A DNA stretch of 64,000 nucleotides from Stegostoma tigrinum (taxonomy: Eukaryota). The position numbers and the translations under genes are program-made. How positions within the stretch are numbered: the first letter of the stretch is position 1; each line of letters opens with the position of its first letter. Below are positions 1 to 64,000 of the stretch, in pieces. The stretch spans positions 132,792,933-132,856,932 of the forward strand of contig NC_081356.1 of the NCBI RefSeq assembly GCF_030684315.1. Reading direction: 5' to 3'. A model generated the notes under the pieces. It was not told the DNA's origin, did no database searches, and saw only the letters and a program-made list of their open reading frames with translations.

Positions 1-747
1 TTACTTAACAATTCAAGAACCAGGAGAATCTGTATCAGGGTTTTTGCCTAGGTTAAGATGACTGGCAGAGGCATGTGACTTTGGTTAACCCTTAATGAGA
101 TGCTGAGAGACTGTTAGGTATGTGGGATTCATGATGTAACCATTAAAAGTGTCTACCAGCTGAAGCCCAACTAGAATTCAAACAGGTGACACAACTGGCT
201 TTACCACTAGAAAATGTGGCAAGTAGAGCATATGAGTTACAGGGCATTCTGAAGGAAATTCTAGGGACTGTCAAAGGAGCCATGGCCACCTTGCATGTTG
301 ACTAAGAAGCAATTCTGTAAAGCCTGCCCAGGGCGATTTGCCTTATGGGCAAAAGTAGAAACAGAAGTCAGAAGACTAGAAAGCAAAGGAATCATCAAAC
401 CAGTCCAGACTGTGAAATGGGCAGCTCTGATCATATCAATTGTGAAGCCCATCTGGTTAGTTCATCTTTGTGAAGATTTTAAGCAAACACTATACTACTT
501 TTCATAGCCTGATCAGTTGCTTGTCTGTCGCATCGGGATTTGTACGCACAATAGCAGGGGAACTGACCTCACAAAGCTGGATATGAGCCATGCATACCTG
601 CAATTGCAGTTAGATGAGGATTCCCAGAAGCATGCTAAATTACTACCAATAAGAATTTGTACCAATATGCTAGACTGCTATTTGGGGTCTCGTCAGACTG
701 TACAATTTTTCAGCTGACAATGAAGAACATTTTACAAGGTCTGCCCA
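1..747 (+). mobile_element. Degenerate Gypsy/Ty3 LTR-retrotransposon gag-pol fragment
   Basis: ORF 295-507 reads KVETEVRRLESKGIIKPV..WAALIISIVKP and ORF 517-717 reads TKLDMSHAYLQL, both Gypsy RT N-terminal motifs. The segment is paralogous to 27890-29560 and has many stops and frameshifts. Confidence 0.8.
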
Positions 748-1346
748 TGATGATATAATGGATTTAAGAGGTAGATTCTTTGTTAATGAAACGAGGTAGA
801 GGAGGCAAACAGTCTGCTCAAAGCCAGTATAGAGTAAACAGCTTATGAGGTCTGGGCCTTTTTTTTAAAAGTTGGAACAGCAGAACCAGCCTGACTGGGT
901 GGGGTCAAGTTCCCACAGAACCAGGATTATTAGCTTTAGCCTTGTACAGTTCCTGGGAACTTGAAGTTGGATATGGAAGCTCTTATTCCTCTCCCTGTTA
1001 CAGCTAAAAGCTGGGATTCTTTCATGCTGCTAGAATTGCATGTGAGACTATCTGTTTTACTGAATTTGCCTTTGCCTAGGGTGTGTTTATGGGATGTAAC
1101 TATATTGGAACTGTTAGTAGTATTTATTATATCTGTTATTTTGTTAAGCATTTTGATAGAGTTGAGTGAATTCTTTTTGTCTGTATTTGAACTGTAGTGT
1201 TAAAATTGTGTGTTGTCCTCAATGTTGAGTAGTTTGACCAACTGAATTACATCTAGGATGGAGCACCTTGCACTTATCTCTCTAAGATAAGAAAATGTTA
1301 GGGTCTAGATTATTATATTTTGAGGGAGTTTGGTCTCATCCATAAC
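748..1346 (+). mobile_element. Probable LTR of a second LTR-retroelement family
   Basis: Begins TG and ends ATAACA, followed immediately by a PBS-like AATTGGTGGCTC. It interrupts the Gypsy RT fragment. Confidence 0.45.
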
Positions 1347-1549
1347 AAATTGGTGGCTCTTGTGAGATTAAAATCTCTAATTCCGGGTTAGGATTATTGG
1401 ACTCAAAGCCAGCGAGTGGTGAGTGTTGGGCTTTTTTTAAAATTTGGGTGTTGCATTCAGTTGGTTTGAACAGGGTGTGCCCTGTGTAATAATGGCTTTT
1501 GCAGTCGCTAACAGTTTCCTGAAGGAAAGGGAGCAAAGCATGGTGCTTA

Positions 1550-1870
1550 GTGCGGCAAATGGCACAGTGGTTAGCACTACTGCCTCAGTGCCAGGGACCT
1601 GAGCTCAATTCCACTTGCGGTGACTGTCTGTGTGGTGTTTGTATGTTCTCCCCGTGTCTGCGTGGGTTTTCTCCGGGTGCTCCAGTTTCTTCCCACAGTC
1701 CAAAGATGTGCAGGTTAGGTGGATTGGCCATGCTAAATTGTTCATAGTGTTCAGGAATGTGTAGGTTAGGTGGGTCATAGGGGTATGGGTCTGGGTGGGA
1801 TGGTCTGAGGACTAGTGTGGAGTTGTCGGGCTGAAGGGCCTGTTTCCACACTGTACGGATTCTATGATCT
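1550..1870 (+). mobile_element. HE1-type tRNA-derived SINE
   Basis: tRNA-like head with an A box (TGGCACAGTGG) and a B-box-like segment, the central core TCCCACAGTCCAAAGATGTGCAGGTTAGGTGGATTGGCCATGCTAAATTG, and a CR1-like 3' tail ending TTCTATGAT. Confidence 0.85.
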
Positions 1871-2058
1871 ATTTGAAAGGGATCTGAGGGGCAACTTTTT
1901 CTTGCAGAAGGTGGCGCTGTATGGAAAGAGCAGCTAGAGGAAGTTGTGGAGGTTGGTACAAGACAACATTTGAAAGGTATCTGAATGGATACATGAATAA
2001 GAAGAGTTTAGAGGGATATTGGCCAAATGCTGACAAATGGGACTAGATTAAATTAGGA

Positions 2059-3170
2059 CATAGAACATAGAGCATTACAGCACAGTACAGGCCCTTCAGC
2101 CCTTGATGTTGGGCCGATCTGTCATACCGATCTGAAGCCCATCTAACCTACACTATTCCATGTATGTCCATCTGCTTATCCAATGACGACTTAAATGTAC
2201 CTAAAGTTGGCGAATCTACTACCGTTGCAGACAAAGCGTTCCATTCCCTTACTACTCTCTGAGTAAAGAAACTACCTCTGACATCTGTCCTATATCTTTC
2301 ACACCTCAATTTAAAGCTAAGCCCCCTCGTGCTCGCCATCACCATCTTAGGAAAAAGGCTCTCCCTATCCACCCTATCTAACCCTCTGATTATTTTATAT
2401 GTTTCAATTAAGTCACCTCTCAACCTTCTTCTCTCTAATGAAAACAGCCTCAAGTCCCTCAGCCTTTCCTCGTAAGACCTTCCCTCCATACCAGGCAACA
2501 TCCTAGTAAATCTCCTCTGCACCCTTTCCAAAGCTTCCACATCCTTCTTATAATGCAGTGACCAGAACTGTACACAATACTCCAAGTGCGGCCGCACCAG
2601 AGTTTTGTTCAGCTGCAGCATAACCTCTTGGTTCCAGAACTTGATCCCTCTACTAATAAAAGCTAAAACACTGTATGCCTTCTTAACAGCCCTGTCAACC
2701 TGGGTGGCAATTTTCAAGGATCTGTGTACATGGACACCGAGATCTCTCTGCTCATCTACACTACTAAGAATCTTACCATTAGCCCTGTACTTTGCCTTCC
2801 GGTTACTCCTACCAAAGTGCATCACCTCACACTCGTCTGCATTAAACTCCATTTGCCACCTCTCAGCCTAGCTCTGCAGCTTATCTATGTCTGTCTGCAA
2901 CCTACAGCATCCTTCGTCACTATCCACAACTCCACCGACTTTAGTGTCCTCTGCAAATTTACTAACCCATCCTTCTATGCCCTCATCCCGGTCATTTACA
3001 AAAATGACAAACAGCAGTGGATCCAACACCGACCCTTGCGGTACACCACTAGTAACTGGTCTCCAGGATGAACATTTCCCATCAACTACCACCCTCTGTC
3101 TTCTTTCAGCAAGCCAATTCCCAATCCAAACTGCTATATCTCCCACAATTCCATTCCTCCGCATTTTGCA
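2059..3170 (-). mobile_element. 5'-truncated CR1/HER1 LINE (RT C-terminus and 3' tail) nested in an older CR1 3' end
   Basis: ORF 2868-3173 ([16 protein letters not shown]) and ORF 2148-2852 (VRPHLEYCVQFW, LFSLERRRLRGDLI). The tail reads CATAGAACATAGA at 2059. Confidence 0.92.
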
Positions 3171-3238
3171 CACTTTGACTGATCAAGTAGCTTCGCATTG
3201 GGAATAGGGTGTTGAAGACCCAGCCTCTTATTGCTGAT
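3171..3238 (+). repeat. 68-bp local direct duplication, copy 1 (copy 2 at 3852-3919)
   Basis: CACTTTGACTGATCAAGTAGC...TTATTGCTGAT occurs twice, with 3 mismatches in 68 bp. Confidence 0.95.
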
Positions 3239-3380
3239 TGGCATGGACGAATTGGACTGAAGGGTCTGTTTCCATGCTGTACAGCTCCATGACTCTATGA
3301 CCTCTGAGGACAATTGGCCTCGCCAGAGAATATCCAGGAAACAGTTAAAATAATTTAATTCTGTCGTTTCTGTTCTGCAG

Positions 3381-3482
3381 GTCATCATTTCAAAGCCCAC
3401 AAAGCTGTCCTTGCTGCCTGTAGCCAGTTCTTCTGTCGATTTTTCCAGGATTTCAGAGAGGAGCCCTTGGTTGAAATCGAAG
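3381..3482 (+). CDS. ZNF131: ZNF131 coding exon (BTB domain, first exon in window)
   Basis: ttctgcag acceptor and G|gtgagt donor; 102 nt, phase 1-1. Reads GHHFKAHKAVLAACSQFFCRFFQDFREEPLVEIEG, which matches the vertebrate ZNF131 BTB sequence as I recall it. Confidence 0.95.
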
Positions 3483-4480
3483 GTGAGTTTTCACAGCTAC
3501 AGCAACTGCTTCACAGAGATCAACTGACTTGTTCCTCGTGTTACTTTCTTGCATGAATGCACCAGTTTGACAGTTTCTTGAATGACTTCACAGTTCTTAT
3601 ATTCTGTCTTAACTGGAGTAATTTTATACCCTCCCCTGTGATGATTTTGGTACTGGGGTCCTTGTCCCCTTTTTGGCAAGAAAGCCTGAGGATTTTTCAC
3701 AGTACTGCCAATTGAGCTACTTATGGGCATATAATATCCATTTGAGAATCTTTTGCATGTTGATATGTGTGGGATTCACAATGTGGGCAGCATGACAGAC
3801 AGACCGTTATGGATGTGCTCTGGACTCCTGGAGACACCCCTCCTTTAAAGGCACTTTGACTGATCAAGTAGCTTTGCATTGGGAATGGGGTGTTGAAGAC
3901 CCAGCCACTTATTGCTGATCCCCCTTCCTGCCATCAGGCATCTTAGACAACACCTTTCAAACCCACAACAGCTACCACACCACCAGAGGTAAATTCCTCT
4001 CCAAGCCACTCATCATAAGACTTGGAAATATATCACTGTTCCTTCATTGTCACTGGTTAAATCCTGCAAATCCCTTCCTAATGGCACTGTGCGTCTACAT
4101 GCAGAAAATGGACTGTAGCAGTTCAAGAAGGCAACTCTTTACCACCTTCCCAAAGCTAAACTAGGGATGTGTGATAAATATTGGTCCTGCCAGTGATGCC
4201 CTCATTCCACAAATAAATACATAAAACCCTCACCTGTCACTTTATCCATTGGTGATCCAAAGTCTGTTCCTAACTCATTCTCATCCATGAATCACAAAAA
4301 GCTAGCATCTAGGTTCAGTGGCTAAAAGATGAGGTAAATGTAATGTTGGCCTTTAATGCGAAAGAAATTGATATAAAAGTAGGGAGGTTTTGCTAAAAAT
4401 ATACCAGGTGCTAGTTAGATGCTGTTGGAATAATGTGAGCAGTTTGGGCCCCTTGTCGCAGAAATAAATATACTGGCATT

Positions 4481-4581
4481 TTTTTTTCTGAAGAAGGGTC
4501 TAGGCCCGAAACGCCATCCTTCCTGGTCCTCTGATGCTGCTTGGACTGCAGTGTTCATCCAGCTCTACACCTTGTTACCTC
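4481..4581 (+). mobile_element. Short Penelope-like 3' fragment with hammerhead-like core and 11-bp TSD
   Basis: CTGAAGAAGGGTCTAGGCCCGAAACGCC at 4488-4515. Flanked by ATACTGGCATT at 4470-4480 and 4582-4592 inside a CR1 fragment. Confidence 0.8.
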
Positions 4582-5459
4582 ATACTGGCATTGGAGGCAG
4601 TCAGTGAAGACTGTTTTCTTCTTCACAGATGCTGCCAGACCTGCTGAGCTTTTCCAGCAACTTTGTTTTTGTTCCTGATTTACAACATACGCAGTTCTTT
4701 TGATTTTTATTAAGATTATTTCCCTGATGACCATGAAGTGACCATTGAATGTGGTTCTGCTCTTCCATTTATTTCCCGGGCTGAGGCTGTAGAGATGTTT
4801 CAAGATTTTGCAGTGCAGCATGAAAACATGGAACATGTTTGGCTGCACTGATGACATGGCATGTATCCCACTCATTCAGAGCAGACTAAGCAGAAAAAAG
4901 ATTACTGAGTTTTTCCAAAGTAACTCTCAATATTTTTCCGTAACTTTTTCCTATACGGTCTTGTCTGGTCTTTGTAAATTGGAAACACATTGAGAAATAA
5001 AAATATTTTTGATCTATTTGTTACATTACTGAATTTTCATCTTTTTTAACATAGCACGTTGGTGGACAAGTCAGGTTTACCCCTCTATCCCCAGGCTCTG
5101 TTAACTTTGATTATTGACTTATAGCTATTTTACTTTGGGTCTGTTATGTATTTAAAATCAAGGTAACCATTTCTTTTTCAAGCAGCCTAAGTTTAAAAAC
5201 TAAGCCATGATATAAAACTCTGTTTCCCATCTAAATCTATTCCACTCCAAATTGTATTCACAATTATTGTAAGTCATCCAAGGTGGCTTTCCTTGAAGCA
5301 CTGTGTTTATGTTTGCATGGGACCATTTGTTCAATGTCATCTTTGATAGCATGTAGGCACAGACAAGATCCCCATATGCATGGATACAAATATCTTTCAT
5401 TAACCGCACAGACGCAGCATATAATACAAATACTTGGGTAATTATTACACATAACTAAA

Positions 5460-5832
5460 CTTGTACTCATTGGAGCTGAGAAGAATGAGAGGAGACCCTA
5501 TTAAAGCACATAATATTAGAAGGATTGACAGAGTAGATGCAGAGGGAAAGTAGGACCAGAGGGCATAATCACAGAAAAAGGATCAATGTGTTAGAACAAA
5601 GATGAGGAGAGATCCTTTTTCTCAAAGGATGGTGAATTTCTGGAATTCTTCACTGCAGAGGGCTGTGGAGCTGGGGGGGTTGTCATTAAATATATTCAAA
5701 ACAGATTTTAAAAAAATCATTAAGGGAATCAAAGGTTTTGGGGAAAAGGCAGGAAAGTCGATTTGAGGGTTATATGATTAGCCATGATCTCATTGAATGG
5801 CGAAGTGGGCTTGATGGTCAAATGGCCTTCTG
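5460..5832 (+). mobile_element. CR1 LINE 3' fragment
   Basis: Degenerate LYSLE.RRMRGD coding remnant followed by a CR1-type 3' UTR. Confidence 0.7.
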
Positions 5833-6069
5833 CGCTTCCATCTTATGATCTAAACCACAACTATTTATTGAAATGTAAGTTCAATCCTACATAGCTTTAC
5901 TTGTCTATATTTCAACTGACTTTATGAATGCAGGTTATTTGATAGGTAATTCCATAGTTTTAACGTTCTAGGAGATACTGAGTTTGAACAGGATGCATCG
6001 AGACTTGCTGTGAATCAGTGTAGTTGTTACTGGGCTGTGTTTTTGACAACTGACTGTTCTTTACCTCAG

Positions 6070-6214
6070 GAGTGAGTAATCTTGCATTCCGACATTTGAT
6101 TGAGTTTACATATACTGCCAAGCTGATGTTGCTTCAGGAGGAAGAGGCAAGTGACGTGTGGAAGGCAGCTGAATACTTGCAGATGGAAGAGGCAATGAAA
6201 GCACTCAACAATCG
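6070..6214 (+). CDS. ZNF131: ZNF131 coding exon (end of BTB domain)
   Basis: ttacctcag acceptor and CG|gtaaca donor; 145 nt, phase 1-2. Reads GVSNLAFRHLIEFTYTAKLMLLQEEEASDVWKAAEYLQMEEAMKALNNR. Confidence 0.95.
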
Positions 6215-7735
6215 GTAACAAAACCCTTCTGTACTTCGTGTGTGTTCTTCTATATTACATCATAAGATTTTTAAATAACTGTTTTAATGCCAAAGTAGCC
6301 GATTGAAATTCGAGGCATTGGCAAAATCCTTTGTAGAATGATGGCTCAGTTACCTTCTGTGCTTTATCATGCCTTATCTGCCAACAAAGACTTGTTTGTA
6401 AAACATGATTTTCTAGCACTGGGTACTGCCTGCCAAACATTGAATTACTTTTAAGTGCAATGTTGTCTTATGCAAATACAATAACCAATTTCCATACTGA
6501 TAGACCCCACAAACAGCAGAGGGGTGAAGGCCCTGTTATTTGATTGTTGTTTGTTTCCTTATATCTCACTGGGGTGGCACGCCATCAAAAAAACTTAATT
6601 TCTTTTAAATTTGCAAAGTTCTCTCATGTACTCGCACTTTAGATTCATGTTGACTGAAAACACAAAGCAGGTTTCTGAACTTTACAAGAATTACTGTTTA
6701 TCACAACTAAATAGAATCTAACTGCAGGTAAATGATGATGAACTGTCAACATATAACTATATCAGTTAAAATTTTAGCTCCTTTATAAACTTCACCTCGC
6801 ATACACGTGCAGAGGTGAAGAAAGGAGACTGAGATAGAAGGAGGGAAAACTGGGAAAGCAGTTTCTATTCACATCTGCTGAGATTATTCTTGTGCTGATT
6901 TAGAATGCTGCTTCTTGCTTATCCTTCTTGAGATGTTCCACTGGTTTGTGGGAGGCACAGGGCGACTGCTTCACACTTCTAATGAGTCGGAGATTCTTTA
7001 TTTAAAAGGCGCAGTTTACAGCATCTGCTAAAAGAAAAAGAAGCCGGTTTTCTTCAGGCTTAAAGTGGGCTATGATACAGAAACCAGACAAAGCTCCTGA
7101 GATGGGAGAGATCTAACAGCTTCTCCCTATCTTTATCACAGCTCCAAGATGTTCAGCTACCTATGAACCAGTACATAGTTATTGGCAAGGAGGACGTCTT
7201 TGTCATTAAGAACTGCTCACTAGTCCACAGACCAATCAGCTACTTATTGCTGGATGAATGTCTCGTTGCACACAGCTTGTCTGCACCTTCTTCCACTACT
7301 GCTGTACCAGCAGTTATGTAAGCAGTGATTGCAATGAGTATAGTGTAAAAGCTACTGTAATCCTCAAACAACCCATTTAAAATAGTTCTTTTCACATTTC
7401 AGCCCACAATCAAAAATGCAGGAAAATAAGAAAAAAACAGGCTTTACAGTTTAATGATTTTCTGAACAGACTTTGGTTGAATGGATCATTCATTCCGTTG
7501 TTTTAGGGATTCTGCAAACACTCACCTCACTTCAAAGCAATTCATTCGAGATGTCTGTGAGCATGTGATCTGGTGCTTCGTGAATGCATTCTTCTTTATT
7601 CTCAACCTGGCCCTGTTTTAATCAAGAACACATTTGGGCCCTTGTAAAAAAAACACAGAGTCTGATCTAATTGCAACCCTGTGCTGTATCCTTGCATTGT
7701 AATACAGTGAAGACTCATCATTCATAAATTTGTAT

Positions 7736-8030
7736 AGCGAGTTTTGAGAAGATTTGTAGCTCAGGTTGAGGTCCTGGATGTGAGTTTGCTCGCTGAGCTG
7801 GAAGGTTAGTTTTCAGACGTTTTGTCACCATTCTAGGTAACATCATCAGTGAGACTCCGGTGAAGCGCTGGTGTTATGTCCCGCTTTCTATTTATCTGTT
7901 AACCTAAACAGATAAATAGAAAGTGGGACATAACACCAGCGCTTCACCGGAGGCTCACTGATGATGTTACCTAGAATGGTGGCGACATGTCTGAAAACTA
8001 ACCTTCCAGCTCAGCGAGTAAACTCACATC
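7736..8030. mobile_element. Palindromic non-autonomous Penelope-like insertion (family B) with 13-bp TSD
   Basis: About 125-bp inverted arms (7777-7900 and 7906-8030) and a 41-nt one-sided tail at 7736-7776. TSD CATAAATTTGTAT at 7723-7735 and 8031-8043. Each arm has a degenerate CTGATGA...GAAACGTC hammerhead core. Confidence 0.85.
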
Positions 8031-8049
8031 CATAAATTTGTATTTTTTT

Positions 8050-8392
8050 TTATTCTTCTTGAGAAGACAGTGTCATTGGCCATTTATTACCCATTCCTAA
8101 TCTTCCACGGGGCAGTTAGGTGTCAACCACATTGTTGTGGGTCTGGAGTCACATGTAGGCCAGACCAGATAAGGTTGGCAGTTTTCTTCTCTAAAAGACA
8201 TTAATGGACCAGTTAAATTTTTCTGACAGTTGCCAATTATTTTGTGGCCATCATTAGAATCGTAATTCCAGATATTTATTGATTTTAAATTCCACCATTG
8301 CCATAGCAGGATTCAAACCTAGGTCACTCGATCATCACTAGGGTCTCTGGATTAATAGTCTAGTGATGACTACAATAAACCATCACCTCCCC
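8050..8392 (-). mobile_element. tRNA-derived Deu-domain (SacSINE1-like) SINE; related copies at about 26370-26550, 37660-38000, 43862-44200 and 58650-58830
   Basis: Shared core GTGGGTCTGGAGTCACATGTAGGCCAGACCAG and a tRNA-like head (reverse complement of GGTTTGAATCC). The family name is from recall. Confidence 0.65.
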
Positions 8393-8737
8393 TTGAATAA
8401 AATTAATCATCTACTGTGTGCACCATTTCACCCATTGCGGTGACAAAATGGATGTTCTTTCAACAAAGGAAGCACTTAAATAAATGTAAAAAGTAAGATT
8501 TGATGGATTTGCATGAGGCATTTCCTGTACTAGAAAGTGCACACTGTGCATGTCATCTACAGTGTTGCTTACTGGAAGTGTAAAAACATGGGTGTTCAGT
8601 TTGTAATAATATAAATAAGTATGACATTTTATGTACTTATAGATTCATTGAGCAATACAGCATGGTCTGTGCCGACCAAAATCCCAAATTAAACTAATTC
8701 CACCTCCCTACGCTTGGCACATATCCCTCCAAATATT

Positions 8738-9737
8738 AGATAACAAAGTGTGAAGCTGGATGAATACAGCAGGCCAAACAGCATCTCAGGAGCACAAAAG
8801 CTGACGTTTTGGGCCTAGACCGTTCATCGGAGAGGGTTCTGAAATAAATAGGGGGAGAAGGGGAGGCGGACCGAAGATGGATAGAGGAGAAGATAGGTGG
8901 AGAGGAGAGTATACTTTGGGAGGTAGGGAGGGGATAGGTTAGTCCGGGGAGGACAGACAGGTCAAGGAGGCGGGATGAGGTTGGTAGGTGGGAAATGGAG
9001 GAGCGGCTTGAGGTGGAAGGAGGGGATAGATGAGAGGAAGAACAGGTTAGGGAGGTGGGGATGAGCTGGGCTGGTTTTGTGATGCACTGGGGGGAGGGGA
9101 TGAGCTAGGCTGGTTTTGGGATGCAGTGGGGGAAGGGGGTGATTTTGAAGCTTGTGAAGTCCACATCGATACCATTGGCCTGCAGGGTTTCCAAGCGGAA
9201 TATGAGTTGCTGTTCCTGCAACCTTTGGGTGGCATCATTGTGGCACTGCAGGAGGCCCGTGATGGACATGTCATCTGAGGAATGGGAGTGGGAGTTAAAA
9301 TGGTTCGTGACTGGCAGGTGCAGTTGTTTATTGCGACCCAAGTGGAGGTGTTCTGCAAAGCGGTCCCCAAGCCTCCGCTTGGTTTCCCCAATGTAGAGGA
9401 AGCCACAGTGGATATAGTATACTGCATTGGCAGATGTGCAGGTGAACATCTGCTTAATATGGAAAGTCATCTTGGGGCCTGGGATAGGGGTGAGGGAGGA
9501 GGTGTGGGGGCAAGTGTAGCACTTCCTGCAGTTGCATGGGAAGGTGCTGTGTGTGGTGGGGTTAGAGGGGAGTGTGGAGTGCACAAGGGAGTCACGGAGA
9601 GAGTGGTCTCTCCGGAAGGCACACAAGGGTGGGGATGGAAAAATGTCTTTCGTCATGGGGTCGGATTGTCGATGGCGGACACTTCACACTTTGTTATCTT
9701 GTAAACTCCAGCATCTGCAGTTCCCTTTATCTCTCTC
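8738..9737 (-). mobile_element. 5'-truncated Penelope-like element (GIY-YIG end) with inverted terminal segment and 14-bp TSD, inserted in a CR1 (about 8640-10330, minus strand)
   Basis: ORF 9105-9656 contains VYYIHCGFLYIGETKRRLGDRFAEH (GIY-YIG). Inverted piece plus tail at 9682-9737. TSD TCCCTCCAAATATT at 8724-8737 and 9738-9751. Confidence 0.9.
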
Positions 9738-10758
9738 TCCCTCCAAATATTTCTTATTTATGTACATATCTAAATGTCTTTTAAACTTTGTAACTGTACT
9801 CGCATCCACTGGAAGTCCCTTCCACACACAAACCACTCACTGTGTAAAAAAAAACTTGTCCCTCATTTCTTCTTAAAATCTTTCTCTCACCTTAGAAATA
9901 TTCCACTTAGTCTTGAAGTCTTCCACTCTAGGGAATATACACCAGCCATTCGCCTTATCTGTACCATTAATGATTTTATAAACCTCAATGAGGTCACCCT
10001 GCAACCTCCTACACTTCATTGAACAAAGGCCCAGCTCATCCAGCCTTTCCCCATAACTCAAACCCAGCCACACCCTGGTAAATCTCTTCTGGATTCTCCC
10101 CAGCTTAATAATATCCTTCTTATTAACAGGGCAACTAGAACTGCACACAGTACTCCAGAAGAGGCCTCACAAATATCTGTACAATCTCAACTCCTCTACT
10201 CAAAGATTTGATCAATGAAGACAAGAATGATAAATGCCTTCTTAACTACCCTATTTATATGTGGTGCAAATTTCAAAGAATTATGTACCTAAACCCCCAG
10301 GTACCTGTGTTCTTCAACACTACCCGAGGTGCTACTTTCAATTGCATAAGTTTGTTTTACTGCCCATGTTTTGTTTACTTTTATTTTGTTAGTTTTTATA
10401 AGTAGGATTTTTAAAATTTTAAAAACATGGTTTTTCTTAGATATGTATTGATATTTTTTGATGGCCGGAACCTATCCAAATGACTGTCATTATAAAATAT
10501 GCTTTCCATTTGGGAATTTGCCCGTTGAGAGATTTTCCAAGAATGTAACTCTCCTTGAGCTGTAAGACTCTGTTGTACTCTTCTTTATCCCATTTATCCC
10601 CTCGCTGTGTGTCTTTGCCTGCATTACTCTTTCCTGTCCCACATAATTCCTTGCTCTGTGTCCTTCTCTGTATTACTGTTCCCTGTCCCACTCATTGCCT
10701 CAGTCTGTGTCCTTGTCTGTGTTCCCTATCCCACTCACTGTCCTGGTTTACTCTTCAG

Positions 10759-11504
10759 AGACAATGCAGACTCACCGGCGAAAGCCAAAACATCTGGCAA
10801 GAGGAAAGCCAAGAAGCGCACAATAGCAGAAACATCGAATGTCATCACAGAAACCCTGCCATCCATCCAAGAAACGGATACCGTAGAAATTGACCAGGAG
10901 AATGTTTTTGCTGCGGAGATCGTGGAGATCAACGCAGAAGAGATAGAAGAGGAGGCTAGGGCTACTGTGATGGAAGCAGTGGAGAACCTGCCAACAGCAG
11001 ATGAGTCAGCACAGCCATCTGGTGATGTGACAGGCTCGGAACAACCGGCCGAATCAGCACTTGCTCTTCTCGCCGATATCACCAGCAAATACCAACAGGA
11101 TGAGCTGGACAAGGAGCTGGAGAAGGAAGGGGAACGGGAGTCTGCAGGCCAGTCCCAGGAGGAGTCCGAAACATCCATTGTAACAGAGGATGGGATCCAC
11201 ATCGTGGAAGTGCTGGCACAGGGTGACAAACTGTTCTGTTGTGAGAAATGCAGCCGCTCCTTTAGACTCTTTTACCACTTCAAGGAGCACCTGAAGGTGC
11301 ACTCGGGGGAGAACTATGTATGCCACCTTTGCAGCAAACAGTACACACGGGAGAGCGCCTGGAAGCAGCACCTCTCCTCTCACCGAGAAGAGGAAGGTGG
11401 GAACAAGAAACCAAGGTGTGTTCGCAAAGTGCATGTGTGTCAGTACTGTGAGAAACAGTTTGACCACTTTGGACATTTTAAAGAACATCTTCGAAAGCAC
11501 ACAG
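10759..11504 (+). CDS. ZNF131: ZNF131 large coding exon (basic NLS-like segment, acidic linker, zinc fingers 1-3)
   Basis: ctcttcag acceptor and G|gtaaga donor; 746 nt, phase 2-1. Contains KAKKRTIAETSNVITETLPS, SALALLADITSKY and CQYCEKQFDHFGHFKEHLRKHTG. Confidence 0.96.
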
Positions 11505-12239
11505 GTAAGAAGTGTCATCAATACTGTGCCTTTGCCCTCCAAGATCTTACTGTTATCCTCAGATCATTGAATGATACAAGACAGAAGGTGGCCATTGGGC
11601 TCATTGCGTCGGTGCTGGCTCTTTGAAATATTTGTCCTGGTGTCCTCTCCTGAAAAATCTTCTAATTTGAGTATTTATCCATTTCTGTCTTGAAACTTAT
11701 TATCAAGTCTGCTTCCACTGTATTTTCAGGAAGTGCATTCAGATCCTAACAATCAATAAAAATGATATTGCATTAAATCTGTGCCCTCCTTGCTGATTCT
11801 GCTGCTGGTAGAAACAGTTTCTGTTTATTTGCTTGATCAGTTTCTCCTCATCTCTGTCATAAATGGGTAATCATTTATTTTCTAACTGTGAACTCTATTC
11901 CTAAAATTTCTCACAAGAAGAAACAACCTTTCCACATCCTGATTAGTAAGGGGATTGAAGGTTACTGGGAGAAGGCAGGAGAATGGGGCTGAGAAACACA
12001 TTTGCCATGATCAAATGGCAGAGCAGACTAAATGGGCTAAATGACCAAATTCTGCTGCAGTGTCTTATGGTCACATGTAACCTATCATTTATTATTTTGT
12101 TTTGAGGATAGCAAAGTAACTGCCTGGTATCATTCTGGTTTCTGGATAGGAGAACATGGTATTTGGATTGATTCATTTCACAGATGTGTCCAAAGCCTTG
12201 GAGCAATGAATGGTGAAATCTACTCTTTTACTTCCTCAG

Positions 12240-12370
12240 GTGAGAAGCCCTTCGAGTGTCCAAACTGTCATGAGCGATTTGCCAGGAATAGCACACTGAA
12301 ATGTCACCTGGTGGCCTGCCGAACGGGTATGGGTGCAAAGAAAGGAAGGAAGAAGATGTACGAGTGTCAG
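12240..12370 (+). CDS. ZNF131: ZNF131 coding exon (zinc finger 4 and start of finger 5)
   Basis: cttcctcag acceptor and CAG|gtacag donor; 131 nt, phase 1-0. Reads GEKPFECPNCHERFARNSTLKCHLVACRTGMGAKKGRKKMYECQ. Confidence 0.96.
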
Positions 12371-13129
12371 GTACAGAGTATTGAGCAACACAGCCCACCC
12401 ATTTCCCAAAGGCCCACAGAGACACAGCAGATTGCATTCTTACAGCCCCTCATGGGTAACAAAACATCCCAATGTGCTCCTTTGGGATGTTACAAAACAA
12501 AATATACAGTATCTGGTGAAATTAGAATAGAAGGCCAAAAGTTTGGCCACATTTTCCGGAGACTCTTATAGAAAGGTATGATAGGTGGAGAGGTTGAGGG
12601 CTTTGAATTCTGACCCTAGTGCTCAGTCAGATACAGGCTTGGCTATCAATGCTGGAGGAGTTCAAATTAGATACAACAGAGATCAGAATGACCAGGAACC
12701 AGAATCAGAGAAACATTGCAATCTGTTCGAGCTAGAGAAAGATACAGCGTCGGAGGAGTGAGTCTACAGACAGAATTGGAAACAACAATGAAGCGTGTTA
12801 GGTGTTACCTATAATTATATGCCATGATGGGTCATGAATTTTGGGAAATTATTTATTGCGCTTTTAAACATACTCTATAGCCAATGTCATGAGTTGCAAA
12901 ATTAGACATTTTGTTATTGTATGACAGTTGGAGGTTCAGAAAGCAGGGCAATATTCTACAGCAGATTAAACCATGATGTCCCAATGCATTTCTGCACCCG
13001 GTCTGCTTCAGCTTTTTATGTTTGGACAGTGATGAGGCCACGTAGGCAAGAGTCGTTTCCAAGATAACGCTTGGGTATTCTGGTTCGGGGGGTGACACTG
13101 CTAACTCCACTTGTTATTTTCAATCCCAG

Positions 13130-13384
13130 GTTTGCTCCAGCGTCTTCCCCAGCTGGGACCAGTTTAAGAATCACCTGGCAGTTCACACAGGCGAGAAACC
13201 CAATCACTGCACCATTTGCGACATGTGGTTCATGCGGGCTAGCGAGCTGCGGCAACATGTCAAGGATGTCCATGGAGCTGCTGAGCAGGAAGTGGGCGAG
13301 GTGACGGAAATTGTGGTGCCCGTGGAGGTGATTGACACTGAGGCGATGGAGGGGGAGACTATCATTGAGCAGGTGACTGCGTAG
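13130..13384 (+). CDS. ZNF131: ZNF131 probable last coding exon (fingers 5-6 and short acidic tail, TAG stop)
   Basis: aatcccag acceptor. Reads VCSSVFPSWDQFKNHLAVHTGEKPNHCTICDMWFMRASELRQHVKDVH...ETIIEQVTA*. It is absent from the ORF track in this frame. Confidence 0.9.
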   Translation, partial: VCSSVFPSWDQFKNHLAVHTGEKPNHCTICDMWFMRASELRQHVKDVHGAAEQEVGEVTEIVVPVEVIDTEAMEGETIIEQVTA

Positions 13385-14158
13385 GAGATGGCCATGAGAG
13401 TCGGGGAGGAAGGGTTTGACACCCAGATCAAATTCTTCCACACCCAACCAACCAGGCTCAGTGTAAGCGAGTGTGAGGAGAAGTTACCAACCTGCAGTGG
13501 GTAGAAGTAGGGTTATCAACGGGGCAATTCAAAGCCGCTGACACCAGCTTTGATGACAACTAGCAGTACTCTTCTCAGTGTGGGGACTACTCAGTGGCTG
13601 CATTTCCACCGTTGTCGAACTACAAGTGGCAACCAAATTCTTTTTGCCACCTGACTGGAAAGAACTGCAGTGCAAGACTGTAAATGAAATCTTCTTGCCT
13701 GAGCTTGTTTGGACTTACACAGCTATTGAAGTGTTTGGGTTACCATCGTTCGGTCCAGGGCTGTGAAGTATCTGGGTTAACAGGAACCATTTGCGATGGG
13801 AACGCTGTTGCAACCACTGGCTGAAAATCCCAGCCGACTACTTTTGACTCGTGGCAAAGCAATATGGACACACCACAGATTGTACACCAGGCACTGCTGC
13901 TGGAAGCACCCTATTGTGCAGTCACAGTCACATATATACTGGGAATCTTTGTTAATATTAACTTCAATCACCTGTGCTTTGTACATAGCTGGGGGTGCAG
14001 CCTGTCTGGTCTACCAAGAAGTGCTGGACCTTTTGGAATGGATTGTTGATGCAAAGTGGAGAAGACCCACTTGTGCTGGGGTCATTTCAGTCACCCAGCT
14101 CACTTCTGTAAACATTCACAATGAATGCGCAACGATTAAGTCCATTTACAGGCCTGTC

Positions 14159-14164
14159 AATAAA
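14159..14164 (+). promoter_or_regulatory. Candidate ZNF131 polyadenylation signal
   Basis: AATAAA about 775 nt after the stop codon, followed by GT-rich sequence. Support is positional only. Confidence 0.4.
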
Positions 14165-14951
14165 AAACAGTGGCTGGTTCAGTAGACAGCAGGTCTGTTG
14201 TCTTTCATTCACATAATTTCACATTGAGCCCTGTTCCCTCCTCCTCTCACCTGATGGCTTAGCTGATTACTAGCTGTTCAGGAAAGTCTGTTGCTTTCAA
14301 TCACAACTGGTGTAAGGAGTGTGGCTATTGCATTCCTCTTTGTCTGCATCAATAGTTTGCACTTACAAAATGCCTTTAGGAGGGAACATAATATGACATG
14401 GAAATCACAAAAAGATCATGGAGAAGATGGCCAAAAGGTTAGTCAAAATGGTAGGCTTTTAACAAAACTATTTAAAGGAGAGAAAAGTCGAGTGTCTTAA
14501 GAGGAGAAATGCAGAGGTTGGGGCTAAGACAGCTGAAGGCATTAACACGTACGCACTAGAGATTAGCCAGTGTAAGGTGCCAGATGAGCAAGTCTTGGTT
14601 GAGTTAAGTAGCAGAGTTTTAAGTTTAGAATTAGAATAAGAATTAGCTTTATTGTCACATGCACTGGAATGAGTGCAGTGAAAAGTTTGTGATATCGCCA
14701 TTTATGGTGCCATGTTGGGTACAAGATATTTATGTACAGGTACTTGAGTATTTGGTACAAAAATGAAAGAATAATAGAACTCCAGCATAAGAATAAAACA
14801 AAAGAAATGCACTCTAATTACAGTCCTTTTAATCCAAACCTGTGCCAGCACCAGAACTCCAGACTGCACCTCACCATTCCGGGTGTATTATGTAGGAAGC
14901 TGGCCTGGAGTGCATTGATATTCAAGATTCCCTGACTATGACTAAATATAT

Positions 14952-15185
14952 TTGAGAGAGATAATGGGAACTGCAGATGCTGGAGATTCCAAGATAATAA
15001 AATGTGAGGCTGGATGAACACAGCAGGCCAAGCAGCATCTCAGGAGCACAAAAGCTGACGTTTCGGGCCTAGACCCTTCATCAGAGAGACTCTCTGATGA
15101 AGGGTCTAGGCCCGAAACGTCAGCTTTTGTGCTCCTGAGATGCTGCTTGGCCTGCTGTGTTCATCCAGCCTCACATTTTATTATC
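14952..15185. mobile_element. Perfect 96-bp-arm palindrome from the Penelope-like 3' end (family A), with tail and 11-bp TSD
   Basis: Arms 14993-15088 and 15090-15185 with a 1-nt spacer; tail 14960-14992. ACTAAATATAT at 14941-14951 and 15186-15196. Confidence 0.92.
15094..15121 (+). ncRNA. Minimal type I hammerhead ribozyme core (mirror copy at 15057-15084 on the minus strand)
   Basis: CTGATGA-A-GGGTCTAGGCCC-GAAACGTC contains the CUGANGA and GAAA boxes, stem II, a palindromic ACGT stem III and a GUC cleavage triplet. Stem I is only about 2 bp. Confidence 0.7.
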
Positions 15186-15654
15186 ACTAAATATATATGG
15201 TTGACATTAGATAATTGGACCCCTGCCCAGCTGGAGAACAATGGAGAAGCATTGAAGGAGGAAAGTATGGTCACAATTGTGGAAGGCTATAGGCATGTTG
15301 AGAAGGCTGAGGAGGGATAGTTTAGCTTTGCTGTTTGTGAGCTTGATGAGAACTGATTCAGTAACTGTTGATAGGCCAGAAACTTGTTTGGAGGATTTTA
15401 ACCATAGAATTCCAGGAAAGATGGGCATGGATTTGGAGATGATAACTTTTAAGATATGACACCGTTGTGATTACGCTACTGGTTCAGTACTCCAGAGGCA
15501 AGATAATGGAGACAGTTTTGAAATTCCACTGCAGCTGTTGGGGAATTTAAATGTTGTTTATATTTTGATGATGTAGAGAAGCTTCAGGAAGATTCAGGTA
15601 GGCTAAGTGCATGGGTAAGAACATGACAGGTAGAATGTAACGTGGAGTTATCTG

Positions 15655-15925
15655 TGGCACAATCGTTAGCACTGCTGCCTCACAGCACCAGGGACCTGGG
15701 TTCAAACTACCCTTGGGTGACTGTGAGGAGTTTGCATGTTCTTGCCTGTCTGCATTGGTTTCCACCCACTGTACAAAGATGTGCAGGTTAGGTGGATTGG
15801 CCATGGTAAATGTGGGGTTACAAATTGGGTAATGGGTGGGTCTAGGTGGGATGCTCTTCGGAGGGTTGGTTTGGACTGAACGGGCCAAAAGGACTGGTTT
15901 CACACTGTAGGATTCAATTATTCTA
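15655..15925 (+). mobile_element. HE1-type SINE
   Basis: tRNA head (GGTTCAAA B box) and core AAAGATGTGCAGGTTAGGTGGATTGGCCATG. Confidence 0.8.
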
Positions 15926-16715
15926 CATATCCGCTTTGGTAGGAAAACAGACTTGCAGAGTATTTTTTTAAATGGTGAGGGATTGTGAACTCTTGATGTC
16001 CAAGGGGACTTGGATGTCCCTGCACACAAATAATTGAAAGCTAATACATAAATGTAGGAAGCAATTAGGAAGACAAGTAGTTTGTTGGTGTTTATCATAG
16101 ATTTGAGTCCAGAAGTTAAGATGTGTTGCTGTAACTGTATAAAACCTTTGGTGAGATCACACCTGGAGTACTATGGACAGTGTTGGTCTCCTTATCGAAG
16201 GAAGGATGTACTTGCCAGAGAGGAAGTATAACAAACATTCAACAGATTGTCTTGTGAGGAGTGATTGAGGGCCTGGGCTTATATGGAAACATAGAAGATA
16301 GGAGCAGAAGGAGGCTATTTAGCCTTTCGAGCCTGCTCCTCCATTCTTCATTATCTTGGCTGATCATCCAATTCAATAGCCTAGTTCTGCTTTCTCCCCA
16401 CAGCCTTTGAAGCCATTCACCCCAAGTGCTGTTTTTGGGTGCCTCTTGAATATATTCAATGTTTTGGCATCAACTACTTCCTGTGGTAGTGAATTCAACA
16501 GGTTCATCACTCTTGCGGTGAATAAATGTTTCCTTATATCTGTCCTAAATCGTCCACCCCAAATCCTCCTACTATGACTGCTGGTTCTGAACACACCCAC
16601 CATCGGGAATATTCTCCCTGCATCTACCATGTCCAGCCTTGTGAGAATTTTATAAACTTCTGAGATCCCCTCTCATTTGTCTCAACTTTCATGAAAACAT
16701 TCCCAACCTAGTCAA

Positions 16716-18910
16716 GTGATAATGGGAACTGCAGATGCTGGAGAATCCAAGATAATAAAATGTGATGAACACAGCAGGCCAAGCAGCATCTCAGGAGCAC
16801 AAAAGCTGACGTTTCGGGCCGAGACCCTTCATCAGAGAGGGGGATGGGTTGAGGGTTCTGGAATAAATAGAGAGAGAGGGGGAGGCGGACCGAAGATGGA
16901 GAGAAAAGAAGATAGGTGGAGAGGAGAGTATAGGTGGGGAGGTAGGGAGGGGATAGATCAGTCCAGGGAAGACGGACAGGTCAAGGAGGTGGGATGAGAT
17001 TAGTAGGTAGGAGATGGAGGTGCGGCTTGGGGTGGGAGGAAGGGATGGGTGAGAGGAAGAACAGGTTAGGGAGGCAGAGACAGGTTGGACTGGTTTTGGG
17101 ATGCAATGGGTGGAGGGGAAGAGCTGGGCTGGTTGTGTGGTGCAGTGGGGGGAGGGGACGAACTGGGCTGGTTGAGGGATGCAGTAGGGGAAGGGGAGAT
17201 TTTGAAACTGGTGAAGTCCACATTGATACCATTAGGCTGCAGGGTTCCCAGGCAGAATATGAGTTGCTGTTCCTGCAACCTTCGGGTGGCATCATTGTGG
17301 CACTGCAGGAGGCCCATGATGGATATGTCATCTAAAGAATGGGAGGGGGAGTGGAAATAGTTTGCGACTGGGAGGTGCAGTAGTTTGTTGCGAACTGAGC
17401 GGAGGTGTTCTGCAAAGCGGTCTCCAAGCCTCCGCTTGGTTTCCCCAATGTAGAGGAAGCCACACCGGGTACAGTGGATGCAGTATACCACATTGGCAGA
17501 TGTGCAGGTGAACCTCTGCTTAATGTGGAATGTCATCTTGGGGCCTGGGATAGGGGTGAGGGAGGAGGTGTGGGGGCAAGTGTAGCATTTCCTGCGGTTG
17601 CAGGGGAAGGTGCCAGGTGTGGTGGGGTTGGAGGGCAGTGTGGAGCGAACAAGGGAGTCACGGAGAGAGTGGTCTCTCCGGAAAGACGACAGGGGTGGGG
17701 ATAGAAAAATGTCTTGGGTGGTGGGGTCGGATTGTAAATGGCGGAAGTGTCGGAGGATGATGCGTTGTATCCGGAGGTTGGTGGGGTGGTGTGTGAGAAC
17801 GAGGGGGATCCTCTTTGGGCGGTTGTGGCGGGGGCGGGGTGTGAGGGACGTGTTGCGGGAAATACGGGAGACGCGGTCGAGGGCGTTCTCGATCACTGTG
17901 GGAGGAAAGTTGCGGTCCTTGAAGAACTTGGACATCTGGGATGTGCGGGAGTGGAATGTCTTGTCGTGGGAGCGGATGCGGCGGAGGCGGAGGAATTGGG
18001 AATAGGGGATGGAATTTTTGCAGGAGGGTGGGTGGGAGGAGGTGTAGTCTATGTAGCTGTGGGAGTCGGTGGGCTTGAAATGGACACAGTTACAAGCTGA
18101 TCCCAGGCCCCAAGATGACATTCCACATTAAGCAGAGGTTCACCTGCACATCTGCCAATGTGGTATACTGCATCCACTGTACCCGGTGCGGCTTCCTCTA
18201 CATTGGGGAAACCAAGCGGAGGCTTGGGGACTGCTTTGCAGAACACCTCCGCTCAGTTCGCAACAAACTACTGCACCTCCCAGTCGCAAACCATTTCAAC
18301 TCCCCCTCCCATTCTTTAGATGACATGTCCATCATGGGCCTCCTGCAGTGCCACAATGATGCCACCCGAAGGTTGCAGGAACAGCAACTCATATTCCGCC
18401 TGGGAACCCTGCAGCCTAATGGTATCAATGTGGACTTCACCAGTTTCAAAATCTCCCCTTCCCCAACTACATCCCTAAACCAGCCCAGTTCGTCCCCTCC
18501 CCCCACTGCACCACACAACCAGCACAGCTCTTCCCCTCCACCCACTGCATCCCAAAACCAGCCCAACCTGTCTCCGCCTCCCTAACCTGTTCTTCCTCTC
18601 ACCCATCCCTTCCTCCCACCCCAAGCCGCACCCCCATCTCCTACCTACTAGCCTCATCCCACCTCCTCGACCTGTCCGTCTTCCCTGGACTGACCTATCC
18701 CCTCCCTACCTCCCCACCTATACTCTCCTCTCCACCTATCTTCTTTTCTCTCCATCTTCGGTCCGCCTCCCCCTCTCTCCCTATTTATTCCAGAACCCTC
18801 TCCCCATCCCCCTCTCTGATGAAGGGCCTAGGCCCGAAACGTCAGCTTTTGTGCTCCTGAGATGCTGCTTGGCCTGCTGTGTTCATCCAGCCTCACATTT
18901 TGTTGTCTTG
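16716..18910. mobile_element. Penelope-like element with a large inverted duplication: minus arm about 16716-18090, plus arm about 18097-18910
   Basis: ORF 17066-18121 (-) encodes the RT C-terminus/thumb, a Cys linker (CNRRKCYTC) and GIY-YIG (NVVYCIHCTRCGFLYIGETKR). ORF 18115-18585 (+) repeats the GIY-YIG part. Hammerhead cores at 16808-16835 (-) and 18816-18843 (+). Confidence 0.93.
18816..18843 (+). ncRNA. Minimal hammerhead ribozyme core in Penelope-like 3' UTR
   Basis: CTGATGA-A-GGGCCTAGGCCC-GAAACGTC; the stem II region is a perfect 12-nt palindrome. Confidence 0.7.
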
Positions 18911-19799
18911 TAGCAGAGAATCCCACAGGTTCACCACTCTGAAATTATTCTTCCTCATCTTATTCCTTCGTGACCTACTGCTTGTTACAAAAATACATTC
19001 TAAACCCCTCAGCCAAAGGAAACCTCATCCTTGCATCCAGTTTTCCCAGCCCTGTTCGAGTTTTATGTGTTTCACTAAGATCTCCTCCAACATTCCAGGC
19101 TCCAGTGAATAAAGGCTTGGTCAATCCAGTTTTTTCATACGATACTCCTACTATCCTAGAAATCAGTATGAACCTTTGCACTCACTCTATGGCAGAAAGG
19201 GGCAGGGACAGAACCATGGGCTCCGCTGCTGCTTCTGTCTTCTGGTTCTGGTCTTTGGGCCCCAATATGAGCACATTGGCCTTGCCGAGACTTGAGCATA
19301 CTGTGTTCCTGAGAATCTGTACCTCAATTATTACACCTTGACGTGAAGTATATTCCTTATTGTGTAAGGGAACTACAATTACACACAATATTCCAGATGT
19401 GATCTCATTAAGCCCTGCACAGCTGCAGAAAGACATCCTTTTTCCTGCACTCAAATCCTATTGCAATAAAGGCCAACATACCATTTGCATTCATCATTGT
19501 TTGCTGCGTTTACATGCTTTCTTTGGTGATTGGGATACATGAACACTTTCCAATCTATCACTTCTAAATATTACTCTGTCATCCTGCTCCTCCTACTGAA
19601 GTGGATAACTTCATATTTATCCATGTTATTCTGTATTTGGCCACTAGCTCAATTTGTCTAAATTGCTTTGAACCTCTTTATGGCATCTCACCACTCTCAA
19701 TAACGTCATGGGTTTGGAAGGTGCTATATAAGGAGCCTTAGTGAATTTCAGCAATGCATCTTGTAGGTGGTACATACTGCTGCTACTGATTGTTGGTTG

Positions 19800-20118
19800 T
19801 AGAGAATCATAGAGTCCCTACAGTATGGAAACAGGCCCTTCGGCCCAACAAATCCACAACAAACCTCAAGAGCACCCAGACCCATCCTCCTATAACCCAC
19901 CTAATCTATACCTCCCTGAACACTACAGGTAATTTAGCATGGCCAATCCACCTAACCTGCACATCTTTGGACTGTGGGAGGAAACTGGAGCACCAGGAGG
20001 AAACCCTTTCAGAAACAGGGAGAATGTGCAAACTCCACACAGACAGTTGCCCGACGTTGGAACCAAACTTTGGTCCCTGGTGCCGTGAGGCAGCACTGCT
20101 AACCACTGAGCCACTGTG
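19800..20118 (-). mobile_element. HE1-type SINE
   Basis: Reverse complement of the head GTGGCTCAGTGGTTAGCAGTGCTGCCTCAC and of the conserved core. Confidence 0.85.
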
Positions 20119-20229
20119 GAAGAGGAAGTAGATGTTTGTGGTTGTGCTGCCAGTGAAGCAAGTTGCTTTGTCCTGGATGGTGTAAAGCTTCTTGAATGTT
20201 ATTGGAATTGCACTCATCCAAGCACAAGG

Positions 20230-22348
20230 GCAGCCCTCCACTCCCTTGACTCCAACTCCAACGTCACTATTAAATCTGCTGACAAGGGGAGTGTGGTGTT
20301 AGTGTTGACCTCTACAGTGCTGAGGCCAGACGCCAACTCTCTGATATCTCCTCCTACCGTCCTCTCAATCATGATCCCACTTCTGATCACCAAACCGTCA
20401 TCTCCCAGACTATCAACAACCTCATCACTTTGGGACAACTCCTGTCCACAGCTTCTAACCCATTCGTTCCCGAATTCTGCACTGCCTGTTTTTTATCTTC
20501 CACCCAAAATCCGTAAACCTGACTGCTCCATACGACCCATTGTCTCTGCCTGCTCCTGCCCTACCGAGTTCATCTGCTCCTACCTAGACTCCATTCTGTC
20601 CCCTTTGGTCCAGGAACCTCCAACCTATATTCGTGACACAACCCATGCTCTTCACCTTTTCTAAAACTTTCAATTCCCCGGCTCCCAACACCTCATCTTC
20701 ACCATGGAAATACAGAATCTATACACCTGTATTGCCCACACGGACGGCTTCTTCTTCATCTTCTGTAGGCCCAGCCAATCTCCTACCACTTGCTTGGCTA
20801 AACAGGCGCTCACTCTCAACAATTTCTCCTTCGCTTCCTCCCACTTCCTACAAACCAAAGGGGTGGATGTGGGCACCCACATGGGCCCGAGCCATGCCTG
20901 CCTCTTTGTAGGATTTGTGGAACAGTCCCTCTTCCACAGCTACCTTCACCTTCACCTTTTTCTCTGCCTGATTGCTGACTGCATTGGTGTGACCTAGTGC
21001 TCCCATGAAATGCTTGAGCAGTTCATCAACTTTGCCAACACCTTCTGCCCTGTCCTCAAATTCACCTGGACTGTTTCTGACACTCACTCCCCTTTCTGGA
21101 TGTCTCCACCTCCATCTTCAGAAACCGACTCACCACCAACATCCATTTGAAACGGCATTGACTCCCACAAAAATTTTGACTACACCTCCTGTTACCCACC
21201 ATCCTTTAAAAATGCTAAATCATGCTCCCAGTTCCTCTACCTCTGCCACATCTGCTCCCAGGATGAGGCATTTTACTACAGGACCTTCCAGATGTACTCC
21301 TCCTTTAGGGTCTGTAATTCCCCTCTTCTGTAATTAAGGCCCTCAACTGCCTCTCCTCCATTTTCTACACTTCTTTCCTCAAACCTTCTTCCCCCAACAG
21401 CAATAAGGATAGAGTTCTTTTAGTTCTCACGGACCACCCCACCAACCTCCAGAGTCAATGCATCATCTTCTGACTTTTCCACCACCTACCAACAAATCCC
21501 ACTACCAAAAAGATATTTCCCTCCTCACCCCTGTCTGCTTTCTGCAGGGACTGTTCAGTCCTCAACTCCCCTATCAACTCTACACTCTCCACCACACCCG
21601 GTATCTTTCCCAGCATGTACAGGAGGTGCAACACTTACCCCTACACCACTCATTTCACCTCCATCTGAGACCCCAAACAATCCTTCCAGATCCGGCAGAG
21701 ATTCACCTTCACTTCATTCGACCTTATCTATTGCATCCATTGCTCCTGATGTGGTCTCTTGTACATTAAATGCAGACTCAGGGACCAGTTCACAAAGTAT
21801 CTATATTCTGCACGCATCAGCCGACCTTCCAGTTGCCATTCATTTTCATTTCTCTTCCCACTCCCCTGATGACATGTCCATCCTTGGTCTCCTCCACTGT
21901 CGGAGTGAGGCCAAATGTAAACTGGAGGAACAACACCTGATATTTCACCTTGGGAGCTTACAGCCCAAGGGCCTGATCATTGACTACACCAGCTCCAAAA
22001 TCCCTCCACCCCTAGCCTTATCCCATGTCCAGCCTTCCACTTCCTGACCTGGCCTAACCTGTTCATCTTCCTATTCATCTATCCACTGCACACTTCCCAT
22101 GAACCAATCACCATGAGCCATGAACCATCACCCGCACCCACCTATCACCATCTCTCCCTAACCTTTGCCCAGCCCCACGCCCCCACCTATGTATTTCTGG
22201 GCTCCCTTCCATCTCCCAAGTCCTGACAAAGGGTTTTGGCCCAAAAGGTTGACTTTCCTGCACCTCTGATGCTGCCTGACCTGTTGTACTTTTTCAGCCT
22301 CAGACCTACAGACTCTGGCTTCCAGCATCTGCAGTCCTTATTGTCTCC
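20230..22348 (+). mobile_element. Old, decayed Penelope-like element with RT and GIY-YIG remnants, nested in a minus-strand LINE (about 19700-23200)
   Basis: Motifs IKSADKG, FYLPPKIRKPDCSIRPIVS, MEIQNLYTCI and QTKGVDVGTHMGPSHACLF, then KLEEQHLIFHLGSLQPKGL. The 3' end has a decayed hammerhead and tail. Confidence 0.85.
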
Positions 22349-23199
22349 CAGTATTCCATCACACTCCTGACTTGTGCCTTGTAGATGGTGCACAGGCTTT
22401 GGGGAATCAGGAGTTGTGTTACTTGTAGTGGGATTCCTGGCCTCTGACCTGCTGTTGTAGCCATAATATTTATATGACTGCTCTAGTTCAGATTCTGGTC
22501 AAGGGGAGCTCAGGATTTTGATAATGTTGGATTCAGTGATGGTAATACTGTTGAATGTTAAAGGATGATGGTTAATTTCTTTCTTGTTGGATATGATTAT
22601 TGCCTGGCAATTGTATGACTCAGATGTTGCTTGCTATTTGAGCTGGATACAGTTTGACTGTATCCAGCTCAAACTGGATACAGTCACAGTCTTGCCACTT
22701 TTAGAAATGGACTTTTTCAACATCTGATCAGCCATGAATGGTGCTGAACATGATGCAGTCATCAGTGAGCATCTCCAGTTCTGACTTTTGGATAGAGGGT
22801 ATGTCATCGATGAAACATCTGAAGGTGGTTAGGCTGGGGGCTCTTCCTTGAGGAACTCTTGCAGAATTGTGCTGGACCTGAGCTGACTGATGTCCACCCA
22901 GAATTATCGTCTGATGGACGGTTTTCTCCCCGATTCCCATTGACTCCAGTTTTGTCAGGCACCACGGTATCATAACTGGACAGCTGTAGGCATGCTGTCA
23001 AGGGCAGTTACTCTCACCTCACCCCTGGAGTTTAGCTCTTTTGTCAGTGTTTGAAATAAAGCTGTAATGAGATCAGGAGGTGAGAGGCCCAAGTGGAGCT
23101 CAAACGGAGCATAATAAGGAGGCTATTGCTATCTAAGTGCGGCTTAATATTACTGTTGATGACCACTTTGCTGATGATCGAGAATAGACTGATGGCATG

Positions 23200-23800
23200 G
23201 CCCAAATGGATCAGCAATATAAATCTCTCCCTGCTATACCATCTCTCTCTAATCCACTTTATTCTCCTTTTCCTGATCTTGCTAGGACATGACACTGGGT
23301 GTAATCTTGAAATTATTACCTTTAAGGTCATTCTTTTTAATTATTTCCTAGCTTCCTATATTTTCTTGCAGGATCTCACCCCTTTCTTTCCCTATGTCAT
23401 TAGTTCTGACATGGATCCCAACCTCTGGCTGTTCGCCCTCACCTTTCAGAAGGTCCTGTGGGAACTCTATGATATCCTTGACCTTGGCATTGAGGAGACA
23501 GCAAATAGTTCTTGTGATATCTCTGCAGCTGCAGAAACATCCAAATGTTCTTCCTATGTTAGAATCCTCTGAGAGTACTCTCCCACTCTTATTTTTTAAT
23601 CCTCCATCTCCCAGTGAGCTGTGTGCCGTAGAGTTGGCGCTCGCTGCATTTCGCTGAGAAGCCATCTTCTCTAGTCATAACCAACATGGAAAATCTATTA
23701 GAGGGAGATGAATCCAGGGCCTCCTGCACCACCTGCCCTCGTGCTTTCACTTTGTCATTTATTTCCATTTCTGCCATTGCACTCTTTACCCACAGAGTGC
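23200..23800 (-). mobile_element. CR1 ORF1 remnant (SGNH esterase-like); similar remnant at about 35870-36290 (+)
   Basis: ICCLLNAKVKDI...LKGEGEQPEVGIHVRTNDIG here; IIVHIGRNNI in the 35789 ORF. Confidence 0.7.
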
Positions 23801-26800
23801 CATCTCACTGTATGTGATAATCTCAACAGTACAGATGCAACACAGTGATTCCAGCTGATGTTCCAGATCGAAATGGAGATTTCTCATAATTATAACTGAA
23901 GACACTTTCTGCACGCCGAGTCACCCTGGACTTTGGAAGTATTCCTGATTTACTGCACTGCACAGGAGACATTGCCAAGCTGCCCTGCCATAGCCTACAC
24001 TTAAATTAGTCACTATACATTTACATACTTGAAAGAATATTAAATGTGTACGGGTGGGCATTGATCTCTGCTCTCCATATGGGTGTGCATTGATCTCCAC
24101 TCTCCATACAGTTGGGGAATTGATCCCCTGTCTTTATACAAGTCTGAATGCAAGGCATGTTGATCAGGGAGCACATCTCAGTATTGGCAAACTGATCTTG
24201 CCATCCAATCTTGAGGTGACTGTACAAGGAAGACAAGTGAAAGTGGTGTAGCTTCTCTGCATAAACTATCTGTTTCACAAGCACAAGACTGAGAACAACT
24301 GGTCTGTAAAACTTCAATTTTATTGGGAGACCAGAAATTGTTCACTCTCAGACCATTTCTTTTGTAACTTTCCAAAGCCAACACTTGCCTTATTTAAAAT
24401 CAAATGAAGAACTGTGGATGCTGGAAATCTGAGATAAAAGCAGAAATTGATGGAAATGCTCCAGGTCTGGCTGCATCTGTGAAGAGAGAGCAGAGTTAAT
24501 GTAAGTGACCCTTCTTCAGAACTGATGGTAGCAAGAAAGAGAGGGTATATATGCTGAAGACTTGAGGTAGAGGGAGGGGTGGGGTAAAGGGTAAGAGATG
24601 GAAATAGTTTTAGCTATGTTGGCATTGATTTAATCATCAATATGATCTAATGTGGAGAGAGTGCTGCTCAATTTCGTATAACTGCTGACCACTTCCTGTA
24701 CTATTTTGCTTCACTTTTTTTTGTAGGGCTGTGGTTTACAAGTTCATTCACTTTGATGTTGGTGGTGGCACTGACTTTTATCACAGACCAAGGAAGCAGT
24801 CCAAAGAGGCACTTCTGGCACTGTTGTCATGAATAGGAAGTCACAAATCACACATTTGCACACTTTGGTTTTAGTTTGTAGTCTTATAAACTTGAAGACT
24901 TTGCACGCTAAGTAATTTTTTATTAATTCAGGGAATATTGTTAACGTTGGCTGGGCTAGCTTTTATAGTTGGCCTAGAGAAGCTGGTGGTGATCTGCCTT
25001 CTTGAACTGCCTCAGTCTGTGTGCTGGAGGCAGACCTGCAAGGTGCCTAGGGAAGGAATTCTAACACCGAATGCTCTAGAAGGCATATGTAATGACATAA
25101 CTAGGAAGAATATGCCAATAATGAAAAATCTGTATTCTTCAAGCCATCAAAAGTTGAGAATTACTTCATTTAAACCTCAAAAGTTGCTTGACTGCCTGCT
25201 TTTTGGGACTAGAGCAATTCACACTGGAAGCTAAATTTGATCAGAAATTGGCTGTGTCATTTTAAAGAGTGTCTTGGTGGGGATCCTCTCTCCATTACAA
25301 CCTAGCAAGTTTTCTCATGTAATTTCCCAGATTTGCTCGATTACTTGTGCACCATGTCCCTATGTTCATCTTGTATTCTCCCATTTGCTGTAGGTGGAAC
25401 TACTCAGCACTGGTGCAACATCCTGAGATTCCTGCCAGCAATACCATATTTAAAAGGCTGTTTTGTACGAGATTAAATTCTTCAGTTCAGAACTGTCCTG
25501 TCATTGGCCTAGACATGGCAAGCAAAGGAAAATCGGCATCCCACTTTGGGGACAGGTACCTGGAGGTCCTGGTGAACGGATTCTGTCTGTCTGTCTCTCT
25601 CTCTGTCCCACTTGCCTCTGTTAATAGATCTTATTTCGGGCACTGGACATCAATACTGTGTCAATCACCTGTCTAAACCCTCTTGGCCAACGTCCATCGG
25701 TTGCTATTTATGATGCCAGAATGACTACTGTCCCCTTACACACCTCACCTCTATTTAGGTTAGTTTTCATTCTCAAAATAAATCAAACTGAAGCTGATTG
25801 GTGAGGATGTGGTTAAGTTTTTTTTCCCCACTTGTTGGTTCCCTCACCACCTGCTACATACCCAGTCTGGCAGCTATGTCCTTTATGATCTGACCAGTTT
25901 GCTCAATAGTAATGCTGCTTAGCCACACTTGGTGCTGAACATTTATTAGGGAGGTGCGTCGGGCAAGTGCTCGTCAGCATGAGGTTTCCTTGCCCATGTT
26001 TGACCTGATGCCATGAAACCTCATGGGGTCCAGAAGCAATTTTAAGAACTGTCAGCATAATTCCCTCCTGACCGTACTGCTGTGCTGTCACCTTTGCTAG
26101 GTGTCACCTGTGGTGGGACAGCAGATACCCAGGATGGTGTTGGTGTTGCCCGGATTTTTGTGTGTGTAATTACTTTTCTGAGCTGCTCCTTGAGTAGTCT
26201 TTGAGTCTCAGACATTAGTAAGGATCACTTTGCGGGATCCACAGGACTGTGTTTGTCATTGTTGTTTTTGGTGCTGAAGTCAATGCCAGGAGGTTGGCCC
26301 AGTTTCATTCATTTTGGAGAATTTCATCAAGCTTGGTACCACTGCATGGCTTTGTAAGGTATATCACATGGCAGTTCAGAGTCCACTACATTGATAAAGG
26401 TCTGAAGTCTGCTGTAGGCCAGACCAGGTGAGAATGGCAGATTTTCTTCCTTGAAGGACATTTGTAAGCTTGATCGATTTTTCTGACAATCGACAATCAA
26501 TTCCATGATCATTGTTAGATATTTTCATTCCAGATTTCTAATGAATTCACTAGCACTATCCTTTCGGACTTGGTTAATTTAGCCTGAAGAGATACTATGG
26601 CTGTCCCCCAGCTATCTTTTCAAGAACTGGTCCCTGATAATTGTTACCCTTGACTTTTAGTGTACGGAGCATCATGACTGACTGTGGCTTATCCCATTGA
26701 GAGGCTGCCCATGACTTAATATACACAGACCTCTTGACTGAAGGGTGTTTCCCTGGACCTACCTGAGGAATACTCCCCTTAGACTTTGAAACATGACATT

Positions 26801-27920
26801 TGCTTGCTTCATATGTAACGTGTTTCTTGTATATGTTGCTGGCATGTGGTGCAGCTGGGTGATTGGTAGAATGCTGTGCCGTTCAGTAATATGTGCACCC
26901 TGTTTGACTGACTGCTGACTAGCATGACCAGCCGCCTGGCCTTTTTTCTGCTATAAATTGCAAGACAAGACAGAAGTACTGTGAGCCTTTATGGTGTGGC
27001 TGAGATGGCAAAGTATAAAAAGCGAGGTATCCAGGTAGGCACAAAGTTGCTGAGCAAGCAGCCCTGAGTTACTGCCTTGTCTAATACATGAGCTGTCCCT
27101 GTGTATGTAGACCCCTTGCAGTAACATTCCAATAGTGCCGGTGCGATCCAAATAGTTCTGAGGTATGCCATGAAGGTGCAGGTAGGCTGGCACATGTTAG
27201 ATGCCAACATCCACGATGTGGGCTGCATATAGCCGCTGACCATGAAGTGTATCTGTAGTGATTGGAATGAGGTTGGCTAGGTAGATCTCATTGAATATGA
27301 GTTCCCTTACTGAGGCTGTTAACCTGGGCCAATCAGGGAACCCTGGCTGACACACATAAATAGGAGTCTTAGGAAATTTCCGTACTGTAAGGACTTCCTC
27401 TGCGCCGGCTGGTCAGAGCCCATGTACTGAGCATATGTAAATAAAGTGAGACTTGATGATAGGATATCGGCCTCTTTGGAACTACTTAAATGCCAACGAG
27501 AGAAAACAGTACGCTCCTGAAGAAAATTTGCTTGTGACAGTTGACTTTGAGTTGGGGTAAGCATATCTGGATTCATGCCTTTATTTGGGAAACTTGACTT
27601 GTTTGATCATGCCATTGGAGACTGGGCCCAATGTATGGAAAGAATGTGTTAATTGTTCTGGGCAACTGTCACTGGGGGCACATGAAAAGCAACGGTTATT
27701 AGGAGCTACATAATAAAGTGTGAAGCTGGATGAACACAGCGGGCCAAGCAGCATCTCAGGAGCACAAAAGCTGACGTGGAGCTTTTCCCCAAGACACCAG
27801 ATACCAAAATCTTTCAAAGTTTGATGGATTTAGTTACGGAATATTATAATCCCTGCCTCCTCTAATTCTGAGATGTTATCGGTTTTACTTGACAGTTCGG
27901 AACCGGGGAATCTGTATTGG

Positions 27921-28146
27921 CAGAGATAACAAGGTGTAGAGCAGGATGAACACAGCAGGCCAAGCAGCATCAGAGGAGCAGGAAGGCTGATGTTTCGGGT
28001 CTAGACCCTTCGTCATTTTCTGAGGAAGTGTCTAGACCCGAAACACCAGCTTTCCTGCTCCTCTGATGCTCTTGGTCTGTTATGTTTCTCCAGCTGTACA
28101 CCTTGTTGTCTCAGATTCTCCAGCATCTGCAGTTCCTACTGTCTCT
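27921..28146. mobile_element. Palindromic Penelope-like insertion (family A variant) with 12-bp TSD inside Gypsy gag
   Basis: Inverted arms centred near 28017 and a tail at 28112-28146. TSD AATCTGTATTGG at 27909-27920 and 28147-28158. Confidence 0.88.
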
Positions 28147-29844
28147 AATCTGTATTGGTATTTTTGATGAGATTAAGATGACAGGCAGAGGCATGTGATT
28201 TTTGGGTTAACTCTGAATGAGATGCAGACAGATTGTTTGGTATGTGAGATTAATGACATAACCATGCAAAAGCATCTACTAACTGAAGCCCAACTGGACC
28301 TCAAACAAGCACTACAGCTAGTTTCGTCATTAGAAAATGTGGCAAGTGGAGCATGTGAGCTACAGGATATGCCAGTGGAAGTGGACACCTTTGCCTGTCC
28401 AGCTGAGCTTTGGGAACACTGCGTGAATGTAGGCAATTGCAGAGCCTTACACAGGACATATCCTGAGCAGAGACACCTTAGATCAGCCTATTTTAAAACC
28501 CCAAAACAAAGCTGAGCCTCGGTCAAATGGCTGCAGTGCTCTTCAGGATCTGGCCTGGCAAGCCATTGTAGTTGCTGCCAATATGTGGACTTGAGACAGC
28601 AAAGAGTTCTAAAAGGCTTGACTTGAAGAAGAGAACTCATAGATCAGTATCCAGGAGAGTGCAAACCCTGAGAAGTCCACCTACACATGGTTTGGAACAG
28701 TTAAGTTGCTTAGCAACATCCAAAGCACAACTGATCAGTTTTAAAGGAGGTCGATACCAGTGCAGAGCCTGCCTTTAACAAGATTCGCTCTGGACTCCAA
28801 GGCCTTGGCCGGACTGAGAATATGCAAAACTGAGAACCATGACATATTAAGGGTACAATTTTTGTTCTGGTCTCCTAAAGAGTAGTTTGTGCAGTTACCA
28901 CTGATTATAGTAAAAGGCTTGGGCCCAAGCTTGATGAGGCAGAATTGGTTGGGAAGGATTTACCTTAATTGGCTCAACATTTTTTGGTTAGAAAATGGCT
29001 GCCCGAGTGAGATCCTAATTAAATACCCAAACATTTTCAGGAAGTTCTTGGGTCTATTAAAGGAGCCTAGGCCACCTTGCATGTTGACCAAGACACAATA
29101 CTGTGATTATTCAAGGCCCGCTCAGTGACATTTGCCTTGTGTGCAAAAGTAGAGGCAGAAATCAGGAGGCTGAAAAGTGAAGGAATTATCACATAGGGCA
29201 GTTTGCAGAATGGGCTGCACCAGCCACACCAATTGTGAAGCCTCTTGGCTCAGTTCACCTTTGTGGATAGGTAAGCAAATGGTAAACCACCTCTCGCAGC
29301 TGAATAAATACCCCAATCCCTCGTGTAGAGTACTTGTACGCAAAATTGATGTCATAGGTGGCTATCATTCACAAGGCTGGATGTGACCCATGCGTACTTG
29401 CAATTGTGACTAGATGAGAAGTCCCAGAAGTATGCCACAATTAATACTCATGAGGATTTGTACCAATGTACAAGTCTGCCAAGACTTGTATCATCAACCC
29501 GCACCCTTTTCCAGTGGACGATGGAGAATGTTTCCAAAGTCTACCCCTGGTGTCCATTTATCAGGACGTGCTACTAATGGGAAGACCAATAAAGAACCCT
29601 TGGAGAATCAGTTGTTACTTTTAAATCATAAAAATCTAGCATTCAAGAAGGTAAAAGGGAAGGCAAATGGAATGTTGCTAACACTATACAAGCCACGAGT
29701 CAGACCATAGCTGGAATACTGTGATTTGGGGCCCTTATCTAAAGAAAGATGTACTTGCATTGGGGGCAGTCCAGAGAAAGTTCACTAGGCTGATGCTGGC
29801 TCTGGAGAGACTGTCTTATGAGGAGGTTGAGTGGGCTGGGCCTG

Positions 29845-31376
29845 TTCCTTCTTATAATGCGGCGAACAGAACTATATGCAATACTCCAAGTGCGGCTGCA
29901 GCAGAGTTTTGTACAGCTGCAACATGGCCTTATGGCTCCGAACTCAATCTCTCCACCAATGAAATCTAACACACCGTACGCCTTCTTAATAACCCTATCA
30001 ACCTGGGTGGCAACTTTCAGGGATCTACGCACATGGACACCGAGATCTCTCTGCACATCTACACTACCAAGAATCTTACCATTAGCCGAGTACTCTGTGT
30101 TCCTGTTAATCTTTGCAAAGTGAATCACCTCACTCCTTTCCACATTAATCTCCATTTTCCACCTTTCAGCCCATCTCTGCAGCTTATCTATGCCCCTCTG
30201 TAACCTGAAACATCCTTCCACACTATCCACAACTCCACCGACTTTACTGCCATCTGCAAATTTACTAACCCATCCTTCTATGCCCTTTTATACCCTAAGA
30301 ACTCAATAAGGTTTGTGAGGCACTACCTACTCTTCACAAAACCGTGTTGACTATCCCTAATCAATTATTCTTTTCTAGATGATTATAAATTCTATCTTTT
30401 ATGATCCTCTCCAACACTTTACCCATAACCGAAGTAAGGCTCACTGGTCTATAATAACCAGGGTTGTCTCAACTCCCTTTCTTGAAGAAGGGGACATTTG
30501 CTATCCTTCAGTCTTCTGGCACTATTCCTGTCGACAACGATGACATAAAGATCAAAGTCAAAGGCTCTGCAATCGCCTCCCTGGCTTCCCAGCGAACCCT
30601 AGGATAAATATCATCCAGCCCAGGGGACTTACCTATTTTCACACTTTCCAGAATTGCTAACACCTCCTTCCTTATGAATTTCAATCCTGTCTAGTCTAAT
30701 AGCCTGTATCTCAGTATTCTTCTCAACAACGTTGTCTTTTTTCTGTGTGAATACTGATAAAAAATATTCATTTAGCGCCTCTCCTATCTCTTCGGACTCC
30801 ATGCACAACTTCTCACAACTGTCCTTGACTGGCCGTAATCTTACTCTAGTCATTCCTTTATTCCTGACATACCTATTAAAAGCTTTAGGGTTTTCCTTGA
30901 CCCTACGTGCCAAAGACTTCTCATGTCCCCTCCTGGCTCTTCTTAGCTCTCTCTTGTGGTCCTTCCTGGCTAACTTGTAACTCTCAAGAGCCCTAACTAA
31001 GCCTTCACGCCTCATCTTTACATAAGCCTCCTTCTTCCTCTTGATAAGAGAATCAACTTCTTTAGTAAACCACGGTTCCCTCTCTTGACCACTTCCTCCC
31101 TGCCTGACAGGTACATACTTATCAAGGACACGCAATAGCTGTTCCTTGAACAAGCTCCACATTTTAATTGTAGCCAGCCCCTGCAGTTTCCTTCCCCATT
31201 CTATCCATCCTAAATCTTGCCTAATCGCCTCATAATTGCCTTTCTCCCAGCTATAACTCTTGTCCTTCAGTATATACCTATCCCTTTCCATTGCTAAAGT
31301 GAATGTAACTGAATTGTGGTCACTATCACCAAAGTGCTCACCTACCTCCAAATCTAACACCTGGCCTGGTTCATTA
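29845..31376 (-). mobile_element. CR1 LINE ORF2 fragment (endonuclease C-terminus to RT, internally deleted)
   Basis: ORF 30629-31396 contains VGEHFGDSDHNSVTF and VKENPKAF; ORF 29739-30230 is the RT C-terminus. Confidence 0.88.
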
Positions 31377-31974
31377 CCAATGAGGCAACACTGCATTGGA
31401 GAAAGATTAGCACTGACTTAGACAGAGCTATAAGATAGTAAAAGGGTAAGTGCACAACTTGGTGCTTGAACAGCGATCGATGTAAAACTATCTACTTGTA
31501 CATGCAATGAAGTGTCAGCTGTGCCATCTCTGTGCCCTGAGATGTGTTGGTTTGTGGTTGCTATCCCAGTATACCCACAGTGAAGGGCAACTCTAGACTG
31601 AAAGTGCTTGACTGGGCCAGGGATCCGCGGATTTTTCAGCAATGTCAGAAATGTCTGCCTTGGATGAGCGGGATGCCACAGGTAATGAACAGTGTTCCCC
31701 CTCATTTTCTTGCCAAATATGCAGGCCTCCGAGGTTTGTGCTTGGTAGTGACTGGAATTGGAAGTCAGTTCTGCGACTGGTGTATTGACACTGATCACTG
31801 TGCATGGAATCTGGAGCAGCCACAAGTCTGCGCAGCTGCCCAGTTTAGAGGAAATGTTAATAATGAAGCCAGCTTAGGAACTTAGCATGAGAAAACCTTA
31901 GGGCCTCATGGAGAGAAAGCCTCCATGAAACTAACCAAAAATATAACTGATACCTGATAAATCTCAGTCCAAAC

Positions 31975-32570
31975 TGCTTTCCTTCATTGGTCAGAGCATT
32001 GATTATCAGAGTTGAGAGTCATGTTGCAGCTGTACAAGACATTGGTGAGGCTGCTATTAAAATTCCACATACAATTCTGGTTGTCCTTCTATGGGAAGGA
32101 TGTTGTTAAACTAGAAAAGGGAAAAGTTATGAGAATGTTGCTTGGATTGGAGGGTTTGAGTTTTAAAGTGAAGCTAGATAGACTAGGGCTTTTCCCCTTG
32201 GATTGTTGGAAGCTGCTGGGTGACATTATAGAGGTTTATAAAGCCATGAGGGGCATAGATAAGGTGAATAGCTAAGAGCGGGGAATTCCAGAACTAGAGG
32301 GCATAGCTTTAAGCTGAGAGGAGAAATATTTAAAAGGCTCCGAAGAGGCAACTTTTTCACAGAGATGGTGGTGTGTATATTGAATGAGAGGAGGTGGTAA
32401 GGGAGTGCATTTACAACATTTAAAAGATGTTTGGACAGGTCCATAAATAGGAAAGGTTTAGAGGATATGGGCCAAATGCAGGTAAGTGGAATTAGTTCAG
32501 TATGAGAAACCTGTTGGCATGGATGATTTGGACTGAAGGGTCCATTTCTGTGTTGTATGACTCCATGACT
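31975..32570 (+). mobile_element. CR1 LINE 3' fragment
   Basis: VMLQLYKTLVR...LGLFPLD and a 3' tail ending TGACTCCATGACTCC. Confidence 0.8.
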
Positions 32571-33375
32571 CCAAATGGCTGAGCAGGCACAAAGCGTCAA
32601 ATGACTGACTGCAGCTCCAATTAAGTGAATCAGTGGTGTAATGGTACTGTCACTGGACTGGTGCTCTGGGGACATGAATACCCCTATGGTACATGGTGAT
32701 ATATGAAATTATTAAATAGCTAGAATATAAAGTTAGTCCAGTTGCAACCATGTAATAACTGTTAATTTTCATTAGCACAGAAACATAGAAAATAGGAGTA
32801 GGACTAGGTCATTCGACCCTTTGAACCTGTTTTGCTATTCAATATGATCGTGGCTGATCATCCAACTCGCTACCTTGTTTCCCTGTCCTTTGATCCTTTT
32901 AACCCAAAGGATTATATCCTTGAAAGTATTCAATGCTGTGGACTTAACCACTTTAAATGGCGTAGAATGTCATGGACTCATTACTCTATAAGTGTAGAAA
33001 TTTTCCTTTATCTCAGTCCTAAATTACCTAGGCCACATCCTTAGATCTTGTGGTTGTGGACTTCCTGGTTATCAGGAGCATTCCTCTTTCACTTACCCTG
33101 TCGGTTGTGTTAAACTTTTATAGGTTTCAATGAGATGCCCCTCATCCTTCAAAACTCTGATGAGATAGTACTAACCAATCCAATCTCTCTTCATATTTCA
33201 CTCCTGCCATCCCGTCTTGTTAACTAATGTCCTTATCAGGTCTGGTATAGAGGTTACTCTTGACCCATCATGATGTTGTTGACTCTTACCTGCTTCTGGA
33301 CAATTGGGCTATACAAAGTGTCCCTGCATGGCATTGGGGTGGTATTAGCTCATTGGTGGCCCAGTGGAGAGGAAC

Positions 33376-33538
33376 CAAAAGCACTGCGGATTAATAAATT
33401 TCAGGAACAAAAACAAAGTTGCTGGAAAAGCTGAGCAGGTCTGGCAGAATGGAGGAAGGGTTACTGGACGTTAACTCTGTGTCTCCTCCACAGATGCTGC
33501 CAGACCTGCTGAGCTTTTCCAGCCAGTTTGTTTTTGTT
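33376..33538. mobile_element. Palindromic Penelope-like insertion (family C) with 15-bp TSD inside Gypsy RNase H
   Basis: GGAACAAAAACAAAGTTGCTGGAAAAGCT.AGCAGGTCTGGCAG and its reverse complement, with a one-sided tail. TSD CCAGTGGAGAGGAAC at 33361-33375 and 33539-33553. The PLE assignment rests on architecture only. Confidence 0.75.
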
Positions 33539-36500
33539 CCAGTGGAGAGGAACGTATGCATCCAGGACTTTGGCCAATGCAGAGCGTAAATACATCCAGT
33601 TAGAGAAGGAAGGATTGGCGCTCATATCTGGAGTCTGGAAGTTTCACCAAAACCGTTGTGGATGAAAATTTAAGATTATCAAGGACCACAAACCTCTACT
33701 GAGTCTGCTCAAAGAGGTTAAGGCATTCAACAATGGGCTACAAAATTAAGTGCTTATAATTACAAGTTAGAACACCATGTGGGGGGCCAAGTAGTGAATG
33801 TGGATGCATTGAGCCACCTCCTATCAACAGGTACACCACTGGTGGTAACCCCAATGGAAGAGTCTGTAACAGTGTTAAATTTTCTTAACATGTTCTCAGT
33901 CACAGCTGACTATATCAGACTTTGAATATAAAGATCCAGTCCTGTCAAACTGAAACTACTGGTGATGATGGGGGATACCTAAGGGCTATCACAACTAGAA
34001 TTGAAATCTTATTTGACCCGGAGAGACCAGTTTACAATAGAGGACGGCATATTATTATGGGGAGCAAGAGTGATTGTCCCGAGCAAATGTTACCACGAAT
34101 ACTGGCTGAATGCCACCAGGGCCATACAGCAGGTATCTAAAATGAAGATGTTGGTGAGAACTTATGTCTGGAGGCCAGATTTGAATGTGGTGGCAATGCC
34201 TAGAGTGCCAACAAAAGGCCAACAGCTCCCCACATATGTGGAAGTGGCTGGGTAAATCTGGGGCTCAGTTGCATGTCAACTATGCAGGTTCTTTCATTGG
34301 TTCAATGTTTTTAGTCATTGTAAGAACCCACTCAGAGTGGTTGGACATGCATAGAGTCCATTTGTCAAACATGGGGATGATGATAGAAAAATTGCATGCA
34401 TCTTTTTCAATGCATGGAGTCTTGAAAATGTTGTTCACAGATACTTTAACAGCAAGGAATTTGGGTGTTCCATAAAGTTGAATGGGATCTGGCATACAAG
34501 TCCAGCTCCAAACCATCCCACATCCAATGGCCTGGCAGAGCAGTCCACACTTTGACGGCAGGCACGAAAAACAGCCTGCAGCCTTGCTAGATACCAAGCT
34601 ATCCTGGTTCTTATTTTATTATAGGATGCCCACCCCAACATGCAAATACAGAGACATCACCAGAATAGCTGCCGTAACCCATGCATTCACCCTTTCTGTC
34701 AAGCATCAATTGGTCCTCTGAATCAGAGATGGACATGATGGATGTAGCCGCCTCAATGCCTTTGCCACTGGAAGAAGAAATTGAAAATCACATGAGGTGC
34801 TCCTGGTGCAAGAGGTGAGCTCATGTGCATTACACGCTACCTGCGTCAGACACCAAGTCAGAGAAAACTGACCCGGAGTTCAAACACGCCAGGAGACTCT
34901 CTAAGAGAAAGGACTGGACTATATCCTTGGACTCAGAATAGAAGGGATATAGTGATTGTTATACGGTCAGCCAGCTGGAACTCATAGAAAATCAGTTCCC
35001 TGCTTATGGCTGTTGATCTGGTCCAAACAGGGAGCCCTGGCTGACAGATAAAAAGAGGCATGTCAGATGTTCTGTACGATGAGGGCTGAGTCTGAATGAG
35101 ATTGTAGTGGAGGCAAGAACTCTTTATGTGTGAATAAAGAGTGACTTGGTGAGGGGATACCGGCCGCTGTGGAGTTATTTCATCGGTCTCCTAGTTAAGG
35201 GATTGGGATACTCCCACTGCATCACAAGAGCTCTTTCCATTAGTCCTCTTTCTTTAATACTGGCCTAGCCAATGTTGCTCACATGCCATGAACAAATCAA
35301 AAAGAACGTAAAGGCAAAGACAGATTTGGGTTTGTACTCATTCGTTACAACCTTAATACCTCAGATTTCTGATTTAATCAACTTCTCTAATCAAGTTTCT
35401 TGGTGATATTATTAACCACCTCTGCAGCAGGTTGGGCTTGAACCTGGGCCCCCTAGTCCAGGGCTAGGGAAAGTACCACCATACCACAAGCGGCCTCGCC
35501 CATCACCATCAATTTCCGATTTTTAAATTTAACCTATTTTTCTAACCAACTTGTTCAGAGATGTTATACACACTACTGGAACAGGTGGGACTTGAAGCTG
35601 GGACTCCTAGCTTAGGGGTAGGGACACTACCACTACACCACAAGTGCTCCTTCCATAGGGTCTTTTCCAACATGGATTGCTTCTTTCAGGTGGGCTGTTT
35701 CTTAGGGCCGAGGTGATAATGATGCTGTTTTACACGTACAAACTCTCCTCTATCCATAATATCCGTAACATAGGTTGTAAGATCTGATTTGTCCTTACAG
35801 ACTCCTTTAACCACTATAAGCAGCTTTGGGTCACAGACAGGAAATTCTGCAGCTGTGAGCGTAAATTTAGGATGGCATGTTGCTTTCCTGGTACTAGGTT
35901 TATGGACGTCTCAAAACATTGTTAAATCGAAGATTGAGAAGTCAGAAATTATTGTACACATTGGTAGGAATAACATTTTAAGGGGAAAGATTAAAACTTT
36001 ACAGAGTGAATATAAGAGGTTAGGTAGGAGATTTAAAAAAAACGTTAAAAGGCTCAATTTCTGGTTTATTGCAAATGCCAAATTCGAATGAGGGAGGGAA
36101 CAAAAGGATAAAGGAGATAAATCAATGGCTGAAAAGGTGGTGTAATCTTCAGCATTCCAGGCTTTTAGATAATTCAAATCTGTTCTAGAACAGAAAAGAC
36201 CTGTTCAAAAAGAATCAGTTTAACCTGAAGTGGAAAGGGACCAATATCTTTAGCAGTGAGATTTGTGAGTTCCATTACAGGAGACCTTACACTGCTAGAG
36301 CTGGCGGAGTGGGGGAATTCTATGTAGCAGTATAAATAGGAAGATTGATGAGGAAAGTTCTGAGCGTGAAAGAGCAAATTGATTAGAAAAGAAAGACAAG
36401 AGAAAGTTAGAGAATGTAATAATACTGAAGAATTTAACTGCATTGATTTCAATCCAAGAAGTCTTATAGGTATGAACTCAGGGCACGTTTAGGAACATGG

Positions 36501-37019
36501 GATTGGGATGTCATAGCTATTACAGAAACTACATTGCTCAGTCCCTGAGTACAAAATTTTGGGTGTCATGTTGAAGTTGTACAGGGCATTGGTGAGGCCT
36601 CTCCTGGAGTACCGTGTCCAGTCTAGTCACCCTGTTTATGAAGGATAGAACATAGAACACTACAGCGCAGTACAGGCCCTTTGGCCCTTGTATTGCGTCG
36701 ACCTGTGAAACCAAACCAAAGCCCATCTAACCTACACTATTTCATTATCAGCCATATGTTTATCCAATGACCATTTAAATGCCCTTATTGATATTATTAC
36801 GCAGATAGGGTTCAGTAAAGATTTACCAGTTTATTGCTAGGTATGGACAGTTTGAGTTATAGGAAAGCCTGGATAGACTGTGACTTTTCTCAAGGAAGCA
36901 TAAGAGGTTTATAAAATCATGAGGAGTGTGGATGAAGTTAATGGTAGGTGTCTTTTCCCTAGGATTGGGGATTTTAAGACAAGGGGATGTATTTTTAAGG
37001 TGAAAAGAGTAAAATTTTA

Positions 37020-37137
37020 AAATCAATGCAGTTATATTCTTCAGTATTATTACATTCTCTAACTTTCTCATCTTTCTTTTCTAATCGATTTGCTCTTTCA
37101 CGCTCAGAACTTTCCTCATCAATCTTTCTATTTACAC
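37020..37137 (-). repeat. About 118-bp inverted copy of 36330-36449, embedded in a CR1 3' end
   Basis: The reverse complement matches 36330-36449 with few mismatches. Confidence 0.9.
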
Positions 37138-38349
37138 AGACAGTGGTGGGTGCAGGCACAGTTACAATGTTAACAAACCGTAGAGCTGAATGAACACAGC
37201 AGGCCAAGCAGCATCACCTGCTGTGTTCATCCAACTCTATACTTTGTTATCTCGGATTCTCCATCATCTGCAGTTCCCATATGTCGAAAAGATAGTTGGA
37301 TAAGTACGTGAATATGAAAGGTTTGGAGGCATATGGATCAGTAGCAGGCAGGTGGGACTAGTTTAGTTTGGGATTATGTTTGGCAGGGATCAGTTAGACC
37401 GATGAGTCTGTTTCAGTGTCTCATGACTCTATGCCTCTGGTGGAAAAGATGTAGATGAACAAATCTGCAGGGAAATTACAGAGCAATGCCAACATCATGG
37501 ACCAATTATGATATGAGACCATCTACCCAAATATAGACTGGGATACTGCTTGTGTAAGGGGCAACAAGGGGCAGGTGTTCTAGGATTGCATTAAGGAGAG
37601 GTTTCTATGGCAGTGTGTGTTCAGTCCAACAAAGAAGGATGCACTGTTGGACCCAGGCAGGCAATGGCCTCATGGTGTTATCACTGGGCTGTTAATCCAG
37701 AAACCAACGGACCTGGGTTCAAATCCTGCCAAGGCAAATGGTCGAATTTGAATTCAGTTAAAAATCTGGAATTAAGAATCTAATGGTGGCCATGAATCTA
37801 TTGCTGATTGTTGAAAAAAACCATTTGGTTCACTAATGTCCTTGAAGGAAGGAATCTCCGGCTCTTACCTGGTCTGGTTTACATGTGACTGCATAATTGT
37901 AACAATGTGATTGACTCTTAACTGGTCTCTGGACAAGTTGGGATGTGCAATAAAAGCTGGCCAAGTCAGTGACTCCTTCATCCCAAGAATAAGTCAAAAT
38001 AAACTTGATCCTTGGAAATGAGGTGGGCCTTGTGGATGAACTGTCAAAGAACAAAGAACAATACAGCACAGGAACAAGCCTTTTCACCCACCAAGACTGT
38101 GCTTCCACATGTTGCCTTCCTAAACTAAAAATCTTTTGCCTGTATGTGATCAATATTCCACTATTCTCTGCCCATTCATATATCTGTCAGGATTGCTCTC
38201 AGACGTTGCTATTGCATCTACCTCCACCACCTCCTTTGGCAGTGCATCTGGGCACTTACAACTTGCCTCTCATATCTTCTTTAAACTTAGTGTCCTTTAC
38301 CTTAAACCTGTGCTCTCTAGTAATTGACCTTTCTATCCTGGGAAAAAGT

Positions 38350-38570
38350 CTGACCTATCCCCTCCCTACCTCCCCACCTATACTCTCCTCTCCACCTATC
38401 TTCTTTTCTCTCCTTCTTCGGTCCGTCTCCCCCTCTCTCCCTATTTATTCCAGAACCCTCTCCCCATCCCCCTCTCTGATGAAGGGTCTCGGCCCGAAAA
38501 ATCAGCTTTTGTGCTCCTGAGTTGCTGCTGGGCCTGCTGTGTTCATCCAGCCTCAGACTTTGATATCTTC
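38350..38570 (+). mobile_element. Penelope-like 3' UTR fragment (family A)
   Basis: Near-identical to 18690-18905. The hammerhead core at 38476 has a mutated GAAAC box. Confidence 0.85.
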
Positions 38571-39319
38571 ATTTGGCCCTGGGTTGAGGGAGACCTTTTC
38601 CCGTCAGCACCTTCACTAAGTTCAGGGGATCCTCCTCTCTAAGTTCAAACTTTTAAAAATTCCCATATCTCTCCTCTCTTGCCTCTTTCACCTTTTCTGT
38701 TTGTTCCTAACTGTCTTCTCTTTCACCTTTTGAAATGTTTTTCTCTTTTCTTTGAAATTCTCATTCCATGTCCTTCTAGTCTGACTGAATCCTTGCCCAG
38801 AATTCTACACTTTATCTGCATCTCCCAATTTAATACCAGATAGTTGGCTACTAGTTTTCAAATTTCTCGTTTCTTTGCTTTTGGTCTGAATTTTTTCTGC
38901 AACTGCCTAGCCGCAGTTTTCAGTTTGTTGGTGGTCAATTCATCCGCTTCTGCTGCAGAAACATGCATGCTTTGAAATGCGATATTTTATTGAGTGTAGT
39001 TTACTCTAGAATACAATAAACCTGAGATAGCAAGAACTGCAGATGCTGAAGTCAGAGATAACAAAGTGTGGAGCTGGAGGAGCACAGTAGGCCAGGCAAG
39101 GGTCCCGACCCAAAACGTCAGCCTATCTGTTTCTCTGATGCTGCCTGGCCTGCAGCTCTACACTTTGTTAAACTTGAACTGTTATTTTCTTTCTTTTAAA
39201 ACATCATTTCCCCCTTTCAATGACCCTGTATTTAATTCATTATCAGAAACAAGTCAGCTCAGTTCTTTTTAGTTAACAAATGAAACCTGTAAGCCCACAG
39301 ATGGTATGAAAATTGATGG

Positions 39320-40165
39320 GCTACCCCTTTAAATTGAGAAAAACTGCAGAAATCTGCAACACAAAGGAACTTGGGTCAATTGCACATGAAACATCGAAAG
39401 CTAGCACACAGGGACAGCAGGTAATCGGGAAGGCTAATGGAACGTTGGCTGTTATTTCAAGGGAGTTGGAGTAGAAGAGTAAGGAAGCATTACTGCAACT
39501 GTACAAGGTGTCAGTGAAACCATATCTAGAATATTGCGATAACAAAGTGTGTAGCTGGATGAACACAGCAGGCCAAGCAGCATCTGCAGTTCCCATTATC
39601 TCTGATTAGCACGTTGTGAGCAGTTTTGGTCCCCTCATTAAAGGTAAGATTCTATTTCATTGGAGGCAGTTTAGAGAAGGCTCACGAGGCTAATCCCTGA
39701 TATGACCTATGAGAAATTTTCAAACAGGTTGGGACGATAATCATTGGAATGTTGAAGAATGAGAGATGATCTTACTGACTTACTGAAACATATCGGATTC
39801 TTAAGGGGCTTGACAGGATAAATGCTGAGAGGACGTTTCTTTTCATGGCAGAGTCCATGATCAGAGGGCATAGTCTCAGGAGATAGCGGTGCCAATTTAA
39901 GACCAACATGAGGAGGATTTCTTCTATCAGAGAGTTGAGCGTCTTTGGAACTCCTTGCCTTGGAGAAATATTGGGAGCAGAGTTCTTGTGTATGTTTAAG
40001 GCTGAGATAGATAGAATCTTGATCGTTTGGGGAATCAAGGGGTATGGAGTAAGGATGGGAAAGTGACAGAAGGAATGTCAGATCTGCCACGAGCCTATTG
40101 AATGGCAAGCAGATCCAAGGGGTCAAATGGCCTACTCCTGTTCATATTTCTTGCTGTCTTATGGA
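39320..40165 (+). mobile_element. CR1 LINE 3' fragment with a small Penelope-like insert (39538-39605)
   Basis: Remnant LLQLYKVSVKPYLEY coding sequence and a CR1 3' UTR. Confidence 0.75.
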
Positions 40166-40189
40166 TGACAAGTAGTGAGGAGGATAGCC

Positions 40190-40730
40190 TTATATTTCCT
40201 AGTGAAAGCGTAGAGGAAAGTTTACTCTGTATCTAACTGCATGTTGTATCTATCTAAAGAGTGCTTGATGAGCAACATGTGAGAGAGTTGCAGTCTATAT
40301 CTAACTCCATACTGCCCTTGTTATGAGAGTGTTTGATCGGGACAGTCTGGAGAGAGCTTTACTTTCAGTCTGAAGGAGTAGAGTTAGCTTTACTTTGTAT
40401 CTAAGTTTGTGCTATCTCTTGCTAGGAGTATTTGATAGGACAGTGTAGAGAGAGCTTTATTTTCAGTTTAAAAGAGTAGAGGAACTTCACTGTCGGGTTA
40501 AAATAAAAGTAAGGGAAGGTCTACTCTGTATCTAACTGCATTCTGTACCTGTCTAGGAAGTGTTTGATGAGGGAAGTGTGGATAAAAGTTTGCTGTTTAT
40601 CTAATGCTGTCTTAAACCTATCCTGGGAGCTTTTGATAGGTAAAGTTAATACAGAGCTTTACTCTGTATCTAACCCCATGCTGTCCCTGTCCTGGGAGTG
40701 TTTAATGGTGACAATGCAGAGGGTACTTTA
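40190..40730 (+). repeat. Degenerate ~60-bp minisatellite
   Basis: About 8-10 variable units of AGAGCTTTACTCTGTATCTAACCCC.TGCTGTCCCTGTCCTGGGAGTGTTTGATGG.GACAGTGT. Confidence 0.8.
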
Positions 40731-41175
40731 AAAAGTAAGGTCACCATTGTGCCACTCTTGCGCTGGTGAGGGATAACTGGTGGTGGTTTAACTTAAGGTT
40801 TATCATGCCTTGGACGAGGGACAAGGTTGAGAAGGTAGGAGCTTCATGGCAACCTTGGTGTGGAACATGAATCTGTGCTCTTGGCATCCAACTAACTGAG
40901 CTAATCAACCGCTGGAGGAATCTCTACTGTGTATTGAAATGACATGTTGCACCAGCTCTTGGCTCGTTGATGCTGGCTCTGAAATAGAAAATGTTGCCTC
41001 TACTGTTATAGTTTATTGAAGCTGATGCAGCATCTTTTGTCCTCTGCAGAAGATGTGGTTGGTGCCTCAGTTTTCTTATAGATTTATAAACATATCTGCT
41101 CCTGCTAAACAAGCATGGACTTCCCACTTACTCTTCTATGGATTGAGATTGTTTAGTATTTTGTGGGGGTTTTCA

Positions 41176-41209
41176 GAGGAAGTACAGAAACATTTGAAGT
41201 AACTTCTCT
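41176..41209 (+). promoter_or_regulatory. Putative proximal promoter of Siglec-15-like gene 1 (ETS/PU.1-type site and conserved 15-mer)
   Basis: GAGGAAGT at 41176-41183. TGAAGTAACTTCTCT at 41195-41209 is identical to 60417-60431 upstream of the paralogous leader exon. Confidence 0.55.
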
Positions 41210-41259
41210 CATTCAATGTCAAAAGGCGAGAAGCAGCCAGTGAGAAAGGTGAATGACCG

Positions 41260-41323
41260 ATGATAAGTCCTGTCTACATTTGGCTTTCCACAATCCTGCT
41301 GTCAGTCTCAGTGCAGGGTTCTA
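41260..41323 (+). CDS. Signal-peptide exon of Siglec-15-like gene 1
   Basis: Reads MISPVYIWLSTILLSVSVQGS then A|gtcagt, a phase-1 donor compatible with the exon at 47764. Homologous to 60493-60550. Confidence 0.75.
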
Positions 41324-42149
41324 GTCAGTGTTTTCCTACGCTAACTGATCAAATTTGTTTTGTTAACGTGTAATTGCTGTTTTCATGATCTGCTAACTTA
41401 ATTATAGTGACCAAAGCCTTGTGTTAACCAACACTAGGTGTCATGGTCTTCACTGAGTTTCTAAACTGGAAGAAACGTTTGCCTTACCAACGCACATCAA
41501 AACAGGGTACAATTATTTAACTAAAACCACTAAACCAATACTGCACGAGCATCAAGTCAGGCAGCACAAAAAGGAACATAGGAAATGAGAACAGGAGTAC
41601 GCCAACTAAATCTTCAGCCTGCTCTGCCAACTAATATGATCATGGCTGATCGTCTAACTCGATACTTTCTTGCCCTTTAGCTCTAAGAACTATATCTATA
41701 AGCTTCTTGAAAACATTCTATGTTTTGGCACTAACTACTTTCTGTGGCAGAGAATTCCACAGTCTCACCACTCTCTGGGTGAAGAAATTTCTCCTCAACT
41801 CAGTCGTAAATTATCTACCCCATATCCTCATACTGTGACCTAAAGTGATGAGGGCACTCAAACTGTGACGGGTGAAAAACATGCTTCAGTCACAGCCAGG
41901 CTTCAGAGAGAGACAGAGAGAGACATGCTAACTTGTTGGATGTACATGAAAATCCAAACCTGCTGTTTCATCTAAATGAATGCTGCTGTCAGGCTCACCA
42001 TTCAGATTTATTGAATGATATATAATTGCTGTTTCTATGAGGCAAATACAAACTAAATCCATCACAGAAAATAGGGACACAGCATACTTCAGTAAAGGAG
42101 GTTGGGGTTGTATTCCTTGAAACTGAGAAGGCTGAGGGGTGACACGGTT

Positions 42150-45100
42150 GAGATTGATTGATTATTTATTGTTGTCGCATATGCTATGATACAGTGAAAA
42201 GTATTGTTTTGCAAGCTATGCAGGCAGATTGTACCACAGAAAGTACAGCAGGGAAGTAGCACAGGATGCAAAATATACTCAAGAGTGCTCCAGCTGCAGA
42301 GAATGTGCAGAGAGAGAGAGCGAGATCACAATTAACATTTGAAAGCTCTGTTCAAAAGCCTGATGACAGCATGGAAGAAGCTGTTCTTGAATCTGACTGT
42401 ACATGTATTCAACTTTAAATCTTGTGCCTGATGGAAGGCAGTATAACCAGATGGGAAGGGTCTTTGATTATGTTGGTAATTTTCCAGAGGTAGCAGGAAG
42501 TATACACAAAGTCAATGGATGGAAGGCAGATTTGCATGATGGACTGGGCTGTGTTGATGACTCTCTGTAGTTTCTTGCAGTCTGGGGAAGAGCAGTTGCC
42601 ATACTGTGCTGTGATGCATCTAGATAAGATGCTTTCTAAGGTGCATTTCTAAAAATTCATAGAATCCCTACAGTGTGGAAATAGACCATTCGGCCCAATA
42701 AGTGCACACCGCCCCTCTGAAGAGTATCCCACCCAGGCCCATTCCCCTAATTTCCTGTATCTAACCCACCTAACCTAAACATCCCTGGGTGCTATGGACA
42801 ATTTAACGTGGCCAATCCACCTACCCTGCACACCTTTGGACTGTGGGAGGAAACTGGAGCTCTCAGAGGAAACCAACGCAGACATGGGAGAATGTGCAAA
42901 CTCTACACATACAGTCACCCGAGGCTGGAATTAAACGTGGGTCTCTGGTGCAGTGAAGCAGCAGTGCTGACCACTGAGCCACTGTGCCGCTCTGGTGCAA
43001 GTCCTTGTGGACTTGCCAAATTTCCTTAGCTTTCTGAGGAAGTAGCGACACTGTTGTCCTTTCTTGACCATCACATTGAAGTGGGTGAACCAAAACAGAT
43101 TATTGGTGATGGATGGGCAGGGAGCAAATGGACACAGACCCTTAGAAAATAGATGACAGGTTAGACAGAGGATCTTGATCGGCGCAGGCTTGGAGGGCCG
43201 AAGGGCCTGTTCCTGTGCTGTAGGTTTCTTTGTTTTTTGTTCTTTGTGATCATCACTCCCAAGGCCTGGTCACTCAATCATCTCTGCCACAGCACTGTTG
43301 ATGCAGACAGGAGTTTGTCTTTAATTCTACTACCTGAAATAATGACTAGCTCCTTCATTTTACTGACGTTGGTGGAGAGATTGCTGTCTTTACACCATGC
43401 CACTAAGCACTCAATTTCTTTCCTGTATTCTGTATCGTCATTGTTTGAGATTTGGCCTACAACTGTGGTGCCATTAGCAATATCATAAATGGAGTGGGGG
43501 CAGAATTTGGCCACATAGTTGTGAACATATAAGGAGTGTCGTGGAGGGCTGAGTATGCAGACGTGCGCGACACAGGTGTTGAGCATTATGATGGAAGAGG
43601 TGTTGTCGCCTACTCTTCCTGATTGCAGTCCATAGGTCAGGATGTTTGAGGATCTAGTTTTAGAGGAGGAGCTGAGACCTAAGTCTGAGAGTTTAGAGAT
43701 GAGTTTGTTGGAATTATGGTGTTGAAGTTGGAACTGTAGTCAATAAGTAGGAGTCTGACTGCAGTATATAAGTCATCCTGATGTTTCAGGGATAAATGTA
43801 GGGCCAGGGAGATAGCATTTACAGTGGACCTGTTGCTCTGGTAAGTGAATTACAAAGGATTTTTTTCATTAACGGGATGAGGGCATCACTGGCTAGTCAG
43901 CATTTATCACTATCCCTAATTGTCCAGAAGGCAGTTAAGAGTCAAGTGGGTCTGCAGTCACATGTCAGTCAGACCAGATAAGGATGGTACTTTCCTTCCC
44001 TAAAGGACATTAGTGAACCAGATGGGTTTTTCCTAACAATCGACAATAACAATCGTCATCATTAGATCCTTAATTCCAGATATTTTATTGAATTCAAATT
44101 CCACCATCTGCCGTGGTGGGATTTGAATCCGGGTCCCCAGGACATTATCTGGGTCTCCGGAATGACAGACCAGCAATCATACCACTAGGCCAACATCTCC
44201 TCATAGGAGGATCAAGGCAATTTGGTAGGCTGGAGTTGATGTGAGCCATGACTAACTTCTTGAACCACTTCATAATGATGGCCATCAAAGCCAGCAGTCA
44301 GCAGTCATTGAGACACACTGTATGATTTTCTTTTGGCATTGGGATGATGGGTGGTCTTCTTGAAGCAGGTGGGGACCTCTGATTGGAGTAAGGCGAGATT
44401 AAAGCTGCCTGCAAGTACTTCTGCCAGCTGCTCTGCACAAGACCTGAGTGCACGGCTGGGGACTCCATCGAGGCCAATCACTTTCCATGAGTTCACTCTC
44501 AAGAAGGTCAATCTGATGTCTGCAGAAGTGACTGTGGGTACAGGTGTAACTGAGGCTTTTGGGATAGGTGACATTGTTTCACGGACCTTCTCGTTCAAAG
44601 CGAATACGGAATGCATTGAGCTTGTCGGGTAGGGATGTACTGTTGCCTGTGATTCTGCTTGACTTTGCTTTGTGGCCCACTATGTCATGTAAATCTTGAC
44701 ACAAACTACAGGTTTCCTTGTAATTAATATGAGTCTCAGGCTTAGTTTGGTATTGTCTCTTGGCATCTCCAACGGCCTTGTGGAGGTTGTATCTGGATTT
44801 CCTGTATAGATCAGGGCTGCCTGATTTGTACGCCTCAGATCTGCCCTTCAATAGGGAGTGGATTTCCTGGTTCATCCCTGATTTCTAGTTGGGGAACATT
44901 TGGATTAATTTCTTCATTTATTAATGTCTTCTACACACATACTAATGAAGTTTGTAATGGTATTAGCATACCTGCTTAGGTTAGCTGCTGAATATGGACC
45001 AGTCCACTGACCCTAAGCAGTCCCGTAGAAAGTCTTAAATTGCCTCAGACCAGCACTGTACTGCTTTCTGTACTGTGTCCTTACACTTCAGTTGCTGTTC

Positions 45101-45780
45101 GTAAGTTGGGAGGAGGAGCATAGTGTTGTGATCTGATTTTCCAAAATGAAGATCAGGGATGGAGTAGTAGGCGTCTTTGATGGTTGTGTAGCAATGGTCA
45201 AGGACGTCCAGAGCTCTGATTGGACAGGAGACATGTTGTTGGTATTGTAGCAACATGCTCTTGAGGATGGCCTGGTTGAAGTCACTAGATACGAGCACCT
45301 TGGAGTATTCTGTCATAAGACTGTTTGTACCTTTGTATACTCCATCAAGTGCACTCTTCACTTCTGCATGGGGTGGGATGTAGACTGCTATTGGGGTAGC
45401 AAAGGTGAATTCATGTGGCAGGTCGTAGGGATGCCATTTTGCCGTAAGATATTCTAGCGAGCAGCAATTCGCAAGGTTCACCACGCCTGAGCACCAGGAC
45501 GTGTTTATTGAGAGACAGGCCCCACCGCACTTTGCCTTGCCTGAGGAAGTTTAGTGGTTCATTCAGTGAATTGAGAAACCCTGAGGTTGTAAGGCACAGT
45601 TAAGTATAGCAGGCGTGAGCCATGCCTCTGTTAAAGAGAGCACACAGCAGTCTCTTAATTCCCTCTGAAAGGTGAGTTGAGCTTTAGCTTCATTCATTAC
45701 TGTTCTCAGCAGCTTGGGCATTTGCCAGGAATATGCTGGGGAGAGGGAATTGTGAAATCCTGAATCTTTAGTCTCACCTG
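42150..45780 (-). mobile_element. Rex1/Babar-like LINE (APE + RT), decayed and interrupted by SINEs
   Basis: APE motifs CVLSLTEAWL, VYIPP, SDFNQA, LDHCYT and SDHN; RT-region VPTCFKKTT and DIANGTTVVGQISNND. Confidence 0.82.
42660..42990 (-). mobile_element. HE1-type SINE
   Basis: Same head, core and tail as 19800-20118. Confidence 0.85.
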
Positions 45781-46704
45781 AAGACCAGCATGTCTTCCAC
45801 ATTTCCCAGGTAGGTGGCTGCTCCTAATCGATCCTGGACGTAGGTGAAGGAAGTCTGCTACTCCACAAGAATTCCAAAATTGTTAGGGGATAGAGATGGA
45901 GAAGACAGGAGGAACCTGTTTCTCTTGGCAGAGAGTTCAAAATTCAAGCCAAATGGCAGAAAGATTAGATAGAACAGGAGAAAAATTGATCCTAATGCAG
46001 AGGTTGAGGGAGTGTCTGGCATTTGCTGCTTGAGTTGATGGGGGAGACAGACAGCCTGAACTCTTTTAAAAGAAACCTGGATTTGCATGTTACGTGCTGT
46101 ATTCTACAGGGCTAGTGCACATATGCAGGAAGATGGGATTAGAAAGAGCATCTGGGTGTCTTTGGGTTGGCATGGACAAGATGGGCAGAATGGTTCTCTT
46201 CTGTGCTGTATCATTTCTATGGGTCTATGCCTCTAGTCTTTGACCATCCTCTTGCTGTTTGCTCACTGAAATCATTGGTGAGACATTTAAGGTAGTGTGC
46301 CTCATTACCCATTTTCATAAATTTGGTGTCTGTCAGGACCATGTAGATACACTATTATATGCGTTATAAAGAGGCTGGCCAGTCTGTGAAAATTGACACA
46401 CAATCCTGTAAAGTGGCTCCCAGAAGTTACATGACTGTCCTTGTTGATTTACTACAGCCAGAAAAGTAATGCCGTGTTATGTCAGCAGGAACCACAAAGG
46501 GAAACATTTAGAATTTGCTTAATTCTTCTAAAGGTGTGAGAATTCAAAGCTTCTGAGAGTGGAATGATACTACTAGAAAACCCATCATAACTGATTTTGC
46601 TATGTGGAATAATGATTCATTAAAGTTAGCGTGGAAGCCATGTTATGTTTTGATTGTTATAAGACAGACTGTGATGCACTATTTTAAAAGAATTCCAAAT
46701 AGAA

Positions 46705-47056
46705 TTATAGAATACTTCCAGTATGGAAGCAGGCCATTTGGCCCATCGAGTCCACACTGACCCTCCAAAGAGCATCTCATCCAAATCCACCCCATTCCTT
46801 TAACCCTACATTTCCCATGGCTAACCCACCTGGCCTGCATATCCCTGGACATGACGGGGTAATTTACCATGGCTAATCCACCTAACCTGCACATCTTCAG
46901 ACTTTGTGAGGAAACTGGAGCACCCAGGTGAAACCCACACAGACGCGAGGAGAATGTGCAAACTTCACACAGGCAGTTGACTGAATGTGGAATCAAACCC
47001 AGGGTCTCTGGCACTGTGAGGCAGCAGTGTTAACCAAAGAGCTGCTGTGCCACCCC
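46705..47056 (-). mobile_element. HE1-type SINE
   Basis: Same head, core and tail as the other copies. Confidence 0.85.
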
Positions 47057-47763
47057 CAAGAGGTGACATGGATGGGAATAGGGAGTGCATAGGGCTGGGG
47101 TTAATGTGAGGGGTGTGAAGGGTGAGGGTTGGAGAGTATTCAGATTTTATTGTAACTGGAATGAAGTCTCACAGCTCTGGATATCTGCAGCCCCTATGTT
47201 TGACTAGGTCAGCCTGCAGTCAGAATACAGCCTTCACTTTCCCCTCCTCCACCTTGCAAGCACTTTCTCTTAAGGCAGGGAAGCTGAGCCAGAAAAATTC
47301 CACAATTCCCACCACCTGCCTCAAGGATGAAAATCCTGGCAATCGGCTTTGTACCGAAGTTGTCTAGCCTGTTCAGCATTTCTAGCATTTTCTTTTTTTC
47401 TTAATAAGTTTCTAGTATCCACTGTATTTTTTTCTTCTGCAAAAATGACAGCATCCTCCATTAAAAAAGGAGATAGAGTTGGCTATTCTTAACTCCACTT
47501 TGGAAGGTATCCCATGTCCTTTTATTCCCTTAATCCCCAAAACATATTCAGCATTTGAGAATCCATGGCTCTCTGGGGTACAGAACTCCAAAGATTCATT
47601 GAATTATTGGAAATTTACAGCACAGGAGGCCATTCAGCCCATTGTGTCAAGATGAGATATCCATCCTTCCCCTCTTCCTGTACTTAGTCAATGCACCATC
47701 TCACCATTTGCTATCCGTGCTGGGTTAATATAACATTAACACTCTCTTTCTTGCCCCTCACAG

Positions 47764-48144
47764 ATTTTTCTGCTCATGATTGGTCAATGACAGTCGCAGA
47801 TGGTGTGAGGGCTGAGAAAGGATTTGCTGTTTTACCCTGCAGCTTCACCCACCCAGACACTAATGTGACACTCACTAGCTCCATGATATGGATTAAATCT
47901 AACAAAGGTGTTATCTTTAACTGTACATATTCTAGTCCAGGCCATTCTCAGGGTGAGCTATGTGAGAATGTGATACAGCTGGACAGTGGGAATCAATTTA
48001 GTTTGGTGGGGAACTTCAGCAACAAAGACGTTTCAATAATGATGGGCGGACTGAGCCAGGAGGATGCTGGTCTTTATCAGTGTCGAGTGGAGCTCAATAT
48101 TAACAGTTTTCAGACACAACATTGCGTAAAGCTGGAAGTGGAAG
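47764..48144 (+). CDS. Ig V-set exon, Siglec-15-like domain 1
   Basis: Polypyrimidine-cacag acceptor and G|gtgagg donor; 381 nt, phase 1-1. WSMTV..VRAEKGFAVLPCSFTHP, IW, IFNC...ELC, FSLVGN..NKDVSI and DAGLYQCRVE resemble Siglec-15 (WSMQVP..AVLPCTFTHP, ELC, FRLLGN, YFCRVE). Confidence 0.9.
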
Positions 48145-49343
48145 GTGAGGAACAATGTCCTGATGGTGTCACTGCCTGTCACTGCCCTGACAGCTCAATG
48201 GGGAAAGACTCCAGCTAGTCCAGGAAATCTTGCGTTCGCTCCTTGTCCTGGGCTCGTTCAGTTGGTCACAGGTTGGAGGCAGTGAGAAAGAAAGAGATGG
48301 AGAGGAGACTGGGATTTATAGAGCATTCCACCCCAACTGTGAAACCTCTCACAGCCTCTCACACACTCATTTGTCATCTTCAAACTGTCTTGAGTGTTCT
48401 CAGGTAACAAACAAAGAAAACACCACTGAGGATTAAAGCTCCTATGACAGCCCTGTTCTATCACTATTGGGTGAGGACAGGATACTTCTGAGCTCTCATG
48501 GGATCAGCATATTGCGAAGGGGTTGGGGGAATGTGGTGTAATATACTGCTCCCTCCCACTGGTTGAGAACATGAGTTCAGCTCATGTCCAACTACCATTG
48601 ATTGAGAACATCATTGTGTTACTAATTGTCTCTGTTGCCCAAGGATAAGATGGGACAGTTGGTTCCTAAAGAATGACAACTTATTTGATTGAAACATGTC
48701 AGATTCTGAGTGGGCTTGGTAGAAGTTGAGAGGTCCCTAATTTAGTACGGAAGGGAGGAGGAACCTCTGTCAGTGCTGTTCACCTTTGAAGGTGGTAAAC
48801 AGCCATGAAGCTGATCTTCCCCTCACCAAAAAAATCACAATTGGTGTCAAAACATTAACCTGGAATGCATATTTGAATTAACCTGTGCTCATCGTGAACG
48901 TCACAGCTTTGAACTAGTGAAAGGTCACATTAGGAGTGACAGCAGGAGGCTCTACTTCATATAAGGTGTGGTCATACTTAGAATGTGATTCCTGAACAGA
49001 GAGAGCTCAGAGTAGACTGTCGAATCCTTAAACTAATTTAAAAACATATTAACATTTTACATTGAAGGGAGAGATGTTGTGTTCTGAATGAATAGATTTA
49101 GCTGAATTTGGCAGATTTCCTGATCAGTAAGTGTCTTGTGACCAAGGTTTTCAAAATGACAGGTCAGGGGATTGTTGGGGATCATTTTGACTCTTGTAAC
49201 AGAATGCCTAGGATAGACCCATGAGAAACTTGAGGGGAGTTTTAAATTTTCATTTAATTATAAAGTTGAAAGGAATGTAACAAACTGAATCAAGAACTTC
49301 TGCACACTGACCTCATCAATTCTGATGTTTGTCTTTACCTTAG

Positions 49344-49686
49344 CTGCTTGGGGAAATACCTCAGTGGTGAGAAGGCCAGAGGGAGATTCAATTACTTTAC
49401 CCTGTGTCTTCATGACCAGAGACTCCAACACCCTGACCATTGTTACCTGGATGAGGAAGGAGCCCTACGAACATATTGTTACATTTTCAGCCCAATCACT
49501 GGGAACTTGGACAATTGTAAATGGTGGAAATTGAGCTCATCGGGAACCCAGAGGAGGGAAATACCTCGACCAGGATAAACCAGCTGAGTGTGAGGGACAA
49601 TCACACTTACCTGTGTCAGACGGAAGACAGATCAAGACTCAATTTTCAGCACCTGATCCAGAAAGAGACACAGCTACAGGCATATG
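49344..49686 (+). pseudogene. Second Ig V-set exon of the same gene, frameshifted near 49530
   Basis: tttaccttag acceptor and G|gtaaga donor; 343 nt, not a multiple of 3. First frame: EGDSITLPCVF...TWMRKEPY...NGGN*. Second frame: ELIGNPEEGNTSTRINQLSVRDNHTYLC...ETQLQAY. Confidence 0.82.
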
Positions 49687-50375
49687 GTAAGAAACTGTTT
49701 ACATATTCTTCAATTTGTAAACAGTGTACAGTGAGAGTGTAACAGATTCTGTGAACTTCTTCCAATTTGATTTTCTGGTTAAAGGACATTAGCCTAGGTT
49801 CTCCTCACAGGTGTTTTCTGGCCAGCTGAGTATTTGAAGCAATTTGATTTTTATTTCAAATTTCTAGCATCTGCGGTATTTTGCTTTTGTGTTTGAAGTT
49901 TGATTTTTAAAATATTTAATATAATTTGATGTGCTGATCCTTTCAGGTGCATCTTTATGTTCGTAATAAAAGACATTGATACACTCAGAACATTCAGTTC
50001 AATCTCCAAACAACCCAAAGTTACATTGACTTTAAGATCATCGCTTTGAGCAGGAAGGTGCAACAGTCTAATGTGTCCGTCCTGGTTACAATGAAAGTGT
50101 TCACAGTTTCATCAGAAATAGTCCCTTCAGTGCAAGTATATCCCCCAGTGTCCATCTGACTGTGTGAGGCATCACAGCCATGTGGGACCCATCTGAGCCC
50201 TACATTCACATGTGGATTAGCAGCAGGGAGCAGGAATTCTGAGGAGGAAACACGATTGCCAATTCCTACTCAAACCTGATGCAGGAGCTAAAAGCTGCTC
50301 TTACTGTTTTCCAAGCTAAGACTGGGTGAGTCAGCACCAGATTCAGGAAATACCCTGTGGGTTAATTTAAAACAT

Positions 50376-51165
50376 AAGACCATAAAACATAGGAGTGGAA
50401 GTAAAGCCATTTGGCCCATCAAATCAACTCCGCCATTTAAATCATGGCTGATGGGCATTTCAACACCACTTCCCTGCACTCTCCCTGTAGCCCTTGATTC
50501 CTTGTGAGATCAAGAATTTATCAATCTCTGGTTTGAAGGCATCTAACGTCCTGGCCTCCACTGCACTCCGTGGCAATGAATTCCACAAGCCCACCACTCT
50601 CTGGCTGAAGAAATGTCATCTCATTTCTGTTTTAAATTTACCCCCTCTAATTCTAAGGCTGTGCCCATGGGTCCTAGTCTCCCCGCCTAATAGAAACAAC
50701 TTCCTAGATTCCACCCTTTCTAAGCCATTCATTATCTTGTAAGTTTCTATTAGATCGCCCCTCAACCTTCTAAACTCTAATGAGTACAATCCCAGGATCC
50801 TTAGCCATTCATCATACGTTAAACCTACCATTCCAGGGATCATCCGTGTGAATCTCCGCTGGACACGGTCCGGGGCTAGTATGTCCTTCCTGAGGTGTGG
50901 CGCCCAAAATTGGACACAGTATTCTAAATGGGGCCTAACTACAGCTTTATAAAGTCTCAGAAGCACATCGCTGCTTTTATATTCCAACCCTCTTGAGATA
51001 AACAACAACATTACATTCACTCTCTTAATCATGGGCTCTACCTGCAAGTTAACTTTTAGAGAATCCTGGACCAACACTCCCAGATCCCTTTGTACTTCTG
51101 CTTTACGAATTTTCTCACCATTTAGAAAATAGTCCATGCCTGTATTCTTTTTTCCAAAGTGCAAT
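50376..51165 (-). mobile_element. CR1 LINE 3' fragment
   Basis: ORF 50616-51185 contains VRPHLEYCVQFWAP and LYSLEFRRLRGDLI. Confidence 0.9.
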
Positions 51166-52355
51166 TCCAAAGTGGGCATATCCATCTAAACTTATGTTTT
51201 GTGCCACAGAATTAAGCAGCTGCATCTTTCAGGAGTTGTTCTGATCTATAATGCACTAGCTGAAAGTGCAGTGGAGAGAGATTCAACGGGAACTCTCAGG
51301 AGATAATTGGGTAAGTATTGGAGGGGAGCAAATTACAGGTCTGTGGGAAGGGAAGAGGGAGAGGGATGAACGGGATTGCTCCATTTAAGAATGGCCACCT
51401 TTTCTGCTGCAAGATTGTATAATTCCACATGACAGTTGCACAGAACTAGTACCTCAGAGAACATCCATCTCGTCAAAGCGAGAAAGGAAGGTGAGCTGAG
51501 GCAAGAGAGGGCAGAGCTGTAGGTGCTCGTAAGATGCTGCTTGGTCTGCTATGTTCATCCAGCTCCACACTTTGTTATCTTAAAGGCAAAGTTGCTAGTT
51601 TTGAAATGAAGATGTGGTCAAAATGCTTCCACATTTGTAGAGAAAATATGAAGGCCATATATATTGGAGCATTACTGACCAATCATGTGAAATAAAATAT
51701 TATTACCTGATGACTGGATGAAATGTGGACCTTCCTAACAATGAATAGTTTAATAGTACAGATACATTGAAGGGAAAGCAAGATGAGTACAGAAGGCACC
51801 TAGAATAGAAGGGCATACATTGGACTGGATGAATTAGAATGGGAATAACCTTGTTGGAACATTGACGCTGGTATTGGCTAAACAGCCTTTTTATGCGTTC
51901 AATCTAATTGTCTGTAGCCTTGTCCCAGGTCCCATCGCAGGAAAGTGGGACATAATGGTACTCTGAGAACCAGGACTTTGTGATGGTGGGAGTTACATCA
52001 GGTATTAAGAACTGAGGCCTGGGACTATTGGGGTGCTCCGATGCTTAGGTTGGGAAGTGGCATGTGAACTTTGGGCAGGAGCAGGGGCAGGAACCAGGCC
52101 ATGAATCAGGTACAGCATCTGGGCCATGATTTCTGCCCTGCCAATATTCGCAACTATCTCCACAAGAGATCATTGATGATCCTCTCTGTAAACATATTCA
52201 GTTGCATGTACCAAAGAGAGAGTTTTCAAAGATAGAACAATCCTCACATCCTCAAGGCATCCCAAAGTGCTGTGCAGTCAAATAAAAACTCTGGACGTGT
52301 AAGAGCTTCTATTATGTGGGGAAACCCATACCAGCTAGTTTCAATTGGTTGATGG

Positions 52356-53997
52356 ATTAGAAGACTGAGTTTCGGGCTACTAGATTTGAAAGGATTGAGG
52401 TTAGTAAAGAGGAGGTGTTATCAATTCTAGAAGGCGTGAAGGTAGATAAATCCCCTGGGCCAGATGGGATTTTTCCAAGGATTCTTTGGGAAGCTAGAAA
52501 GGAGGTGACAGAGCCTTTGGCCTTGATCTTCGAGTCCTCATTGTCTACAGGTTTAGTACCAGAGGACTGGAGGATTGCAAATGTTGTGCCCTTATTCAAG
52601 AAGGGCAGTAAAGATGACCCAGGTAATTATAGACCTGTGAGCCTTACATCTGTTGTAGGAAAAGTTTTGGAAAGGATTATAAGAGATAGGATTTATAATC
52701 ATCTAGCAAGCAACAATTTGATTGGAGACAGTCAGCATGGATTCATCCAGGGCAAGTTGTGTGTCACAAACGTCATTGAGTTTTTTGAGAAGGTGGCCAA
52801 GCATGTGGATGAGGGAAGGGCAGTTGACGTGGTGTACATGGACTTCAGTAAAGCCTTTGATAAGGTTCCACATGGTAGGCTATTGGTGAAAATATGGAGA
52901 CATGGGATTGAGAGAGATTTAGCAGTTTGGATTAGAAACTGGCTTTCTGTAAGAAGGCAATGAGTGGTGGTTGATGGAAAATATTCAGCCTGGAGTCCGG
53001 TTACTAGTGGTGTGCCTCAAGGATCTGTTTTGGGACCACTGCTGTTTGTCATTTTTATAAATGACTTGGACGCAGGCATAGGTGGATGGGTTAGTAAGTT
53101 TGCAGATGACTCTAAAGTCGGTGGAGTGGTAGTCAGTGTGGAAGAATGTTGCAGGTTGCAGGGAGACTTGGATAAACTGCAGAATGGGGCTGAAAGGTGG
53201 CAAATGGAGTTCAATGAGGATAAATGTGAGGTGATTCACTTTGGGAAGAATAATAGGAAGGTAGGACACTGGGTCAATGGCAAGATTCTGGGTAGTGTGG
53301 ATGTGCAGAGGGATCTTGGTGTCCATGCACATAGATCCCTTGAAGTTGTCACCCAGGTTGATAGTGCTGTTAAGAAGGCTTATGGTGTGTTAGGTTTTAT
53401 TGGCAGAGGGATTGAATTGCAGAGCTGTGATGTCATGATGCAACTGTACAAAACGCTCGAGCGGCCTCACTTAGAATATTGCCTGCAGTTCTGGTTGCCC
53501 CATTACAGGAAGGATGTGGAAACATTGGAAAAGGTGCAGACGAGATTTACCAGGATGTTTCCTGGTCTGGAGCGAAGCTCCTAAAGAAGAAAGGCTGAGG
53601 GACTTGGGTCTGTTCTCATTGGAGAGAAGGAGGCTAAGAGGAGATTTAATAGAGACATACAAGATGATCAGAGGATTAGATAGGGCGGACAGTGAGAGTC
53701 TTTTTTCGAGGATGATGATGTCAGGTTATACAAGGGGGCATAGCTACAAATTGAGGGGTGATAGATTTAAGACAGATGTCAGAGGCAGGTTCTTTACTCA
53801 GAGAGTGGTAAGGGCGTGGAATGCCCTGCCTGCCAATGTAGTTAACTCAGCCACATTAGGGGCATTTAAACAGTCCTTGGATAAGCATATGGATGATGAT
53901 GGGATAGTGTAGGGGGAGGGGCTTAGATTAGTTCACAGGTCGGTGCAACATCGAGGGCCGAAGGGCCTGTTCTGCGCTGTATTGTTCTATGTTCTAT
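52356..53997 (+). mobile_element. 5'-truncated CR1/HER1 LINE, RT domain through 3' tail
   Basis: ORFs 52415-52963 (KSPGPDG, NYRPVSLTS, DFSKAFD), 52964-53584 (GVPQGS, KFADD) and 53514-53912. Tail GTTCTATGTTCTAT. Confidence 0.95.
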
Positions 53998-54484
53998 GGA
54001 TGAAACCTGCACAGAACCAATAGTCCTCTGAACCACTTTTGTTACAGGTGCCTATTTATTCCAATGCATGGCATGTGCTATGTGGTCACTTACAAACATG
54101 TTAAGTTCAAGGGAACAATGAGCAATTGATACTTGGAAGATTTCTGTGTGACCAAATGCTGGAGTAAGTTATTTAAAATCATGGCTGGCCACCAACAGAA
54201 TTCTCTACGATCCCTGGGAAAATGTGGAAGGTCTTTGGCATTCTCTTGAGCAAGTAGACACTGGCTGGGGTTAACAACTCATCTAAAACATCACATTTCT
54301 GACACTGTAACATTGCACATCATTAGGCTTGGTTATATGCTTTAGTCATGAGTAGGGCTTGAAACTACGGGTTTCTGACAGAGACAGGAGCACCACCATC
54401 TTGGACAATCTGGAGAGTGACTGAACGATAAACACATCTGGGGTTGAGACATTAGAAATCAACATTGTTCTTTCTGTTTTACAG

Positions 54485-54586
54485 TGAGGAGGACTGAGCA
54501 CACCACCATATATCAGCTGGTCATCCCACTGCCCAGCTTCCTGCTCATCATCATCATCATCTTCATTACCTTCAGAAAGAAAGGAG
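54485..54586 (+). CDS. Transmembrane exon of Siglec-15-like gene 1
   Basis: ttctgttttacag acceptor and G|gtcagt donor; 102 nt, phase 1-1. Reads VRRTEHTTIYQLVIPLPSFLLIIIIIFITFRKKG: a hydrophobic span followed by a basic stop-transfer sequence. Confidence 0.82.
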
Positions 54587-54983
54587 GTCAGTTTTGTAGT
54601 GAGTGCTATTTAATAAAGCAATATGATTCTGTGTTGAATTAACAGCAAACAATGACCCTGGATTAATCTTTCCTCACTCATTTTCTTCTCTTCCAACCAT
54701 TTTCTGAAGGCATTAACTTTGTCTTTGGTGGGTTTGGTGAATGGGAGAATGGTAACCTTTTTAATAAACATCAGCCACTCTCTGTTACCTGGCTCACTCA
54801 TGAGCTTTCATGATGTTAGAAAGCTTTAAAACTTCCAGTGTTTCAAAAGAGGTCCATTCAAGTCAACTCCATAAATCGCGAATGGTTGAATCCCCTTTCC
54901 ACTCATCCACACTGTATGGAACCTCAAAGGAACAGAAAGGAAGTTTCAAGCAAACACGGAAAGATCAGTTTTCTTGTTTTCAG

Positions 54984-55012
54984 ATTTCTCTGTAACATTT
55001 TTGTGCCGTTGA
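54984..55012 (+). CDS. Candidate short cytoplasmic terminal exon (DFSVTFLCR*)
   Basis: A strong acceptor (ttttcttgttttcag) about 400 nt after the TM exon, phase-compatible. No homology support. Confidence 0.35.
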
Positions 55013-55924
55013 ACCAAGTAAAATGACATTGTCCAACGTGGGCCTCTCGTACACTGAGCGTCTTTGCCCTACCATTGATAACCATGTTTTCTGGTCTTGA
55101 GACTCTAAACTCTTTCTCCTAGTTTTTAGTTACCTGTTTTAACATCTACTTCTTAGTTTGGTCTCATATTTTTTACGAAAATGCTTCTGTGAAGTCCCTA
55201 TATTACACATGCTATACAATTACAAGTTGTCAACTTTAGGTTTATCATATGTCCAGCATCAGAACTGAAGTGGTTTTAAAAACATTTTCATTTATTCACT
55301 CATGGAATGTAGGCATCTCTGGCTGGTGCTACTGAGAATTGGTGATGTAGAGAATGGATGTTCGTGGATGTGGTGCCAAGCAAGCAAGGCACTTTGACCT
55401 GGATGGTGTCAAGTTTCTTGAGAGTTGAAACTGCACCTATCCAGGCAAATGGAGAGTATTTGTGCCTTGCAGACGGTTGACAAGTTTTGGGGAGCTGGAA
55501 GGTGAATTACTTGTGACTGAATTCCTAGTCTCTGACCTGCTCTTGTAGCCACTGTGCTTTTGTGGCTGGTCCAGTTGAGTTTCTGGTTCACTGGTAACTT
55601 CCAGGATGTTGGTAGTGGGTGATTCATTGATGGTAATGTCGTTGAATGTCAAGAGGCAGTCAGAGATAGTCATTGCCTGGCATTTGTATTGCGTGAATAT
55701 TACTTGCCACCTTTCAGCCCAAACCTGCATATTGCCTAGTTCATTCTGCATTTGAATATCAACTACTTCAATATCTGAGGAGTCATAAATGGTTGTGAAC
55801 ATTCTCGATCATCAGTGAACATCCCCACTTCCGACTTTATGATGCAGGGGAAGATGAAGCAGCTGAAGATGGTTCGGCCTAGGGCTTTCCCCTGAGGAAC
55901 TCTTACAAAGAGGTCCTCCACCCA

Positions 55925-56690
55925 AATACTTTGGACCTGTCTTCACTAAGAAGAACACAAGTAACCTTCAGGAAATGCCTGGGGATAGAGGGTCAAGTGT
56001 GAAGAGGAACTGAAGGAAATGCTTCTTACTCAGGAGATGGTATTGAGGAAATTGATGGGATTAAAACCCAAAAAGTCCCTTAGGCCTGATGCTTTGCGTC
56101 CTAGAATAATTAAAGAGGTGGCCAGAGAAGCAGCAGATGCATTGGTGATATCTTCCAGCATTAGGTAGACTCTGGAAGAATTCCAATGGACTGGAGAGTG
56201 GGTAATGTAAGACCAATCTTTAAAAAAGGAGGGAGAGAAAATGGAGAATCATCGGCTGGTTAGCCTGACATCGATGGTGTGGAAAATGCTGGAGTCAGTC
56301 ATTCAGGATGTAATAACTGAGCATTTGGAAAGAAGTGACAGAATCAGTTGGATACACCAAAGGGAAATCATGCTTAACAAAGCTTCCAGAATTTTTTGAA
56401 GATGTGACCAGTAGAGTGGACAAGGGTGAATCATAAAGGGTCTTGGCCTGAAACGTCAGCTTTTGTGGTCCTAAGATGCTAGTTGGCCTGCTGTGTTCAT
56501 CCAGCTCCACACTTTGTTATCAAGGGTGAATCAATAGATGTGTGTATCGGGCTTTCAAAAGACTTTTGACAAGGTTCCACACAAGAAATTAATAAGGAAA
56601 ATTAAAGCTCATGGTATCAGAGGTAATGTATTGACATGATAGAGAACTGGTTGGCAGACAGGAAACAGAGAGAGTTGGGGTAAATGGCTC
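55925..56690 (+). mobile_element. CR1 RT fragment containing a Penelope-like insert (56434-56520, 13-bp TSD)
   Basis: Decayed KS.GPD / P.DWR / VSLTS coding remnants. TSD CAAGGGTGAATCA at 56421-56433 and 56521-56533. Confidence 0.8.
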
Positions 56691-57121
56691 TTCCAGAGTC
56701 CACAGTGTATTGTCTGCAGCTCGGACTCCAATTCTTCAACTCAGAACTGAAGTCAGTTTTGTTTCCTTTTCCTTTTCCCTTCTTTTATTTTCTCTCCTCT
56801 TTGCTGTATCTTTTCCCCCAGCCCCGCTACCCAACCTTTCACTATCCCTACCTAAAGAAAGGCGTCAAGTGAAGACCGGTGATGGGCGGGAGCTGAGTGT
56901 GGGGGCCTTGTCCTGCAGGGGCAGCAGAGTGAGCACAGATTGAATTGAGAGTGGTCTGGAAAAGTCCCTGGAGTGAGACAGGCCATGTCCCATAGAGACG
57001 TTGGAGCCACGACCCTGAATTGATAGACGGGCTCAGACCCGGAGCAATGGAGATGCCGAGTCCCGGAGCAATGAAGGGGCCGAGGTACAAATCCCGATTC
57101 ATGCAACATACCTTGTTGCTG

Positions 57122-57321
57122 AGATAACAAAGTGTGGAGCTGGATGAACACAGCAGGCCAAGCAGCATCTCAGGAGCACAAAAGCTGACGTTTCTGACGA
57201 AGGGTCTAGGACGAAAAGTCAGCTTTTGTGCTCCTGAGATGCTGCTTGGCCTGCTGTGTTCATCCAGCTCCACACTTTGTTATTTTGGATTCTCTAGCAT
57301 CTGCAGTTCCCATTATCTCTG
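57122..57321. mobile_element. Palindromic Penelope-like insertion (family A) with 14-bp TSD
   Basis: About 68-bp inverted arms around a single hammerhead-like loop (CTGACGA...GAAAAGTC) and a tail at 57287-57320. TSD ATACCTTGTTGCTG at 57108-57121 and 57322-57335. Confidence 0.9.
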
Positions 57322-57651
57322 ATACCTTGTTGCTGTTGAGTGCGGGTCAGGGGCGGTCTGGAGGCTGAAGCTGTGCGGGACAGTTGCTGGACTTGGGCCT
57401 CACACCATGTGCTGAGTTGCTGTTATCAGGCTGTAACTTAAAGCCTTTTCACTATGTTGCGATTACCTCTGTATTTAATGATGATGATTTCCTTTAATCC
57501 TCTTTATATAAGAACACTTCTTAACACTTTTTAGGATTTGTACATAGGTACTTGCACCTTAGATGATACCATTAAAAGACAGCCATTGTAAAACCTTTTT
57601 ACTGTGCTCATATAGTACAAGTGACAATAAAGGATATTCTATTCAATTCTG

Positions 57652-58655
57652 GAGATAGTAGGAACTGCCGATGCTGGAGAATCTGAGATAACACGGTGTA
57701 GAGCTGGATGAACACAGCAGGCCAAGCAGCATCAGCGGAGCAGGAAAGCTGAAGTTTCGGATCAAGACCCTTCTTCAGAAATTTGGGAGGGGAAGGGGAT
57801 TCTGAAATGACTAGGGAGACAGGGGGAGGCAGATAGAAGATGGATAAAGGAGAAGACAGGGTGAGAGGAGACAGACAGGTCAAAGAGGCAGGATTAGAGC
57901 CAGTGAAGGTGAATGTAGATGGGGAGTTAGAGAGGTGATAGGTCGGTCCAGGGAGGATGGACAGGCCAAGGAGGTAGGATGAGGTTAGCAGGCATGAGAT
58001 GGGGGTGGGGCTTGAGGTGTGAGGAATGGTTAGGGAGGCGGGCACTCCAGGCACTTTTCCCTGCAACTGAAGCAAGTGCTAGACCTGCCCCTATACCTCC
58101 ACCCTCACCCCCATCCCAGGCCCTCAGAAGACCTTTCACTTCCAACAGATGGTCACCTGCACATCTGCCAATGTGGTGTACTGCATCCGCTGTACTCTTT
58201 GTGGCAACCTCTACATTGGGGAAACCAAGCGAAGGCTTGGGGACCACTTTGCAGAACACCTATGCTCAGTTCGCAACAAACAACTACACCTCCCAGTCGC
58301 AAACCATTTTAACTACCCCCCACCCCGCTCCTCGGAGGACATGTTCATCTTGGGCCTCCTACATTGCCACAATGACGCCACCCAAAAGCTGCAGGAACAG
58401 CACCTCATATTTCACTTGGGTACCCTGCGGCCCAAGGGTATCAATGTGGACTTCACAAGCTTTAAAATCTCCCCTCCCCTGACCATATTCTAAAACCAGC
58501 CCAGCTCGTCCCTGCCTCACTAATCTGTTCCTCCCAGCTCAAGCCCCACCCCCATCTCAGACCCACTAACCTCATCCCCCCCTCCTTGACCTGTCCGTCC
58601 TCCCAGAGCCAACCTATCCTTTCCCTAACACCCCACCTACATTCACTTTCACTGG
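57652..58655. mobile_element. Penelope-like element with inverted structure (minus 57652-58042, plus 58043-58655)
   Basis: ORF 58149-58493 is GIY-YIG (NVVYCIRCTLCGNLYIGETKR). The 3' UTR appears on both strands. Confidence 0.88.
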
Positions 58656-59207
58656 TGAAACCATTATTAATTGTTAGGAAAACTCATTTGGCTCATGAAT
58701 TATCTTCAGGGAAGGAAAAATGCCATTGTCACCTGGTCTGGTCTACGTTTGATTCTAGACTCACTGCACATGGTTGACTCTGAACTGCCCCTCGAAATAG
58801 GCTAACAAGCCACTTGGTTATATCAATTGCTATGAAGTCTCCTCCCAAACGGCACTGTGGGTTAACCCACAGCAGGTGGACTGCAGCAGTTCACGATGTC
58901 AGCTCACCACTACCTTCTCAAAGGTATCTAGGGATGGCCATCCAGTGATGCCCACATCTGTTGAAAGAATAAAAAATATGCATTACTTTTAACATAGGCT
59001 TACTCTACCATTGGAGCATAGTAGCAGCACTGTGTACTAACTACAAGATACACTGATGAATTGAACAAGATTCTTTTGACAGCACCTTCCAAACCAATAA
59101 CCACTACCACCTGGAAGGAGAACTACCTGCATGTTCCCCTCCAAGCCACTTACCATCCTGACTTGGAAATATATCGCTGTTCCTTCAGTGTTACTGCGTC
59201 AAAATCC

Positions 59208-60085
59208 TTCACAGAACGCACCAAGCTGTTGAACTCCACGGAGAAATTTGTAAAGAGAAATACCTTCTACCACAAGTCCAACAGGAAGTGACCAGCATGT
59301 AGCAATCTCGAGACCTGAGGGAAAAGGACAGGGTGGATCCTGTTGGGTTTTTCCCTGAGCAGACTGTCAAAGTCATGAAGCAGGGTGCCTGATCACCAGA
59401 ACTTTCCTACAAGCACCAAGAAATTGTTTGGCTGATGGTAAGAAGTGTATTACCTATGAGATCCTTCATGCGTGCCCAGACTCTCTGCACCACCTCAAAG
59501 TGATGATGGGGAAGTAGAGGCTGTCACACACCTCCTGCTGGAGTGTGCTTTTGCAAAGGAAGTCTGGAGAGAGACACTGTGGCTGTTGTTGAGGTTCATC
59601 CAGAGCAGTTCGACCTTGCAAAAATTTGTGGTCTACGGTCTGTTCTCTGGGACGCACACTTAGACAAACACCTGGAGGACCATCAAGTCAGTGAAAGACA
59701 CTCTTTGGTTTGCCTGAAACGTGTTGGTTTTCTAGGGTGTTGCAGATTGGCACATTCTACAGTTCAGGACTACACACTGAGGGACTGACTATAGCTTGGG
59801 GCATCTGCCAACAAAGTAAAATAGGGAAATACCACTATCTAAGGTCTTTCTGCTGAAGTTAAATGGGTGTCCCTTCAATTATTGGACTCTTCCAATGCTT
59901 CAAATATATGTACATCTAATCTTGTACATGGAAGAAATGCCTTTGAAATGTTTGCTGGATACAGTCAACTCCAATGTTTGTTTCTTCATATGTTACTCTA
60001 CAAAACCAAACTGCATTCGTGTCTATGTATATGTATACATAAGGATAGTTCTATGAATAAAGTATATTTTTGAAATTAAAAAAAA
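59208..60085 (+). mobile_element. L1/Tx1-like LINE 3' fragment
   Basis: C-terminal zinc-finger motif EAVTHLLLECAFAKEVW. It ends AATAAAGTATATTTTTGAAATT followed by poly(A). Confidence 0.75.
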
Positions 60086-60410
60086 GCCACTGTATCAAAA
60101 TTCTGGAGCTCCTTCACTGCTCTGTCTAAGCACCCTATGGATGTATGTGTGATAATGGGAACTGCAGATGCTGGAGAATCCAAGACAATAAAATGTGAGG
60201 CTGGATGAACACAGCAGGCCCAGCAGCATCTCAGGAACACCTGGGAAAGGGATGTAAATGCTGGTCCAGCCAGCGAATCACTAGAAGAAAGAATCTACTT
60301 TCACCACATTCTGTGGCTTGTACGTTAGTTTTTAAGCAGTTATGCCTGTCATACTTCCCAATTATTGTTCATGTTGTGTACTAGTTTTTAAAGTTTCGTA
60401 ACAGCTACAT

Positions 60411-60431
60411 CGGAAGTGAAGTAACTTCTCT
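60411..60431 (+). promoter_or_regulatory. Putative proximal promoter of paralogue 2 (ETS site overlapping the conserved 15-mer)
   Basis: CGGAAGTGAAGTAACTTCTCT, about 60-80 nt upstream of the ATG at 60493. Confidence 0.55.
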
Positions 60432-60492
60432 GTTCTTGTTTAAATAGACAAGAAGCTGTGTGCAAAAAGGATAAAAGTCGGATGATTTAGCA

Positions 60493-60550
60493 ATGAATTC
60501 TCTCTATGTTTGGCTCTTTGCATCCATGTCAGTCTCAGTGCAGGGTCACA
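60493..60550 (+). CDS. Signal-peptide exon of a second, tandem paralogue (remainder beyond the window)
   Basis: Reads MNSLYVWLFASMSVSVQGH then A|gtaagt, a consensus phase-1 donor. Shares TGTCAGTCTCAGTGCAGGGT and flanking homology with 41260-41323. Confidence 0.75.
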
Positions 60551-61192
60551 GTAAGTACCTTGTAATGTTTACTGTTCAAACTCATTTTTATTAACCGTGC
60601 AATTGTCTCCTTCTTGATGACGTTACCTGCTGATTTAGTTTCAGTTTCCTTGCATTGTCCTTTACTGCGGTCCCAAAATTGAGCAGAAACAGTTTGCTTG
60701 TGAAACAAATACAGCTCACTGAAGGCTAACATGCAGGTTCAGGAAGCTATAAAAAAGATTAACGGAGTGTTAGCTTTTGTTGCAAAATGATTTAAGCACA
60801 GGAGCAGTGAAGTTGTGCTTCAATAGTATAGAAACTCAATAGTCCTGTTTTTAGAATATTGTGTACTGTTTTAATTTTGTTATCTCAGAAAGGATATTTT
60901 TCCAAAGTGGGATTGCAACACAGGTTTCACAGACTTATTCTTGGGTTGGCAGTGCTATGACAATAGACTGGTCAAACTGGGCCTATATTCTGTACAGTTT
61001 CAAAGAATGAGACTTGATCTCAAAAAACCATACAATCACACAGTTCAAAGTTGACCCACTAAGTCTGCACCAACAAAACCTACCCCAAATCTAGACAAGT
61101 CACACTTCCTAGCACTTGGCCAATAGCTTTGAATGTTACAGGATTTCAAATGCTCGTGCTAGTGATTTTCAAAGGTTTTCAGCCTCAACAAT

Positions 61193-61490
61193 GGGGTGGC
61201 ATGTGTCTCAGTAGTTAGCACTGCTGCTTAACAGTGCCAGGGACCTGGGTTTGATTCCACCCTTTGGTAACTGTATTGAGATTGCACATTCTCTCTGTGT
61301 TTGCATCAGTTTCCTTTGGGTTCTCGAGTTTCCTCCCACGGTCCAAAGATGTGTAGATTAGGTGGATTAGCCATGGGAATGCAACGATAGGGTAGGTAGG
61401 CAGGTGGGTTTAGGTTTGGATGGGGTGCTCTTTGGAGGGTTGGTATGGGTTGAATGGCCTGCCTCTGCATTGTAGAGATTCTATGATATC
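61193..61490 (+). mobile_element. HE1-type SINE nested in a minus-strand CR1 fragment
   Basis: tRNA head (GGTTTGATTCC) and conserved core. Confidence 0.85.
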
Positions 61491-62367
61491 TTCCCAGATA
61501 ATGCATTCCAGTTTACTACCAGCTTCTGGGTGAAAATGTTTTCCTTATACTCCCCTCTGAACCTCCTGCCTTACACCTTAAAATTATGCTCCCTTGTATT
61601 TGAATCTTCAACTAGGAAGAACAGTTGCTTCCGATCCACATTGTCCACGCCTGTCACAATCTATCAGGTACCCCCAACAGCATACTCTGCTCCAAAGAAA
61701 ACAACCTGAGTTTATCCAGGCCATCTTTATAGCTAAACTCCTACATCCCAGGCAACATTCTGGTAAATCTGTGCACCGCTTCCACTGCAATCAGATCCAT
61801 CCTATTGTGCAGTGATCAGACCTGCACAGAGTACTCCAATCGAAACTTATAAATTACTTAAAAGGATAGACAGGATGGTGTAGGTAAGATATATAAATCT
61901 GTAGAAAATAGAAGCAGGAGTAGGCTATTTGCCCTTCTCCGCCAGTCAATACGTTTACAATTGATCCTCTATCTCAACGCAATATCCCCACATTCTCTCC
62001 AAATACCTGGATAGCTTTAAGAGCTAAAACTGGATCAATTTCTTTGATTGAACATACGTAGCCTCCTTAGACTTCTCTGGTAGAGAATCTCGCAGGTTGA
62101 CCACCCTCTGAATGAAAAATTGTTTCCTCTTCTCAATCCAAAACGGCCAACCCCATATCCTGAGACTGTGATTCCCCAAACAGGGGAAATATCTTCCCGG
62201 TATCTCATATGTCCAGCTCCTTAATGCTTCAAAGAGATCCCCCCTCATCCTTCTAGCCTCTAATGAATACAGGCCTAGTCAAATCAACCTTTCCTCATTG
62301 GAAAATCCCATCATCTTTGGGGAATCTTGAACCAGGTGACAAAATTGATCAAGAAAGAGATGTTTTA

Positions 62368-64000
62368 TGATTGATTGATTGTCATGCATACCAAAGTACA
62401 AGGAAAAGCTTTGTTCATGAGCTGTACAGGCAGATCATAGTAAGCAACATGGACAGATCTAAAAGATTTCGACAGCGATATGCAGGTTACATTGCACTGG
62501 GTGTGCATCAGGTGAGATCACTGTTAGCAAGATCAATATTACTTGAGTCTAGAGAGTCCATTCATCAGCCCGATAATAGCCAGGAAGGAGCTGTTCCTTG
62601 TGCGTGTGTTCAGGCTTCATATCTTCTGCCTATTGGAGGAGGTTGTAGGAGGACATGACCAGGTTGCACTAGGTCAATTAGTGATGTTGGCCCCTTTTTG
62701 TGGCAGCGAACTGTGTACATGGAGTCCATGTTGGCTTCCATAAAGGTCAGGGCTGCACACATCACCTTCTGAAGTTTCTTATAGTCCTGGGCAAAGCTGA
62801 TGTCGTACCAGGCCAGACAGTATGCATTCAACGGTGTGTCTATACAAGCTGGTGAAGGTCCTTATGGACATGCAAAATTTCCTGAGCCGCCTGAGGAAGA
62901 AGGTGCATTGTTGTGCCTTCTTGACTGTTGCATCTCTGTTGCCAGTCCAGGACAGATTCTCAGTTATCGTCACTCTGAGCAACTTGTCGCTCTCTACCCT
63001 TTCAACCTCAGTTTCATTGATGTAGATGGGGATATGTTCTGCTCCTTTCTTTCTGAAGCCAGTGATCAGTTCTTTAGTTTTTCCAATGTTGAGAGAGAGG
63101 TTGTTTTCATTGCACCACAACACCAAGCTTCTAACTCCATTCTGTATTTTGAGCCATCGTTGTTAAATATCTGTCCCACTACGGTGGTGTCATCAGTGAA
63201 CTTGCAGATGGTGTTTGTTTTGAATGCAGCAACACAGTGATGCATGTGTGAGGAGTACAGGAGGGGCTGTGGGCACATTCTTGTGGTGCTCCAGTTTGAG
63301 TGTTATTGTGGAGGAAAGTTTCCCTGACTGTGGTCTGCGGGTCAGAAAGCTGAGGACCCACTTGCAGAGGGATGAGCCGAGACCAAGGTTGTGGAATTTT
63401 GAAATCAGCCTGGAGGGTCACATGGTGTAGAAGGAGGAACTGTAGTCAATGGGTGGGAGTCTGATGTTGGTGTCTTTGTTGTCCCAAATGTTCCAGGGAT
63501 GACTGTAGGCCTGGTGATACGTCATCCACTTTTGACCTGTTCCATTGTTAGGCAAACTCTAGGGGATCGAGGCAGACTGAGTTGATGTGGGCCATGGCCA
63601 ACCTCTTGAAGCACTTCATGATAATTGAGGACAGAACTACTGGGCAATAGTCATTAAGGCACACTGCATGTGTTTTCTTGGGTATGGGAATGACAGTGGT
63701 CTTCTTGAAGCATGTGGGGACTTTGGCTTGTAGGAGGGAGAGATTGAAGGTGTCAGTGAATACCTCCTCCAGTTGGTCCACATGGGATCTGAGTGCTCAT
63801 CCGGGCCTGTCGCTCTCCTTGGGCTGACTCGAAGGAAAGCTGATCTGACATCTGCAGCAGCGATGGACAGAACAGATGTGCCTGGGGCTATCAGGTCAAG
63901 CATCACCACGCTGCTGGCATTCTGCTCAAACTGATCATAGAAAGCATCGAGTGTGTCAGGGAAGGATGTGTCTTTGTCCGTTATCTTGCTCTGCTTCATT
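62368..64000 (-). mobile_element. Rex1/Babar-like LINE RT fragment, running off the window end
   Basis: [43 protein letters not shown] and NNLSLNIGKTKEL. Confidence 0.85.

Follow-up and report, generated by a model that had tools for sequence, protein, structure and literature searches.

Does a chain of immunoglobulin-type exons on a zebra shark chromosome encode a Siglec-15-related receptor with two V-set domains and a transmembrane (TM) segment, as was originally predicted, or does it mark a gene copy in decay? The stretch analysed here, referred to as the window, comprises 64,000 nt of the Stegostoma tigrinum genome (GCF_030684315.1, NC_081356.1:132,792,933-132,856,932, forward strand); all positions are given relative to the window, all features lie on its plus strand, and homology searches were carried out exon by exon.

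Exon organisation of the locus

Four exons are present in the expected order: a leader, a first V-set domain (V1), a second V-set domain (V2) and a stalk with a transmembrane segment. For each of these, over 100 predicted proteins from sharks and rays contain a homologous counterpart, and the junction codons, which lie at phase-1 junctions, are those found in the relatives. The leader exon (41260..41323) encodes the signal peptide, starts with an ATG at 41260 as predicted, and is 77% identical to the leader of Chiloscyllium protein P0017. The donor that had been proposed for it at 41317 needs to be moved, as the relatives support a phase-1 site (A|GTCAGT) 6 nt downstream, at 41323|41324, which yields QGS-N-FS, the same as in P0017. 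The V1 exon (47764..48144) has 381 nt or 127 codons and runs from phase 1 to phase 1, the V2 exon (49344..49686) has 343 nt, and the TM exon (54485..54586), which is open, has 34 codons, again from phase 1 to phase 1, and ends in RKKG-G. The start codon, the signal peptide and all splice sites are intact. An alignment of the two 5' regions had raised the possibility that the start codon was lost; this was rejected, as MIS- leaders also occur in the intact relatives P0019, P0021 and P0023.

The original prediction also included a possible tail exon of 9 amino acids at 54984..55012. This has no homologue among the tails of the family, and its split codon would be GAT (Asp), compared with Gly in the relatives; it is probably not an exon.

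A Siglec-15-type first V domain

The V1 exon lies within an open reading frame of 175 amino acids and matches the Pfam V-set profile with an E-value of 5.5e-10. The Siglec-15 hallmarks that had been claimed for it are all present: it carries the motifs WSM, LPCSFTHP, FNC...ELC and YQCRVE, and Cys25/Cys106, the additional pair Cys53/Cys66 and Arg107 are all retained. The AF2 model of V1 (pLDDT 84.6) places this arginine in a predicted strand at residues 102-110, the F strand. Among solved structures the best sequence match is human Siglec-15 (7zoz_A, E 2.1e-10, phmmer), with CRVE and FxC...ELC aligned, and the same structure is the top Foldseek match to the V1 fold (TM 0.79). The V-set domain of SIGLEC15 from bony vertebrates (human 7ZOZ, bird, frog, paddlefish and carp) shares WSM, LPCxFTHP, the extra cysteine pair and the CRVE arginine with V1. 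Sequence, model and tree placement (see below) support a Siglec-15-type V-set, which would be expected to bind sialic acid through its arginine.

Alternatively, the domain might belong to another V-set family (pIgR, CD300, TIM or Nav-beta-like) and have acquired its Siglec-15 motifs by convergence. There are weaker matches of V1 to pIgR, TIM-3 and Nav beta-2, and the automatic RefSeq names of the family members are inconsistent, both of which favour this reading; however, Siglec-15 is ahead of the other solved structures by four orders of magnitude in E-value (phmmer). Moreover, in a search of 1.84 billion representatives the best single-domain matches outside the family nearly all carry W[ST]x, PCxFT and CRVE, and those that were looked up are SIGLEC15 by name, in birds, frog, paddlefish, gar, carp and lungfish. 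Convergence is, in our judgement, highly improbable.

A 5-nt deletion in the second V exon

The second domain was correctly predicted to be another V-set without the arginine (YLCQTE), its two halves matching the V-set profile and intact relatives spanning V-set positions 5-108 of 109. The phase-compatible exon chain that had been proposed does not hold for this exon. Its 343 nt correspond to 3n+1, the frame entering from V1 runs into a TGA at 49532-49534, and YLCQTE lies in a separate frame that is open only from 49521. The halves fall on profile positions 5-49 and 63-102, each in its own frame, and in tblastn residues 6-38 of P0006 are found in frame 2 of V2 and residues 41-91 in frame 3. 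Both halves are 65-80% identical to the family, in which the V2-type signature is TWMRKEPY ... NRYELIGNPEEGNAS ... YLC. The relatives have NGGN-RY-ELIGNPEEG; in the window, 1 nt takes the place of the two RY codons, which amounts to a 5-nt deletion between 49531 and 49533. The Arg and the Tyr lost in this way are each conserved in 85% or more of the V2 domains of the family (104 compared). Because V2 is frameshifted, the locus cannot yield a V-V-TM protein.

It might be argued that the receptor is intact and that the frameshift is an assembly error or a private allele, given that the exons are all in order and homologous and that intact V-V paralogues are common. Against this, DNA contigs assembled independently from two runs and samples reproduce the window with 0-1 mismatch and no gap, and a 5-nt loss in non-repetitive sequence is atypical of sequencing error. 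A sole contig has CGGTA behind 49531, but it differs at 21 other positions and is therefore an intact paralogue from the same genome. An intact gene is thus very unlikely. Two bisulfite runs had no coverage at the deletion site. Since both DNA samples come from one study, and maybe from one animal, it is possible that the species is not fixed for the deletion.

A cryptic intron that would restore the frame was also considered and rejected, as the only GT...AG pair near the stop spans about 11 nt, too short for splicing. Nor does the whale-shark model P0120 provide evidence of a shared lesion; V2-type exons are translated out of frame there as well, but follow a different path through the frames than in the window.

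Transmembrane exon and missing modules

Charged residues are absent from the hydrophobic core of the TM exon. Its counterparts in P0005, P0008, P0010 and P0011 are 55-63% identical to it (E about 4e-7), and in paralogues exons of this type come with ITIM tails. Searches with 14 different family tails (tblastn) in 54587-60493 and the rest of the window gave nothing convincing for ITIM-tail exons, and the same was true of a Lys-bearing TM exon in these regions and of a C2 exon across the window. An uncharged TM segment without an ITIM exon, as predicted, is therefore a fair description of the window copy; it cannot be extended to the family, as is evident from the motif survey that follows.

An elasmobranch family of V-V receptors

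When 118 family proteins were sorted by motif, at least 25 had a SIGLEC15-like TM segment with lysine and at least 30 had ITIM-like tails, while 8 relatives combined an uncharged TM segment with the lack of an ITIM. The Lys-TM members share a PLGVK core with the TM segment of bird SIGLEC15, and within one species Lys-TM and ITIM partners have near-identical ectodomains. Lys-bearing members would be expected to pair with a DAP12-type adaptor and to be activating, and uncharged-TM members with an ITIM tail would be inhibitory, presumably through phosphatase coupling. The presence of both Lys-TM and ITIM-tailed members makes this a paired activating/inhibitory receptor family, rather than the adhesion molecules or decoys that were first proposed.

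The family had been regarded as a shark lineage. A V-V family does exist in cartilaginous fishes, but it is not restricted to sharks: it is also found in rays, and a V2-type domain occurs in a chimaera. No description of the family was found in the searched literature; it is represented only by automatic gene models with inconsistent names. It may overlap with the MDIR receptors reportedly present in skate.

In mammals, the CD33-related Siglecs and other paired Ig receptors (KIR, LILR, PILR) are arranged in tandem clusters in which activating members with a charged TM stand beside inhibitory members with an ITIM, with near-identical ectodomains, lineage-specific expansion and frequent pseudogenes. 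The paired tandem pattern of the elasmobranch family is similar, whereas its origin, from the SIGLEC15 lineage, is independent and its ectodomain consists entirely of V domains. SIGLEC15 is usually presented as a conserved, non-expanding Siglec. In sharks and rays, by contrast, its lineage has given rise to a large tandem family whose ectodomains consist of V domains throughout and which includes Lys-TM as well as ITIM members. A paired receptor system of the Siglec type would thus have been invented independently, at an early stage of jawed-vertebrate evolution.

Relationship to SIGLEC15

The V1 domain of the window is 62-73% identical to those of orectolobiform family members. In the domain tree it falls within the elasmobranch V-V clade of first domains (D1) with a support of 100/99, and within an orectolobiform subclade supported by 97/95. 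Three proteins with V-V-C2 architecture, from Callorhinchus (a chimaera; LOC103174418, P0137), Mobula (manta; P0149) and Heptranchias (sevengill shark; P0142), represent a lineage that is sister to the V-V family for D1 as well as for the second domain (D2), and the V-V and V-V-C2 clades of D1 together are sister to the SIGLEC15 of bony vertebrates. The V-V family is thus distinct from canonical SIGLEC15, as had been anticipated, and V1 groups beside SIGLEC15-type lineages and not as a SIGLEC15 orthologue. The true SIGLEC15 orthologues of cartilaginous fishes are probably the V-V-C2 proteins. These have V1-type and V2-type domains in common with the V-V family but keep the C2 domain that is absent from both the family and the window locus, and P0137 and P0149 have a lysine in the TM segment, unlike the window copy.

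Domain 2 provides a further distinction, since that of bird SIGLEC15 matches Ig_3, Ig_2 and I-set, whereas that of the V-V family is a full V-set. SIGLEC15 also has a lysine in its TM segment that couples it to DAP12, in contrast to the window copy with its uncharged TM segment, missing tail and broken V2, and it is reportedly a conserved gene, whereas the V-V family is a tandem multigene family. That the locus is an ordinary SIGLEC15 orthologue (V + C2 + Lys-TM) whose exons were overlooked is suggested by SIGLEC15 being the best match of V1. The exon search, which revealed neither a C2 nor a Lys-TM exon in the window, the V-set nature of domain 2, and the placement of V1 apart from both the V-V-C2 lineage and bony-vertebrate SIGLEC15 refute this reading, to which we attach a negligible probability.

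Fate of the window copy

The locus is one copy in a tandem cluster of this elasmobranch multigene family, and we consider it, with moderate confidence, to be a pseudogene that the birth-and-death turnover of this cluster has left behind. As the V2 deletion causes a premature stop and the cytoplasmic tail exons are gone, normal splicing would give a truncated message that is probably targeted by nonsense-mediated decay (NMD), and loss of function would follow. Of 40 V1 columns with at least 85% conservation the window copy departs from 5, and of 45 such V2 columns it also departs from 5, against a family median of 2 for either domain; for V1 this is only a modest excess, since 9 of the 86 other V1 domains deviate as much. 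The terminal branch of V1 measures 0.34, against a median of 0.12. At the level of sequence, the divergence at conserved columns and the long V1 branch suggest relaxed constraint. Among public proteins, identity to V1 does not exceed 73%, while the leader of the neighbouring gene exactly matches a zebra-shark RefSeq protein. A single search for RNA runs containing exons of the locus found none, which is a weak test as the query included intron. What speaks against a pseudogene is that the V1 frame, all four cysteines and the arginine are intact, as are the start codon, the signal peptide and the splice sites, and that the TM exon is open.

These same features would fit a functional receptor in which V2 is skipped and V1 is joined to the TM exon. 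As the V1 and TM exons share phase 1, the locus could encode a V1-only protein: a membrane-tethered V domain of Siglec-15 type whose short tail lacks a signalling motif, acting for example as a decoy or co-receptor. The predicted junction, LEVE-V-RRTE, resembles LEVEVNRTE in P0005, and V2-skipped isoforms are annotated in C. plagiosum (LOC122557009 X5 beside X2), with V2-skipped models also in H. ocellatum (P0005), Heterodontus (P0025) and Hemitrygon (P0033 and P0037). The 8 relatives with an uncharged TM segment and no ITIM are likewise compatible with such a product. On the other hand, the RNA run search (whose query included intron) recovered no transcript, public proteomes hold no matching protein model, there are no tail exons, and conserved positions have changed more than usual in V1 as well as in V2. 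A single-V receptor is rather unlikely. A wider scenario can be drawn from it, in which elasmobranchs built fast-turnover paired receptors from the SIGLEC15 lineage by gaining V2 and dropping C2, and the locus is alive as a "disarmed" decoy, V2-skipping, tail-less and with its arginine-bearing, sialic-acid-binding V1, that competes with signalling neighbours for ligand; this we regard as doubtful. If the locus is a pseudogene, as we favour, it documents pseudogene-type decay inside the cluster and provides a dated lesion whose distribution among orectolobiform sharks could be followed.

The neighbouring gene and a shared 5' element

Downstream of the locus and outside the gene studied here, the window contains the leader exon of the next tandem family gene (60493..60550). 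Its 19 codons fully match the N-terminus of Stegostoma tigrinum LOC125449501 (P0024, P0060), and the single mismatch in a 20-residue tblastn match at 60493 lies past the donor. LOC125449501 and other elasmobranch V-V members have the exon plan of leader, V1, V2 and TM in common with the window copy, and LOC125449501 also shares the chromosome cluster and an upstream 14-mer. In P0060, by contrast, V2 is intact and the tail carries ITIM-like motifs; the window copy lacks both. The 14-mer, GAAGTAACTTCTCT, is located at 41196..41209, about 50 nt 5' of the start codon, and recurs at 60418, upstream of the leader of the next gene; these are 2 exact matches in the window, compared with 0.03 expected. 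The 5' regions of both genes align at 78% mean column identity, and the 14-mer is probably a shared promoter or 5'UTR element.

Siglec-15 affinity of the first V domain

Among all solved structures, human Siglec-15 (7zoz_A) is the top match to V1 (E 2.1e-10), followed by pIgR (5e-6) and TIM-3 (9e-6), and the alignment spans the motifs WSM, LPCxFTHP, FxC...ELC and CRVE. In the AlphaFold model of V1 (pLDDT 84.6), Arg107 adjoins Cys106 on the F strand. Siglec-15 also heads the Foldseek list for this model (TM 0.79, 34% identity), with sialoadhesin, Siglec-7, CD33, Siglec-10, Siglec-8 and Nav beta-2 after it. Searched exhaustively with HMMER, 1.84 billion representatives gave 191 matches to V1 at E <=1e-3. 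When these were ranked by best single domain, nearly all of the top-ranked matches beyond the shark and ray family had W[ST]x, PCxFT and CRVE, and the names checked among these non-family matches, from birds, a frog, paddlefish, gar, carp and lungfish, were SIGLEC15.

In two SIGLEC15-named proteins of ray-finned fish, P0173 (Polyodon) and P0175 (Labeo), an uncharged TM with an ITIM/ITSM-like tail takes the place of the Lys-TM; inhibitory forms of the lineage may therefore be ancient. Predicted proteins of the lungfish Protopterus annectens (P0126, P0130) have seven tandem V1 domains and C2, or V1-V1-C2 with a Lys-TM, and P0132 of the newt Pleurodeles waltl is V1-V1 with ITIM-like motifs. In these groups, outside cartilaginous fishes, the lineage expanded independently by multiplying V1.

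The elasmobranch V-V family

Word searches identified more than 100 predicted family proteins in sharks (Stegostoma, Rhincodon, Chiloscyllium, Hemiscyllium, Heterodontus, Scyliorhinus, Mustelus, Carcharodon, Cetorhinus, Pristiophorus and Heptranchias) and rays (Hemitrygon, Hypanus, Mobula, Leucoraja, Amblyraja, Rhinoraja, Narcine and Pristis). Their automatic names disagree (Siglec-15, -12, -10, pIgR-like, JAML, HAVCR1-like or uncharacterized), and no description of the family was found in the literature searched. Intact members are V1-V2, and Pfam scores both domains as full V-sets; in bird SIGLEC15 it scores domain 2 as Ig_3/Ig_2/I-set. The V1 domains group by taxonomic order, and thus reflect lineage-specific expansion or homogenisation.

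When 118 family proteins, some of them isoforms, were sorted by motif, at least 25 had a Lys in the TM (CIPLGVKLLAL...), and 24 of these 25 lacked any ITIM-like motif; an uncharged TM came with an ITIM-like tail in at least 30 and without ITIM in 8, and 55 were left unclassified by the patterns used. The PLGVK core of the Lys-TM is identical to that of bird SIGLEC15. Within one species (Heterodontus, Scyliorhinus torazame), Lys-TM and ITIM partners have near-identical ectodomains, the signature of what, from these predicted proteins, would be a paired activating/inhibitory receptor family.

A tree of 54 domains (IQ-TREE), rooted at the midpoint only and without a non-Siglec outgroup, separates D1-type (100/98) from D2-type domains (100/98). 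The D1 clade unites bony-vertebrate SIGLEC15 with a chondrichthyan group (99/86), in which family D1 (100/99) is sister to the D1 of V-V-C2 proteins (100/95). The latter include P0137 of Callorhinchus (LOC103174418) and P0149 of Mobula, both with Lys in the TM, and P0142 of Heptranchias, with an ITIM tail. Family D2 (100/100) is likewise sister to V-V-C2 D2, and a V2-type domain is therefore common to the sampled chondrichthyan lineages. The true SIGLEC15 lineage of cartilaginous fishes is apparently that of the V-V-C2 genes, and the V-V family would be a side branch within elasmobranchs in which C2 was lost. The original prediction of a Siglec-15-derived shark family distinct from true SIGLEC15 is thereby borne out and sharpened, although it had proposed adhesion molecules or decoys rather than paired receptors and had taken the copy studied here, probably a pseudogene, to be intact.

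Exons of the locus and a frameshift in V2

All exons of this copy lie on the forward strand. The first encodes a hydrophobic leader from a start codon at 41260, as originally predicted, to a donor at 41323|41324 (A|GTCAGT). Relatives favour this donor, 6 nt downstream of the predicted one (phase 1 either way), and it yields QGS-N-FS, matching the Chiloscyllium model P0017. V1 (47764-48144) lies inside a 175-aa ORF (Pfam V-set, E 5.5e-10). The V2 exon (49344-49686) is Ig-like, its halves covering positions 5-49 and 63-102 of the Pfam V-set profile. The TM exon (54485-54586) encodes a stalk, an uncharged hydrophobic segment of 20-odd residues, and RKKG-G. The split codons of V1/V2 (LEVE-A-AxGN) and V2/TM (LQxx-V-(R/K)RTE) are the same in relatives.

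The exons are thus real, but the phase-compatible chain proposed for them is broken within V2, whose 343 nt are not divisible by three. The frame arriving from V1 reads ...TIVNGGN and then TGA (49532-49534); the YLCQTE segment sits in a different frame, open only from 49521. By tblastn, the family protein P0006 switches frame here: residues 6-38 align as far as 49531, and residues 41-91 align in a second frame from 49533. Relatives have NGGN-RY-ELIGNPEEG here; because 1 nt occupies the place of two codons, we infer a 5-nt deletion. Of 104 family V2 domains, at least 85% have the deleted Arg, and at least 85% the deleted Tyr.

Public DNA was compared over 47700-49750 to test the lesion; two bisulfite runs had no coverage of the site. 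Contigs from two zebra-shark samples, which belong to one study and may be a single individual, cross it without a gap and show 0-1 mismatch to the window. The animal or animals sequenced thus truly have the deletion, which is not an assembly slip. A paralogue contig (21 mismatches) has CGGTA inserted behind 49531, giving aat-CGG-TAt-gag (N-R-Y-E); the genome thus also has a paralogue that is unbroken here.

Missing signalling exons

Relatives with the same uncharged TM type run on into three or four small exons with ITIM-like motifs (ILYAEI, CTYASIV, VTYAAV). A permissive search of 54.4-60.6 kb with 14 different family tails matched the TM exon alone, and no Lys-TM or C2 exon was found anywhere in the window. 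The 9-aa tail exon proposed at 54984 lacks any homologue and would have Asp at its split codon, against Gly in relatives. Read-through of the TM donor ends after 18 further residues, beginning GQFCSE..., which resembles the GGFCRE end of P0017.

The space expected to hold tail exons is filled by transposon insertions. Reverse-transcriptase (RVT_1) ORFs occur at 52415-53584 (+) within the V2-TM intron; repeat-like ORFs without a Pfam match lie in the same intron (50616-51185, -) and downstream of the TM exon (55437-55802, -). Read-through of the V2 donor (49687-49751, +) gives GKKLFTYSSICKQCTVRV, which aligns with the C-terminus of Hemiscyllium P0009 ('pIgR-like') at 74% identity over the aligned part; P0009 seems to be a secreted V1-V2 isoform that retains the intron.

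State of the copy

No public protein exceeds 73% identity to V1 of the locus, which would fit a locus without a protein model. Among family columns with conservation of 85% or more, V1 has 5/40 mismatches and V2 5/45 (family median 2 for both); deviation at least this large is seen in 9 of 86 other V1 and 16 of 104 other V2 domains. The V1 terminal branch is 0.34 (median 0.12), and a public run search, with a query that included intron, found no RNA run with the locus exons. Together with the frameshift and the missing tail, these observations point to a decaying copy, and we consider the locus to be probably a pseudogene. Since no damage is seen in the leader, V1, the TM exon or any splice site, and V2-skipped isoforms are annotated in relatives, including two of one bamboo-shark gene (P0047, P0023), it might instead make a V1-only, tail-less product; we regard this as rather unlikely. 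What the locus chiefly offers is an instance of probable decay inside the cluster.

The neighbouring gene and the cluster

V1 of the locus sits in an orectolobiform subclade (97/95), closest to whale-shark P0020 and zebra-shark P0059 and P0024. The next tandem family gene has its leader exon at 60493-60550 (+), 19/19 codons of which match Stegostoma tigrinum LOC125449501. The 5' regions of the two genes are 78% identical and share the 14-mer GAAGTAACTTCTCT, at 60418-60431 in the next gene. That gene also has, ahead of its real start, an upstream ATG of 3 codons (atg att tag). C2H2 zinc-finger ORFs upstream of the cluster (10607-12571, +) represent an unrelated gene or repeat.

In the whale-shark RefSeq model P0120 (Rhincodon typus LOC125487426), two V2-type exons are translated out of frame, with no Pfam match, and one stretch shares 96% identity with the wrong-frame V2 reading of the window. 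Frame-disrupted V2 exons are therefore present in the clusters of other species too, some of them annotated as coding.

Follow-up and report, generated by a model that had tools for sequence, protein, structure and literature searches.

The window analysed here, that is, the whole stretch of 64,000 nucleotides of Stegostoma tigrinum DNA (contig C3, 132792933-132856932), contains a damaged receptor gene and the start of a second receptor gene that runs on past its end. The former and latter are referred to as gene 1 and gene 2 hereafter, and their two immunoglobulin-type domains as V1 and V2. The features of both genes, of their neighbour and of two further genes of the array are as follows (numbers above 64000 are window coordinates extended into the 400 kb downstream):

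10559..13384, + strand: exons of a C2H2 zinc-finger gene, the neighbour of the array
41054..41259, + strand: promoter and 5′ UTR of gene 1, placed by alignment and motif offsets
near 41120 and 41178 (GAGGAAGT), + strand: ETS-type cores of gene 1, placed by motif offsets
41260..41323, + strand: leader exon of gene 1, coding part MISPVYIWLSTILLSVSVQGS, phase-1 donor A/gtcagt
47764..48144, + strand: V1 exon of gene 1, open, Siglec-15-like, with YQCRVEL and its arginine present
49344..49686, + strand: V2 exon of gene 1, 343 bases, frameshift near 49530 and stop at 49532-49534
54485..54586, + strand: membrane exon of gene 1, uncharged
60312..60492, + strand: promoter and 5′ UTR of gene 2, aligned to gene 1 and seven other leader copies
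near 60354 (ACTTCC) and 60412 (CGGAAGTG), + strand: ETS-type cores of gene 2, placed by motif offsets
60493..60550, + strand: leader exon of gene 2, coding part MNSLYVWLFASMSVSVQGH, phase-1 donor A/gtaagt
60551..64000, + strand: start of the first intron of gene 2
74966-75349, + strand: V1 exon of gene 2, with HRCRVEL, Siglec-15-like by sequence and fold matches
83209-83559, + strand: V2 exon of gene 2
90573-90683, + strand: membrane exon of gene 2, uncharged
to about 110300, + strand: six tail exons of gene 2, encoding SFYVEI, CTYANI and VTYAAI
189916 to about 225760: four-domain gene, short tail without tyrosine
341475-371631: gene 6, with a tail like that of gene 2

The leader exons at 60493-60550 and 41260-41323 are paralogues. 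In a local alignment of 60200-60900 with 40950-41700, the regions 60312-60697 and 41054-41482 are identical in 265 of 356 aligned columns (74%), the coding parts being 58 bases long in gene 2 and 64 in gene 1. The 400-bp tiles containing the gene 1 leader gave scores of 117 and 110 with a 250-bp query from the gene 2 leader, while the remaining tiles of the window, taken on both strands, scored 24 ± 4 on average and 51 at most. The first-pass annotation had noticed the homology of 60411-60650 with 41176-41400, the leader peptides MNSLYVWLFASMSVSVQGH and MISPVYIWLSTILLSVSVQGS and the phase-1 donors, and all of these were reproduced; the likeness does run from the promoter to the start of the intron, as it had stated, but is about 100 bp longer on the upstream side. 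Each of the two promoters has two ETS-type cores at matching offsets from the ATG: an inverted one at about −140 and a direct one at about −81. The inverted core is discernible in most of the nine aligned leader copies. We read these motifs as putative PU.1/ETS sites that would make this a leukocyte promoter.

Repeats are abundant in the window, with one copy at 60149-60240, and the shared leader might therefore be taken for a repeat or a chance likeness that forms no part of a gene. This explanation can be practically dismissed. The leader copies, eight in the 464 kb read and one in the 200 kb read upstream, all lie at family loci, and a genome-wide DNA search with the leader gave at least three matches, every one of them inside the cluster. 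Moreover, the gene 2 leader is the exact N-terminus of the NCBI models P0006 and P0007 (LOC125449501), and the exons downstream of it are open and spliced. The first-pass annotation had itself raised the possibilities of a high-copy repeat and of a leader followed by no V-set exon; the copies number nine in the DNA read, and a V exon lies 11 kb beyond the window end.

Gene 2 is an intact, spliced gene, annotated by NCBI as LOC125449501 under the name "uncharacterized", and two database proteins of this Stegostoma tigrinum locus are identical to its V1. It consists of a leader, V1, V2, an uncharged membrane segment and a tail that contains three tyrosine motifs: SFYVEI and VTYAAI, which fit the ITIM consensus, and CTYANI. 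The join of V1 to V2 across a GT..AG intron was found in contigs of two of three small runs. Judging from this layout, the product is likely to be an inhibitory immune receptor.

Gene 1 is likely a decaying copy. The possibility that the frameshift in its V2 exon is an assembly error finds no support: the contigs of all four runs agree with the assembly, with no differences at the site, these runs coming from a single study with at most two samples, among which the assembled animal may be included. Searches with tblastn, blastn and nhmmer revealed no tail exons between the membrane exon and the gene 2 leader, and no RNA dataset is listed as containing the V1-V2 stretch. Skipping of the broken V2 exon would still leave leader, V1 and membrane exons that fit together in a common phase (phase 1), and gene 1 might then be alive as a one-domain tailless decoy. 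Such a product, which we regard as rather unlikely, would accord with the open V1 and membrane exons, the GT/AG splice sites, the presence of both ETS cores and the existence of V2-skipped models among the relatives (P0039, P0040 and P0063). The dN/dS of its V1 (0.41-0.49 in comparisons with four other V1 exons) also resembles that of intact paralogues; however, a pairwise ratio over an old divergence (dS of about 0.4-0.5) is blind to recent loss. In addition to the missing tail exons, the searches made found no database model identical to the gene 1 V1. The segment at 50100-50400 was rejected as a candidate C2 exon; it has stops in all frames, as do its paralogues, and is a conserved intron.

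The cluster extends over some 330 kb of the 464 kb read and comprises eight leaders, three genes with open exons (gene 2, the four-domain gene and gene 6) and debris. The leaders are at 41260, 60493, 116435, 153464, 179291, 189916, 306590 and 341475, and the other exons include six full V1 exons and one inverted V1 fragment, six full V2 exons and one V2 fragment, and five membrane exons. The downstream exons and the count of paralogues thus confirm the head-to-tail receptor array that had been predicted to start in the window. The regular spacing of about 19 kb predicted with it holds for the first interval only: the successive intervals are 19.2, 55.9, 37.0, 25.8, 10.6, 116.7 and 34.9 kb. Turnover by birth and death, another early suggestion, is plainly seen in the frameshifted gene 1, in orphan leaders and in fragments; the V1 at 268 kb and the V2 at 280 kb carry frameshifts, the leader at 306590 has a stop and a dead donor, and orphan tail exons lie at 315-333 kb. 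The V1 exons show dS of 0.15-0.53 and dN/dS of 0.29-0.76 in 10 pairs, and most of the duplications are therefore old. The tracts 102495-102674 and 367115-367294, which cover the first tyrosine-motif exon of genes 2 and 6, are identical over 180 bases, although they are 265 kb apart and the surrounding aligned block is only about 82% alike. This identity suggests that recent gene conversion between genes 2 and 6 is likely there. Inspection of the tails for inhibitory motifs, as had been advised, gave the ITIM-consensus SFYVEI and VTYAAI in gene 6 as well as in gene 2. The orphan leaders at 116435, 153464 and 179291, which keep GT donors and lie upstream of the four-domain gene, could serve as alternative first exons.

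The first-pass annotation had given the family no name. V1 is a V-set domain in Pfam, and three lines of comparison point to Siglec-15. One is sequence: the best PDB match of the gene 2 V1 is human Siglec-15 (E 6.8e-18; the next, CD33, 1.4e-8), as is that of the gene 1 V1 (E 2.7e-10), and conversely bird Siglec-15 finds its best match in the S. tigrinum genome in the V1 exon of gene 2. Another is fold: the V1 model (pLDDT 82.5) matches 7zoz best (Z 17.7, rmsd 2.0, 118 aligned), while the runner-up among 997 chains reaches Z 14.5. The last is the set of key residues. For the Siglec-15 structure (7ZOZ), PMC10264397 describes the C64-C142 bridge, a C95-C104 bridge termed unique, R143, W44, Y87 and Y154. 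C64, C142, C95, C104, R143 and W44 all have counterparts in V1 by alignment, the disulfides being predicted, so that the B-F cysteines of the V-set, the extra C′-C″ pair, the F-strand arginine and the N-terminal tryptophan are shared; the arginines of YQCRVEL in gene 1 and HRCRVEL in gene 2 align with R143. Y154 is replaced by F, and a shorter loop leaves Y87 without a counterpart. Thus, as far as sequence and model go, V1 is built like the lectin domain of Siglec-15, at an identity to Siglec-15 proteins of 31-45%.

The second domain is not C2 but a V-type sandwich fold without the arginine, and the membrane exon directly follows it. The best fold matches of the whole-ectodomain model were JAML; V1 was folded separately because the V-V geometry dominated this full-length search. 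In a tree of 68 first-domain rows, the V1 domains of sharks and rays form a clade (support 98 for 26 rows), outside which the Siglec-15-like proteins of bony fish, lungfish, coelacanth and salamanders fall, and tetrapod, lungfish, coelacanth and teleost Siglec-15 form a clade of their own (88-91) without shark rows. These are quick trees of 133-134 columns, in which deep forks stay open and the family is not resolved as the sister of Siglec-15.

The zinc-finger neighbour adjoins the array as first reported; it is probably ZNF131, by comparison with the human protein, the Atlas giving only C2H2 zinc fingers. An HMG-CoA synthase gene lies about 90 kb upstream of the window. Genome-wide protein searches found no family exon at C3:132.20-132.79 Mb, and upstream on the contig the following relatives were found:

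C3:132,151,567: lone broken V1
C3:132,143,245-132,127,453: two-V gene whose membrane exon has a lysine; broken, V1 having frameshifts, V2 a stop and the leader a dead donor
C3:132,014,217-131,999,078: V-V-C2 gene with a lysine membrane segment; all four exons found are open
C3:131,978,405-131,948,538: V-C2 gene; keeps YFCRVE, has no mid-membrane lysine and has one tail tyrosine motif, SKYCKV

A C2 domain after the V domain is a Siglec trait, and among these linked shark genes it occurs only in the V-C2 and V-V-C2 genes. The V-C2 gene bears the database name Siglec-15 in nine other sharks and skates, and apparently shares one chromosome with the two-V family in eight other species. The V1 of the V-V-C2 gene has no arginine and is about 31% identical to that of the cluster. 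A charged membrane residue, which the first-pass annotation had proposed to look for in each gene, is thus missing from the cluster itself, where all five membrane exons are uncharged and no lysine-anchored member is found among them, but present in partners 0.7-0.8 Mb upstream, one of them broken. A degenerate V-exon fragment like the V1 of the V-V-C2 branch was also seen at C3:131,926,820-131,926,980.

Sharks and rays of 22 species yielded 102 records of the family in a profile search whose query was built from lysine-type proteins. Sorted by script, 30 records combine one or more YxxI/L/V motifs with an uncharged membrane segment, 32 contain a membrane lysine, 13 show a membrane segment but no tyrosine motif, and 27 have no membrane segment. 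Five of the 13 have the lysine motif in a variant form and were reassigned manually, which brings the lysine type to 37. Both types occur in the database records of 12 of the 22 species. The horn shark lysine type is 93% (V1) and 96% (V2) identical to the tyrosine type of the same species, and only 57-63% and 70-73%, respectively, to the lysine types of other sharks. In the trees, the two types group together in horn shark (support 98-99) and in skates (a pair from two species; 95-96). In chimaera, the identity between a lysine-type and a tyrosine-tail V-V-C2 protein is 92.9% (350 residues). The paired-receptor character suspected at first sight is supported by these species counts and, in horn shark and chimaera, by near-identical pairs. 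A different state is found in bamboo and epaulette sharks, whose lysine V1 domains are 87% identical to each other and group together (99-100), as against 70-77% to their own inhibitory genes (83-90% for V2), and the lysine types of two rays are 34-49% identical to all others.

S. tigrinum has no near-identical ectodomain pair of the two types: its two-V lysine gene is broken, and its V-V-C2 lysine gene is open. It is conceivable, though on the whole unlikely, that the inhibitory receptors and tailless decoys stand alone and that the lysine genes form a lineage of their own that binds other ligands; the two types would then not pair functionally, and in S. tigrinum least likely of all. The uncharged membrane exons of the cluster, the broken two-V lysine gene, the divergent, arginine-less V1 of the intact lysine gene and the 17 of 32 lysine-type records without Cys-Arg would suit this explanation. 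It does not account, however, for the near-identity, in horn shark and chimaera, of ectodomains whose signalling ends are opposite, nor for the grouping of the two types by lineage in horn shark and skates. Paired inhibitory and activating receptors remain the reading that we follow below.

The arginine is distributed unevenly between the types. Cys-Arg is present in all 26 scorable tyrosine-tail records (4 unscorable; 2 scored manually), as against 15 of the 32 scorable lysine-type records (5 unscorable), and one of the 17 others keeps the arginine and has lost the cysteine; because the records include isoforms and orthologues, these counts are not independent events. The asymmetry fits an escape of activating members from a self ligand, and relaxed selection on dying genes would predict the same pattern.

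A protein or lipid ligand must be weighed here as well. PILR-alpha/beta, CD300, JAML and CD226 are paired or V-V receptors, and PILR also binds sialic acid by an arginine. The shark ectodomains of the cluster resemble theirs in being composed of V-set domains only, the PILR fold score being lower (Z 13.7). The receptors could thus be inhibitory and activating V-V receptors of the CD300, JAML, CD226 or TIM-like kind, in which the Siglec-15 signature persists as an inherited scaffold, sialic-acid binding having been lost. Two V domains without C2, JAML as the first whole-ectodomain match, the Atlas neighbours (MPZL1, TIGIT-like and JAML-like), TIM-3 as the third PDB match of the gene 1 V1 and the missing Y87 counterpart would all agree with this. 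Nevertheless, we consider it quite improbable, because the arginine is kept throughout the scorable tyrosine-tail records while the adjacent loops vary, and V1 alone matches Siglec-15 by 3.2 Z units more than the next chain.

Gene 2 is probably the second gene of a tandem Siglec-15-like cluster, with a likely promoter and signal-peptide exon in the window, and is predicted to encode an inhibitory receptor that binds sialylated glycans. In the proposed mechanism, the ETS sites would drive leukocyte expression of the receptor genes, and V1 would bind sialic acid through its arginine; ligand binding would lead to phosphorylation of the tail and recruitment of SHP-1/SHP-2, by which leukocyte activation would be damped. 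By analogy with known Siglec biology (PMC6288428), the inhibitory receptor would read self sialoglycans, and microbes displaying sialic acid could exploit it. The lysine members, whose tails are very short, would rely on a DAP12-type adaptor for signalling and may act as counter-receptors against such microbes. Gene conversion likely keeps the outer domains of the two types alike in some lineages; in others, the lysine-type outer domains would diverge, often without the arginine, and the lysine copies would be refreshed by conversion and frequently lost.

Mammalian Siglec-15 is a single-copy, lysine-anchored V-C2 protein. The shark family differs from it in its V-V, V-V-V-V and V-V-C2 layouts, many copies and ITIM tails, and the receptor is not SIGLEC15 because it has neither the C2 domain nor the membrane lysine and lies in another genomic neighbourhood. 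The membrane segment PLGxK of the lysine type, on the other hand, resembles that of bird and coelacanth Siglec-15. According to PMC6288428, which names Siglec-15 among the conserved Siglecs, Siglec-5/14 and Siglec-11/16 join inhibitory receptors to lysine-anchored partners, their ectodomains are homogenised by gene conversion, null activating copies are common and the arginine is lost in some members. The shark family is like these in its near-identical pairs, lost activating copies and arginine losses; however, Siglec-5/14 and Siglec-11/16 are CD33-related primate genes, and the shark family derives from a Siglec-15-type V domain. We propose, tentatively and at somewhat less than even confidence, that cartilaginous fish may have turned a Siglec-15-type domain into paired sialic-acid receptors long before the mammalian CD33-related pairs and independently of them, and that these receptors replace canonical SIGLEC15; the inhibitory members would keep the arginine for self, and the activating members would be re-templated again and again by gene conversion and then shed it, being directed at pathogens.

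If this is true, paired sialic-acid receptors arose at least two times, and the family offers a natural series for the birth of activating counter-receptors by conversion, their loss of self-binding and their death. Siglec-15 itself has been characterised as a single, conserved Siglec of the activating kind that regulates osteoclasts and serves as a target in cancer immunotherapy. No description of the shark family was found in the open literature, and an account in a subscription journal may exist; the whale shark genome paper has one general mention only and the bamboo shark genome paper none. The automatic database names of the family (Siglec-10/12/15, pIgR-like, JAM-like, A33-like and uncharacterized) are unrelated, and membership in a single family is therefore hidden.

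Canonical SIGLEC15 was not detected in the genome: coelacanth and bird queries match the C3 complex best, at 25-39%, and next the more distant arrays. Human SIGLEC15 lies beside SLC14A and near ATP5F1A; in S. tigrinum, contig C1 carries the urea transporters and ATP synthase alpha, and C3 the receptor cluster. No V exon was found in the 200 kb below SLC14A on C1, a stretch that is mostly tandem repeat. This is absence of detection and no proof of loss. The tandem array just below the urea-transporter genes (C1:133.60-133.72 Mb) has a period of about 3981 bases. Two other regions hold V exons. One is C58:6.62-6.66 Mb, with several V exons carrying YFCRV, one of them with a stop, and an uncharged membrane exon; we take it to be PILR-like. 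The other is C53 from 1.6 to 16.8 Mb, with V-exon arrays matched by Siglec-15-type queries in at least 12 places, which we take to be CD22/Siglec-1-like.

The family itself ranges over sharks and rays, and its V-V-C2 branch also includes chimaera. The Siglec-15-type V domain also occurs in Siglec-15-like proteins of bony fish, lungfish, coelacanth and salamander (for zebrafish siglec15l, see bioRxiv 10.64898/2026.08.25.746757), and several of them (P0067, P0070, P0165 and P0181) have tyrosine tails or two V domains. The lungfish protein P0052 is Siglec-15-like with seven V domains, and the Siglec-15-like proteins of newt (P0067), axolotl (P0070) and chimaera (P0204) have repeated V domains or tyrosine tails. 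V-domain multiplication, as read from the predicted proteins, recurs outside sharks. Finally, two inverted structures were seen in the upstream part of the window: a near-perfect palindrome (99.5%) of head-to-head repeat copies at 14993-15185, and a 258-base hairpin-like inverted repeat (93%) at 7775-8032.
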